The translations under genes and the position numbers were made by a program. The notes under the pieces are model-generated. The model worked only from the letters and a program-made list of their open reading frames with translations. It did no database searches and was not told the origin of the DNA. A DNA stretch of 63,998 bases, the filler included, from Dugesia japonica (taxonomy: Eukaryota), in assembly GCA_001938525.1 (NCBI GenBank). It is 6 parts of 6 records of this genome, joined end to end, with 100 filler letters (N's around TTAATTAATTAA, not from the genome) between each part and the next. Parts side by side here need not be neighbours in the genome. Positions count along the whole stretch, not along the records: positions 11,472 to 22,377 come from MQRL01573122.1; 5 more parts are not named here. One strand, 5' to 3'. How positions within the stretch are numbered: the first letter of the stretch is position 1; the number at the start of each line of letters is the position of its first letter. Of this stretch, positions 1 to 63,998 are shown piece by piece.

Positions 1-971
1 CAGTGAACGGTGCTCTTACTATAGACTTAGAGAAATAATTAGAAAATAAAATATTATGGATGTAGAAATTTTGCACACATTCAAAGTTCTTGGTCACAGG
101 GACAAAATAAAAACGGCAAAGCATACAAAGAGTTTTAGCAGACATTAAACATGATTAACCGTGTTAAAAATTTAGATGATTTACAAACATTAGGTGTTGG
201 TATAGTATTTACATATGGTTTACTTCCAAAATCGCGACAAACAAATATCAAATAATGGCAAGATTTCGGATTTAAATTGATGTTCAACCATCCTAAAAAT
301 CCTTAAGTTAGGTTTGATCAATTTTTATCACGAATTGCGAGAAACTTGAAAGTGTATAGAGCTTTTTTCAAAAGTAAATTTTCAATATATATATATATAT
401 AGGTATATATTATTTGCAAGTAAAGTCTGATAATTATGATACGCAATTAATTAGACTCCCGTAAGGATAAAGGTATTATCATTTTATGAGTAAATTAAAT
501 ATCGTAAAACTACCTGTACTGTTTTAAATAACGGTTTTCGGAGAAACTTGTGAAAAATATCAGATAAAACCATATATCTAAATGAAAACAGTGTATTCAA
601 GAAAATGTTTTTACTTTTATTAAAATTTATTAATTATAAAATAAATGAATAATTAAAATCTGATTAATGATAAATTTGAAATTTTCATGTAAACTATAAA
701 CTTATTTTCGAAGCAAGTATTAAATGAGTTACTTTTACTAAGGTTAATTATGCAAATTAATAAAAGCTTTGAACTTAAAAAAGAAAATAAGATGAATTTT
801 GAAATCTTGTTTTAAAAATAGAAATTTGAATTTCAGTTATAAAATAAATCATGCAACGTTTGTTTTAAATTTCTCTAATTTATTGAATTTTTTGATTTAA
901 TTCATTAATAATAATAAATTTTATAATATATTATTAGCGAAAATCATTTAACATAATTTTAATATATTGAA

Positions 972-1337
972 ATGAATAATTGGTCGGATGAATATTTAGT
1001 TAACACAAAAGTACAGGATCTTAAACGTTTATTAAGAGAAGAAAAAATCACCCAAGACGAATATGAAGATATTAGAGTGCAAAGAAGGAGGCTGTTGAAC
1101 AGAAATTATGCTAAAAGATGCACAAGCAAAAAAGCAGCTGAAGTGGAAGATATACAAGAAAAAATTAATAAAACAAAAGAAGAATTAAAAATGATGCATC
1201 GCAAAATTATAGATGTTGATAATCAAACTTATAAAATTAATCAATGNNNNNNNNNNNNNNNNNNNNNNNNNNNNNNNNNNNNNNNNNCTCTTTATTACAG
1301 GGATGGTCATCGAGGAGAAGCAATCGTTAAAGAATGA
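972..1337 (+). CDS. Intronless small-Maf-type bZIP protein (3' part crosses an N gap)
   Basis: WSDEYLVNTKVQDLKRLL...DEYEDIRVQRRRLLNRNYAKRC matches the Maf extended homology region plus basic region (SDE-LV---V-EL---L...RR-LKNR-YA--C). A heptad zipper follows. Confidence 0.8.
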   Translation: MNNWSDEYLVNTKVQDLKRLLREEKITQDEYEDIRVQRRRLLNRNYAKRCTSKKAAEVEDIQEKINKTKEELKMMHRKIIDVDNQTYKINQXXXXXXXXXXXXXXXLYYRDGHRGEAIVKE

Positions 1338-2069
1338 AATCTTTAATTCCTGATAATTTTAAATGTTTCAAGTTTTGTGTATTTCTTTATTTTTGTCAAT
1401 TCTTTTTTTCATTAAAATGTTTTTTAAAAATTAGTTAGGAATTATTTATTAAAGTGCAATTGAAGTATATTTTTTAAAACAATCTTGAAATGTCACTTCC
1501 GCAATCCGTGTTTAATTGTACTGTAATTTTTAATTTTAAAATTTATTTTAATTGACTTTAACAATTAGATTAAATTATACCTCGTAAATCAAAGTAAAAA
1601 TTTAATGAATAAAAGTGAATTGAAATATATGTTTTCAATGTTTGTCTAATGTGTAATTAAATGTGCTTTAATGATGGTAAAATGTGAAAATTCTTCGGAT
1701 TCTAGTGTTTAGCTATAAATTTCAAGATGTGAATTAAAATTTGCATTTAATGACAGTTGCAATAGTCAAAGAACATTTCAATCTTTGGTGAAATATCGAA
1801 GAAAACTATTATGTAACTTATAGTAATTATCTGAAGTTCCATTTACATTTCTTTTCAATGTGTTAATATCGTAACTGCTAAATTGTTTTTTATTATATCT
1901 GTATATAAATTTTCTTTGCGCCAGAATATTTTTACGAATTTTGATTATGCTTTTACTTCGTTGATGATTATCGCAAGATGCTCTGGTTGTCGAATGAAAG
2001 ATAGTCGTACATTTCAATATTTTTTGCAACACCGTTGTTCTATGCATGAGACAGATCCTGATGCCACAT

Positions 2070-2410
2070 CCAGATTTTTTTAATTTAGTTTGGTAATTTC
2101 CTCATCTATCTTTTTATCCATTTTCGTAATTATATTTGCCTTCCATTTATTTAACTTCACTATTATTTGATTTATTAACTTTTACTCCATCACACAATCC
2201 ACTTCTATTTCCTTCGTTCATCATTGTCGATACAATTATTCTGCATGCTATGTTCCGTAGTTCTCTTTATGTTTGTTGTTTATTTTCTTTACCACCTCAT
2301 ACTCATCTTAATTTATTTAAGCGCGCGATTTTTTTTATTTTGATTCAGCTTCTGTACTCTTCACTATTCTTTTATCATTATGATAACCATCTACATTTAC
2401 ATCTATGTAC
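2070..2410 (-). pseudogene. Probable second, frameshifted Maf-like bZIP copy, convergent with the first
   Basis: Manual minus-strand translation across frameshifts: YHNDKRIVKSTEAE / IKKIARLNKL / DEYEVVKKINNKHKENYG / ACR, then a coiled-coil. This is collinear with the 972 ORF (SDEYLV..LKRL..DEYE..RNYA..C). Confidence 0.4.
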
Positions 2411-2439
2411 CATTTTATAATATTTAATCGCAATGATTT

Positions 2440-2620
2440 TATAAAAATTTAAAATTCATTATCTCGATAAAAATTTATTAACTCAATTATTATTACTCAA
2501 AATTTTACGAAATCTTTTACTGCAAACTTTTACCCAAACAACTATTACTAAAATATTTATCAAAATTAGTTACTCCAATTTTTTTTACTAGTTTATTTAC
2601 CAAAATTCTATTAAAAATAC
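2440..2620. repeat. Degenerate ~12-14 bp tandem array built on TTAC-NN-AA
   Basis: Successive ttactcaa, ttacgaaa, ttacccaa, ttactaaa, ttactcca, ttaccaaa units. The same style of array recurs at 21390-21570. Confidence 0.6.
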
Positions 2621-2740
2621 TAGTTGGAACATTATAATAATAAAAACAAAATTATTAAATATAATGCAAAAATTAAAATTCTTCAGTTAATTCGTAAAAA
2701 ATTTTTAAAGTATTCTCCAATTAAAATCAAATCATTAAAT

Positions 2741-4696
2741 GAGTAAAGATTCAAATAAAGCAAAAAGAAACTTTTCACAAAAATAAACTAATGTAAGAAG
2801 GAACTTTTGTTCTGACGTAATTGAAATTACTTCAAGAAAAGGAACCTTCGAAAATATTTGTTTTTTTATTATATATCCCAACGTTTAAATTGCTAAATTT
2901 TAAGTAACTTTTGAATTTCGTTAAATTTATTATACTTAAGGTTTTTTACTGTTAAGGAAGCTGCATATATAGTAAGTACTTTGTAATTCAATTTTAAACA
3001 CTTTAATCAAGTATATTCGAAAATAGCGTTTGTTAGGTCCACTTTGAGTAAAAGAAAACAAAAACTAACAATTGAGGACAAATGTAAGATCTTGACTGCA
3101 TTGAACGATGGTACAAAAACCAATATTATTTGCACACAATACGGTGTAAACAAAAGTACAATTTCAAAGATCAAGAATAATAAAGAAAGCATTCAAGAAT
3201 TCGCAAAAAACTCAATACAGTCTACAAACAGAATTAAGAGAATTTCTACAGTTAAAGTTCCGGATATTGAAAACGCCATTTATCGGTGGTTTTTAAATGA
3301 GAGACTCAAGCATAACATAATCAACGATGATATGCTTAGTATCAAAGCGTTAGAATTCCGTTGGGATTTGAACTCTGATATTTCGTTTTCAGCCAGCCAC
3401 GGTTGAATTCAAAAATTTAGAAAACGGCATGCGATTCGGATCCTCAAAATAAGCGGAGAAAAATTATCCACCAATGATTCTGCTTTACCTGCATTTATTG
3501 AACGTTTTAAGACTAATATTCGACAATTAGGACTACGACCTGAGGAAATATACAATGCAGATAAAACAGGATTAATTCTCAAAAGTTTAAGTTCAAAAAC
3601 TTTAGTGACAAATCAAGAAAGAAATGCCCAGGTAAAAAAATCAGCAAAGAATGGGTAACCATAATGGGGTGTGCCAATGCAACTGGGCATCATAAACTAC
3701 CGATAATGATTATTGGGCGTTCTAAAAGTCCACGCTGTTTCAAAATTGCGACTTTACCTAACATGCACTACCGTTCATCATAAAATGCGTTGCAAACAAG
3801 AGCACTTTTTAAAGAATGGTTCCATGACGAATTTGTACCAGAAGTACAAAAAAATTTGATGCAGAAAAACTTGCCTCTGAAGGTAGTTCTGCTGTTGGAT
3901 AATGCCAGCTCCCATTTATGTGGAGAAGAATTGAAATCGAGTGATGGAAACATAACGGTGTTATATTTTCCTCCAAACACAACAGCGTTATTGCAACCAC
4001 TCGATCAAAATACTATCCGATCACTAAAAACATTGTACCGCAAATAACTCTTACTCAACAACGAAAATTTAGAAGAAACATTAAAGAATGTTACACTAAA
4101 AGAAGTTGTTTATATGGTGGTGCAGGCATGGAATGAAGTTAGTATTCAAACTGTCAATTCTAGTTTTAAGCATTAATTCTTCTCAGTTGATGAACTCATT
4201 TTTAATTTGCCACCGAATCCCTCTTTAGAAGAAGATGAAGTTCCATTGATAGAACTCTACCACCATGTAGTTCCAGGAAATAATATGAATGACGAGCAGA
4301 TATTGGATTAGGCAAGAGGAAGTAATGTAATGTAATGAGGGCGAAATAACTGAAAATATTAACATCGATGAAGTGGACAATAATGATGACTTTACAAACC
4401 CTGATGTTGATGAAGCACTCAGGGGCGCAAATGTTACTCTTAAATGGGCCGAATCTAAACTATCTATTTCTGATATATTGATTCTTCGGAATATGAAAAG
4501 TTTGTTTTTGTTATACATCCTTTTTTACTTGCTTGGTGACAAATATATAATTATAATACTATTAGATCTACGTAGTAATTTTTTTTGATAAAATACATGA
4601 AATTGTACACCAAATTCACAAGAAGAAACTTTTTACAGAAAAAGAAACTTTTTCATATTTTGTTTCAAAGTAGGTTCTTTTTTTGAATTTTTACTG
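2741..4696 (+). mobile_element. Decayed pogo/Tigger (CENP-B/jerky-like) DNA transposon
   Basis: ORF 3044: KRKQKLTIEDKCKIL..GVNKSTISKI (CENP-B N-terminal HTH), IENAIYRWF, FSASHG*. DDE_1 motifs follow: IYNADKTG, VVLLLDNASSH, FPPNTTALLQPLDQ, with stops and frameshifts. The right end ...ACTG|TA is at 4696. The left end at 2741 is a loose AT-rich match only. Confidence 0.9.
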
Positions 4697-5134
4697 TATA
4701 CCAAATTGAAATATTAATATCCGATGATCGTGCTCCATTGAACAAAATTCGAAAATAGCAGAATTAATTTTTCTAAATTTATTAAAATCGCATCAGTAGA
4801 AATTATCTGAAAAAATTTTCATTCGATTCTCACGCAATTAACAATATTCTCTCCTCATCGCTTTCACATTTTTCCATTTAATAATTTATTGTACACTCAC
4901 TTCAAAACATTTTACTTTCACATTATCTGACGTTTGTCGTCATTCCAAATTTTAACTTATAGTTTCTTACACTTCATAATTTTCTTTAATTTTAAACACT
5001 GGAAATACTTTCGAATTTCCATAATTTCTCATTGGTTGAAGCCATTTAAACAATTAACACTTTTTTATCTTCACATGATTCGTGATTCAAACAAAATTAA
5101 ACCCGATCTTCACTTTCCACCGAACTGATACTAT

Positions 5135-5419
5135 CAAGTTTTGCATTCTATTAACTGTTAAATAATGAACTTTATGGTAAAACGGTGAAGAATTTAAAGA
5201 AAACATGGAACTCTGGTTATATAACAATGAAAAAAATTTGTAACTTACACTAGCAACGTTACATATAAGAAAACAATGGACATCACAGAAGGACTCAGGG
5301 CTGGATTATTAAACAAAAATATTATATGTTTCGATAGACCGAATTATATTGGCCAGGTGATTTTGTATTTGAGTAAATTGCTAATGTAACCGCTCCAATA
5401 CGTAGAGTTAGAAAAATAT
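5135..5419 (+). pseudogene. Protein-primed family-B DNA polymerase (Polinton pPolB) fragment
   Basis: FY*LLNNELYGKTVKNLKK (motif B) and FDRPNYIGQVILYLSKLLM. It is cut off by the LTR starting at 5420. Confidence 0.75.
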
Positions 5420-8400
5420 CGTTATGCAATATGACTAAGAGTAATATAATATTTTCATATTGACCTTTGTATAAGTATATTGACATATGTATGCGTTAAT
5501 AGGTGAATGAGTAATTGACTGTTTGAATGTGTGTATGGTTTTAGAAACTCAGACATTATTGCATAACTTATTCCTCAAAATCTATTTATATTTTACGATG
5601 TCATTTGGTTGTTAGAATATATATTTTATGCTTAATTCGTTTTCAAAGTTTAACATGGAAACCACGCCCATCCTGGAATCGTGAATTCCAACACCCAAGA
5701 TTTTCGATATGGGAGGAAATATTGAAGAAGCAAACATAGTTTTTGAAATTTCCATGACTTAGAATCAGTTAAAGAAAATAATTATAAAAGCTTTTATGAC
5801 AACAGACAAAGTCAAATTATATGAAGGAGTCGATTCAAAGATTAGAGATTTCGAAACAAGATGTAGAGGCATTTTCGGAGCCTACATATCTTGAAAAAGA
5901 TCTAATTAATGCCTTGAAATATCGTAGACTAAATGAATCCTCCATTTTATTTTTTTCAGAAGTTAAAAAGTTAGCAGATAATATTCTGCGTCACCAGTTA
6001 ACAAAGGAAAAACTCGTCAAATTCCTTTTACAAAATTCAATGGATGATAAAGAAGTTAGAAAGGAAATTAAAATGTGAAATATAGAAGATGGTTAAAAAA
6101 ATGAAAGAAGTTATAATTAAAATTGTAAGTTTGAAAAAAGAAATGGAACAAGAATATGGAATATCAGTGTTGAAGAAAAACATTACATATGTAACAGTAT
6201 AACGTGAAATTCCATATTCAAATAATAGATTTAATAAACCAAGATTCAATGGAAATTTAAATCAAATTAAAAATTATGAGCAGAAATATGATTCCAAGAT
6301 ATATCAAAGAAATACCAGGAAATTTATGAGAGGAAATTATGAACGCAATTTTCAGACTTTCAGAGTGATGAAATGTTGGGCATGCATGGAAAAAGGTCAC
6401 ATACACTCACAATGTCCTAACGTTAAATGTTCGCATTGTAAGAATTCAGGATATATCTGATTTCAATGCCATGAAATTGATCCTTTTTAGATTATTGAAT
6501 AATATAACGCAGAGACCAATACCAAATATAGAAGAAATGCTTGACATTTTGAATGGATCAAAATATTTTACAACGATAGATTTGGATAATGCATATTACC
6601 AGGTAGAATTAGAAGAAAGTTCAAAATACAAAACGGCATTTTCTACAAAGTTTGGTGAATTTCACTTCAACCGAATGCCATTTGGAATAAATGCAACACC
6701 ATCAACATTTCAAAAACAATTGACAAAAATATTAGGACCCTTAAATTGGAAGGAAGCAATTGTTTATCTTGATGATATACTGATATTTTCTAATACTGAG
6801 AAAGAGCATACAGAAAGATTAGAAAATGTTTTTAATGAAATCAAAAATTTGCGTTGGAAATTAAGTTCTGATAAATGTGTAAAGATTAAATTTCTGGGCC
6901 ATATCATTTCCAAAGATGGTTTATAAACAGAACCTGAAAGGATAAAAGTAATTAAAGAATTTGAACAACCGAAGTGTTGGAAAAAACTTCGTGGATTTAT
7001 AGGGCTTACAAACTATTACAGAAAATTTATTAAAGATTATTCAAAACACTCGAGGATATTAGAAAATTTATGTGGAAACAATAAATATAAATTAAGTTGG
7101 TCAGATCAATGTATGGAAAGTTTTGAAGCTTTAAAACGAGAATTAATGAATGCTCTTATACTTATTTATCCAGATTTATCCAAAGAATTCATACTAGATA
7201 CAGAGGCTAGCTTTAACATAACTGATGAAGTATTATCACAGTTAGATGAACAAGGTAATGAAAGGGTTATAGCTTATGGATTAAAAGCAATGAGTAAGCA
7301 TGAATCAGGTTATTGTATAGCCAGACAAAACCGTCTAGTAATATATTATTTTACGGAACATTAGAAACACTATTTTTACGGGAAAAGATTTAAACTTTGA
7401 ACTAATCACAAAGCCATAACTTTCATGATTAAAATAAATAAACCGATTATTCCGCAATTCCAGACATGGATCTATTATTTAAGTTGCTTGGAGATAATTA
7501 TGTAATACAGAAAAGAAGAATTTGTTTTAAATGCTGACGCAATGTCGAGGAATAATTTCGAAACATGTATTCAATGTTAATTGAATCATGAGAATGTGAA
7601 AAATGGAAAAATGAAAACAAAAGTCTTAGCAATTGAGCTTAAAACAAATGGTAACTAATGGCAAGAAAACTCTGAAGAAATTAATATAATAAAAGGTAAC
7701 TTAAAAAATGATGAAATGAAATCAAAATTTAAGTTTTCAAATGGTATCATAATGACAAATAATAATAAAATTTGGATTCCTTTAGAATGCAGAAAATTAT
7801 TTGTAAAAAATGAACACGAATATCGTATAGAATTTCGAAAAATGGCAGCTCATATAAGAGAAAATTATGATATGGAAGGTTTAGAATAAATTGTAAAAGC
7901 GTTTACTCAAAGTTGTAAAAATTGTCAATTAAGAAAAACACAGACATTTCAATCTATAGAAAATATTATTAGTATTCCAGCTGATGACATCTATGAAATC
8001 ATTCATATTGATTTTTGTGGTCCTTTAAAGAAAGTTTTATATGGAAAATAATACACTTTAGCTAAGATTGATAAATTCAGTACTCAATGCAGTTTCACAT
8101 CAAGATGAAAAATCCACTGTTAAAATATTAAAAAATAATTGGATTTTTTAATATGGTGCACCGAGAATAATACATACAGATTGTGGAAAATCATTTGAAC
8201 CAAATATATTCTAACAATTTGCTAAGGAATTTAATTGTGAAATCTAATACTCTAGTCCATATCATCATAGCAGTTAGGGAATAATTGAAAGACAATTTCG
8301 AACTATAAGAGATACAATTCATATTAGCTTACAAGATAAGAAAATGTAGGACTGGGCAAAAATTTTACCAGAAATAGAATTTATGTTGAACACCACAATT

Positions 8401-8579
8401 CAGAGAACGACGAATGTATTTCCAGCTGAAATAGTTTTTGGAAAAAATTTACGCAAAGAATGGATTATTAGGAATGATAAAAAAAATTCAAATGAAAAAA
8501 ATCTAAAGCGTAAAAGAATTACAAACAATTTAAATAACTATGAAAATTCCAAAAATTTAGAAAAGGATAATACAATTAA
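5420..8579 (+). mobile_element. Decayed Ty3/Gypsy LTR retrotransposon (5' LTR, gag, RT, RNase H, integrase; protease and 3' LTR missing)
   Basis: LTR 5420-5655 (CGTTA...TAACA) followed by a TGG PBS. Gag has two zinc knuckles (CWACMEKGHIHSQC, CSHCKNSGYI*FQC). RT: FTTIDLDNAYYQ, RMPFG, VYLDDILIFS. RNase H: FILDTEAS. Integrase: IHIDFCGP, IHTDCGKSF, IERQFRT. Confidence 0.93.
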
Positions 8580-8650
8580 AGTAGGAGGATATGTACGCAC
8601 TACATCACATGCTTTTAGTGCCCCCTCACACACCCTTAACCCCCTTTTTT
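8580..8650 (+). mobile_element. Putative Polinton left terminus (AGTAGG...) abutting the Gypsy integrase
   Basis: AGTAGGAGGATATGTACGCACTACATCAC matches 20/29 ungapped with the AGTAGG segment at 22276. A C-rich tract and subterminal tandem repeats follow. Confidence 0.5.
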
Positions 8651-8679
8651 GATAGTTCCGCACTGCTTCACATGGTTTT

Positions 8680-9170
8680 ATTTGTTTTAATTGATGAATT
8701 TTATTTTGTTTAAATGAGATGAAATTAGTTATTTTTTATCTAAATTAATTATTTTTGTTTAAATTGCCTGAAAATATTGATTTTTTGTTTAAATTAACGA
8801 AATTAGTAATTCTTTGTTAAAATTATTCGAAATTAAATGATTATTTGTTTAAATTTAATGAAATTTATCGAATATGATATTTCCCCGACAATATTAACAT
8901 AAACTTTCTCCCGGGCAATATTAACATTAATATTCAATGCTCCCCGGACAATATTTACATTAGTTGCTCAGGTTTCATACTAATGAATGTTTCAGTGTTC
9001 ATACTATAAGATGTTTGTTGGAAACATTAGTTGTTACAGGGTACAAACTATGAGATGTCTATGGGTACGCACTCTTGTCTGTAACCGACATTAGATGATC
9101 CCTGAACCAAACTATTCAATGCTACTGACATTAGATGTTCACAGTTCCATTAATATTAGCTGCTCACCAA
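8680..9170. repeat. Two degenerate tandem repeat blocks (~30-bp TTTGTTTAAATT..GAAATT units, then CCCCGGACAATATTAACAT / ACATTAGATG units)
   Basis: Units are directly visible at 8690-8870 and 8880-9170. Their position just inside the putative terminus is typical of Polinton TIR repeats. Confidence 0.6.
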
Positions 9171-9217
9171 AAGAAACGAATACTATCCCAAGAAAATTAC
9201 TCTTAATATTTATATGT

Positions 9218-9406
9218 TTAAGTAAAATTATTATGTCTTAGTATAATTAATGAAACCAGTATATTATTTGCATTATAAGTAAAATTATTATCAAAAATAT
9301 CATTAAAAATTATTTCATACATTATTTCAGTAACAGTTTTCATTGAATTCCATACCATACCATTACCTCCTCCAACATGTACAGTCCGACAGAGCGAATC
9401 CATCAA
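9218..9406 (-). pseudogene. Tc1-like transposase fragment
   Basis: RTVHVGGGNGMVWNSM resembles the Tc1 TVKHGGGSVMVWG motif. Confidence 0.45.
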
Positions 9407-9849
9407 GTTCCGTTAGCATCCAACCGAATCCGTTCATAATTGAACTTATCGATCAGCTTGTATAGTTTTAACTAGACTAAGCTCGATTACAGTATGTGTA
9501 TCTCTAGGAGCAATGCTTCCAACCGTTCACATTCGGTCTCAAATATACATTGCTACAACTGTATAACCTTTATTAGATACAAACCGTTAGTCGTCGACGC
9601 CAAGCATTACGAAAATTATTACAAATTAAGAAAATCATTACCGTTTAATTTAAATAATATAAATCCTTACTTATTTTTATAATTTATCAAATTTTATAAT
9701 AACATTGATAACAATAAATTTCCATATTATATATATCACAAATCATAATAGGTTTTCCTAAATAACCTAATCTGAAATTAATAATATAGCAAATTAAATA
9801 AAACTATACAGATTATAAGTTTAATTTTTTTTACTTAAACTAAGAAATT

Positions 9850-10620
9850 TTATGTGACAAACTAGAAATGATGTGTTAGTGTAGAAGTTTTATGAGTTGT
9901 CAAAGAATTTTGTGAGATAAAATGTAATTTTAATGCCTGAATTATAATTTTAAAATCTTGATTTAAAACGTTCAATGTGATGGGTTATTAATTTATTTAG
10001 TTGGTTAGCATTTTTGTGTTGATTTAAACATTTTATTGAGTTCTTTCTAATTTTTGAAGTGTTTCTTGACTTCCATCTAATTTATGATAATTTTAATGAC
10101 TTCTATCTAATTTTAGGGTTATAATTTTATGTGATGAAATGTAATTTGCTTGTGTTTGCCTAAAGTTTTTACATGTTGAGTGTTATTTTTTGTTTGATGA
10201 ATTGTAATTTATATATGATGGAATGAAATTTTAGTGTGATGAATGATAATTTTAATGACTTCTATGTAACTTTTGAAGACTTCAATTGACTTCTACTAAA
10301 TCTTTGAAAGTTTTTATTGATTTCTATGAAATGTTTTGAGAATTTGAAAGTTATCGATTACTTCCATGTATTTTATGATACATTTTTATGACTTATATGA
10401 TATCTTTATTTGTTCATTTTTAACTTTGATGAGTTGAGTAAATATTTTGTGTGATGGAATATATCTTTTATTGTTGATTTGAGATATTTTCATTAGTTAA
10501 ATTAGAAATTGTGTGTGATTGAATGCAATTTTAATGTGATGAATTATAGTTTTTTATGTATTGGCTTAGATATTTATATAATTGAATATAAATTAACCTA
10601 AATATTTTGTGTAATTCTTA
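9850..10620. repeat. Degenerate AT-rich repeat tract (TGTGATGAA..AATTTTAATGACTTCTAT units)
   Basis: Recurrent tgtgatg and gacttctat motifs; no ORF. Confidence 0.45.
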
Positions 10621-11371
10621 GACATCGTAAAAATTGTAAACGATCAATTATTTATCCTCCATATCGAGATTATACACCAGGATAACATTTTTATTTTTCA
10701 AATACTCATTCGGTTTCCATGATCTCAATTTCACTTTAAACTCTGGAATTATCTCTTCCAGTACAAGTTTGATATCATCTAAAAAAAATAACTATTAATT
10801 AAAATATTAATAATCAAAATGTATTACCAAAAAAAACATTCATGCTTTTTCATTCATACATTTTTATTTTCTAGTAATATTTCATCTTTGATTATAATTG
10901 GATCCTTTTGTGAAATATTGTTTCTTAAAAATGAATTTGAAAAATAATCACTGCATGCAAACAATGAATTTAAATAAATTTTATTTATAATTCCAATATA
11001 TGTCACAAATAATTTAAAATTTAGAACTTAATTAATAATAAGTTTGTTTAACTGCATCATTTTAAAACACGCATCAATTCCATATATACATTATCTATTT
11101 ACTATTAATATACTTTAATTTCATGAAAATATACATATATTTCATTAAAACATATAAATACATACAGATTTCATTAATACATATATAAAATTCAATAAAT
11201 ATACATTTAGTTCATAAATTAATTTCATTAAATCATTGAAATGCAATAATACATACTTTAAGGAAACTAATAAATTATTTATTAAATTTACATATTTTTT
11301 TATAAGAACCTTGCATGTATTTTCTATTGAATTTGATATAGTACTTGTAAAATATTATTAGCATTTCATCG

Positions 11372-11471
11372 NNNNNNNNNNNNNNNNNNNNNNNNNNNNN
11401 NNNNNNNNNNNNNNNTTAATTAATTAANNNNNNNNNNNNNNNNNNNNNNNNNNNNNNNNNNNNNNNNNNNN
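11372..11471. other. Assembly spacer N44-TTAATTAATTAA-N44 (cores also at 22422, 31878, 46435, 55703)
   Basis: An identical 12-mer with stops in all six frames is embedded in N runs five times. Confidence 0.97.
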
Positions 11472-11616
11472 AGTACTATTACCTAATGATGCAATTTATT
11501 ATGCAATTTTTAAATTCCCAACTAAATACATTAGGATTAAATTTCTTTACGTCACGGCGGGGGGTTGGGTGGTTACTGAATGTCTGCGTGGTGCTGACTG
11601 TTACTATCTATCTACT
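11472..11616 (-). mobile_element. Putative Polinton right terminus (...CTATCTATCTACT)
   Basis: Reverse complement reads AGTAGATAGATAGTAACAGTCAGCACCACG...CCCCCC. It abruptly truncates the ORF to its right. Confidence 0.55.
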
Positions 11617-12405
11617 AAAACAATATGAAAAATTATATAATTTTAAAATAAGGTTTTGGATATCACCCAATTTTCCTTTCGGATTAGATAATAAAGAAAA
11701 ATATTTTTATTAAGAAGCTTTAAGTAGCGATGGATTAACTATAGACGGTGAACCCGAATTAAGATTGAGAACTAAGATAAATGGAAATGCTACTTTTTAT
11801 GGGGAAATAAATGCTTTTATTTAAAAAAAGGTGATCAATTTATTTCTCAATTTGAATTTTAAAAAGACTTTGTTTTTATTATTCTTTTTAATAGAGAAAG
11901 TTATTCAGATTCAAAAGGTGCGTTTATTAAGGGAGTTGAATCAAATAAAAATATAATAGGGGAATATAAAGGTTAAACAAATTATGTACAATTGAAAAAA
12001 GAAGAATTATATATGGATCAAAAAGTTAAGTTAACTTTCTTTGATCATCTTAAATCTCTTCTTAATTTATTATATATTGAAAAGAAAGGAAATCAAATTA
12101 TTTTTAATCAACATAATCCAACTCTTATTTTATCAAAGCAAAACATTTTTATAAGAAAAGATTTTGAATTTGGTAAACTAGTTATATGAGATAAATGTAC
12201 GAGTGGATTTCTTTATGAGTGTTTATGTTATGAAACTAGTAGTGATAAATCATTTGATAAAAATATAATATTTCAAGAAATACTTTCAAGTTTTAATACA
12301 GAAATAAGAGTAACTAATGATGTTTATAATAATAAAAATGAAACAAGTGTCGAACATAGTTCTAATGCTTCGCCCGAAACAATTATAAAATCAAAATATT
12401 ATTAA
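11617..12405 (+). pseudogene. Polinton structural ORF remnant, possibly a fibre or lectin(LamG)-like head
   Basis: Near-continuous beta-rich reading with a few stops (FWISPNFPFG...FGKLVI*DKCTSGFLYECLCY). It sits immediately upstream of the membrane-protein ORF, as the fibre-like gene does in the 32-46 kb element. Confidence 0.4.
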
Positions 12406-12440
12406 AATATAAAATCTTAATTTTTTTTAATTTATTAAAA

Positions 12441-12794
12441 ATGGAGAAAGAATATAATCATATTTATCTTTATATAAATGATGTTGATGATATTGATAAA
12501 AATTTAAATCAACCATTTAGATCACCATCTTTAGCGGATTATAAGAATAAACTAATAACTTTAAGAAATAAAGATTTTGAAAAAGATTTAACATTCTTAA
12601 CTGATAACATAAATCACTATAATAAATTGTATAGAAGATGGAAAATGTTTGATACAGGCGTGAGATATGTTTATCATTTAATAGGAAATTTATTTGGTGC
12701 AGCAGGTATAATAATAACCGTTTTGGCTAAAAATGGTATAATTATTTTAATTTTACCTATTATTTTAATCGGTATATTTTCTTTAACAAATTAA
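12441..12794 (+). CDS. Conserved Polinton-type coiled-coil plus hydrophobic C-terminus protein (truncated)
   Basis: A basic helix is followed by GNLFGAAGIIITV..IIILILPIILIG. LADYKNKLITLR is similar to ILDLKNKLSLSR in the ORF starting at 32019 (-). Confidence 0.6.
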   Translation: MEKEYNHIYLYINDVDDIDKNLNQPFRSPSLADYKNKLITLRNKDFEKDLTFLTDNINHYNKLYRRWKMFDTGVRYVYHLIGNLFGAAGIIITVLAKNGIIILILPIILIGIFSLTN

Positions 12795-14042
12795 ATTATT
12801 CACGGTGTATTAAACATTGCTTAAGTTATTCCTTTTATTTTTAATGTTTTTTCTGATTTATTATCTTTAAATGAATAACATTTTACTTTTAAGAATATTG
12901 CTTTAGTTATAAAGTTTTTTCCTTCTAATTCATCTTTAAATTTACATAAATCTGTTGGATGAATATATTCATTAAATTTACTAACTTCTTGTTCAATCAT
13001 TGTACCAATTGGTACAAATATCTTTAAAAACATACAATCGGTATCTGTGTAATGTATTTTGCCATCATTTATTCGTAGATTAATACAATCATATTTAATC
13101 ATAAATTCAATCATAAATTTATACATTAATAACTTAGATAACTCTAAAATAGTAAAACCTATGAAATTAAATTTATCATGAACAACTTTATTTCTTAATA
13201 GATGTACAGCAACTACATCTTGACTAAATATCTTCTTTGATTTAAAATTTGGTTTAGCTATGTGTCTTTTGTAAGTTAAATGATCATAAACAATTTCAAT
13301 ATTCTGTCTATTCCCAATATTTCTAATGTCTTTCCATAAAATGCATTATTCATTAACTTATAAAAAGTATACCAAATTTATCTCTGTTTCTTTTAGCTAT
13401 TACTCTTTTCGCGATATTAAAATCAATATAAGACTTTAACTAATTAGATTTTAAATATATTAATTTTCTATGTATTTGAATTATCTTTATTCCATGATCC
13501 ATATACCAATCTAACATTCTTCCTTCAATTACATAACGAAATTTATTATTTTGATTTAATATTAATTTTACATTAGGTTTATATCTATTAGGTTTAAACA
13601 TATTTTGATATTGACTAAATTCTTGTTCTTTTGATGTACATTTCTCAGGAAGAAATGAATAATACTTTGTTGCATCTTTATTACTATTTAGATATTTTAA
13701 ATCTACATTATAAACATATCCATAATTATATTTAATAACATTTTATTTGTATCATATTCATTTAATAATGTTCTTTGATAAATTAAATCATTACTCCATT
13801 ACATTTCACCGGTTGGTAATTCTTGTACCATTGCTGATGGATATAAAGAATTTGCATCATAATATAATAAATAATTCTCTTTTAAATATAATAAATGTAA
13901 TTCAGGTGTTTCATTAATTTTATTATTCATAAATTTAATTGATACATTCGTATTTCTATTATTACATGTTTCTTTTCTATTGCATAATACAGAACTTACA
14001 CCACCTCTAACTCCTTTTTCAAAGAATAGTAGTTTATCATAT

Positions 14043-16606
14043 TGTTGGGGTAAAATACCCGAGCATTGGAAAAATAACTCCAAGGACCCCAAATCATAAA
14101 CCACAGAAAAGAATTAATCACCAAGTATTATTAATAAAGAAGAATAAACAATTAAAAAGAAGATATGGAAAATCAAGAACATGAAGGCCACCATAATAAA
14201 GTCAACAACAACTATAATTAAAAGAATTATAATTTATTATCAAAAAATGAGAAAATTATCGCTAAAATAGAATGGTTAATTAACGAGGAAAATTAATTAA
14301 TTTTAATTCTAAAAAAGAAATTTAATTGAGTGAAAATCTGTTTTATGGAATATCTTTGCACTGGAAGATCTCAGAGAATCCCAACAAGAAAATTTGGAAA
14401 GCTAGAATCACGGGGAAATTAAATTTCGAAACGAAAAAATCCTACCATTCTCAAGAGGGCCAGGAAAAGGTTTTGAAGAACAGGTCAATGGGAGGCCAGA
14501 AAATAAAGGAATAATAAAGCCCTAAAAATCGCAAGGTGTCTTAAAAATAGGCACCAATGAAAAGTCTGAAAAAATAGAAAATTTAGGTCTGGTACCAATC
14601 AGAAGTGGCAAACTAGAGAGTAAAAATAACACCCAATATAAAGAGAGTCGGGGTGCAAAGAAAATCATATAAAAGCCTCCCGAAAACTTATCGAAACTAA
14701 CCTTAAATTTTTACTACTTGTATTACGACAATTTACACAAAAATTTTCGTTTGGAAAGCAAAACAAACTCTTATTTTAAATCGCTAAATTGCGTATACTA
14801 AATTTCATATTTACGTTGAGAAGGATTCAATTTATTGTACCAGAGGATAAATTTTCAAAGGAAGAACCCGTAGAATTTTAAATCAACTGTATTCAAACCC
14901 GTTGCAGAAGTCTCAAAAATATCAAATTTTCAAAAGTAATTTTTGTTGATAATAATGATAATGTATTTAAATGTTCAATAAATTTTTAATAAAAAACAAA
15001 TTTTATATATTATCGTTTTTAACCTGCTTTCTAATAATTTCATAATTTCGAGTGGTAAAACAAATAATTAAGCTGATAGATGTATGATGTTATGCAAATA
15101 AATTCCAATCATTAAAATTCAAATAAGCAGTTGTAGGTTTTCACAAGATTGTCAGTTATAGTACCACAATTTCAGACAGCTATGAGACAAACAGAAATAT
15201 TTCCACCACATAGACCATGTTTAATAGAATAAAATTTCTATTGCCGAATAATTGATCGTGGTAACTTACCGCTAGTGGAGGCAACTGTAGAAAGAATAAG
15301 GGACTTCGGAGAGCATATCCCCCAGCGGATGCTGGTAGCACAGTTCACATGCGGGAATCCCCCGGCCCCTCCTAGAATAAGAGCGGTGATTGACCATTTA
15401 ATTTGGCAGGTTAGAGTAACCGAGGGCTCAAAGAATTCGGAAAATATTGAGTTAGTGTCAAACAGTGAAAATTGATTTAAGTGTGTCTTCGAACAATAAA
15501 CGTTCCTTTTTATGATCTTCTAATGAATTTTACCTTGTTCTATATTTGATTTTGGTTAAATGTCGCATTTCAATAGGAACTGAACCTGTAAATAAAACGC
15601 GCAGTTGTGAGTTCGAGTAAACCCAGAAAAACTAATTTATCAATTATTGAATTTATCATTAGTAAATTTTGTCATTACCTACGGCTTCGTTTGATTACAT
15701 CAATTGCTAATTCAATTATTAATTCATTTAGTACATTCCTCCCTTAACCGGTCGGTGGCTCCAACTAAAAAAGTCCGAAAATTGGAGTCTTTCACCGACA
15801 ACATCCGGTCTATCCATGACCGTGAAAATAAACTGGTAAAGACTTACTCGAAATGCGTTGATGATAGACAAAGCCATCCAAACCCGAAATTGAATGTTAA
15901 ATTGTTTTTCTTTGAATAAATATTGTATCTATTTCGATATCTTGATTATTTCATTTTGTGTTGGCTTATCATTCATTTACTTTTAGTGCCACGAATACGA
16001 CTGCCAACTAGCCTCCGTCGTTGTCATTGACTAATCCAAAAACTTCTATTAGAGCGGCACCTTAAAAACAGAACAAGCATGCCCTATTACAATATCTCAG
16101 TCAATGAAACAGAATAATTAAGAAACTGGACATAATCGTTTAAAAACAAGGTGAACTGGCGGAACGCATGAAGCAGATCCTTACCAATAAAATAGATTTT
16201 TTACAGAAATACATCGATGACTTGTCCACTCGCCTCGAACTCGAGACGTGCGTCCAGTAGAACAGTGGCGACGATGAGGCCGCCTTCGATTTTGAGAATG
16301 GTGAGCCCACCCAGTGGCTTGACCCTGGGGCAGTAGACTATGTGTAATTTAAGACTGTGGTTCTGTAATAAAATTTTCTTTTTATGGTATTACGGATATA
16401 TATTAAATAAGGTATTTTAAAATGGGAATATTGAACCCGAATAAAAATATGTGTAAGTGTGCACTCCGAATAAGCTCTGGGAGTCAACCGCTTTACATCG
16501 ACAACCTAAACAGTGACTTTAGGTATATTCTTGAAAGGGGTCCCCTGAAAACTGTCTTTTCCCCCAGCCGTATTTTACCACACTAAACTCAGATGGAACC
16601 CCAACA
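14043..16606. mobile_element. 2,564-bp solo LTR (Gypsy-type) with ATAT target-site duplication
   Basis: TGTTGGGGT...ACCCCAACA termini. ATAT lies at both 14039-14042 and 16607-16610. No RT or integrase inside. The 3' ~450 bp is homologous to 49340-49791. Confidence 0.88.
16153..16347 (+). pseudogene. LTR-internal small ORF of unknown function (copy 1)
   Basis: KIDFLQKYIDDLSTRLELETCVQ*NSGDDEAAFDFENGEPTQWLDPGAVDYV*. It is 26/52 aa identical, ungapped, to the copy at 49391-49549. Confidence 0.7.
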
Positions 16607-18368
16607 ATATGCATATTCCATATAATGTTTTAATTTTACTTTTGTATACTTTAAACCTGCTTACCATGTTAATCCAGGTGTTGAATAACAATAACAAGAA
16701 TAAATTTTGTATTCATTTAAACATACATTTCTAAAGTTTTCAAATAAATCAGCTAATAGTAAAATATCTATTTTTAAATGCTTCATTGTATAATCATACA
16801 TATTTCTATATTGTAATTCATTCCAACTTTGTTATGCTTTTACATAATCAGATGTATCTATATTTGTTTGTCTTAATCTAGAAAAGAAATTTTCATATGA
16901 AGATAATTGAGTTTCATTCATTATATTTATTACATCATTAAAACTATTATTGCTATTTAGCATAATCATAAGGATAAATTCCTTTCTTATTTTTTAAATT
17001 ATGTTTCCTTAATATTTTCCAACCTGCCTCTCTTAATGTTGAACCCATAGATTCTAAACTATATGCTGTAAATAATCCGAAAGTATCTAGAATTCTAATG
17101 GAATCTATTTATAATGAAATGTATTCTTTATCAGTTTTAGTAAATGGATTAATTTTCTTGTATTTTAAATATTTTGATTTAAATAATTCTTTAAATATTA
17201 AATGGATATCATATTTTGAACCATTCTAAAAATACATAGGAACAAACGTGCATTTCTTAGCATTTAAATTACATTCATTGTGAACTGCACCTCTATATTT
17301 TCCATTTAAATTATCATGATCTCTTTCCTTATGATTTTTATTTGTTTTGTCAGTTTATTCTTATATATAGTAAATTTCTTTGGATTTAATTGAAATTCCT
17401 TTTCACAATAAAAGTAATCTATCGAATTATCATAATTTATTTGATCTTCGGCAGTCATATTAATTTTATAATTATTTCCTAATGCTTTATCAAATATCAA
17501 TTTTAATTCTTCAAAATATTTAACAAATTTAGTTTCTCACTCCAACTACATGTCTTTCTATGAATTTCGTAGGCCTCTATGAAACTCTCTAATTTCTCCG
17601 GGATGCCCGAAAAATGCTCGTCATTAAACTACATTTTCCATTCCTATTCATGTTTACTTTTATTTCCACTCACGTTCATATTGTCGTCGCCTGGTTTTTT
17701 GTTCGGATCGCTTACTATCTAGTTATCTGACATGTTTGAGTCATTACTTGAATCTGAACTGTCACTGTCGTATGTATTTAATTGACTTGGTGATCGATAG
17801 ATTGTATTCACGCTGGTATTTACTAATTTCTCTGATGTCGTAGGGCTTGACCTTCCTGAATTTGATTCGCTCAACGATATTGTACTGTAATTGTATCTGG
17901 AATTATCGCCGAAGTTGATGGAGTTCCTGGTTCTGTTAAGAATGATTGATCGTATGGATACCGGTTTTCTGGGTTGAGCGATACTGATCTCTGTGACTTG
18001 GCGCGATGTGATTTTTTACTCGAATATGATTTCTGGTCCTTTGTCGTATTTTGTATATTGTATTTGTCAGTTGAATTCTCAATGGTGAATATTCTGATTG
18101 AGGTCTCGATCGTTTGATTTATTGAATAACCTGAAAGTAAAATATGATAGTCTCCCGGCTTCTAAACTCCAAATTACATCCCTTCTTTGTGCGTTTATCA
18201 TTAATTTGCGTGAGTTTGTTATCCATACACATAAATACTACTTGTTAATCATTTACATACCTAGTTACTTCACAATACATACTTTATTTACTTTCATTTG
18301 AAATAAAAGCTTCGATCAAAAAAGGTTTTTATTGTTTTTTGAGATTGATTCAATATTTTAACTTTGTC

Positions 18369-18415
18369 TTTGTCAGGAATTGATTTTTTTAAGAAAAAAT
18401 TCAATTCCTGACAAA
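18369..18415. repeat. Near-perfect 47-bp hairpin
   Basis: TTTGTCAGGAATTGA / TCAATTCCTGACAAA form perfect 15-bp arms, extended by T6/A6 after one mismatch, with a 3-nt loop. Confidence 0.85.
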
Positions 18416-21389
18416 TACGTTTTCATTTCTAATTCCATATCGTTTTTTACTTTGAATCTACTGTTTCTCGATACTATTTCCTTGTCATCGATCAGATCTT
18501 TAGCCGTGGTTTCCTTCCGGTGGCCAACCAGCAAGATTCAAAGATTTATTCCTGATCGTTTGCACTGATTGGTAGTCTCGGTGACTCTAACCCTGCGATA
18601 TCTCTATTAATTTCTCTTTAATTAATTTTCTGAACAATTCTCTCTTTAATTACTTTGTCACCGGTAATCTATTTCAATTTAGCTTCAATTATCGCATTTA
18701 ACTTCAAATATCTCTAAGTAACTAATAGGCTATAATTTTAGCTCTGGATATCATTCGCCAATCTATATTCTCATCGAGTAGCTGGTAGCCTATTTTGATT
18801 CAGTTCCAGGCTATCCAACTAATGTGTCACTCTCTCAACCATATTTTCCAAAGTAGCCGTGAGTCTATTTCTTCTTTTTTCAGCTCCGGTTTACTTGCTA
18901 AAGTGAATGATCTCAGTCGAAATTAAAATTTCGCTGATATGTAACTTACGTGCTGCTTGGACGTGAAATTACCGTTGAAACTCTTCCCGGGTTACTAACT
19001 CTCGCTAAACGGATTACATATTTGGCAACTGATGTACCCTCTAGTTAACCCTGAAATACAATAATTACAAGTTTCTCTGAATCAATTTCGGCTGATTCTA
19101 CCAGGACCTTTTTTACCTTTTCACTAAGATTCTGTAGAGCTATAAGCAGATAGCTGTATGGAATGGATTTCATGGAGAATCCACGCCAATCAAACTGCCG
19201 TAGGTGGTCAATCTATCATTTTTGGCCTAACCACGTTGTAGGTTACTTCCTTTACTCCAATTATTGTCTGTTTAACCCTGTGTCAGACTACTACTTTCTC
19301 CACATTAATTTGTTTGTTTAATCATGTTTCAGATTACTCTTTTGCACTACTATTTCGTTTATTTAACCATGTTTTTAGTTACTCTTCTTGGTTTCTCGTC
19401 AAATTCATCTTCTCTCGTTTATTTATTGATTGTTATCTCTGTTTAATTAATCGTTTATCCTCAAACATAATTATACTCTTGATACTTTTCTGATTAAAAC
19501 TCACATCCATTCTTTGTCATATCCATATCATTTACCATTTCTTAAATTTTTTACCACATGATTTATTTTGTCATCACAATTATCATTCATTAATCTCATC
19601 ATAATATCTCTTTTATCATCATTAATTCTCGTTGTCATAATTTATATTTCATCAGTTATTAATTTACATTCAATATCCTTAATTCTTTTCCTCATAATTT
19701 TTAATCTGTTACTTCATTTTTTTAATAATCCAATCAATTACCTTTTAATTGTATTTATAAATTCTTCTAATTCATTGTCAATTATCATTATTGTCTGCTA
19801 AATTTGTCGTCATATTTCTCTTTTACTCATCATTCATTTAAATCTTCTATATTGTTTCTCCATTTAACCATATTCATTTCCATTATGTGTGCGTTTAATC
19901 TCCATTACTATCACGTGTGCATCTACTAATTATCTCCCTGTTTCTCTTGGATCTGTTTTGATTTAATTTGATTTTTCTTCTGATATCCTTTGCTGAGTAT
20001 TTTATCTGAATTTTTGCAATCATTATCTCTTTGTTATATCTGACTTTTATTTTGATTCATCGTAGAATAGATGATTTTCTCTTAGTTTCTCGTGGTTCTG
20101 AGTTTGTCGCATTTATTTCTTTTGTTAATTCTTATCTCTGTTCTTGGTTCGTCCATAATGAATTACATGTTACTGATTTTATCTCAATTATCTTCTTGAT
20201 GATTACTCGCTATTCTGCAAGAGCAGGGGTTCATGAATCAGTTAGTTATTTCCATGAGTTCACGGACCTCTGCCCCCGTTTGATTTGAATTTATTTCATT
20301 TATTTGACGTCCATCAATGTTTTAGATGGAAAGAAAACAAAGATCAGTTTAACATTACACTTACTTTCTAGATCGCTACTCCACGTTTCACTAGACTCAT
20401 TTTTTTGACGATTAACCGATGTTTTACTCAACCAAGGTTAAGTACAATTTGGTCGATTTTAATCCGAACTTGTACCTTCCTGGTTGAGACTTAGTGGATT
20501 TCTCTTAAGTTAATCATGTTCATTGTCGTTTCATCTCAGTAGACAATCCGAATTAGCCGGTGCCAACTCCTTCGACTCGACCACTTTGATCTACTCCGAC
20601 TTTCGTTTAACAATTTATTCAATTCGCTGATTGCATGACAATTGATTCTAAAGTTCACGAATACCTACTTCTCTAATTGTTCATAGTATGTGCTCGTAGA
20701 CTCTGGTTCATTTCTCGTTTAATTTATTAATCTTTATTATTATTAATTTAATACTGTTGTTTATGGTGCCTCAATCCCGTTACCAATCGTGCCTTATCTT
20801 TGCATTTCGAACTCTGGCCGGATTGATAAATCGATCTTACACTTAATGATCTAGATATTCCCTGGGATTTTATCTTGTTACCCGATCCAGAACCGTTTTA
20901 TCACTAACTTTTTCGGACCTACCAACAAAATGTTGCACTTTTTTTGATTTGTTGATGTTTAGATTTTACAACTTCTTGCTCACTTCATTCCCGAACATTG
21001 TCTTGTCCTTAATCGTGAATGAGATGTAACGAAACTTTGAAAACTTTCCTTTAATTTTGTACGATGTTTACGGCAACTCTTATTTATCATAACTTTGCAC
21101 GATAGTGTTTTGATCTTACTTCCCATAGAAGTGTGATAACTTTGAATCTGTCTACTGACTTGTTGATTCATTATCTTGCAATCATTTATCATTGTTATGT
21201 CATATATATTCGATCTTTGCATGTTTTTTAATAACGTTATGCTCATTTTAAGTCAAGAAATTAAGATAGTGTGCAATCAATCTCTTCGTTAGTTCCAATG
21301 TTAGCTCAACAATCACTTTAATCTCTTTTATTAATGTTAGCTCAGCTCAATAATTATCAAATAAAATAATTTGCAATTATTCGTTGAAT

Positions 21390-21570
21390 TCTTTACTGAA
21401 ATCTTTTACTCCAAAATGATTACGAAAATTCATTACTTCAATATTTACAGAAACTCTTTTACAAAACGTTAATCAAATCTTTACTTAAATAGTTACTCCA
21501 AATTGTTTACAAAATCTTTTACTTAATTCTTTATCGAAATTATTTACCAAAATTGTTTACACGGAATATT
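21390..21570. repeat. Degenerate TTAC-NN-AA tandem array
   Basis: ttactgaa, ttactcca, ttacgaaa, ttacagaa, ttacaaaa, ttacttaa and ttaccaaa units at ~13-bp spacing. Confidence 0.6.
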
Positions 21571-22275
21571 CGAACATGGTTTAAATATTATTTATCAAAT
21601 ATCATTAGAATATTAAAATCATTTAAAATATTAAAATAATTATTATTCGCAATCGTTCTGACATCTTTGAGTACTCTTCAGCCTCGATTTGGGTGGAGCG
21701 TAATGTCTGTATTAATTTCTGTTGTTGCTGGGTCATTTCTGTGGAGCAAACGAGCAACGTTACCAGTTCCTTTTCTCGCTCCTCCTGTTTTGTAGTCACT
21801 TCAGCGAATCGTCTCTGATAGGCTCGTTTCTGTTTGTCTGCTCTTTCCTGTAGATTTTAGAGCATGGTTAACTTTTGTCGAAGTGTTTCTTCTTGACGAG
21901 TTACTTACACTTTCAGCTCGAATATTTGTATATCATTTTGGCGGGTACGATCCTGAATGATCCGCTATGGATCTACATCTGTTCCAAATTCTCCAAGGGA
22001 GTCCCACTGGTTTGGCATTTTATTGGTAGCATTCGTGGAGAAGGACCATCCCACTGTCAAACATTTCTCGAAATCTGTCTTCTTAATTCGTCGCATCTTT
22101 CTATGAAATAGTATTATTGTGACATGGTTACATTTTCATCAACTTTTTAATTAAACCATTATTATAGCTTAAATAAAATGATACCCGAATCTTTGAATAA
22201 CAAACCATCAATCGCTTATCATACTGAACTTAGATGGCGCTTCACTAATTAGTTTCCTAAACGCTGTGTAACATT

Positions 22276-22377
22276 AGTAGGTAGATCCTAGCGCACTGTA
22301 TCACCCCCCTCAAAGTCAAATTTTTTCAAGGTCACTGATACAGTATACTTGTATCTGATTGGTCCGTGATTTAGTAT
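22276..22377 (+). mobile_element. Putative Polinton left terminus running into the contig end
   Basis: AGTAGGTAGATCCTAGCGCACTGTATCACCCCCC; shares its motif with 8580 and 11616. Confidence 0.5.
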
Positions 22378-22963
22378 NNNNNNNNNNNNNNNNNNNNNNN
22401 NNNNNNNNNNNNNNNNNNNNNTTAATTAATTAANNNNNNNNNNNNNNNNNNNNNNNNNNNNNNNNNNNNNNNNNNNNAAAAAAACAAATTTTTATCGAAA
22501 CTTTTATTTTAAATGAATTTTTCGATTTTTATTTAAAAAAAATAATGATTTAAAAATAATTTATAATGAAAATCAATGATCATTTTTAAATACTATTTCT
22601 TACATTTTTCAGCAGGAAAAATTTGTAACGATTATTCAATTCACCTGGGTCTCTACGGCTAAAAAAAAAGAAAAGGAACAAGAGGGTTTTGTTGAAAAAG
22701 AAAATTATAAAAATAGATTATTTAAAAATATATTTTTTGTTCATTGACAAAAATGTCAATCAATCAATGATGAATTGATATTGTTACATCACTCTAATCT
22801 AATTGAACAAAACTTAATTTTTCTAAGTTGCAGTAATTATTAAGTCAATGATACAGTGATTTACTTTCCTTTAAATTTTATAGATCGCATTATATTACCA
22901 TAAAATTGAATATAAAGAAATAAGAAATAAAATAGTAATATAAGAATTTAAATATAATACTTT

Positions 22964-22970
22964 TAATAAT

Positions 22971-23013
<43 letters not shown>

Positions 23014-23086
23014 TTAATAATAATAATAATAATAANNNNNNNNNNNNNNNNNNNNNNNNNNNNNNNNNNNNNNNNNNNNNNNNNNN

Positions 23087-23126
<40 letters not shown>

Positions 23127-23138
23127 TAATAATAATAA
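22964..23138. repeat. (AAT)n microsatellite (others at ~28988-29212, 30949-31007, 31755-31833, 55596-55658, 63935-63998)
   Basis: Directly visible, often gap-associated. It explains the poly-N/I/Y/L ORFs in the track. Confidence 0.97.
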
Positions 23139-24444
23139 TCTATTGTATTAAACAAAAAGAATATTTGAAATCAATAAAAAAATTAGATAATCAGATTAAA
23201 GATTGATACCGCCGCAATCACAGCAATTTTCAAAAGCGGTATTAATTAATTTCTACTTACAATAGAAATAATAAAAAACACCTAAGCACTCAAAAAGCAA
23301 CAAAGTAATTAAAATATCTTTACAATAAAAAAAAATTATTACATTTTACGGATAATTAATTTCATGAGTTTACCGGAATTTGAATGAAACTTTAGTAATA
23401 AATACATAAATATCAAAAAACATATAAATAAATAAAATTATTTATTATATTATTTATTTATTATCAATTATTTATTATATTATTATTTATATAAATAAAA
23501 TAATAAATATATACACATAAATAAAAAAAATAAATGAAAAATAACAGATACTTATCATAATTAAANNNNNNNNNNNNNNNNNNNNNNNNNNNNNNNNNNN
23601 NNNNNNNNNNNNNNNNNNNNNNNNNNNNNNNNNNNNNNNNNNNNNNNNNNNNNNNNNNNNNNNNNNNNNNNNATCAGATATTGATTGTTTTATGATAAAA
23701 ATTATGACACTTAAAAAGAAATTAAAAATAAAATATCATACTATATAAACTACATTCTTTTCCTACTCTAGACTTAGAAATATTTAATCTAGTTGAAAAA
23801 TCTATGATCTTCGTATCATAAATCTAAACTTCAATAATTTAAAAAATTACCTTTAATTAATATCTAAAAAAGAAATTTCTTTCCTCAGTGAAATCTTGCA
23901 TTAANNNNNNNNNNNNNNNNNNNNNNNNNNNNNNNNNNNNNNNNNNNNNNNNNNAAAAATTTCTATCAAGACAAATTTTCGATTTAATTCTGCACATAGA
24001 AATTCCTTGACAATGATGTAATCTTGTATAATATTTTAATACACACAATACACACACACAAAATTCTTAATGTAAATTTCCTAATTTTTTGTTTCATATT
24101 TATTTGAATTAAAATTTATTTAAGCATTTACATATTGATTTATTATAAATTATTGCAATTCTTATCGACCTCCAAATTAGTGTGTTTAGAAATTTAGAAA
24201 TTTAGAAACATAGAAATTTAATTTATAATTTCCGAAATTTTATCCTTATAAATTACTATTAGCAAGAGAATTTTTAGGATTGAAAAATTAGCCTGTTTCT
24301 AACAATGTGCAGCATATTGATTGATATTCCAGGAGAGTTTGATTTATTGAACTTGGCAGATGAAGAATAAATTGGTTTTTAAATTGTGTTGTTGAAATAT
24401 TTATTTATTTACTTTATTACTAGATTTGAATTTTATCTCTTGCA

Positions 24445-25069
24445 CAGGACCGGCCTAACCACATGGAAAAATGGGCTATAGCCTCCAGGGCGCAAGCCTT
24501 TTGGGCCGGCAATTTTTATTTGCGAAAAACATATTTTTTTGTTATTATTAGTTATTTATTTTGAAAATTGAATCTACATTTCCTAACGTGGCCACAGCAC
24601 TGCGCATCTTTTTAAGTATTGTCACTACAAACTGCAGCGACGAAAGATCATTTGCAGCAATATAAAGAATAAAAAAATATTTACGATCTTCTTTGGGACA
24701 GAGCCAAATTCAANGATTTAAGTATTTTATCAATTGAGAGCGAGATTTATTTGATAACTTAAATACGAGTGATATTATTGATCAGTTTGCCAATGAAAAG
24801 CTAGGAAAATAAATATCTAAGTTACTTTTGTTTCTTGTTTGCATAAAAAGTTTGTTTTTGTTCTTAAAGGTTTTTTAATTTTATTTAATTCAAATTTGTG
24901 TTTTGGTTTAGTATATTGGTAATAAATTGATTTTTTCTAGTTCTCCCATAACTTTTGTATACTTTTGCCGGACACCCCGCTTCAGTTTGCTATTCTGTCA
25001 ATTGTCTTACGAAGACGGGCGCATTTTTTTTAGTAGCCCACGGGCGCCGAATTTCTTCAGACGGCCTTG
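24445..25069 (+). mobile_element. Internally deleted hAT element (CAGGGCCG-type TIR)
   Basis: Ends are CAGGACCGGCCT / AGACGGCCTTG. Internal hATC dimerisation remnant: FPNVATALRIFLSIVTTNCSDERSF..RIKKYLRS..LSILSIES. Confidence 0.8.
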
Positions 25070-26085
25070 AAGAGTTTTCAAATAATATGTCTATGTTTAT
25101 TTGTTCTTGAAACATTATTAATTTCAATTGACTGGAATTGTATTGAAAATCTAATAATGTCAAACCGAAAGAAAGTATTTTGTTCTATTAGATCAATTAT
25201 CAAGAGAATCGTAGGGCATTTGTGGAAATATATTTGCCAAGAGCACAAATACTCAACAAGCGCTCAGAACATGAAGTTAAATTCTCTAACGAAGAAAAAA
25301 CAATATAAAGAAAACATTTATATAGGGTTTCATTCAAGGTTTGAACTTGAAAGGAACTTTGGTTGGTACATATTCACATTGTATTTGTCAATGAGCGTTT
25401 TCATAAAATTTTAATTTAACACAAATTACCATTTTCTTTTAATAATTTTTCCGATAATAATAATTCCGATTTTCCAAAAAAGTTAAATCAAATAAATGAT
25501 TTAATAATAGAAAATTAATTAAAATTAATTCAAAATCGTGTTCAAAATAATGTTTAATCGTTAAATTTTGGTTTGAAATTTATTTTTAGAAATAAAAATA
25601 ATTTAAAATGGAAAAAATCATATTTTTGATTTTATTTTGATAAAAGTAATCGAAATATTTTCTTTTAAAAAAATAAATGTGTGAATTGAAGGAACTTTGT
25701 TCTTCTCTGATTTTATCCTGAACTTGTCAGTTTCATTTTAATGCTATCGCAACATGAAAAGCGTGCAATNNNNNNNNNNNNNNNNNNNNNNNNNNNNNNN
25801 NNNNNNNNNNNNNNNNNNNNNNNNNNNNNNNNNNNNNNNNNNNNNNNNNNNNNNNNNNNNNNNNNNNNNNNNNNNNNNNNNNNNNNNNNNNNNNNNNNNN
25901 NNNNNNNNNNNNNNNNNNNNNNNNNNNNNTAATTTTTCAAATTATTTGGAAGATTAACATTGAAAAATATTAGATTAAATATTAGTTTAAATAATATAAT
26001 ATATAATAATAATATAATATAAATTTGAAAGAGTAAATTTTAAAATTCTAGTTAATTGTTAAAATATTAAATAAAAAAAACTTAC

Positions 26086-26175
26086 AAAACAACTTCATGT
26101 AAAATAAGAATGTTTTCATGGGGACTTAGACGCCTCATAGCTTGAATTTCTCTCAAATTATTAACTTGATCCCAT
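26086..26175 (-). CDS. MOK: Internal 90-nt exon of MAPK/MAK/MRK-overlapping kinase
   Basis: AG|..|GTAAG-bounded exon encoding WDQVNNLREIQAMRRLSPHENILILHEVVF, near-identical to the MOK subdomain III-IV peptide (QVNNLREIQALRRLNPHPNILMLHEVVF). Other exons were not confidently found. Confidence 0.85.
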
Positions 26176-26499
26176 CTAAATAATTAAAATAAATTTTTAA
26201 AAAATACACAAAAAATAATTAATAGAAATAATAATTATGTAACTAAAAGGGGCTTGTTAAATGAAATTTATTTCCACATAATTATTTTTATAAAAAACAA
26301 TGTAAATCTAAACCTAATGAATTCCTTAAATATTTTAAATGTTCTATCAATTTTATAAATTATATTAATTATCGATTAAATAAATAACTATATATATATA
26401 AAATCTTTATTTAAATAAATAATATAAATAACTATATAAATAATTATATTTAAAACGCAATCACCTTTTGATATCCAATTACAAAAACCAAGATAAATA

Positions 26500-26835
26500 A
26501 GATTTGTGGTCCCGAATGTATTTGTGATGGTAGAAATATATTGAATAATAAAAATATCACTTAAAAAATAACATGCAGTTTATATAAGGATACATATATA
26601 GGAGAATCATGCAGAACCATCCGTACAAGAATTAAGGAACATCTCAAACAGGAAGAAAGTGAAGTATTCAAACGCTTTCAACACAAACATAATATTTTAC
26701 CAGAAAATCATCATATTACATATAAAACATTAGGAACAGGCTACATTTCTACACTTCACAGAAAAAAACATGAACAAATAATTATTAAAGAGGATAAACC
26801 TAAGGTCAATGTGGTGTTCAATAATTACAATAATT
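26500..26835 (+). mobile_element. Penelope-like element 3' fragment (GIY-YIG)
   Basis: NIT*KITCSLYKDTYIGESCRTIRTRIKEH...EQIIIKEDKPKVN. A related copy lies at 55759-55940. Confidence 0.8.
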
Positions 26836-27816
26836 AAAATTTTAAAAAAAAAATGTTTATATCAATATCAATAAATTAAATGCTTAGTAAAAAACGAAAA
26901 AATATTGATTAAAAAAATTTTAATATGAATTTCAATATGGATTATAGTAAATAATTAAAAGAAATTGATAAAAAACACAAAAAATTCAAAAAAAAATTTT
27001 AAAATCTCTAATATATAAAAATTATATCAAAAAACCCAACTAATAATTAAACATTTAATAGATTTTTCGATTTAATTAAAAAATTTTAAGATTTAATTTA
27101 AAATATAAAATTTATAATTTAAATAAACCAATAAAATTTTTATAAAATATAAAGAATTTTGTAACAAAGATCTATTATTTTCGTTTTGAATCTATCTCGA
27201 AGTCATCATTTTTCTGAAGAAGAATATTGTCGAAAATTTGAATTTCAATGAAAATAGATTTTATTTTGATCTAAGGTTTTTCTTTATTTTAATGAAATCC
27301 CAAATAATTATTAATTAATTATCGGTTAAATAAATTAAATTAATTATTGATTATATAAATCATATTAATTAGTTAACATAATTTGACAAAGAGAATACTC
27401 CAATCAATACTTTATTGATTAATACAATTTGATTCTTTAAATAGTTTCAAACTTTAACTGTCATTTTGCTTTGAAATTACACATTTTCTATCTGTTAATA
27501 ATGTTATGACTTTGATTTTTTGGAGTAGCATTAATTCTACCTCATGCTATAGATAGTGATTTGTATTATTCTTTGCATCGATTATGAGTTCTTCTTGTTC
27601 AAATCAATCTTTATTTAGCTTAATTTTAACATTAAATGTTCTCTCAAATTGTTTATCAGTTATTTTTTAATTAAATAGAAAAAAAAGAAAACATTTTCCC
27701 ATGGTGTCATATGCAAGTAAAATCGGCAAATGAATCGATTGCAAATTATAATTTTTCCAACTAAACTCATTAACATATTCACAAAATAATACTAAGAAAG
27801 AACTTGTTGTATATGA

Positions 27817-28086
27817 CAGTAGTAGGCAAATGGTGTGTCGCAGCATGTGTCATGGTGTGTCACAAAAAAATTAAAACAACAACTGTTCACAACAACAAAC
27901 CCGTACATCGTATTGAACTTCACTGTTACAGTAAAGAATAATAAGATTTTTTTAATGCTTTCTGTCATTTCGTATGTTTCTCTAACTTTTTCGAAAAGAA
28001 TTAAAATAAATGTTTTTTGGTACCACTTTAAATTATAAAATAAATAAATTGGTGTATCGCCTCTTGAAAACGTTTGCCCACCACTG
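27817..28086. mobile_element. hAT (Charlie/Buster-like) MITE
   Basis: CAGTAGTAGGCAAA ... TTTGCCCACCACTG termini. The 8-bp flanks gtatatga / gtttacaa match partially, with a central TA. Confidence 0.7.
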
Positions 28087-28987
28087 GTTTACAAGATTAC
28101 TACAGAGGATAACTCAATCATTAATTAGTAACCAACTGATTTCATAATTTTTACACAAATAATTATACAAATATAAAAACAAATTTGCAACAAAATCATT
28201 TTACAGTGAAACGAAAAATGCCAATTAGAAATAAAACTAATGTAACTACTTATTTTTTGTCAGTAGAATTACTGAAAACTACTACAAGTTATTTTTACTG
28301 AAATATTTATGACTAAGGCTATCGAAAATTAATTAATGAAATTATTGACAAATCATTTGTTGACAGTTTTATTATCATCGAGAAAACTTGTAGATAATCT
28401 AATCAATCGCTTGATGATTTCATTTCAAAATTTTTTAATTTGTTCTTTCAAATGCTCGAATAATTCGATATGTATTTTTTCCAAATTAACTAGACAAGTG
28501 TTGGATTACTATTATCAATTATGCATTAACCTTCATTATAAAATTTCGAATTGATCGATGATTTATTAATAATAATAATAATTGTGAGTATGTTTAGAAA
28601 AACGGATTGAAATTTTTACGTTTTGGTGGGAAATCTTTTTCTTAAAATCTTTTTTTTTAAATTAAAAAATTGGTAAGAAATTAAGTTGTTAAAAATATCA
28701 ATAAGAAATATTAAATATTTAGGGAAAAATTAAGAACCAGTTTAAATATTTTTATACATAATTTATTGCAGACATTTTTATATGACTGATAAATTAAAAT
28801 ATTTGGATAATAAAAAAAGTATTTTATTTTTATTAATTTAAAAGATTGAGATTTCCAACGAAGCATAAAGTTTTAAATTTGCTTGAATAAACTAATAATG
28901 ATGGTAATTTTTTTGTTGTATTGTGAATACATCTTTAATGGATTCAATTTGTGAATTTAATTCTTCGATGAGTACTTCAAGCTCATC

Positions 28988-29032
<45 letters not shown>

Positions 29033-29609
29033 TAATATTAATAATAATAATAATAATAATANNNNNNNNNNNNNNNNNNNNNNNNNNNNNNNNNNNNNNN
29101 NNNNNNNNNNNTATTAATAATGATAATAATAATAATATTAATAATGATAATAATAATAATATTAATAATGATAATAATAATAATATTAATAATAATAATA
29201 TAATAATAATAATTTTTACGAAAGGTTAATTTCACAATCAAAAGTAATTGAAGATCTACCCACCAATGATGAATAATAATTAATATAAATAAAATATAGT
29301 AGGTTTTTTGGTAGACACTTCGAATATAATGAAACAGCTTCAGTAAATATTATTTCACTCTATTTATTACACAGCTATACTAATATTTGAATCAACATTC
29401 TAGTATATTGGATAATGAATTACATAACTATAAAGTTTAGTTATTATTTTCATATTTTAACGTCTATCTGAATTTACAATTCTAAATATATGCTAATTGT
29501 CAATCAAAATTAAGAAATGGGTACTTTTCTTTTATATCCAGAGTAATTTTTTAAAATATTATTATTAATTTTTTATATTATAATATTAATATAATTATTA
29601 ACAAATAAC

Positions 29610-30340
29610 TTAACATGCCATTTAATTAAATATTTATTTAGCACAACAAGTTTCGACAGTATATATGTCATTTTCAGTGGAACTGTTTAACACNNNNNNN
29701 NNNNNNNNNNNNNNNNNNNNNNNNNNNNNNNNNNNNNNNNNNNNNNNNNNNNNNNNNNNNNNNNNNNNNNNNNNNNNNNNNNNNNNNNNNNNNNNNNNNN
29801 NNNNNNNNNNNNNNNTGACACCAGTTTGAACATTAATTTTTGGATCATATGATCTAATCATCAATGCTTCGCACATGATTCTTTTCCAAATAATCTTTAA
29901 AATTTCTGCACAGAATTTTGAAATTATTAATATTTATATCTGTCATATCTGTAAAAGGATTCAGGAACATAGTCGGTTAGATAATCGCAGTAATATTTCT
30001 GAACACAATATTCAATGTAAATGTCTTATAAATATTAATAATTTCAAATATTCAGTACAGAAATTTTAAAAGAAGAAAATTGGGAAAGAATCATGTGCGA
30101 AGCATTGATGATTAGATCATATGATCCAAAAATTAATGTTCAAATTGGTGTCAATAAATCTTTATTGAATGTCTTTAATTAATTGGAATTTTATTGAGAC
30201 TGTTACATAATCGATTGCATAATGCGGAACTTAAGTATATACTCTATTCTTAGTGTTAAACAGTTTCCTTGAAGATGACCGATATACTGTCAAAACTTGT
30301 GCTAAATAAATATTTAATTAAATGGCGTATTAAATTATTT
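29610..30340. mobile_element. Penelope-like 3' end / pLTR in inverted duplication
   Basis: The GIY-YIG C-terminus (CKRIQEH...MCEALMIRSYDPKINVQ) and its 3' UTR are present on both strands as inverted copies (29610-29930 and 30040-30340). Confidence 0.8.
29650..29690 (-). ncRNA. Degenerate minimal hammerhead ribozyme motif of a Penelope pLTR (second copy ~30260-30296, +)
   Basis: CTGAAAATGAC-atatatact-GTCGAAAC and TTGAAGATGAC-cgatatact-GTCAAAAC; the consensus CTGAAGA-TGAC..GTC-GAAAC is a hammerhead core. Each copy carries core mutations. Confidence 0.5.
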
Positions 30341-30948
30341 ATAAATAGATTGCCATTATTCTTTAACTTTTTGTATAATTATTAACAATTAATAATTAAC
30401 AAAATTTTATTTTATATACACATGATACAATTATTTCTTTTCTGATGAAGGCAGATCGAATCGTTTCCTAATTAAGTTTGATGGGTTATATTGAAGAATA
30501 GAAAAAAATAAACAAATAAATGAGATATCTAATATTATTATATTGGACTAATCAATATATTTACATAACAATATAAGTAATAAATAATAATATTAAAATA
30601 ATGACCCCGGATAACATAAAATTACGAAGAAATATAATTAAACTATTTACGAATATGATAAATGAACAAACGAATTTTCAAGTTTTCCCGAGTGTATATT
30701 TCCGCAAATTTAGTTAAAAATATCATAAATAAAAGAATTATTTGTTTACTGTAAATATCATATAACTCAATAAAATGTTGACAATTATCTTCATTAGAAA
30801 AATGTTTTTAATTTCTGAGTTGAACTTCAATTAATTTGACTTAATTTCCCATTGTTAATAAATTATTAATTAATTAGTCTTGCATCCTGTCTTAAATATT
30901 TGTGAAAATTATTCCGAACTTTATTTACTGAATCTTATTTAAAAACTA

Positions 30949-31007
<59 letters not shown>

Positions 31008-31759
31008 TATTAATATATAATTTCCCTATGCATAATTGAACCCTTTAGAGGAGGATGAGAAATTAAGGCCAACCACGAATTAATTCTTAATTGCTCATTG
31101 GTCCTAATTCCTCCTTACTTATATAAATCATTGAAGGAAAGTCCTGGTTGGTCTTCATTCTGTAACTCTTGTTCTGGTTATTCTTTGAATAGTATATAAG
31201 AAATATTTGATACGAAATTATGTCAAAATTGATGAGCCCTTTTATTTTACGTTTAGCGCCTAGAAACGCTCAAATCTGCTCCTATCTTTATAATTGTTTA
31301 ATAAATTATGCGATGTTTGAAAACCGTATGGTTAAATAAAATTGTTTGACATTATTCAAAGTCTCAGTTTTTACTAAGATGAAAGAAATGGAAAATACAT
31401 AAATAATTGGAAATTTTCTAAAGTTTGGAATAATTTAAAATTTTTTTGAGAATATTCTCTGTGCCTCAAATTAAATGTTAATAAAAAGTATTGAATTTAA
31501 TAAAAAACTTTATTTAAGGTTTATAATAATTTTCCAACTAATAGTTTTGTTGATGAAAATAAAAGTATTGATAAACTCACGAATCGTAATGTTGCTTCAT
31601 TTTTTTGCATGCAAAATAATCTTTATTTTTCACATTTTGACATTTAAGAACCTCTGAAAATGTACCTTCACCTTTTTTACTGATTAATCTAAAATCTAAA
31701 AATGAAATAAAAATTCCATATTTTTTACAATTAAAAATTCTAAAAAAACATTTCTAATA

Positions 31760-31790
<31 letters not shown>

Positions 31791-31933
31791 TTAATAATAA
31801 TAATAATAATTATTATAATAATAATAATAATAANNNNNNNNNNNNNNNNNNNNNNNNNNNNNNNNNNNNNNNNNNNNTTAATTAATTAANNNNNNNNNNN
31901 NNNNNNNNNNNNNNNNNNNNNNNNNNNNNNNNN

Positions 31934-32019
31934 CTAATTCTAGATAATGACAATTTATTTTTTAAATCTAAAATTGTATAATCTTCATGTAAGCTAGGGT
32001 ATAACTTGTCAGTGTCCAT
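31934..32019 (-). CDS. N-terminus of the Polinton LYP-L membrane-type protein (truncated by contig end)
   Basis: MDTDKLYPSLHEDYTILDLKNKLSLSRI; similar to the ORF at 12441. Confidence 0.5.
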
Positions 32020-34889
32020 TTTCTTTAAGAAAAATACTCTTTAAATAAATTCCTTTAGGTAAAGTTATTTCTATAAAGTTAATATTTTCATTAAATGTTT
32101 TGTGAAAGAAATATTCCGTTTTATTAAATAAAGGCTCATTATATTCATGTGTAGTATTATTTATTTTAATGGAATATTTAATTTTTTTAATATCAAAATT
32201 ACCATTTATTGAACATTCTAAACTATTTATACGCGTCTTTATAGAAACAACAAATGGTTCTATAAGAAAAAATTGTTTTAATTCGGATGAGCCCATTATA
32301 ACCCCATTTCTTTTAAAATCTATTCTTTCCACTTTTTCATTAATAGTAAAATATGGAAGATCTTTTTCATCAGCTAAAAAAAATAAAAATAATTGAGTTT
32401 TATCAATAAAAAAAATAATAAGTAATTATTAATTATTTCATTTATACTTTTAAGTGTTAACTCATCACCATTTTCAAAAAATTCTTTATTAAATAATCTT
32501 TTATTAAATAATCAATTCTTTTAATTTGAATATTATGAAGTTCTGGTTTTATTTTTTCATATTCTTTTAATAATGCTTCAGGAATTTTAACCGCAAGTAA
32601 TTTAACATTTAAATCCATTAAATAAATTCCTTTTGGTAAAATTATTTGTATAAAGTTTATATTATTATCTTTAATAATTTCATTACTTTCTGGATAAATT
32701 TTCATAATATTATCATTGGGTTTAACAAATAAAAATGATACTGCAATTTTATTAAATTTAATAATATAATTAAATTTTGGAACTTCACAAAAACCATCTA
32801 TANNNNNNNNNNNNNNNNNNNNNNNNNNNNNNNNNNNNNNNNNNNNNNNNNNNNNNNNNNNNNNNNNNNNNNNNNNNNNNNNNNNNNNNNNNNNNNNNNN
32901 NNNNNCCTTTTCTCATAAAATCAAAATCATATACATATTTATCTATAACAGTAAAATATGGAAGTAAATCATTTTTTTAGTAGGAATTATTGAAAGTAAT
33001 ATTTGTCGGGAGGGTGAATTAAAATAAGGTAAGTAATTATCAATAAAATGTTTTATATATTTAGTGTCATATGTTTTAGAAAAAATATTAAATTTATCAA
33101 TATAAATTTTATGTAGGGTTGGTTTTATTATTTCATATTCTTTTAATAAATCTTCATAAATTTTAAAATTATATGTTTTAATAATTAAATGATTTAAATA
33201 AATATTTTCTGGTAAAATTACTTCAACATAATTTATTTTTACATCTTTATTAATATCAGTACTTTCTCGATAAATTACTATTTTTTTAGTTTCGGGCGTA
33301 AAATAATATTCTGTTGCTATTGCTATATTATTAATTTTAATAATGTAAATAAATCGTTTTTCACACATACCTTCTATAAATATACAAAGTTTTTCATTAA
33401 TGTTAGCATGTAATTTAACAGAAAAATATTCTTCAAGATAAAAACTATTGTTTATCATTTTACCTTTTCTTTTAAAATCTAAATGATGTACATATTTATC
33501 ATTTATATGAAATTGTGGAAGAATTTGATAACAGTTAATTGTTAATAATGAATTGTTATTTGGTATAAAAACATATGGTAAGTAATTATCAATTGTCTCT
33601 CTTAAACTTTTAATATTATTATTTTTAAATAAAACATTAATTCTATCAACATGAATTTTGTGAAGATTTGGTTTTATTCTTTTAAATTCTTTATTTAATC
33701 TATCAGCAATTTCTAATTTAAACAATCAAACACTTAAATCTTGTAAATAAATTCCTTATGGTAAAATTATTGAAATAAAATTTATATTAACATCTTCATT
33801 AATTTCAGTACTTTCTCTAAAAATATCAATAGAATTATTTTCAGATTTAACATATAAAAATCTATAATATAATTGATTAATTTTAATGGTATAAAAAGAT
33901 TTTTCAATATCACAATAACCCATTATATTTATACTAATTTTTTCATTTATCTTTGTATGTAAAATAATGGTTAAAGATTCTTCAAGGTAAAAATATTGAA
34001 TATTTGACACAAGTTTCATTATACCTTTTCTTTTAAAATCTAAATTATGAACATATTTACTCATAACAGTAAATTGAGGAAGTGTATCATATTTTTCATA
34101 ACATATAATTGAAAATATTATTTTGTTGGTTTGTATAAAAACATAAGGTTAGTAATTATTAATTATTTCTTTTAAACTTTTAAGTGTTAAATCTGAAAGT
34201 GTTTCTTTATAAGTTTCAAATAAAACATTAATTTTATCATCAAAAATTTTGTGTTGTCTTAATTTTATTGGTTTAATTTCTTTAAGTATTTTTAAAATTT
34301 TAGATCTAAAATCTTCTATATATAATTTAATATCATTAATATTATTTAAATATTGGTCAAATGTTTTTTTTTTATCTAAATTAAGAGGTAATTACATAAT
34401 TTTATTATTTAATGTGAGAATTTCTTTTTTAATTTTCTTACTTAAATCGCTTCGCTGGTCTTCTGACAAATCAGGATCACTTAATTTTTTTAAATTAGAA
34501 ATTAAATCAATTCTTTTAAATGGGAAAAGTATTTGATTTATTCTTTTAATATCAGAATCAATATTATCAAATGTATCCNNNNNNNNNNNNNNNNNNNNNN
34601 NNNNNNNNNNNNNNNNNNNNNNATTAAGTTCTTTAGAGAAATCTATATTATTTAATTTGTTTAATTCATCAGCTTTAAATTGTAAATATGTTTTACTAAT
34701 TGTGGATTTATCTATCTTTAAAACTTTTGTAAAAATTAATTCATGTGATTGTAATTTATTTTCTAACTCTTTAATATATTTTAAATTAACTGCATCATTT
34801 AAATCTTTAGGATCTTCTGTTATTTTTAAAGTTGTAATTGTGCCAACTGTTTCATTTACAAATTTACTTTCATTTTGTGCATCTGACAT
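32009..34889 (-). pseudogene. Fibre/spike-like protein: N-terminal DP-D--DAVNLKY anchor, coiled-coil, then four tandem ~185-200 aa repeats
   Basis: Track ORFs 34392, 33756, 32943, 32457 and 32009 join across stops and frameshifts. The unit INNYLP..LP(Q/Y)FT...DFKRKG..F..EE...IKIN...INFI.I.LPKGIYL recurs at ~34155, 33585, 33035 and 32425. Confidence 0.7.
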
Positions 34890-34949
34890 TTTGCATCTAC
34901 AGTTTTTAATATTTGTGTAGTATTAACACCATGAATACTTTCACCAAAC

Positions 34950-35402
34950 TTATTCATCCTTTTCCAATAGTGAATTATAAAGTGTTAACATTTCAGATAT
35001 AATATTATCAAAAGATTTGTGTTGGATTGAATATAAAAAATAAATACATAATACACCACATATTTTAGTACCAAAATGTTGAACTTGAATTTTATTATAA
35101 ACTTTTACATGTTTTTCAATTTCATCTAAAGGTTTTAAACCAAATGAGTCAAAATAGACTCCACCTTTGGTTCGTGCTTCGCTGTAATATCCATTACTGT
35201 AACATGTTCAATGTGTTCCATTTTGATTTTCATTTTGATAATTAAATATTATGTTTGTAGATGGTAATATTTTAGGTATCTCATTTTTCATGTAAATTTC
35301 TAATGGCATTTCTAAAAAGTTAGCAATTGAATATAAATCAAAATTTGTTGTTGTATTAATACCAAAGGTTTTTAAGAAATCAATTAAATTGTAAGATGTC
35401 AT
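34950..35402 (-). pseudogene. Adenain-type (C5/Ulp1 clan) maturation cysteine protease
   Basis: NYQNENQNGTH*(W), YFDSFG and QVQHFGTKICG contain the H-D-(Q)-C catalytic set in one frame with one stop. Confidence 0.9.
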
Positions 35403-35426
35403 TTGTTAAATGAAAAATGTAAAATG

Positions 35427-36181
35427 TTACAGTCGATATTTTCTTAAATGAACTAAAATTGAAATTGTTTCTTGGTTAAAATCTATTGTGTTAAAGTTTT
35501 CATCNNNNNNNNNNNNNNNNNNNNNNNNNNNNNNNNNNNNNNNNNNNNNNNNNNNNNNNNNNNNNNNNACCAAATGCAACTGAATTTATTGGAAATGAAT
35601 ATAATAAATTAATTTGTTCTGTTTCACCTTTATCAGATTTTATAGAATTACCTTTAACAATGTTACAAGTTACTTTTATCATGTTAATATGTGAAATGTC
35701 AACTTTATTATCTGAATAATGTTTTCCTACTTTATAAATATTTGGTTTAAAACCCAAAAAACCATGTAAAAAAGATTTATCATCAAAAGTTAAAATTTAA
35801 TCTTCTATAATTTTAGGTCCAGATGCTAATGAAGCAATTTCTCCAGTAGCTAACTTAGCGATTTGTTCAGAGGTTAGTGTAGCGATTTCAATTTTATCTT
35901 TAGGTAGTATTATCAAATTACACTTTGTTGTTGATGTATCTGGTATAATTTCTATTCCATGTTTAGTTTTTAATTTTTCANNNNNNNNNNNNNNNNNNNN
36001 NNNNNNNNNNNNNNNNNNNNNNNNNNNNNNNNNNNNNNNNNNNNNNNNNNNNNNNNNNNNNNNNNNNNNNNNNNNNNNNNNNNNNNNNNNNNNNNNNNNN
36101 NNNNNNNNNNNATTCTATAGGATATTTCAAATCCATTATTAAATCTTGTTCTTTACCAACTATTAAGAATTGATGACTCAT
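35427..36181 (-). pseudogene. Minor capsid protein (penton)
   Basis: FLGF....SDNKVDISHINMIKVTCNIVKG..LLYSFP...DENFNTIDFNQETISILVHLRK, the typical Polinton mCP signature. Confidence 0.85.
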
Positions 36182-36223
36182 CTTTGCTATTTATTTATGA
36201 AAATATTTAGTTTTATATTTATC

Positions 36224-37096
36224 CTAAATCTTGTTAGATATTAAACTCATCATTTTTAATTTTTTACATACACTTTGAATTTCTCCATGTAAATTGTTAT
36301 GTCCAGATTTAGTTGCCGATATTAATAATGTTAATTTTTCAAATAATGCTAGAGGATTAAGTGCATCACCTTCTTTTTTATCTATTGTTTTATCTTGTTC
36401 TTTTTTTAAAGCTTTACTAACATCTTCAGGATCAATTCTACTTGTTTGTCTACTTTTATTTAAATCTACTATTGATTTTAAATATTGACAATAAGGATTT
36501 CTCCCAGGTGGTTTTATTATTTCTGTTAAATATTTAACTATAAACCTTTTTATGGGTGTATTTAGTTTAGAAGAAATACTAAAATTACCCATCATGACAT
36601 CAAAACATTCTTCTTCATATTCATCTTCATAAATTGTATTATTTATTGCTAAATGTTTTACACCTTTAGTTGTAAAGAAAAATATTGTTACATTTGTTTT
36701 GTTATAATATAATCTTTTATATTTTTTATTACTTGGTGTTATAGGTATTTCAGTAATTAGAGGAATTAATGTTGGTGATAGTATATCAATATTAACTGTT
36801 AAATTTTTGGGTATAAATGGAAATACATCTTTAGCCATTAACATATTAATAATTACATCTTTAGCGAATAAATCTATTTTTGGTTCATCTAATATTTTAG
36901 GTTGAACTATTGTTGGATCTATTATTTGTTTACTTTTTTCAATTGCTGCAATTGTTGGTTTTTGTAAAGTAGATAAAGTACTTTGTAATTCTCTAGATTC
37001 AATTACATTACCACAGAAAAAATCATTATATTTTTGTTGAGCATTAATTAATGCTTTTAATTCTTTAATTCTTTCATTAACTTGTTCAGTATTCAT
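36224..37096 (-). CDS. Conserved Polinton accessory/core protein
   Basis: Intact 290-aa ORF. Its C-terminus NPLALFEKLTLLISATKSGHNNLHGEIQSVCKKL fits the P--L--RL-LL--S--AGN----EI--I---L motif common in Polintons. Confidence 0.7.
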   Translation of the reverse strand: MNTEQVNERIKELKALINAQQKYNDFFCGNVIESRELQSTLSTLQKPTIAAIEKSKQIIDPTIVQPKILDEPKIDLFAKDVIINMLMAKDVFPFIPKNLTVNIDILSPTLIPLITEIPITPSNKKYKRLYYNKTNVTIFFFTTKGVKHLAINNTIYEDEYEEECFDVMMGNFSISSKLNTPIKRFIVKYLTEIIKPPGRNPYCQYLKSIVDLNKSRQTSRIDPEDVSKALKKEQDKTIDKKEGDALNPLALFEKLTLLISATKSGHNNLHGEIQSVCKKLKMMSLISNKI

Positions 37097-37102
37097 GCTA
37101 TT

Positions 37103-37635
37103 TTATATAGTATTATTTGGGTTTGGGCTATATGGATTAAGATATAAACCATTACCATTTTTCCATGGATTTAAATATAAACCATTTCCATTTTTAATTA
37201 TTTCAATTCCTTTTTTAAAATATTTTGTTACATCTTTAATGTTAGGATTAATATTTTTAAAATATTTATGTATTGCATTTCCTTGATATGGATTAAGATA
37301 TAAACCATTTCCATTATATGGATTAAGATATAAACCATCACCTGTTTGTGGTTCACTATTTTCAAGTAAATCAATCTCTTTTTGTGTTTCAATTGCTTCT
37401 TTTGAACTAGCTACAGTAGATGCAAGACCAGATGCAATACCTGCTGTTCCGGCTAATGCACCAATTATTGCTGGTATTGTAGCTAAAAATGCAAATCCAC
37501 CTTCTTTACTTTTTTTTTAAGTTCATCTTTAACTTTTTTACTAATATAATAATTTTTACCATTAATTTTTACAGATTTACATTTTTTAGAATTTACTATT
37601 TTTTCTAATTCTTCTTTTGTTATATTGTCACTCAT
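37103..37635 (-). pseudogene. Putative virion core / membrane-active precursor with GG|F site and four GLYLNP repeats
   Basis: One frameshift in an A-run. KEGGFAFLATIPAIIGALAGTAGIASGLAS is followed by G(D/N)GLYLNP(Y/W) x4. Confidence 0.7.
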
Positions 37636-37640
37636 TTTAA

Positions 37641-40600
37641 TTATAAACAATTTAGATTTTTATTAATCATGTCTAATCTTAAATGGTACATGTTACATTT
37701 TACACAATAATATTTATTTCCATGTGGCCATGTTGTTGTTCCATTATCTTCTATAATTCCCTTATCATCATATGCCATTAGAGCTATTTTCTTTTGTTCA
37801 ACTAATTCAATTTCATGACACTCAGATTTTAATGAATAGTTTGTACCATAAATTATTTTCTTAGGATCATTTAATACATTATCAAAATCTTTCATTAATA
37901 GTTTATTATTTTTCTTTACTCCTTTATTTCTAGAATCAAAACCCGTTTCATCATAACTATAAGCATAAGATTTTGCTTTTATAAAATTAGCTTGATTTAT
38001 TTCAGAATTAGGTATTTCATCCTTCATCTGAAATAGTTCATTTCCAAGTAAAGTTTTTAATTTTTCTAAATTATCTCTATGTTTTATCTCAAAAAATATA
38101 CTATCAGTATCTGAATAATGTATTTTATAATTATCATTACCAATTAATGGATCCATTTGATTGTATATAAAATCATACATTACTTGTTTGGCGTGTTCAA
38201 GTATTGTGAATCCAATATATGGAAATTTTTTATATTTTAATTTACCTTTTTCCATATTCATTGCTGCAATTTCTGCTTCATTTGAATCATTAATAGTAAA
38301 GATTTTACTTGACTTAAAAGTTATTTTACTTGCAAACTTTAGATAATCTTTCTCATTATCTACAATTTCTATGTTGCATCTATTTCTTATATTTTCTAAT
38401 GTTTTNNNNNNNNNNNNNNNNNNNNNNNNNNNNNNNNNNNNNNNNNNNNNNNNNNNNNNNNNNNNNNNNNNNNNNNNNNNNNNNNNNNNNNNNNNNNNNN
38501 NNNNNNNNNNNNNNNNNNNNNNNNNNNNNNNNNNNNNNNNNNNNNNNNNNNNNNNNNNNNNNNNNNNNNNNNNNNNNNNNNNNNNNNNNNNNNNNNNNNN
38601 NNNNNNNNNNNNNNNNNNNNNNNNNNNNNNNNNNNNNNNNNNNNNNNNNNTATATTGGGATCAGGTATAGTAATTACCCAATTGACCTTGTTGGTAATTA
38701 TATCATCCAACAGTCAAACATATCGGATTTTTCAGGCATACATGCAAACATACAATTACATAACATAAAATATTTAGTTTATCATTATTATAATTAATCA
38801 CATCTCACACTACCTAAACACACATAATTTTTCTTGTCTAATTGATTAAGTGTTAATTTAATATTATCTTTTAATATTTTCTTCTTAAAACTTTTTTGGT
38901 AATTACTTAACATCTCAGGTCTAATATTTATTCTGTCTGGTGCTAATGGGAAATATTTAGTTTTGTCATGTATTTCTGGTGGATAATCTTAATCCACTTC
39001 ATAAATAAAATTAATGTTATCATTTGACATTTCATATATTAAATCTTTACACTCAATAAGTTCACCAGTTGGTAATGGTTTAGTCATGCATGATGCATAT
39101 AATCAATTTTCATCTAAATATTTTATAAATGTATCATCAAAATAATCATCTGAAAATATTTGTTTTCCATGTAATAATAAATTTAATAATTTATTCATTT
39201 CTCCTTTATTTATTCTTTTAAATTTGGGACTTTTAGTATTATTATGTGAAAATACTTGACGTTCGCCACATACACCAGAATATCCACCTCTAATACCTTT
39301 CTTCAATTAATAAGAAAATGTCATATGTTTCAGGTTTAGCATATTTCAGTTTAATGTCAGCATTTAGCATTCCTGTTTCCCATGCATAACCTGGTGCTGA
39401 ATAAGAATAACTTGGATCTAATTTAAGATTGTTTTCTAGAAAATCAGTTAATATTAATACATCAAGTTTCATGTAATGTAACATGTATTCCCACATATTA
39501 TTATAGTTACTTTGTGGTCCACATATATCATTTTAAAATGATTCATATTCTTCATCAGATATTTCTTTTTGTGATAATGTGTTAAAGAAATCATCTTTTG
39601 TTGATAATCTGTTAGATTTTAATAAATTTTCAACTTCTTGAATATTTCCCCCTTTTACATATTCATAGGGAAATAGAGCCTTTTTAGGTTTTAAATTAAA
39701 TAATGTTAATATTGGATATTTATTTGATTGAGTTAATAATTTACCCATTACTTCAACTGATGTAAATGGAAGTAATCTAGCCGAATCTAAAAATTTAATA
39801 TTTTCATATTCAAATGAAATGTAATTATCAGATGAGTGTGGAATTATTTTTTTTATTTTACTTGGAAAATTAATCATTAGTTCTCTAAAAAATAAATGGT
39901 TATCATAACCTGATGCGTTATGAAAATAAAATGGAATAAATAAATTTTTAATTGATAGATCATTTACATTACATTCATTAAACGACCATCCTCTAAATTC
40001 ACCTGTGAAATGATTGTGATCTTTAACTGGATTTTCATATATTAATTTATCACAATATCTACATTTTGTGTCAAATGTATATTCTGGATGATTTATACCT
40101 TTATATGTTTTAAATAATTTGTTATCTTCTATTTCATTTAATTTATTATTAATATCTTCTAAAAATTGAAAGAATTCATCATAAATGTTTTCACCAGTAA
40201 ATTCATAATATTTACTTTTTAATAATTGTGGATAATCTGATTTTAAATAAACACTTAAAGATAAAGCTTTTTGTTTTCTAGTAAGAGAATTTGTATATGT
40301 TTCAAAATCACCAATTAGAATAAATGGTATTTTATTTATTTGATAAAATTTATTAAATGAATAATAATTTTTATATTCAAAAATAATGTTGTTTGGTTTG
40401 TGCCTAATACATGCATCTTGATGTTTATTTAAAACCGCTTCGCTTGAGTAACAATTCATACATCTGGTGCATAGATAATTTTTATTTCCATTTTTACTAA
40501 AGAATACACCTATATCTCTACATAAAATGTAATGATCTTTATATACTAATAAGTTACATTTATTTTCTGATATATCTGCTTTAATTGTAAAATGAGAAAT

Positions 40601-41632
40601 GTGAAGTGGTTCAAGTTTCTTATAATCATTTACACCATATACATTAATTTGATAATTATTTAATTTTTCAAATTTACTTATATCATCAATGTTCATTGGA
40701 AATTCAAAATCTTTATAATTTAAATCTGATAAATAAGGATAATAATTACTTGCACATGTAGGATTAGAATTAAAATATTTATGTGCTAATATTGAATATA
40801 AGAAACATTTGTTATCTTTATTTTCTATATTTATTACACCAGGTTTTTTAAATGGTAATTTACAATAAGTCGCACCTGCTAATGATTGATATTTAGAAAG
40901 ATCTAATGTAAAATCTATAATGTGCGACATTGCCCATCCACTTCCTTCTCTATCTTTATCTTCTAAATATTTTTCTAATTCATCAAATATTTCATTGGTA
41001 CTATTTTCAATTTCAATTTCCATTATAATTCTTTTATTTATTGAATAAGATGTAAAATCTCTTTCGATATAATCATTATTTATTATTTTTCCATATCTAC
41101 ATTTAACACCCATACTTATAACTATCTGTTTAGCATAATTAAAATATTTAGTAATAATTTCTTTAACTTGATTATAAAATATGTTAAGATCTCTAATTGT
41201 TTCATCAAATATTTCATATACATTTAATTTCATTTCTACTTTAACATCTTTTAAATATTTAATTTTATAATCTTTATATTTACTTAAAATATCTCTTATT
41301 CCTTGTTTAAAATTAATTTCTTCTTTATCTTTTGATTGATTAAGTAACATTTTTTTATGTCTATCAGAATTGTAATGTGTTCTTGCATGATTTTGTCTTA
41401 AAAATCGTTTGATGCAAATTTCACAGAATAATGCAACAATTTCTGGATTACCACATCTTGTTGCATTTAAATGTTCTTGTAAACTATTTTGTGAATTAAA
41501 TTTTTTTCTACATGTTTCACATTGAAATTCATCATTTAATCTATAACATATTCTTGATCTTTGATGACCTTTTAACCCAGCTAAATTCTTAAACTCTTTA
41601 TTACAATTATTACATTTAAATAAAGTACTCAT
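37641..41632 (-). pseudogene. Protein-primed family-B DNA polymerase with three N-terminal C2H2/C2HC zinc fingers
   Basis: EGSGW, NKDNKCFLYSILAH, GDFET (ExoI), DHNHFTGEFRG, FHNASGYD (ExoII), FLDS, KALFPYEY, KGIRGG, YLDEN*LY, YSDTDS, KGV. Broken by stops, a frameshift and an insertion near 38800. Confidence 0.95.
38651..38805 (-). mobile_element. LTR-like insertion inside pPolB
   Basis: The polymerase frame (KLTLNQLDKKNYVCLGS) gives way abruptly to non-coding TGTGATTAAT...TGTATG sequence running into a gap. Confidence 0.45.
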
Positions 41633-41743
41633 TTTCTAAAGGGATAATTTAATCCTCTTATTTTATTTTTATATTATTCCTCTTAAAATATTACATTTAT
41701 CATGTTTTGTATTTTCTATAGAATTAATTTGAAACATATTATT

Positions 41744-41890
41744 AAGTCACTTGGTGTATTTAAAATATTATAAAGTTACTTTGTGTATTTTATAAGTCAC
41801 TTTGTGTATTTATTAAGGCACTTTGTGTATTTAAAAAGTCACTTCGTGTATTTAACATTTATTAAGTCACTTTGTGTATTTAACATTTTT
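41744..41890. repeat. Six ~21-29 bp direct repeats AAGTCACTTTGTGTATTT upstream of pPolB
   Basis: Copies start at about 41744, 41773, 41794, 41815, 41836 and 41864. Confidence 0.9.
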
Positions 41891-41909
41891 TTATTTAACA
41901 TTTACCATT

Positions 41910-42350
41910 TTAACATTTAACAATATCGACTTGAGATTGATAATCTATTGTTTTTATTCCCACAAAGATTACTTTTCCAAAAGAAAACACATTAACAGAT
42001 ACTCGATTGAATTTTGTAAGTCGTAACCCAGGAAATAATTCAGATTTAAACATGCATTTAATTCTTTTGCTAAATCATTACAAGTTAATTGAATATCCAA
42101 AATTGATAACAATTGTAATGGACTGTAGTTGAATATCTTTGATATCATATTGTAAATGTTTTCTTTCCAAGGGTTTCTTACATCCCATGATTCTACATCT
42201 TTCGGATTTGAAGAATACTAACGTATATATTCCAGTTTTGTTGACAAGTTGTGATGGCTTGCTAATGGAAATATTCATTTTTTTCGTAACCTGTTGTGAA
42301 ACTTTGCCTCTGTTATTAATATTTGCAATTATAATTATATCAATAAACTT
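41910..42350 (-). pseudogene. TATA-binding-protein (TBP)-like gene, compact and intronless
   Basis: One frame with two adjacent stops: IIANINNRG...TLVFFKSERCRIMGCK...IQLQSITIVINFGYSINL**FSKRIKCMFKSELFPGLRLTKFNRVSVNVFSFGKVIFVGIK. This matches both TBP repeats (LIF-SGK-V-TGAK; YEPELFPGL). Confidence 0.8.
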
Positions 42351-42536
42351 TTAAAAGGAAAATTAATAAAATTAAATAAACAATAATTTAATTGATAAAT
42401 TAAAACAAACACTACGATGCGAGGTTTGATATTATATATAGAATAAACAATAAAACTGACACACTGCAAAACATATTTATAACTCAGTTACTCAATTACT
42501 CAAAACATATTTATAACTCAGTTACTCAGTTAATAG

Positions 42537-42567
<31 letters not shown>

Positions 42568-42568
<1 letters not shown>

Positions 42569-42696
42569 GTAGATGTAAAAATACGGTTTCTCGACAAGGT
42601 TGTGACCTTTCTTCACATACATATGTCTTGGGAAAAAATAGTTTATAGTGAATATAAATAAACTACTTATCGGGAATCCGTATTTTTACATCTACT
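42568..42696. mobile_element. 129-bp element with 27-bp terminal inverted repeats starting AGTAGATG
   Basis: AGTAGATGTAAAAATACGGTTTCTCGA versus the reverse complement AGTAGATGTAAAAATACGGATTCCCGA (25/27). No TSD visible. Confidence 0.8.
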
Positions 42697-43340
42697 TGGG
42701 CTGTACGTTCGATCTTTTGGATTTTTAGATTAGATTTTGATTTTTTTAAAATAGAAATGTGAATGCTAACTCAAACAAAAACACAAATAGAAATTTTTAG
42801 ATTTTTTTGATATTTTAAAAAAATTTAGAAAATATTCTATTTATAATAATAAGTAGCTAAAAGTTGAATTTTTTAATTTTTAAAATAAAGTGGCGTATAG
42901 AATGTTTTATTTTTCTATTTATATTTGTAAATATGTTTTNAATTAAATTAATAAAAAGATAAAATATTTATTAATTAAATTTTAAAAATTTATAAATGAA
43001 AAAATGTTTATCTATATAGTCATATAAAAAAACTCTTAAAAAATGAATTTAAAAATGGATATATACTATGGATGTATACTTTCTCAAAACTCGCTCCTGA
43101 AGCTTGGTGTTGGCAAGACGAAAAATTGAGCACCTTATTAAAGGAGTTTATGATTCTGATTTATGTGTTTACTGTCACACAAATGACTTGCACGTAAATT
43201 AGATGATTAACAATGAATGAGGTGGTAAAGAACCGGTTCTAAAAATAATAAATAAATCATTGGAGTTTTGTTAGTTTTAATTTTTAATTGTGCCCGTGGG
43301 CACAACCTTTTTAATTTTTGTTGTTTTATTTCTAAAGAAA

Positions 43341-44658
43341 ATGGAAACAACTAAAATTAATCTTGATAATAATACTAATTTTCAACATTTATTTTTGAAA
43401 AATGATGTTTTAAGAATTTTACCTTCATCTGGTTCAATAATTTAATGTCTTCTGGAGATATAGTTTTTCAATCTTTACAATCTTCAAATCCATTAGATAT
43501 TTGTAATTCAATGTTGTATTTTAAAGTTGAATAAGAATTTGGTGGAGCTGACGCTCATAAAGATAAAATAACTTAAGAAAATAATTGGTTTCCAAGTTTA
43601 TTTAAAACAATGAGATTAACTTTAGGATCTTCAGATGTAGAAATAATTAATGATTCAGGAATTTCATCAACAATATTAAATTTTATAACAACTAGTTCAA
43701 CTTATAAAAATATTTATGGTGAATTATAAGGTTGGTTGCCAGACACAAATCAAGGAGATTTAGATGTTAAAAGTTGGAATGCAAATCTACGTTTTTATAA
43801 AAGAAATAAACTTTATCCCAAAAAGAAATTTGAAGGTTATTTTCCTTTGAAAAATCTTTTTGGGTTTTTACAATGTTACAATAGATAATTATATAACACA
43901 ATGATTGAATTTACTTGTAATCGACAAATGAATGATAATTTAATATTTTATGGTGATACAGGTGCAACTGCTACTTTAAAATTAATGACACTAGAACTAC
44001 ATATTCCAGAATGCATATTAGTTCCAAAATTGGAAGTTAATCTTTTAGAAAGAATTAACACAAATAAATCTATCCAAGTTTCATTTTTAAATAGAATTAC
44101 ATCAAAAAAAACTTTAGATTCAGGAAATTATTATTCGGTAAAACTAAGTAATTTAACTTATAAACCAAGATATATATTTTTTGTAATAAAAAATTCAGAA
44201 ATTTCTTATCAAAAGAATAATAATTTATTTATCCAACAAAGTAGTAAAACTGTTGAAAATGAAAAGAAAGAAAAAGTTACAACAAAACATTTTCTTAAAA
44301 GTATTCAAGTACAATTAAACAAAACAAATTATCCTATAAATGTAAATTTAATATTAAAAATAATGAAATGATTTTTCCATATTTAAATTATGTAAATTGT
44401 TGTAAAGACATTTTAACAGAACCACAATTATCTCTTCAAGAATTTGGTGTTTTATACCCAATCTTTTGTTTTGATGGTAGTTCCCAAGGCGATAAATTAA
44501 ATATAAATACCGTAGATATAACTTTACATATAACTAAAGATACTGATTTTAAAGGATCCTTATGTTGGTGTATATTAGAAGAAAAACATATTGAAATGAA
44601 ATTATCAAATAGTAAAATTGTAATGATTGAAAATAAACGAGGAGAAAGTTTAGGTTAA
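43341..44658 (+). pseudogene. Major capsid protein (double jelly-roll, hexon/PY)
   Basis: NNWFPSLF..MRLTLGSSDVE, GWLPDT, FPLKNLFGF, KPRYIFF, IQVQLN..NYP, LYPIFCFD. Several frameshifts and stops. Confidence 0.88.
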
Positions 44659-44736
44659 TATTTTAACCACTGCAGCAGTCCTAAATTCTCTATTTTTAAA
44701 AACTTTTAAAAATAAAGCATTTAAATTTTAAATCAA

Positions 44737-46073
44737 ATGGATAATAAATATATTTGTGAAAATTGTAACAAAATATTACTTAGAAAAAATAAAGCTAGAC
44801 ATTTAAAAATATGTAAAACTGAAGAAGGTGATCACAAAGCTCAAACCTAAGATGGAGATCTTCAATCGTCTAATTAACTTCAGCAATTTTAAAACCATTT
44901 ACTTGGGAAAAGTATCCGGGAGAAAGATATTTGTTTAAACATAATTATACTGGACCTGGAACAAAATTAGATTTAAGATTAGATTCCTAAGGTAAACCAA
45001 ACCTTGGAGAAGAACCAATTAATAGAGTTGATGCAGCTGCTTTTAAACATTATTTATCTTATAAATCAGAAGATTTAAGAGATAGACATTTGGACGATGT
45101 AAATTTAATTCATGATTTAAATAATATCAAAAATCCAATCACTTCTAAAAAAATACAACGAGCTCTTGTAGAATTAGCAATAAAAGGTAAAAGTATTTTA
45201 GGTGCTGGCATAAGTCTGAGTGAAACGAATACTTTTCCCAAAAATAAAGAATTAAATTTAAAAAATAAAGAATTATTATCAAATGAACGTCATAAAGATT
45301 ATAGAAAACCAAAACATTTTCTAAAAGTAATAATAAAAGAAAAAGATAATACTTGAGGCTGTGATATTATTGATATGGTTAAAAAATCAACTGATGGATT
45401 TAGATATATTTTAGTTTGTATTGATTTATATTCTAGATATGGTTTTTGTGTACCAATAAAAAATAAAAATCAAGAATCTTTACGAGAAGCTTATGAAAAT
45501 ATATTTTAAGAAAATAATAGAATTCTTGATTTTATTTGGTTTGACAAAGAGTCAGCAATAAAATCAAAATACTTTGATAAATTTCTTTAAGAAAATGAAA
45601 TTAATTTGTATCATACTAAAAATGAAGATAAATCAATTTTTGCTGAAATATTTATTAGGACTTTAAAAACTAAAATGTGGAAATACTTAACATTAGTTGG
45701 TAATCAGAAATGGAATAAGAACTTGTTGGATAAAACTGTAAATGATTATAATAATACAATTCACTCTAGTATAAAAACAACTCCAAAAGAAGCTAGTGAA
45801 AATCCAGTTAAAATAAAAGAAATAATAAATCAACATAATCATGAAAATGATAACTTTAGTTTTAAACAAAAATTTAAAATTAGAGGTCGAGTTAGAATCT
45901 TTAAATATAAATACAAATTCGAAAAAGGATTTACAGCTAAATGGACAAATGAAATATTTGTAGTAGCTCAAGTTTATAATACAAAACCAATAACTTATGG
46001 AATTACAGATTAAGAAAACTAAAAGATTTTGGGTAGATTTTATGATAATGAACTTCAGAAAAATGTTTTATAA
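44737..46073 (+). pseudogene. Zinc finger + parvovirus-type phospholipase A2 fused to retroviral-like (rve) integrase
   Basis: CENC..RHLKIC. Then a single frame from ~44895: HNYTGPGTKL..PINRVDAAAFKHY.SY (PLA2), T*GCDIIDM, ILVCIDLYSRY, IWFDKES, AEIFIRTLKTKMW, YNNTIHSSIK, FEKGFTAKWTNEIF, GRFYDNELQ. Confidence 0.9.
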
Positions 46074-47126
46074 ATTTTAAATTAATAAATTAAAAATAAG
46101 TGAAAATTCTTTCAATTTTATTTTAAAAGGCGCTCTAAATGAAGAATCAAAAAATATTTTAAAAGAAGAATTTAAACAACAATTAAAAGAAGAATTTAAA
46201 AAAGAATCAGAAGAAAATAAATATTGAAAGAAATCACTCGCAGCCGTAAATTTAAGAAATCCAACAGAATTATTTTGGAAGTGGTTAACAGGTAATACTT
46301 ATTTATGGATTGCAGAAGTTGAACAAGAAGAAGAAACTTCAGTTTTAATTAATTATTTTAATTTTAAAAATATGGGTTCATATAGTATGANNNNNNNNNN
46401 NNNNNNNNNNNNNNNNNNNNNNNNNNNNNNNNNNTTAATTAATTAANNNNNNNNNNNNNNNNNNNNNNNNNNNNNNNNNNNNNNNNNNNNCTTAAAATCA
46501 AAAATTAATTATTACATCCTTTTAGAAACAATACCCCAAACAAAGATATCAGAAACAAGCCAGATCAATCAATACTTTATAATATATAACAGACAAGTCA
46601 TAAAATACCATTCCTCTACATACTACATAATGCAGTCAAAACAACAAGTTACACACAATCAGCAATCAAACAATAATAAACAGAGAATACATCAATACAA
46701 GCAAGCAGAGCACAACATAACAAGAAAAGATAACAAAAATAGCAAAGCAATACAGTCAATGCACAATAAATCTACACTCTCGACAGACATTCCTTCATCC
46801 TCATCCTTGGTCACAAAAGGTGTCGCGCATTTTTATAACCATATCCAAAGCTTTGTATTCAAAGATAAAGACAGTGAACCTAGGATAGAAGTTTTTAACG
46901 GTGTGAATACAATCCCGAATGTCCTAAAAAAACAACACTTTTGATAAGGATATCATTATGATACGATTTCAGAAAGCTCAGAGATACTCACTACAACAAT
47001 NNNNNNNNNNNNNNNNNNNNNNNNNNNNNNNNNNNNNNNNNNNNNNNNNNNNNNNNNNNNNNNNNNNNNNNNNNNNNNNNNNNNNNNNNNNNNNNNNNNN
47101 NNNNNNNNNNNNNNNNNNNNNNNNNN

Positions 47127-48284
47127 ATGCTGGAAAACAACACGCTGATATTAGAAGGAAAAATAGATCCGGGAATAAACCAAATAAAAGTCGCAATACA
47201 AGATATCCCAGCCGTCCTTTGTGTAGAATTAATTTATCATGATCGCATCCCTGTACCTTTCCCTATATACACTGCTATAAAAGGGCATTGTACGGTAAAC
47301 TATATAGACCTGATTAATCATACATCGTTCCTTAAATATGCAATCTTGACAGAAATTGATATAGAGCAACTAATAGTATATGTGGATATGATAACAGTCA
47401 AGGATTCATATTTCAATTTGCAAGTGGTGGAGTTGACGATATTGAATTATAAAGGGGAGATTATATTGGATGAAACCTTATGCCTACGAGAAAGGATAAA
47501 GCATTTCGACACAGCAATTACAGGGTATACCCATGAAAAAATAAAGAAATGTAAAGACGCATATCCTATAATTCTGAAAGCACGACAACTACTATATGGG
47601 AAAATACTAGTCGGTTTTGAATTAAGAAATAAATTAACAAGTTTACACATTGACCACAGACATGTTATTGGTATCAGAGACCTTGCAGAAGATAGATGGC
47701 GTAAGATGTATACTCCAAATGTAAAGAAGTTGAAATTGATCAACCTCATGGAGGCAGTATTTAAGCCTATAAGACATGATAGAATCATCAGGGATATGTT
47801 AAAAACGGCGAGAGAAAAGGCGCAAGAGTCGACGGCAAAACGGATAACATTCGTCAAGATTACATATAAACAAATAATTACTCAGCAACCGTGGCAAGAT
47901 TCTATATGTCCTGGTAGTAATCCGGTTGTAGAAAACAATGAGACAATGTTGCAAGAGGTCATGAGTAGAGAAAAGGAGAAACCAGATCGTATAATATGGA
48001 TATTAGACTCCGATTCAGATATGGAAAGAAATGGAGAGGAGACAGATGGAAGCACGGATAGCCAATCCAATGTGGTTAATGATACGGACACGGAGTGGGA
48101 CGAGGAAGACTTACCAGAGGAACTTAGACCACATAACGATGCAGAGGAACAGCAAAAATTAGTTGAAGATATAATGCGACGAAATCCTAAAGGGATAAAA
48201 ACGGATATGGATGCATCTGAAGATGACGAACTTCCAGAACAAACGATATCACGGAAAGAACTAAAGGAAGCTGAAAGTCTTTAG
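47127..48284 (+). CDS. REX4/ISG20-like DEDDh exonuclease-fold protein with degenerate active site and acidic tail (probably extends upstream to ~46630 through the gap)
   Basis: IVYVDMI..VELTILNYKGEIILDE..RERIKHFDTAITG..LLYGKILVGFELRNKLTSLHIDH..IRDL aligns with ALDCEMV..RVSIVNY.GEV.YD...DYRT.VSGI...L.GRILVGH.L.ND...L...H...RDT. Confidence 0.7.
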   Translation: MLENNTLILEGKIDPGINQIKVAIQDIPAVLCVELIYHDRIPVPFPIYTAIKGHCTVNYIDLINHTSFLKYAILTEIDIEQLIVYVDMITVKDSYFNLQVVELTILNYKGEIILDETLCLRERIKHFDTAITGYTHEKIKKCKDAYPIILKARQLLYGKILVGFELRNKLTSLHIDHRHVIGIRDLAEDRWRKMYTPNVKKLKLINLMEAVFKPIRHDRIIRDMLKTAREKAQESTAKRITFVKITYKQIITQQPWQDSICPGSNPVVENNETMLQEVMSREKEKPDRIIWILDSDSDMERNGEETDGSTDSQSNVVNDTDTEWDEEDLPEELRPHNDAEEQQKLVEDIMRRNPKGIKTDMDASEDDELPEQTISRKELKEAESL

Positions 48285-48519
48285 TTAGTTAAATCTTTAG
48301 AAGTTACGAAAAGGAAAATACAGATCATGTTCAATGTATTTTAAAATCACTAGCTACGAATACAACAAATAGTATTGAGAAAATGAAGATAGAAAATATT
48401 ATTGTGGAATTCGTTCAGTAGAAACAAAAACGATATAGGTCATTTTAAAATGGTGAAGCATGAGGGCCGTTTTTCCATGGCCAGCGTTCCTTTTCACCAT
48501 CAACTCAGGTGGAACACCA

Positions 48520-48730
48520 ACATTACTATTATTAATTATTATCACTATTATCACTATTATCACTATTATCACTATTATGGTTAGTATTATTATTCCTGAG
48601 TTATTATTATTATTATGTTCATCATTATTATTATTATTCAAAATGCTACTACTATTCACTATTATTCTTATGGTACTTTTGATATTATATTTACTTTCAT
48701 CGTTATCATTCTGAATGTTATTATGGTGAC
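48520..48730. repeat. ATTATCACT 9-mer and degenerate (ATT)n tract
   Basis: Directly visible. Confidence 0.85.
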
Positions 48731-49339
48731 TAGAGTTAGTGTCATTAATAATTAATACTAGTCTCTTCAGTACAACTCTTGTACCATTATCACTCTTGAG
48801 TTATCATGTTCCTTAATTTTTGTTCCTGGCAGTGTCATTATCGTTGTTTTATTTTAATCAATTACGACATAGCCCGCGTATATTTATATTCGTAGCGTTA
48901 TAACACATTTCTAGAACATGCACATATACTATGATCATAACTATAGCAGGCATGATTTATCAGTTGTTAATAAACATAGTGGTCGATGTCATAATATTTT
49001 TATGGCAGGTTTTTGTGTGGCAAAATAATAATTCCCGTGTTTCGCCAGAATAATAGAAATCACCGCCGTTAACGTTCATTAATTGCACATTAGCGCCAAT
49101 CAATTTTGTTTTTTTTTACCTCCGTTCAGACCCCTGTTACGGTTCCCACCGATAATTTACTAAGTAAACCCGAGTAATGCGAAGCTGATATGGACATTCC
49201 TGGCTAAGCAATTTAAACCTCTAATACATAAGGTTACCTCAAGTTATCATATGTTTAGCCTATTCACATTTAGACACATGAATAGTATCTTAACTGAGGT
49301 CCTAAATGTAATCCGACGAGAAAGAGAACGAACTCGCAG

Positions 49340-49549
49340 GAAACAGCTGATCGGACACTAGTTGGAGGAGCACACCAAGCAGAAGTCCATAAGATAGAAC
49401 TTTTACAACAATACATCGCGGATCTGGCAAACCACCTTAAACAGGAAACCTGGATCCGTTGGAAAAGCGATGATGACGAAGCCGTTTTAAATTTTATGAA
49501 TGGTGAGCTTACCCAGTGGTTAGATCTTGGGACACTACAATTCATGTAA
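49340..49549 (+). pseudogene. LTR-internal small ORF of unknown function (copy 2)
   Basis: KIELLQQYIADLANHLKQETWIRWKSDDDEAVLNFMNGELTQWLDLGTLQFM*; homolog of 16153-16347. Confidence 0.7.
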
Positions 49550-49949
49550 TTATCAGAAAATGAATTTTAATCTCAAATTTATTGTTATTTGTTTGACAGC
49601 TAAATAAGGGGAAATAATGAACCCGTAAATAAAGGTATACGAATGAGCACTTCAAATATAAGTTGGAAGTAAACCGCTCTGTACCGAAGACCTAATAGGG
49701 GACATTAGGTAAATTCTTGAACGGGCCTCCTGAAGACTGTTTTTCCCTTAGCCAAATTTTTTCTTCTACAAACTCAAATGGAACCCCAAAAAAAGTATAA
49801 ATTACGAAAATTGAAAATTATTTTAGAAAATAAAATTAATTAAAAAATAAATAAATTACGTAAATTGAAAATTATTTTAGAAAATAAAATACAAAACTTA
49901 TATCAAAAATTAAAAAACTTTTCACATCTAAAATTTTTTAATCAATTTA

Positions 49950-51170
49950 GTCGAAAAAGCTGTCGGTGCATTAATGCTTAGCTTATGAAGTCTAATCATT
50001 AACGCTTCATACAACACTCTCTCCCAGTAATTTTCAAATTGCTTAAACAAAATTTAAAAATTTGAAATTTGAACAATCGAATTACAATTACTTTTTTTAA
50101 TTTTTTATGCTCAGCAATATTACTATCACCACCAAAACGATTATGCTCTTGAACCATTGTACATAAATCACGGGAAGTCTCTACTATGTATGTGGCATTA
50201 CACCAGTTACATTTAAATTGATAAACAAGGTTAAAACACAAATCAATTGGTGTATAGGATTTATTAACAAAGCTATTAACAATCTTATATGAAGTTGAAA
50301 CAATTTTCAACAAAAGAAGATCCTTAGAAGCTTTTAGAATCAAATTCTTAAACTATTTAAAACCTTGAGAAAACCGAATCAATAAAACTAATCGCCCAAT
50401 ACAGTTTGATAAAGTTTTATCAAGTTCACTATTATTTAACACAGTTTTAATCTTTCCATCGAAATTAATGTTATTACCAACCAATATTTTTACATATGTC
50501 TGCAAAGCCAAAGAATTTAAAAATTGTTTATTATATCAATTTGCTTGCAATAACTTTAATAAAAAGATAATATAGCGTTTCATGATCTTTTACCTTTTGC
50601 AACATCAAATTTTCAATTTCTTTTTAATGATGGTTGGTATAGACAGGTTTATGGTGCCGAGATGGGATTCCCAATAGCGACAACATTGGTTTCTTTTTTC
50701 TTTTCTAAATTAGAGAATAAGATTAATGATTCTTCTTCTTCTAAACCTTAATTTTATAAACGTTATTTTGATGACATTGTTTTTGTTTGTGAAAATCGTT
50801 CTCAAGTACATCAGTCTTTGGAGTATGTGAATGACTTGCATCCAAATATAAGCTTTACGCTTAAATAAAAGATAAATTCAACTATTACAGTTCTTGATTT
50901 GCTTTTTGAAACAAAGAATATATCCTTTAAAACAGAAATATATGAAAGTAAACGGATACCGGTTTGTTTATAAATTCTGCCAGTTTTTGTGACATAAAAT
51001 ATGAAAACAATATGATTAAAGAACTAATTAATCGTTCTTGTTATCTCTTCTACTTTTACCAAAGCAGGCAAAAGTCTAAATAAATTAATTGACTTACTTC
51101 ATAATAATGGGTATTCTAAATTATCTACGGACAAATTAGTTAATCTGCACCAGAATTCAAGAGCATAGTT
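49950..51170. mobile_element. Decayed Penelope-like element with internal inversion
   Basis: GIY-YIG on minus (NLVYQFKCNWCNATYIVETSRDL..VQEH). RT on plus (WYRQVYGAEMGFPI..LENKI..YKRYFDDI..LHPNISFT). Confidence 0.85.
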
Positions 51171-52612
51171 AAAATAGTTATATTGTTGAGCATCAAAAAA
51201 ACTTTTTAAAAATCAATAGGGTTTTCTGATTTTAAAATCTTATGCAGTGGATTTAATAATTATTTGAAGAAAATGATGTGTAAAGGTTTGTTGATAATGG
51301 CATTAAATTCTAAAAATAATGTTTAGTTGAGAGATTAAACATCGCTCTTAAAATTATTTTATTGATTTTTTATTGAGATTGCATTATTAAAATTATATAG
51401 TCATTTAAACTTTGTAAATAGTTTGTTTTAATATTTTTTAATTACCTGATATTTATTCCGTAGAAATTGATCGCATTTAATAAATATTTAAAAATATGAT
51501 ATTCTATTATTTATTCAATGATTGTTTATTAATTTTAAAAATTTGATTAAAATTAAAATTTAGAAAAATGATATTTATAACAAGGATTTTAAAAGAGTAT
51601 TTAATAGGCGGAACATTATCCCGAAAACTCTGTTGTTGATGTATCAATCATAGTTAACAGATTTTGCAAATCTCAACCTTGTTTTGGTCTTAATCTTAAC
51701 AGATTTGAAAATTTTCGTTGCACACTTTACTCCACACTCTAGGATAAAAATATTTTTCAGTTTCTTTTCATTTTTCTTTTGAAATTTTTTGACGAAAAGT
51801 TGGAATTTCAATATTTGAGATACTTATTTTTTGCCAAAATATATTTTATTTTTCTGTTCGGATTTAAATATTTTTAAAGAGAGCTGAGACTGCTTTCGAG
51901 AAAAAATAAAGCGGAAATTAAGTTCTAATGAACTTCTAATACAAGCATGCATTTCCTCGTCGATTCAAAAAAGCCGCTCTTTATTTTGGAATTTGTTTTC
52001 AGTTAGAAATGAAAATCAAACTTCGCAAAACCACAAAGACGCAAAGGGTAGAATGGTTTTAACTGCTTTTGAACTGATTAAAGGAAATGTACATAAAAGT
52101 ATTTAAAATTACATTTACCATGTTCATTGAAAATATATTTTAAAAAAACTGTTAGTGTTTTTAAACAAAGAAATTTGATTTACTCTGAATATACATATTT
52201 TCATTACTTTTTCATGGTTTCCAAAGGTTACCTATTTTAAAAATTTTGAAAATATTTTTCGTCATATGTTGAGAATCAATAATTTTAAAAATAAGCAGTT
52301 TTTAAAAATTAAGCCAAAGAAATACTTATCGTAAAATATTTTTTTAAGAAAACATAACAATCTACATCATTACGCTTCGATAAACTGCATTCAAATAAAG
52401 GTTTTTTTAAAGAAAATAATTAAATAAATAATATTCATTATTATCAGTGTTTGTTTTAATATATTTAATTTATCTAATTCCGATTATAAATTTCAATTTT
52501 GTAAATTTTGATTAATTTAATAATTTTTCTCTAAAAACTAATTTGATTAATGAAAATATTTTTTCATTTTGTATTATTTTTTTTTATCTGATATAAAATA
52601 AAAATATTTTAG

Positions 52613-52966
52613 ATCAAATGGATAATGAGACACCAGTTGAACTGTCTAATATTGATGTAGTTCTTAAATTGTTTAATAAAGAACTTATTAATGGGAATTT
52701 ATGTGTATCGAAGCATCATTTAATGATAATGGATTTAAGTAAATCTCACAATGATTTCTTTGTAAAATCTAATTAATCCACTATACTTTTTTTTAATTAT
52801 TAATTTTAGCTTCAACATAAAGCTATCGATACAATAAAATTTTTAAATGATTTTACGTTGGAAATTAGAACTAAGAATTTTGAAATTTATCAATTAGAAG
52901 TAAATTCTCAGAATTCTCGAATAATATGGCAATTAAATTCTAGTTTATTAAGAGCTTCTAACGAAG
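52613..52966 (+). CDS. Two exons (52613-52761, 52810-52966) of an unidentified host gene
   Basis: AG/GT-bounded, open and phase-compatible across a 48-bp intron: QMDNETPVELSNIDVV...FF|LQHKAIDTIKF...RASNE. Confidence 0.65.
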
Positions 52967-53209
52967 GTAGTTTATGTTATTTTTTTGTAATTTAAAATAT
53001 TAATTAGTTGTTTAATAATAATAATAATAATAATACAGATAAAAAATAAAAATATTTGAATAAATTTAATATCCTATACTTATTTGATGGATAATTTAGC
53101 AATATTTAGCACAGACTCCAAAGTGAAAACTAACAAATTAATTCGGTTGATTATTTTAAAAATTATTTATTATAAAATATAAATTTATTTCTGTCGTTTA
53201 AACTGCAGG

Positions 53210-53570
53210 CGGAACTTGATTAGAATGAAAATTAATGCACCATTATGTTCAATTCGGCAGATTCATGACGTTGTCTTGATGAAATACCACTACTTTTCGA
53301 TTAGTTATTAGTCACTTCTGCTTCCTCCAATGGGTTTATTTACTAGACAAAAGCTTGTAATAGATTATACCGTTCCAGTCGTACTAAACTGAAAGGAGAA
53401 TTTTCAGTCTTTACCTATGCTCTCTTGTGCTGTTTAATATAGTTTTATAAACAATCCAGTTTTCATCACCTGTTATTAGTCGTTTTAAGAATGGATCTTC
53501 CTCGTAATCCGTGCATTCACGTGCAAATTACAAGCAGAAACGCACTCATTATTGTCAATTTATCAATTTA
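53210..53570 (-). mobile_element. mariner transposase remnant
   Basis: DPFLKRLITGDENWIVY, DWNGIIYYKLL, FHQDN. Confidence 0.7.
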
Positions 53571-53659
53571 TAATGCAACGATATAAAGAATAATCGCTGA
53601 TAACTAAATCTTAGAACGCAGGTAGAAATATATCTTTGTTTGTTGCCAATGGTCTAGAA

Positions 53660-54421
53660 CAGTGGTTGGCAAAGTGCGGCCCCAGAGCCGCATGTGGCTC
53701 TTTGGTTCCTTAAGTGCGGCTCTGAAACAAATATTCATGGAAGGCGCAATAATTTTTCATTTAAAAAACCACGCAAAAAATTACATCTGTATTTGATAAA
53801 TTAAAATAACCGAGTTAGAATTTTCTCCGTTTGGAATTGACATTGGTAGCTGTGAAATACAATTGCTGGATTTAAAAAACAAGGAGATAATGCGCTCTAA
53901 ATTCGAATGTCTTTCTGTTGAATTGGAAATATTGGAGAAGAAAAACTCAGATCTTAGTTCGCAACACAAGTGGTCTGCTTTGAATGACCTTGAGAAGGAA
54001 GACATGATCATTTTCAACTCTTGGAATATTATTCCTGACTCTTACGATCAGCTGAAAAAGCTCGAGTTACCTTTTCTTTCCCTTTTCGGTTCTACTAAAA
54101 TATATGCGAAAAATCTTTTTCAAGCATGAACATTATCAAGAGTAAACTGAGAAGTCGTCTTATTGACACGAGAACTTGGAATCATGCCTAAAATTAAAAA
54201 CAACGACATACAAACCTGACTTACTCAAACTTTCAAAGGAGATGCAAGCACATTACTCGCATCAATAAATATTATTAAGTGTGAAATTTAGTTTTATTTA
54301 GTGGAATACTTATTTTATGTAATAAAATTTTACTAAACAAGCCGATTTGGCTCCCAATTTTTATTTAAATGGTTGCAATGTCCATATTTGGCTCTTTGGC
54401 TAAACAGTTTGCCGATCACAG
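53660..54421 (+). mobile_element. Internally deleted hAT (Buster/Charlie-like) element
   Basis: TIRs CAGTGGTTGGCAAA / TTTGCCGATCACAG. TSD GTCTAGAA / GCCTAGAA. Transposase C-terminus LSLFGST...MNIIKSKLRSRL..NLESCLKL..YKPD. Confidence 0.9.
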
Positions 54422-54824
54422 GCCTAGAATATCGCGATGGAAACAGTTGGTGGTGTTTGTTTTACGATAATGCACCCAGCCACGCCACAAATCAATGATT
54501 GTTTCTCGGTATTTCTCTGTGCGGAATCATCGATTGTATTCGTATGAATTATCACCTTGTGAGTTCTCCTTATGTTACAACCATACAAACTGCTTCGANN
54601 NNNNNNNNNNNNNNNNNNNNNNNNNNNNNNNNNNNNNNNGCATTCCAATCTTTATTAAATCAATGCATTAACAGATACATTGACGTCAGAGGGGGGATTA
54701 TTTTGATTTCACAGTGTGTATTTTTCCAAATATGATGTACAACTGCTCTTTGTTTGTTCAAACAAAATCATTGCGATATAAAGAAAGAAAATAATCGTTT
54801 GCTAATAATCACCTCAAAATAATA

Positions 54825-55588
54825 CCGTGTTTCTCCGAAAATAAGGTCAAGCATGTTTTTTAGACTGTTTTCAGTTGGTTTTTAATATAAGACCTAATAA
54901 AAAGAGATTGTTAAATGAGTAAAGAATTCGTGGGACAAGATCACAATATGATTGTGTTGTAACTGCGCTACGTGTATAGGTTATCTAGACAAAAATCATT
55001 CATTTGAGGATATCTTTATCGCTAGACATGAGAGATATCGACCAATAATTATGCAAGAATTGGCATTGCGAAACCTGAATTATAATATAGACAATCTCGG
55101 TATCTCTGATGATGTTTTATTCACAATATCTCATTATATAACAGAATAAACATGCATATTTTTGCATATCTTTCAGAAAGCTTTCAAACAGTACAAATCC
55201 TTATTGCGTAATTTGAGAGAAAATTACTATCCCGATACAACAAAATACAAGCAAATCTTGTTGAAAATTAATCAATCAATATTCTTAAGAATGGTAAAAC
55301 GCAAATATCTAAATATTCCGATGTCAAAACAAAATATCTTCTCACTTTCAACTATGTTTTATATTTTATTTTAACACATAAATCTAAAAGGTTTGTAAAC
55401 TAAAATGCTTGAGAAATACTGATTTTATTTATTATTATTGTACATTTGTATAAATAATAAAAACAAAAAATCATGCCTTAAGATTTAAAAGACAAGGAAA
55501 TATAAGACCTATCCCAAAAATTAGCCCTGTTACATTTTCCAGTTGTGAAATTAATATAAGACCGGATCTTATTTTCGGGGAAACACGG
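54825..55588. mobile_element. Non-autonomous pogo/Tigger-type element
   Basis: TA|CCGTGTTTCTCCGAAAATAAG ... CTTATTTTCGGGGAAACACGG|TA, with subterminal AATATAAGACC repeats. Confidence 0.85.
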
Positions 55589-55593
55589 TAGTA

Positions 55594-55658
<65 letters not shown>

Positions 55659-55939
55659 NNNNNNNNNNNNNNNNNNNNNNNNNNNNNNNNNNNNNNNNNN
55701 NNTTAATTAATTAANNNNNNNNNNNNNNNNNNNNNNNNNNNNNNNNNNNNNNNNNNNNTGCATTTGTGATGGTAGAAATATATGCAATAAGAAAAATGTC
55801 ACTTATAAAATAACATGCACCATTTATCAAGATACATATATAGGTGAAACATGCAGAACCATCTAAACAAGAGTTAAGGAACATTTGAAACAAAAAGAAA
55901 GTGAAGTCTTCAAACACTTTCAACACAAACATAAAATTT

Positions 55940-56490
55940 CACAAGTTTCTTGCTCTTCAACAGACATCTCATTTTCAATTTTTTTGTTAGAAGCTGTCCC
56001 TTCCGCATCTTATATGACTTGTAGCCAATATCTTCTTCCATGCAGGGTCTTATTGTGCTGTTGCAGGTGCCTGTCTGTCGAGAAATCTCACGCATTTAAA
56101 TGGATAGTTCAACGAGTTGCTTCACATCTTCAATGAATTTTGGGTTTCTAACTCGCTGTTCTGCTCGAACGTGATTTTTTTCTGTTAGCAACCAGTTTGA
56201 CGTTAAAGTCTGAATCAACCAACTGCTTCCCGATTCTTTAAATTGTTTTCATAGGCAACTTCAATTTCTCACAAATATCATTATTGGTCATTCCGACGCA
56301 TATGGCATGCACTGTGACCTATCTTTTCCATTCCTCGGGCCACTGAAATTTGTTGAAATTTTGTAATATTTCCATTTTTGAATAAAGCATTGATCACATT
56401 AAATTTATCAATAAAAATAATGATATAAATGCAATTCTTTTATAAGTTTTTACTTTTAGAAAATGGCGCTAATTCTACTCGCACACCCTG
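55940..56490 (-). mobile_element. 5' half of a Tc1/mariner-superfamily element (maT/DD37D-like)
   Basis: TA|CAGGGTGTGCG terminus. HTH remnants ending MREISRQ..EDIGYKSYKMRKGQLLT. It abuts a Penelope GIY-YIG fragment. Confidence 0.7.
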
Positions 56491-56813
56491 TATAATATAA
56501 TCAGATACTGACAAAATTAGATAAGAAATATATTAAATGATGATCATGCTAACTAAAGAAAAAATTTAAATTTAAAGTTATGACAATTTACAATTTTACG
56601 TTTGTTATGTATATCTTCGATTGGTAATTCATTTTATTAACCACTACTAATATTTTGAGACATCATTTATTTTACTACTACAAACCATGTTTCATAATAT
56701 AAATAATATTGAAATACAAGCATTTGAATATTAATATTTATATAACTCAATTTCTATTGGGTGAAATCATTAATTAATAATTATTTCCTTATAACGTTTA
56801 AAGTAACTTTTAG

Positions 56814-59800
56814 GTTTTATGCAAGCTTGTCAAAATTATGAAGATGAAAATGTTACTGAAACTGCCATAACATTTAATAAAAAAGTATTTTTGATATCAT
56901 ACTACAACATTTTTAATTATTCTATTTAGGCAAACTTAGAATTGGAAATAAAGTCAATTGGAACAATGGAAAATGATCTAGAAATTTTGGAAAATCTTTT
57001 ACTTGATGGTTAATGTTTAATTGAAATGTTAAAAATGAAATATTTGTTTTAGGAATTTACCAAAAGCCAAATAATACAATTATTAGTAGTAATTGTAAAT
57101 GTAGGGTATTATACATGAAGGTACTTAAGCCAAGCCATCACGTGATTTATACCTTGATATATAGGAAGTGAAACCCCCATTAAAACATGAAGGATAAAAT
57201 GCTGGAGTTTTGGGATGCGGAAACACAAAAACCTTTGTATTTTTAGTCAGCGATTATAACTAAAATCAAAAGCAGGAAAATTAAATAAAAACGAAAAACT
57301 TGAAATTCATAATACGCAAATTAACTCTAAAAGACTAATGAAACATTTTCTAATAGATAAAATTGAATATAGAAAGTGAATTCAACATGGTAATGTAGAT
57401 ATGTTACATAGATCAAGATGTAAGCTATGTGTACAATTTAAAATGTCAAATGAAGATGCTAAGATCAAAACAAGAGTACTGAACACAATAGAAAAAGAAA
57501 AAGAGTATCAATAAATATTTCTTCGAAAAAAGTTTTAAACAAGAAAACGAAAATTCCGACTGACAAAATACATGAAACAATAGAAGAAATATACAAATTA
57601 TTTTGTTGAAAATGTGTAAGAATATATGATAGACAAACACATTACGAAGAATTTCTGGAGCCAAATACAAAAAATATTTCGTAATTGTGAAATTTTATCA
57701 GAAGACAAAAGTAGTGACGACAGCAACTAAAAAGAGAAAACAAAGAAATTAAAAGCCACTAAGTCATATTCATAAATATATGTGGGTCAATGCTGAAAAC
57801 AAGACGGAAAAAATACATTCTTGGAATAATATACCAGTTCATTAAATATCTGTTTCTTAATGACAAGACGAGAAAANNATGCGAAGAGATATTTTTGAGA
57901 AGTTGATTTTGAGATTTGGATGCCCAAGAGAGATAAGACTAGATTGTGGAAAAGTCTTCGAATCCGGAGTTATTCGAGAGTTGGCACAGAAACTAGTCAT
58001 TAAACTTTGCTTTTCNNNNNNNNNNNNNNNNNNNNNNNNNNNNNNNNNNNNNNNNNNNNNNNNNNAGCAACTAAAAAGAGAAAACAAAGAAATTAAAAGC
58101 CACTAAGTCATATTCATAAATATATGTGGGTCAATGCTGAAAACAAGACGGAAAAAATACATTCTTGGAATAATATACCAGTTCATTAAATATCTGTTTC
58201 TTAATGACAAGACGAGAAAANNNNNNNNNNNNNNNNNNNNNNNNNNNNNNNNNNNNNNNNNNNNNNNNNNNNNNNNNNNNNNNNNGATTGTGGAAAAGTC
58301 TTCGAATCCGGAGTTATTCGAGAGTTGGCACAGAAACTAGTCATTAAACTTTGCTTTTCGAGTCATCACATTGCAAACGGACAAATTAAAAGACACCACA
58401 GAAAAATTCGAGATTTAAATAATGTCACACTCCAGGAAAGACAACAGATTGGACAGACTTTTAAACAGAAATAGAATTTACAATGAGCGCAACAAAGCAG
58501 AAAACGACTGGAAATAGCCCGACTAAGATCGTATTTGGAAAGAAAATCAGCAGAGAAAAGTGATATGAGTCAGATGTTTAAGAGATAACTAAAGAAAACA
58601 TCTCAGAATTGATTAATAATGGAGTATTCAAAATATGAAATTATCTTCTCATCAAGGTAGAAACAAGAAATAAAAGACAATGCAAATTTAAAGGTCCTTC
58701 TTGAATAATTTAGAAATTCACTAAAGCCGGTACGTGGTACAAGGAGAAAATGAAAAACGATTGAAGAGAAATGTGGGAAAATTTAGAAAGTTTTTTAAGA
58801 AGGCGGATAAAGGAAATAATTAGGAATAATTTCAACCAATAGGAATTAAGATAAATTATTTTTATTAATGATTGGTTTCTATCGCACTTTGTTTTATTAA
58901 ATAAATTTATAGTTACAAATTAGAAATACAAAGCTGTGCGAAATGAATTGTAAATGTAGGGTATTACATTGAATGACAAATGAATTGTTGTGATTTCGAA
59001 AACAATTATCTTTAGAAGATGTACCTAACAAACTACATAAATTTAGAGTCTCTAGGTCTTTTCAAATACCAAGAATAAGACACTTGATTAATCTCTTCCA
59101 AGTATCTAAAGGACACAAAAGACTTATGAAATCCACCTCAAATAATGATAAGTGAAACATGTTCAGGTAATAATAATCAGAGGTAACATAATCCTCTTAA
59201 AACTACAACATAAGAAAATTATTGAGGAAATTGAGCACCAACATTCAAAATTTGCAATTTTTTGAGACAAAACTTCATTTATTTCACCCAGGATAAAATT
59301 TGGCAATTTTTAACTTGGTCATTTATAATCAACGAAAAATTCTCTATCGAATACACAAGGTGATTTTTAGTTTCGAAAAAAATTTATTTTTGAAAAATGA
59401 TCTCCATTGAATTCTGTACTGATTGATTTAAAAATCGCGATAAACCGTGAAAATTTTAATTAATTTTTAAAAGATTTAAATATTTAAACACAATCGAATT
59501 TTCTTCGAATTTCCCTAAAGCATTCCTTATCAAAATCAACCAAAATTTCATCAGAATCGACCATTGTGATCACATTTTTTACAAATAATTATCAAATTCA
59601 ACCATCCCAAGGAAATTTCTTGCCATAATTGCTCAAATTAGTCTATAATTGACCAAATTTTTTATTTCTCTGCTTTGTTATTGTAACGTCCTGGTTATTT
59701 TACGCGTTGTTATATGTTATTGTTAATGTTGCGCGGTTATGACGTATCACGAAAGTAATAAATGACCATTTAAGAATTTTAATTTTACGAAAACAAATTC

Positions 59801-62800
59801 TTTCTCTATGAATAAAATGCAATATTACATCATTACAAAAACTGTTATTTATATGTTTAATACTAAATAAATAATGAAAATAATGAAAAAAAAACGATAA
59901 AAATCATTTAAATCATTTTGTTTTCTAGTAATTCCTTCATTCTTTTATTTGTTAAATTCCTTTGAAATCTCTCGAAATGAAATCTCTATGAATGAAATGA
60001 AATGAAAGACAATTCCGAATACTTGAAGTGCATTTCATGTCTTCAGAAAATTAAAAAAAGCTTGACTGAACTTAAATTTACTAGAAATAGATTTTCAAAT
60101 TAACATTTCAGAAAACAAAGAATTTGATTTTTGTTAGAATAGCATGTGAAATATATAGAATATAATGAATCAAATGCGTTAAGAAAAAATTAATTAATTA
60201 ATTTATTTAATGAATGAGAATTAGGGAAATAAATAAATTACCCAAGAGATAAAGTAACCCACCACAATAACACGAGAAGTAATTGTATAATTACTTAAGG
60301 AGGAGGTTAATTAAACTATAAACTTAGATTAAATTTTAGAAAATAATTTTTTTAAGTAGTAAATAAATTATTTAAATAAGATGATTTAATAATTTTTTTA
60401 ATTATTTAAATTTAACAAAAATACATCTCCAAATTATCCTGCAAGAAATATCGAAAAACAATCGGAATCAAAACTTCCAAGAATCAGATTATCAAGGTTA
60501 GAATGTTAGAAAACATTTGGGGTCGGAACCGTAAGGGTATTAAAATTAACTGATTCTAGGGCAATTTCAAAATAGTTGATCAATAAATAAGAAATGATTT
60601 AGAATACATCCGCGCCAAAAATTGATATGTAAGGTGTCAAAAATAACATTGTAGTTAGTAGTCCTAAGTTGTGATAGCTATTAGAAAAAATTGCGGACTA
60701 TTTATGCATGAAGTATTTCATTCATTTGGTATAACGAATATTAGACAGCAATAAGCAAATGATTCCATGGTACTTGACAAGTTTAGGAAGTAAATNTTAA
60801 TGTCAATAACTTGTTGCAGTTAAAAATATTAATCGCATACATTGTGTCTAAGGATTAATGACGTTCTTGAATCTAATATGAATTTACGTTATGGATGAAG
60901 GCAAGTATATATGAAAAGTGTCGTAGCCTTATTTAATCATTTTGTATACCAGTAACGAACGTGGATATTGGAACCCAAGACAATGGAAAGCAGAGATGCA
61001 TCATTTGTGAGTTACCGGCTTTCTTTCGAGAATCGTGAACTAGGACTAAATTTAATTGTCGCAAGTGTCTAAGGTGTTCGCCGGAGACCTACAAGCCATA
61101 ATAGATAAGGAGAGGCAAAATTTACAATCTTATTTTTAAAGATTCTCTCCAAAATCCCAACACAAACACAATATTGTTTATGGATTATTAGTCCGTATAC
61201 TAAAGAAAGTATATGCAAATTCTGAAAAATGTATTCTTTCCAGGCTTTTGTAGAAAATGTGAAATATATACATTTACTTCATTCTTTTATAACGGTTTGT
61301 TTTTATTAGTTGTTTACGAAGACATTTTTGCATAATTCAAAACCATAAAACAACAAAATATGTCATATTGTTGTGTTTATAGGCTAAACTGAAGAGACAA
61401 TATTATGCCTTGTTATGTCGAAATAGTTGCTTAATTACTTAATNTACACTACATAAAATTAAAGAAACATTTATATTTTAATTGCAGATTTTGAAAAACG
61501 TATGATTGAATTTAAAGAAAGAATAATGAATAGCAGAGTGGTTAAAAACGATGATATGTACACCTCTTATTTGGAAAATCCTGACCAAGATAATTTTATT
61601 GCCAATTCAATTATCGAATTCAATAACGCAAAATTATATTTTAAAAATGAATTTTCCCAAATACAAATGGAATCTTTAATGCTTCAAAATCATCAGACAG
61701 CATTAATAAACGACTGGGCTCTTATTCAGGAATCTGAGTAAGATATTATTTTTATGTAATGTTATAAAGACATGTAAAATAATAATAGAACCGTTTCACT
61801 TTATTTTTTCCTTAATACTTGTATACTATGTCGACTAGTGTAACTCAATTTATAATTTATAACTTCTTCCTATTTTTGAAAAAGCTTTGTGAATGAATAA
61901 CAAATAAAATTTAGTTATTTGATTATAGAAATGGACTAAAATTCCCAGCCATTCATTTGAATGGCTTCCTTGGTCATATTGGCGATATGAGGACTGTCGT
62001 TGTCGTGCAGAAAAAGAACTTCATGCTCCAGATTAGGTCTTTTCTCTTGAATAACCGTGTTGAGCCGTTCTATATGTTGAACATAGAGCTCGGCGTTGAC
62101 CGTTTGATTCCGTCCAAGCAATTCGTAATGGATAATCTATTCCCAGTCCCACCATACGTACAACATCGTTTTACGCGGATGAAAATCTTGTTTAACGCGC
62201 AGTGTTGCTTGTTTACCCGGGCTATGCCATTCTCTGCTCTGCTTTATATTGATGTACAGATGTCATTTTTCATTGCCAGTAACGATTCGCTAAATAAATC
62301 TTTGCTTGTATCCATGGGTTGAGTGGTGACGAGCAAGCAAACCATTCGAGATTGTGGCTCGTTGATTTTTGTTTTTGTCACTTAAAGCATGCGGAACCCA
62401 TGCTCCTCACCCATTGAGTGAAGGTGCTTCTCTATAACAGTGTGAGAACATTCTATTTTCTCTGCTAGTTCCCTTGTCGTTTGACGAGAAATTTCATGCA
62501 AAAGTCATTTTAATCGCTCTTCCTTGAACTCAACTGACAGCCAAAACGAGGCAATTTGAGGTAAAAATTTCTATTATTAAACTTGACATACCAATCACGA
62601 GCGGTTCTTTCAGCTATAGCAACCTTCCCATACAGAGCACAAATATCACGAGCAGCTTTTATGGCCTCAGAACCTTGATTAAAAGCAAAAAGAAGGAAGT
62701 CTCGAAAATGCTCATTTTTGTTAACTTGACATTCCATTTTAGTTATCGAAAAATAAACAGAAATTAACTTAAATGAACTCAAAAAAAATAGATTACAAAA

Positions 62801-63165
62801 TGATTCCAAAANNNNNNNNNNNGAAAAAAATAGATTCCAAAATTTAAAAAACGGCGGGAACTTAGTTGTCAACTTAATACATTATATAAAGTAAAAGTTC
62901 ATAAAGTAAAATGTTTGTATTTATTTTCATGGTAAAATATATTTAAATTTTAATTTTCAGGATGAAGAGTGATTCGGATGTAATAAAAAGTACTCTGAAT
63001 TCAGTTTATTTAAAATTATTTTGATAATTACTAGATATCAGAACAAATTTTATTATCAATAATCAAATTATGAATAAATATTCAGCGATAATTTATATTT
63101 CAAATGATGGAAATACGTTTTATGAATGTAAAGAAACGCGATTCTGTGAATCCTGTGGAAGCAAA
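56814..63165 (+). CDS. Exons of an unidentified host gene (56814-56884, 56930-57008, 57053-~57105, 61488-61737, 62961-62989, 63035-63165)
   Basis: Open AG/GT-bounded segments with ~45-bp introns and mostly compatible phases. No recognisable domain. Possibly the same gene as 52613-52966. Confidence 0.6.
57112..58917 (+). mobile_element. Decayed Gypsy RNase H/integrase fragment with PPT and short 3' LTR
   Basis: IEYRK*IQHGNVDML, ILRFGCPREIRLDCGKVFES, TTGNSPTKIVFGK. AAGAAGGCGGA precedes an LTR-like tract ending GTTACA. Confidence 0.75.
61936..62877 (-). mobile_element. mariner transposon, 3'-truncated, decayed
   Basis: TA|TTAAGTTGACAACTAAG TIR. EHFRDFLLFAFNQG..AARDICALYG, IVTGNEK, HPRKTMLYVWWDWE, LHDNDSPH. 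Confidence 0.92.
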
Positions 63166-63348
63166 GTAAATTTTTAGTTAAAATTCAATTTTTTTCCAGT
63201 TGTATTTCATTATTTTCTTTATNACTTTTTGAGGATGGCAATTATTAAAATGGTAACATCTTGTTTCCAGATCAGTAATTCAATTACAAATCGTTAATCA
63301 ATTTTCGCAAACATTTAATTAGTTTTAAGGCTGCATTTTAGATTTGTA

Positions 63349-63925
63349 GTAGGCTGTCCGGAAAGTTCTTTCAGTTTTTACCGTAACACAGCTGTAATAA
63401 CTTTTAACATATTTGTGAAAGTAAAAAATTTGAAACGCATTTATTTTTAACACCTTGAGTGCTGCAANNNNNNNNNNNNNNNNNNNNNNNNGTTCACCCT
63501 ATTTTTTACTTTTAATTAACTCAAAATAAAGACAAAAAGTAATATTGCATTGATTTTCATTTATATATTTGTGTTTAATTATGTCTGTCAATCGTGAATC
63601 ATCTGTGTACCATGCGGCCAAGAACAAATTGTTTGTGAATCATTCGTGATTCATACAGCACCCAACGCCGTTAAAATTATCGAAAACAACTGTAAGTGAT
63701 CAATTGAAAAGGCAATATATTTCGAACTCTTACCAATTAACACTTTAACCAACTCAAATGTTTACTATCAGCAATTAAACAAATTCCTTGCAGCATAGAC
63801 ATCCAAAATTAGTAAATCGTTGAGGTGTTGTTTTCCATCATGACAACGAAAAACCTCATACATCTTGGAAGATTCAACAAAATTACTCGAACTTTACTAA
63901 AATTTGCTGCTGCATCCCACTATAT
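63349..63925 (+). mobile_element. Internally deleted mariner remnant
   Basis: TAGGCTGTCCGGAAAGTTCTTTC end; residual VYYQQLNK and HDNEKPH motifs. Confidence 0.55.
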
Positions 63926-63931
63926 ATTATC

Positions 63932-63998
<67 letters not shown>

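Follow-up and report, generated by a model that had tools for sequence, protein, structure and literature searches.

A probable solo LTR of Dugesia japonica with the broken remnant of a protein-coding block near its 3' end

Whether a long terminal repeat (LTR) can carry a protein-coding gene under selection, even where it stands as a solo LTR, is the question raised by a 2,564-bp unit of Dugesia japonica (element 1, plus strand, 14043-16606), which the original prediction described as a solo LTR with a perfect ATAT target-site duplication (TSD) and an LTR-encoded open reading frame (ORF). All positions refer to the window, i.e. the whole stretch of 63,998 nucleotides (filler included) that was analysed. 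The length of the unit and both ATAT copies (14039-14042 and 16607-16610) were verified, the target being a palindromic CATATG site. Element 1 starts with TG, ends with CA and is closed by a perfect 9-bp terminal inverted repeat (TIR; 14043-14051 and 16598-16606); an extended TIR was rejected, as local alignment of the first with the last 150 or 300 bp revealed no longer inverted repeat (P 0.10-0.81). Its GC content is 34%, compared to 25% for the window. On either side lies a decayed Polinton-type DNA polymerase B gene on the minus strand (13802-14041 and 16607-17351), of which the left part gave a Pfam match to DNA_pol_B_2 with an E value of 4e-5, under the curated cut-off. A second polB copy in the window resembles the right flank at 39433-39323 and the left flank at 39303-39208. 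The flanks thus match neighbouring stretches of one polB copy, as expected of a clean insertion, and element 1 is a real insertion that interrupts a Polinton-type DNA-polymerase gene. No long direct repeat was found inside it, and its 5' end is not repeated internally.

The coding signal is located close to the 3' end of the unit. A block of 52 codons and a stop (16189-16347, plus strand), the stop being 259 bp from the end of element 1, aligns with 49391-49549 on the plus strand of element 2, the 3' part of a diverged relative (48523-49791) whose 5' boundary was not seen and which resembles element 1 only over its last ~420 bp. The predicted features of this alignment were all reproduced: it is gapless, 26 of 52 residues are identical, the terminal stop is common to both copies and 13 of the 26 identical residues are encoded by different codons. 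Many substitutions had been called conservative, and 18 of the 25 changed residues indeed have BLOSUM62 scores of at least 0. Selection tests, on two copies only and on a block picked post hoc because of its match, gave dN/dS values far below 1, namely 0.155 by the Nei-Gojobori method (bootstrap 0-0.47) and 0.27 in a maximum-likelihood (ML) codon model, in which the sense frame was the best of six (likelihood ratio test (LRT) 10.7, P = 0.001) and held after six-frame correction. Mismatches at codon positions 1, 2 and 3 number 13, 12 and 26, respectively (P = 0.028), and the synonymous excess was reached by 0.8% of 10,000 spectrum-keeping permutations (P = 0.008). Amino-acid identity alone was not above the permutation null (26 versus 22.5 ± 2.4, P = 0.11), the BLOSUM score added nothing significant once periodicity was retained (P = 0.15), and the composition score of the element 1 block (z 2.9) has to be read against non-coding controls of about 2. 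Homology 5' of the block was not significant (score 36 versus a null of 29.7 ± 5.6). With half of the residues identical, 13 synonymous differences and an ML dN/dS of 0.27, the block was therefore once protein-coding, and past purifying selection on it is supported; judged from the two copies, it appears to have been a coding gene conserved between two related element families.

The predicted purifying selection on an LTR ORF thus stands as past constraint, but the ORF is not open in element 1, where an in-frame stop at 16258-16260 interrupts the block. Further stops at 16141, 16105, 16063 and 16009 close this frame 5' of the block, and an in-frame ATG at 16168 leads to only 30 residues. In element 2, the block is open throughout, but the stretch from the upstream stop (49295) to the block holds no in-frame ATG, and the frame appears to be broken just 5' of the block. 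Given a stop in one copy and no start in the other, the selection signal reflects the past of two active lineages that have diverged rather than a function of the element 1 copy, and selection would have acted via replicating ancestral elements and not on the solo copy at 14043-16606. The persistence of an accessory protein in solo LTRs, as originally proposed, is only partly borne out: the sequence is physically present, but as a stop-interrupted copy in element 1 and a startless one in element 2. The element 1 copy is a real coding remnant that is now broken.

Directly after the common stop, the alignment of the two block copies falls into gaps, and a different kind of conservation follows. 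The last 184 bp of element 1 (16423-16606, plus strand), an R/U5-like non-coding tail, are 72% identical to element 2 (131 of 182 aligned bases), compared with 50% at the third codon positions of the block, and show no codon periodicity (16/23/12, P = 0.16). A candidate polyadenylation signal, AATAAA, is present at 16440-16445 on the plus strand with its counterpart at 49628, lying ~165 bp from the end in both elements, in a sequence where the motif is frequent (16 occurrences in element 1). It is followed by two hairpins (16449-16498 and 16504-16524) common to element 2, of which 21 of 21 pairs hold in both copies and five of 21 are changed on both sides, a result reached by 17 of 500 shuffles. 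The consensus fold of the entire tail, computed from two sequences only, was better than that of column shuffles, with a z of about -3 (P ~0.01), and a 91-column window chosen post hoc after seeing the fold gave a z of about -5.5, while coding-block controls for consensus folding gave P values of 0.19-0.98. The minus strand of the tail folds equally well, single-sequence folds were no better than shuffles (z 0.07 and 0.36), and element 3 (see below) is without the same hairpins. Searches for Rfam families and tRNAs gave no match. Retroviral LTRs have been described as most conserved in or beside R and U5, where AATAAA precedes stem-loops (PMC2664473). By analogy with this layout, the putative AATAAA and hairpin tail would provide independent support for the identity of element 1 as an LTR.

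A third related 3' end, element 3 (46491-48522, plus strand), has lost its 5' part at the contig start; its tail aligns to element 1 with a score of 71.5, versus a null of 31.1 ± 4.7 and a maximum of 45 in 200 shuffles. When 4,864 pairs of frame pieces were compared, the top scores all came from this common 3' region, and no further related ends were found in the window beyond these three. In place of the block, element 3 carries an ORF of 385 residues with an acidic tail (47127-48284, plus strand), which shows weak phmmer similarity to two members of the ISG20/SDN1-like DEDDh exonuclease family, SDN1 and ISG20 (E 0.003), and is unrelated in sequence to the block. The ORF has a composition score of z 4.4, compared with about 2 for non-coding controls. 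It has no Pfam match, and none of 1,576 candidates reached an E value of 0.01; its look-alikes in the ESM Atlas are all RNase_T proteins (top score 0.85), which we treat as a lead only, and its fold model was unusable (pLDDT 33). Inspection by eye of the positions which we take to be the catalytic motifs suggested that two expected acidic residues are altered and that motif III is ambiguous. Because the contig start removes the 5' part of element 3, a location of this DEDDh-like ORF within an LTR would follow from its homology with element 1. The distances from the stop to the element end are alike (259, 242 and 238 bp in elements 1, 2 and 3, respectively), and different ORFs at the same distance before related ends suggest a swappable accessory-gene slot.

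Taken on its ends, TSD and tail, element 1 is most likely an LTR, and we assign a probability of roughly 0.55 to the reading that it is a solo LTR of Gypsy-like type in which an LTR-resident accessory gene has decayed. The TG...CA ends with a short inverted repeat and the 4-bp TSD agree with those of Gypsy-like (Metaviridae) LTRs, in which TSDs measure 4-6 bp. Its target site is like those of the Drosophila Gypsy-group elements 412, mdg1, blood, Stalker2, 297 and Transpac, which have 4-bp TSDs, several of them ATAT, at palindromic sites with an ATAT core (PMC3276498), the comparison being one of target sites. Of the predicted solo LTR, the TG...CA ends, the inverted repeat and the ATAT TSD held, but a second LTR, a primer binding site (PBS), a polypurine tract (PPT), gag and pol were found at none of the three related ends, and the window contains no full-length element. 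Element 1 has no gag or pol motif save an incidental YIDD within the block, and none of elements 1-3 shows similarity to the first contig, which carries a Gypsy pol fragment. A unit with a TSD and without direct repeats is also compatible with a DNA transposon, and a non-autonomous, internally deleted copy of the Ginger (Gypsy-integrase) type with short TIRs, in which the block is the C-terminal end of a transposase or a cargo gene, is an unlikely alternative. Ginger1 and Ginger2-Tdd elements share the TGTNR termini and a 4-bp TSD with element 1, Ginger2 prefers AT-rich targets (PMC2836005), and the different ORFs before the shared end in elements 1 and 2 versus 3 resemble an exchange of cargo. 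However, the TIR of 9 bp is far from the 40-270 bp of Ginger1 and the 50-180 bp of Ginger2, and the CATATG target corresponds neither to CCGG/CCGT (Ginger1) nor to RTATAY (Ginger2) (PMC2836005), so that TIR and TSD both depart from Ginger1 and the TIR from Ginger2/Tdd; the target, known from a single site only, is like that of Ginger2/Tdd 4 bp long and AT-rich. A further 13-bp inverted motif close to both ends is of marginal significance (P ~0.03), but 19 of 450 internal windows score at least as high and element 2 has not retained it. A scan of every frame for integrase, HHCC and GPY/F motifs gave nothing, and neither a Pfam match nor a transposase remnant was detected, though a non-autonomous copy would have none. 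The conserved end, one-sided and hairpin-structured, also speaks against a Ginger-type origin.

It is quite unlikely that element 1 is a rearranged or internally deleted LTR retrotransposon in which an ordinary internal ORF3 in the env position ends with the block and the short conserved tail is the true LTR. Conservation confined to the last ~420 bp and purine-rich stretches after the stops would fit such an arrangement, and bdelloid LTR elements bear DEDDy exonuclease and coiled-coil ORF3s 3' of pol (PMC5408684), a class to which the element 3 ORF is similar. Nevertheless, element 1 has a perfect TSD, inverted ends, a single copy of the tail and a 5' end that does not recur inside, and with a single tail copy despite the perfect TSD, two independent deletions would be needed. 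A solo LTR whose block is not a sense accessory gene is likewise very unlikely, whether coding capacity resides in the antisense frame or the periodicity arose by chance in a conserved cis-element. Antisense ORFs have been reported in HML LTRs (PMC2664473), the tests rest on two sequences, the identity itself does not exceed its null, and the antisense frame that shares the wobble positions has no stop within the block in either copy and a dN/dS of 0.34 (LRT 7.6, P = 0.006), the four other frames giving ML values of 1.2-2.2. The sense frame nevertheless fits better by its LRT and by its conservative changes (9 of 24 changed residues score at least 0 in the antisense frame), and in element 1 the antisense frame has no ATG to start from. 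These more conservative changes, together with the gaps that begin directly past the shared stop, at the very edge of the gapless block, favour the sense frame. Splice-site-like motifs near the block and the subterminal inverted motif might point to an exon captured from the host or to a Helentron-like element, which we consider extremely unlikely: no host homologue was found among 1.84 billion representative proteins, and the splice motifs are out of shared phase between the copies. The 4-bp duplication at element 1 argues against the latter, as Helentrons are not known to make a target-site duplication.

The peptide had been said to resemble no recognised domain, and this was confirmed in Pfam, PHROGs, PDB, ESM Atlas, GTDB, phmmer and Foldseek searches. 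Neither the element 2 peptide nor the second half of the element 1 peptide belongs to a Pfam family, and the first half of the latter matched HSBP1 under the cut-off (E 0.06). A word search of 5.8 billion proteins, run at lengths of 45-146 residues, revealed no relative, phmmer against 1.84 billion representatives gave no hit at E 0.001, the best matches in PDB sequences and PHROGs had E values of 0.53 and 0.018, respectively, the ESM Atlas offered no usable match, none of 138 pattern matches in GTDB genomes was confirmed, and exact look-up returned none of six. These libraries are mostly prokaryotic or metagenomic predictions in which unannotated animal repeat ORFs are under-represented, and would miss such ORFs, so that the empty searches are weak evidence of novelty. 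The structure prediction suggested as a check yielded a weak model (pLDDT 59) in which a 27-residue helix, modelled with good confidence, precedes another, short helix and a tail of low confidence. This model had no specific structural match: Foldseek searches of the viral and PDB libraries gave none, and the best VIA hit (Z 5.2, rmsd 3.9, 55 aligned residues) is a generic helical pair. The structure predicted for the block product, an amphipathic helix and then an acidic tail with Trp, would suit a small binding adaptor.

Under the preferred reading, element 1 would be a solo LTR from a Gypsy-like clan with very long LTRs, the active ancestors of which would have carried a small accessory gene in the LTR, with its stop 80-95 nt 5' of the polyadenylation signal. 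This slot, presumably in U3, would be that of sag and nef in retroviral LTRs, and the gene would probably be translated from an RNA, subgenomic or spliced, that terminates at the 3' LTR. The gene would be copied into both LTRs at reverse transcription and would hence be left in solo LTRs as a passenger and decay there, as the stop at 16258 illustrates. That the peptide interferes with RNA turnover or with silencing by the host is a rather doubtful guess, made by analogy with the sister family, in which a DEDDh nuclease-like protein seems to occupy this slot. It is possible, if tentative, that an invertebrate Gypsy-like clan uses multi-kilobase LTRs as swappable accessory-gene slots before a polyadenylation and hairpin module, two lineages filling the slot with a small helical protein from a novel family and a third lineage with an ISG20-like pseudo-nuclease, and that solo LTRs seed host-interacting gene copies, some of them intact and expressed. 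LTR-resident genes are already established in vertebrate retroviruses. A search of titles in the open-access literature found none on an LTR-resident gene under selection in an invertebrate Gypsy-like LTR and none matching DEDDh nucleases in retrotransposons. If confirmed, the arrangement would mean that annotation treating LTRs as non-coding overlooks a class of mobile accessory genes, and that solo LTRs supply scattered gene copies available for co-option by the host or for counter-silencing; should element 1 instead prove to be a rearranged element or a DNA transposon with deletions, it would be an ordinary decayed repeat with a cargo peptide.

The LTRs of the Drosophila Gypsy-group elements named above are a few hundred bases long and are not known to be coding. 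Parallels in layout come from retroviruses, where MMTV sag and HIV/SIV nef, like the block in the probable LTR of element 1, are ORFs in a long LTR 5' of a conserved AATAAA/R/U5 module (PMC2664473, PMC3621094); sag lies entirely within U3, and other betaretroviral LTR ORFs have been reported (PMC3621094). In contrast to sag and nef, to which no sequence similarity was found, the block is broken in both copies and belongs to a unit with invertebrate-type Gypsy-like ends and a 4-bp TSD. It is also close to the 3' end of a putative 2.56-kb LTR, whereas sag and nef occupy the 5' part and MMTV-like LTRs measure about 1.2 kb. Among planarian elements, Burro/GYPSM1 combines long LTRs with an internal region of up to 25 kb, a total length above 30 kb and numerous captured accessory domains; these are described as part of the polyprotein or of an upstream ORF and not of the LTR, and the text lists no DEDDh domain (PMC6431247). 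The accessible text of two further papers (PMC8532177, PMC13465017) contains nothing on LTR ORFs. Bdelloid Vesta/Juno elements have a swappable slot for an extra 3' ORF that encodes a DEDDy exonuclease, a GDSL protein or a coiled-coil ORF3; this ORF is 3' of pol, and the exonuclease is RNase D-like with intact catalytic residues (PMC5408684). Unlike it, the element 3 domain is ISG20/SDN1-like and apparently altered in its motifs; judging from the homology with element 1, it probably lies within an LTR. The authors of the bdelloid study noted inactive DEDD derivatives in piRNA biology (PMC5408684). Planarian genomes have been described as AT-rich with abundant Gypsy and Maverick elements (PMC11410931, bioRxiv 10.64898/2025.12.11.693146), and the window fits this description.

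A second, unexplained ORF piece had been placed at ~15215-15475 of element 1. It exists as a coding candidate in a GC-rich island on the plus strand (15217-15475), but its length is not beyond chance, frames of at least 80 codons occurring in 15% of 500 shuffles. A stop-depletion scan flagged eight of 234 windows at P ≤ 0.05, which is within chance, and the composition score of the 15233 frame was 1.3, with non-coding controls at about 2. No homologues of the ORF were found in Pfam, in PHROGs, in a word search at 44-140 residues or within the window, and a resemblance to the element 3 ORF, seen by eye, failed when scored (E 1.1). The open frame runs for 80 codons at 15233-15472, with an out-of-frame ATG at 15217; this region has a GC content of ~50%, and its opposite strand is open for 93 codons.

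Further reading frames were noted in element 1, the 2,564-bp unit (14043-16606, plus strand) that is probably a solo LTR of a Gypsy-like retrotransposon. An A-rich frame at 14331-14801, with 3 stops in 157 codons, is possibly another decayed ORF, and was not significant in the stop-depletion scan. A candidate promoter (TATAAAA) lies at 14668. A second frame, at 15695-15916, is open over 74 codons, and its weak Pfam match to SHLD2_C (E 0.007, below the cut-off) is probably due to chance.

In element 2, which is the 3' part of a diverged relative of element 1, a stretch at 48523-48830 is of low complexity and ATT/ATC-rich with a 9-bp tandem repeat, and the minus strand gives an Asn-rich reading of 133 codons (48399-48800). 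Directly past the end of the element, two AT-rich copies of 49 bp, 92% identical, are found at 49788-49890 with a spacing of 54 bp. Element 3 (46491-48522), a third related 3' end, abuts element 2 or is nested inside it, and contains a Q/N/H-rich open frame at 46492-46941 as well as an ORF at 47127-48284 with an acidic tail, the putative product of which weakly resembles ISG20/SDN1-like DEDDh nucleases in sequence.

Five sites in the window, one of them ending at 46490, consist of 44 N, a 12-bp word with stops in all frames and another 44 N. These runs look like contig linkers, and the adjacent blocks of about 10 kb are therefore perhaps not true neighbours.

Several other elements and ORFs were detected. 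A bZIP_Maf ORF at 963-1337 (Pfam E 2.4e-14), surrounded by mobile elements, may be either a host gene or element cargo, and the N-terminus of a CENP-B/Tc5-type transposase is encoded at 2987-3406. For the decayed Gypsy-type pol at 6372-8652, whose top PDB match is the Ty3 reverse transcriptase (E 1e-23), comparison within the window revealed no link to elements 1-3. Several diverged tandem repeats, 67-73% identical, encode an uncharacterised domain at 32009-34148 on the minus strand, and a Pfam scan of two of their ORFs gave no match. A large Polinton-like region spans 36224-46013, carrying a polB with N-terminal C2H2 fingers (39533-41635), a double-jelly-roll capsid-like ORF (43889-44371; Pfam E 1.5e-6) and a phospholipase A2-like ORF (44991-45356; E 0.002).

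Follow-up and report, generated by a model that had tools for sequence, protein, structure and literature searches.

A degenerate, apparently inactive ISG20/REX4-type nuclease gene in a multi-copy LTR element of the planarian Dugesia japonica

Exonuclease genes have been described before as cargo of animal retroelements: the bdelloid rotifer LTR retrotransposons Juno and Vesta, as well as the Terminons, carry an intact DEDDy (DEED) exonuclease as ORF3 (PMC5408684), and DnaQ-like cargo in LTR elements has been noted again in a further paper (PMC6338049). Flatworms harbor errantiviruses with a GAG-ENV-POL layout and an HSV/gB-type envelope (PMC13524379) and the Burro/GYPSM1 elements (PMC6431247); the text of the former mentions no exonuclease, DEDD or cupin and its seven supplements no exonuclease, RNase_T or DEDD, and section 7 of the latter describes no DEDDh or cupin accessory gene. 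Among cellular proteins, ISG20, ISG20L2, REXO4 and plant SDN1 (PDB 1wlj, 7yw5, 5z9x) share the DEDDh fold; all are active and lack a barrel domain, and SDN1 is reported to trim Argonaute-bound small RNAs (PMC6123492). Maelstrom and EXD1, host silencing factors from the small-RNA field, have kept an inactive DEDD fold for RNA binding, and such dead DEDD proteins retain RNA binding in piRNA biogenesis (as cited in PMC5408684). Planarian LTR elements are themselves piRNA targets (PMC8532177).

We describe here a nuclease-like gene in a 63,998-nucleotide stretch of D. japonica DNA (GCA_001938525.1; hereafter the window), in which six parts of contigs are joined by N-linkers starting at 11372, 22378, 31834, 46391 and 55659. 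The gene lies on the contig at 46491-55658 (MQRL01588296.1), which starts right after a linker. The window has the composition of AT-rich eukaryotic DNA, compatible with the A/T content above 70% given for the Schmidtea genome (PMC11410931). Nine public sequencing runs from four studies cover part of the stretch (eight of the nine labelled organism A), and copies of the gene were compared via the contigs of these runs (X1, X2, X5 and X8). An Rfam search of 46491-50000 gave no match. Elsewhere in the window, the neighboring contig holds Polinton/adintovirus-like remnants (43889-46067 and 39533-41635), among them parts of a double jelly-roll capsid protein (E 1.5e-6), a segment resembling phospholipase A2 (E 0.002) and a 700-aa frame bearing a zinc finger and endonuclease VII; 32009-34922 (minus strand) contains four to five diverged tandem units of ~550-590 nt each with open frames, one of them with a weak DUF7339 match. 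A bZIP Maf-type frame (963-1337, E 3e-14) is broken by 41 N, a Tc5/pogo-type transposase and a Gypsy pol, both decayed, lie at 2987-4300 and 6372-8652, and a long, imperfect inverted repeat is found at 29596-30347. On the contig of the gene itself, 49999-51100 carries fragments that are presumably Penelope-type, resembling a GIY-YIG domain (minus strand) and a reverse transcriptase (plus strand); Pfam found no match on the one piece of this region that was scanned.

Like the cargo of Juno, Vesta and the Terminons, the gene family to which this locus belongs has a DnaQ-like 3'-5' exonuclease fold in a separate ORF behind pol, and many of its members share with the rotifer proteins a Glu at the third acidic site. 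By their description in PMC5408684, however, the rotifer ORFs are RNase D-like DEDDy proteins with intact sites, whereas the family here is of the DEDDh ISG20/REX4 type, with an N-terminal beta-barrel, an env-bearing host element in relatives, and dead members. The rotifer subtype, marked by Tyr in ExoIII, was not encountered: the 29 relatives with complete sites carry His-x4-Asp, and the nearest structures are DEDDh. The precedent of DEDD cargo in rotifer retroelements, to which the earlier note had appealed, is published, yet it concerns a different and intact subfamily.

An open frame of 385 aa had been reported for 46630-48284. Such a frame (P0001) is indeed open over 47127-48284, but the whole span holds two frames (Table 1), and since the ATG of P0001 is made of the first three bases past a run of 126 N, the length of 385 codons is set by the gap. 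The frame starting at 46630 has 104 codons, closes at 46945-46947, and matches family positions 20-55 in register; the FY, P and N of this N-terminal opening are conserved in 22-26 of 28 relatives. Taken together with the piece at 46928, it matches the family weakly (7.0 bits; 3 of 1000 shuffles scored higher), and the assignment is nevertheless favored because order and spacing fit, a single contig spans the gap in each of three runs, and contigs of other copies with a different length at the break make up 13-26% of depth (6-8 of them in X1, X2 and X5, 3 in X8). Judged from the sequence, the 385-codon frame is likely the 3' part of a gene of ~550 codons that begins at 46630 and is broken near 46.93 kb, by a break that may be private to this copy, common to several or an assembly artefact; the long relatives, for comparison, measure 417-660 aa. 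The acidic tail proposed before was borne out, with 38 D+E and 14 K+R among the final 125 residues; it varies in length among copies near 48010-48180 and has no counterpart in the five metagenome loci described below (L001-L005).

Table 1. Features of the nuclease gene and of the related LTRs (positions in the window)
Feature	Position	Strand	Remarks
5' gene part (putative)	46630..46944	+	polar leader, then FY..IPN, the start of the family N-terminal domain
N-terminal domain, continued in another frame past the break (putative)	46928..47000	+	ends at the gap
Gap of 126 N	47001..47126		would contain mid-barrel strands including the family's conserved His
End of N-terminal beta-barrel and linker helix	47127..47375	+	conserved Glu retained
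ISG20/REX4-type DEDDh domain	47376..47890	+	GIRDL family signature retained
Acidic low-complexity tail and stop codon	47907..48284	+	ends the 385-codon frame
LTR 3' end	48285..48522	+	ends CCAACA; homologous to ends 16606 and 49791
Second LTR, 3' remainder, outside the element (probable)	48523..49791	+	ATT microsatellite; end CCCCAAAA
Solo LTR, reference, on another contig	14043..16606	+	TGTTGGGGT...ACCCCAACA; ATAT flanking both sides

Pfam gave no match for P0001. Against PDB sequences it nonetheless found ISG20 (E 0.005) and SDN1 (E 0.0075), an atlas search placed it with RNase_T clusters (0.91), and a profile made from 28 relatives, with P0001 itself left out, matched it at E 5e-35; the family profile in turn matched ISG20L2 (E 4e-30), ISG20 (E 5e-21) and SDN1 (E 2e-19). 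The ExoI-III motifs of the DEDDh superfamily are present in order, with ~13 additional residues ahead of ExoIII, and the D, E, D, H, D set of active DEDDh exonucleases is absent: D87 is kept, and I89, K169, E234 and R239 stand in the other four positions. Because one of the four acids is left and the His is gone, the site would be catalytically dead. The earlier claim of a DEDDh fold with replaced catalytic residues stands as to the fold and to the loss of most sites, but its YxD register for ExoI, which a lone SDN1 alignment also gives, is off by two: the family profile aligns gap-free through ExoI, giving D87-x-I89, a pairwise check agrees, and the first Asp is therefore retained.

Folded as a single sequence, P0001 reached a pLDDT of 36 only, and the structure was read from the degenerate relative P0016, whose model has pLDDT of at least 90 for 284 residues and is confident over residues 11-360. 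This model superimposes on ISG20L2 (7yw5; Z 18.1, rmsd 2.4, 157 aligned) and on ISG20 (Z 17.9, rmsd 2.6, 158 aligned), and its residues 2-154 on the prolyl-4-hydroxylase barrel 2jig_A (Z 11.8, rmsd 3.1, 145 aligned); Foldseek also returned cupins (E 2e-4) and viral AlkB-type proteins. The double-stranded beta-helix is present in P0016, and its counterpart in the window falls largely within the 126-N gap. Metal ligands of 2OG-oxygenases and cupins take the form HxD/E...H or HxH..E..H. Among the 28 relatives the barrel has one conserved His (26 of 28, and four of five degenerate relatives) and one conserved Glu, and no conserved metal-ligand set was seen. An atlas search with the N-terminal domain of a further relative (P0026) gave no usable match.

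A HMMER search with the core domain among 1.84 billion representative proteins returned 80 matches, only 24-38% identical to P0001. In word-based protein searches P0001 had no relative of near or shorter length, and a word search with alignment A2 returned P0016 itself only, blanks that are uninformative beside the 80 HMMER matches; IMG/VR scans with P0099 and P0088 found no family member, and none of the 30 cluster names looked up was informative. The tree was built from 72 rows (P0001 and 71 matches), with five fragments and four two-domain proteins excluded and the catalytic columns removed. It separates 42 element-family rows from 30 cellular REX4/ISG20-like rows (SH-aLRT 95 in a quick tree in which the cellular rows fill less than half of the columns), so that the element family splits from the cellular enzymes. 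The 42 proteins form a family in which a cupin/2OG-oxygenase-type beta-barrel is joined to an ISG20/REX4-type DEDDh domain; most carry a GIRDL-type signature and, if their length allows, an N-terminal domain of ~170 residues. All five catalytic residues are present in 29 of them, eight (P0001 included) are degenerate, and five are fragments missing some of the sites; five of the other seven degenerate members are long ORFs, in the size range given above. Branches are longest for the degenerate members, at 1.3-2.2 where the median is 0.69. With six degenerate and 24 intact rows (the fragments P0014 and P0071 excluded), a single origin of the dead members appeared in 0 of 200 bootstrap trees, with 2-5 changes and a p-AU of 0.047 under long branches; catalytic loss may well have occurred more than once within the family. 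Clusters of three intact members (P0017, P0030 and P0033) turn up repeatedly, in several assemblies, on 14-17.6 kb contigs that may be near-complete elements.

The gene is multi-copy. In X1, one of four DNA-type runs used for the depth profile, contig depths over 47175-48314 add up to 630-2700, while the single contigs listed have 6-12; the sum is not a copy number. In X2, 375 contigs cover 521 bases of the core. The copies are 80-99% alike and share the dead catalytic sites. Variation in at least 30% was found at 68 places; of the 40 listed, 31 are silent and 30 at third positions, whereas random placement of the same change classes (20000 times) gave 11.7 +/- 2.8 silent changes and a maximum of 24. 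No indel in the core domain reaches 30%. Among the 40 listed places of the 68, the lone variant in the five catalytic codons is silent and no copy that retains the DEDDh residues was seen; nor can the X2 change classes at or above 30% yield the family's His or Asp at ExoIII. Minor subfamilies that differ at ExoI or ExoII may exist, with 40 of 68 places listed. Since the gene is multi-copy and shows a silent excess among its copies, simple decay is disfavored: the copies have the dead site in common and keep it under purifying selection, unlike the decay of one copy, and the check proposed in the earlier note, whether the loss is fixed under such selection, came out in its favor among the listed places.

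The ORF also belongs to the element, as had been assumed, and the element has its own LTR end. The stretch 48275-48525 aligns to the other two LTR ends with scores of 108.5 and 110 (300 shuffles for each reached at most 83.5 and 90.5), and in a scan for LTR ends across the window 48522 ranks next after those two, scoring 69.0 where the best unrelated place reaches 51.5; a weak score at 1401 was judged to be noise on inspection. Contigs show joints at 48522 and loose ends ahead of 48524, and depth rises about tenfold at 48315-48542 and drops to ~100 beyond the microsatellite. At all three ends an ORF stop lies 238-259 nt upstream of the terminus (238 nt from the gene stop to 48522) and a poly(A)-like hexamer 163-166 nt before it, AATAAA in two of them and AATACA, 163 nt off, at 48522; the ORF is a small one in two cases and the nuclease gene in the third. 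Multiple copies and an LTR terminus in CA, both seen here, are traits of LTR retrotransposons. We consider it fairly probable that the nuclease element stops at 48522, lying nested within a second and rarer LTR. Were its own LTR equal in length to the solo LTR, the gene would sit in U3; some retroviruses carry genes inside the LTR. A purine tract plus TG start was not found between 46491 and 48522 save for one inside the ORF, and because the contig starts at 46491, the absence of an upstream LTR start is uninformative.

The solo LTR has 9-nt inverted ends, and its last 455 nt are 65% identical to 49363-49792. The nuclease gene is absent from it, as claimed before (best tblastn E 1.4, no profile match). 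Pieces of the small ORF in the second LTR occupy 49164-49549; they are 47% identical over 57 aa to 16157-16347, where the solo LTR has an internal stop, and this ORF has no counterpart in L001-L005. Of the picture drawn in the earlier note, in which the nuclease lay upstream of the small LTR ORF with no start between them, the missing start is correct (TGTTGGGG occurs in the whole window at 14043 only), but the LTR end at 48522 intervenes. In the same way the gene is cargo of a multi-copy, LTR-type element, although probably not of the LTR that carries the small ORF, and the proposal that one LTR family swaps cargo is not supported, since the nuclease element is a separate family of higher depth. 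What survives is a weaker form of cargo variation, among three related LTR ends.

One metagenome scan with seven close relatives yielded the five loci, of which L002 and L003 are too short to show gene context. In two of the five (L001 and L004) an intact member lies just behind a giant Gypsy polyprotein, a frame of >3000 aa with a fusion glycoprotein, protease(s), RT, RNase H and integrase; the fusion glycoprotein stands in frame before the protease-RT-RNase H-integrase part, the layout shared with the errantiviruses (PMC13524379) and Burro/GYPSM1 (PMC6431247). These polyproteins (L001:2-9040 and L004:1-9624) have a gB-type env, two to three protease-like repeats, and long post-integrase extensions that end in a hydrophobic stretch; by eye, the env resembles Schmidtea rows in the PMC13524379 supplement. 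The upstream frame of L005 is membrane-protein-like at its C-terminus, with nothing more of env-pol. Small charged, coiled-coil-like ORFs occur at L001:9207-9875, L001:11418-11684 and L004:11571-12008, flanking the nuclease gene, and Pfam gave no match for them. An acceptor-like AG after a pyrimidine-rich run stands 0-2 nt before the ATG in three loci (L001:10001, L004:9959, L005:~1006), which suggests spliced subgenomic mRNAs; no such AG precedes the ATG at 46630 in the window. In L001 a purine tract plus TG, identified by eye at 13822-13831, suggests that the gene is internal to the element. No pol or env was found on the window's contig. The element of the window likely belongs to this env-bearing Gypsy (errantivirus/Burro-like) family, a link drawn from homology, with env-pol seen just in the relatives.

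RNA from the gene is scarce. With 10.5, 13.6 and 11.6 million records read, the three RNA runs yielded 1, 7 and 5 matching reads, all less than 95% alike; in the two paired runs nearly all first mates lie on the plus strand, an antisense orientation if the libraries were stranded in the usual way. The few reads, at 47550-47700, stem from a subfamily that has diverged; K169 is unchanged in them, and at 47699 those of two runs switch to different sequence. The family is near-silent in these samples, which fits piRNA repression but also an extinct family.

What the dead fold is selected for can be read in several ways; the nucleic-acid-binding decoy or silencing suppressor suggested in the earlier note may be one. 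The reading we prefer, tentatively and as a plausible rather than a probable one, is that a 3'-terminal accessory gene of an env-bearing Gypsy element encodes a non-cutting RNA-end binder directed against nucleases and piRNA silencing. The gene would be expressed from a spliced or LTR-driven transcript, its beta-barrel and dead ISG20-type fold would bind RNA ends without cutting, and the bound protein would shield the RNA of the element, or small-RNA intermediates, from host 3' nucleases and so counter silencing of the element. We favor it because the retained fold is under selection, is akin to ISG20 and SDN1, and has a precedent in the dead DEDD proteins of piRNA biogenesis, although Maelstrom and EXD1 are host factors and the family here is element cargo. 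Against it count the near-absence of RNA, the frame break in this copy, the weak 5' match, a fold model taken from P0016, the low identity of the relatives, and the absence of pol and env from this contig. Charge gives RNA binding no special support, since the net charge of the window protein's nuclease domain (+7) is just one unit above the most basic of its intact relatives (-7 to +6), and a gain of positive charge by dead members is likewise unsupported. A bolder and unlikely extension would have intact members trim piRNA 3' ends while repeatedly evolved dead ones cap or sequester them, as an LTR-borne counter-defence of env-bearing Gypsy elements of invertebrates.

It is equally unlikely, in our judgment, that the protein is a decoy or scaffold that competes with a host DEDDh enzyme (REXO4/ISG20L2-like, PAN2 or PARN-like) for partners, its tail mimicking nucleic acid, instead of binding RNA: the closest folds are host RNA-processing enzymes, the tail is strongly acidic, and the long branches of degenerate members look as they might after a change of partner, but are also expected on simple release from catalytic constraint. 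Somewhat more doubtful is a selected function in the N-terminal barrel, as a reader of a ligand, nucleotide or modified base or in dimerization, with the nuclease fold as structural support. The Y, P, N, H and E of the barrel persist in intact and degenerate members alike, and the domain resembles 2OG-oxygenases and viral AlkB-type domains; yet it has no conserved HxD...H metal set, the silent excess was measured within the nuclease domain, and in the 5' piece 4 of 8 listed differences, from few rows, are silent. We find it more doubtful still that the protein merely assists replication in the particle or RNP (RNA chaperone, packaging, 3'-end protection in reverse transcription) with no role in counter-defence, in which case intact relatives would act as trimmers of RNA or DNA ends belonging to the element. 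The constant 3'-terminal placement in the element, the acceptor-like AG in L001, L004 and L005, as in retroviral accessory genes, and the 3'-end processing proposed for rotifer cargo (PMC5408684) speak for such a helper, but a needed trimming activity would not survive catalytic loss in 8 of 42 members, possibly repeated. Recent pseudogenization, with the silent excess inherited from an active ancestor, is very improbable: the frame break, the near-absent RNA and a silent count that covers 40 listed of 68 places would suit it, whereas the silent excess was found among copies 80-99% alike that already share the dead sites, the fold core and GIRDL have been retained in spite of replacements at four sites, and long ORFs are found among the other degenerate members.

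Exonuclease cargo in LTR elements, in the form of the intact DEDDy ORFs of rotifers, was thus already known; new is a second, different capture, of a DEDDh domain together with a beta-barrel, tied in relatives to env-bearing Gypsy elements and offering a natural series of intact and dead versions. Our literature search found no cupin-DEDDh accessory gene and no dead form of one, and the original Burro paper (Nature 2018), its supplement or Repbase may already note the ORF. To our knowledge, whether animal retrotransposons encode counter-measures to piRNA silencing is an open question, and the pair of intact and dead forms provides a direct test of it. If the bolder extension, with trimming and capping members, is true, an LTR element of a regeneration model animal would encode its own piRNA counter-defence; even without such a role, the gene is an unannotated accessory gene and a marker by which such elements can be recognized in metagenomes.
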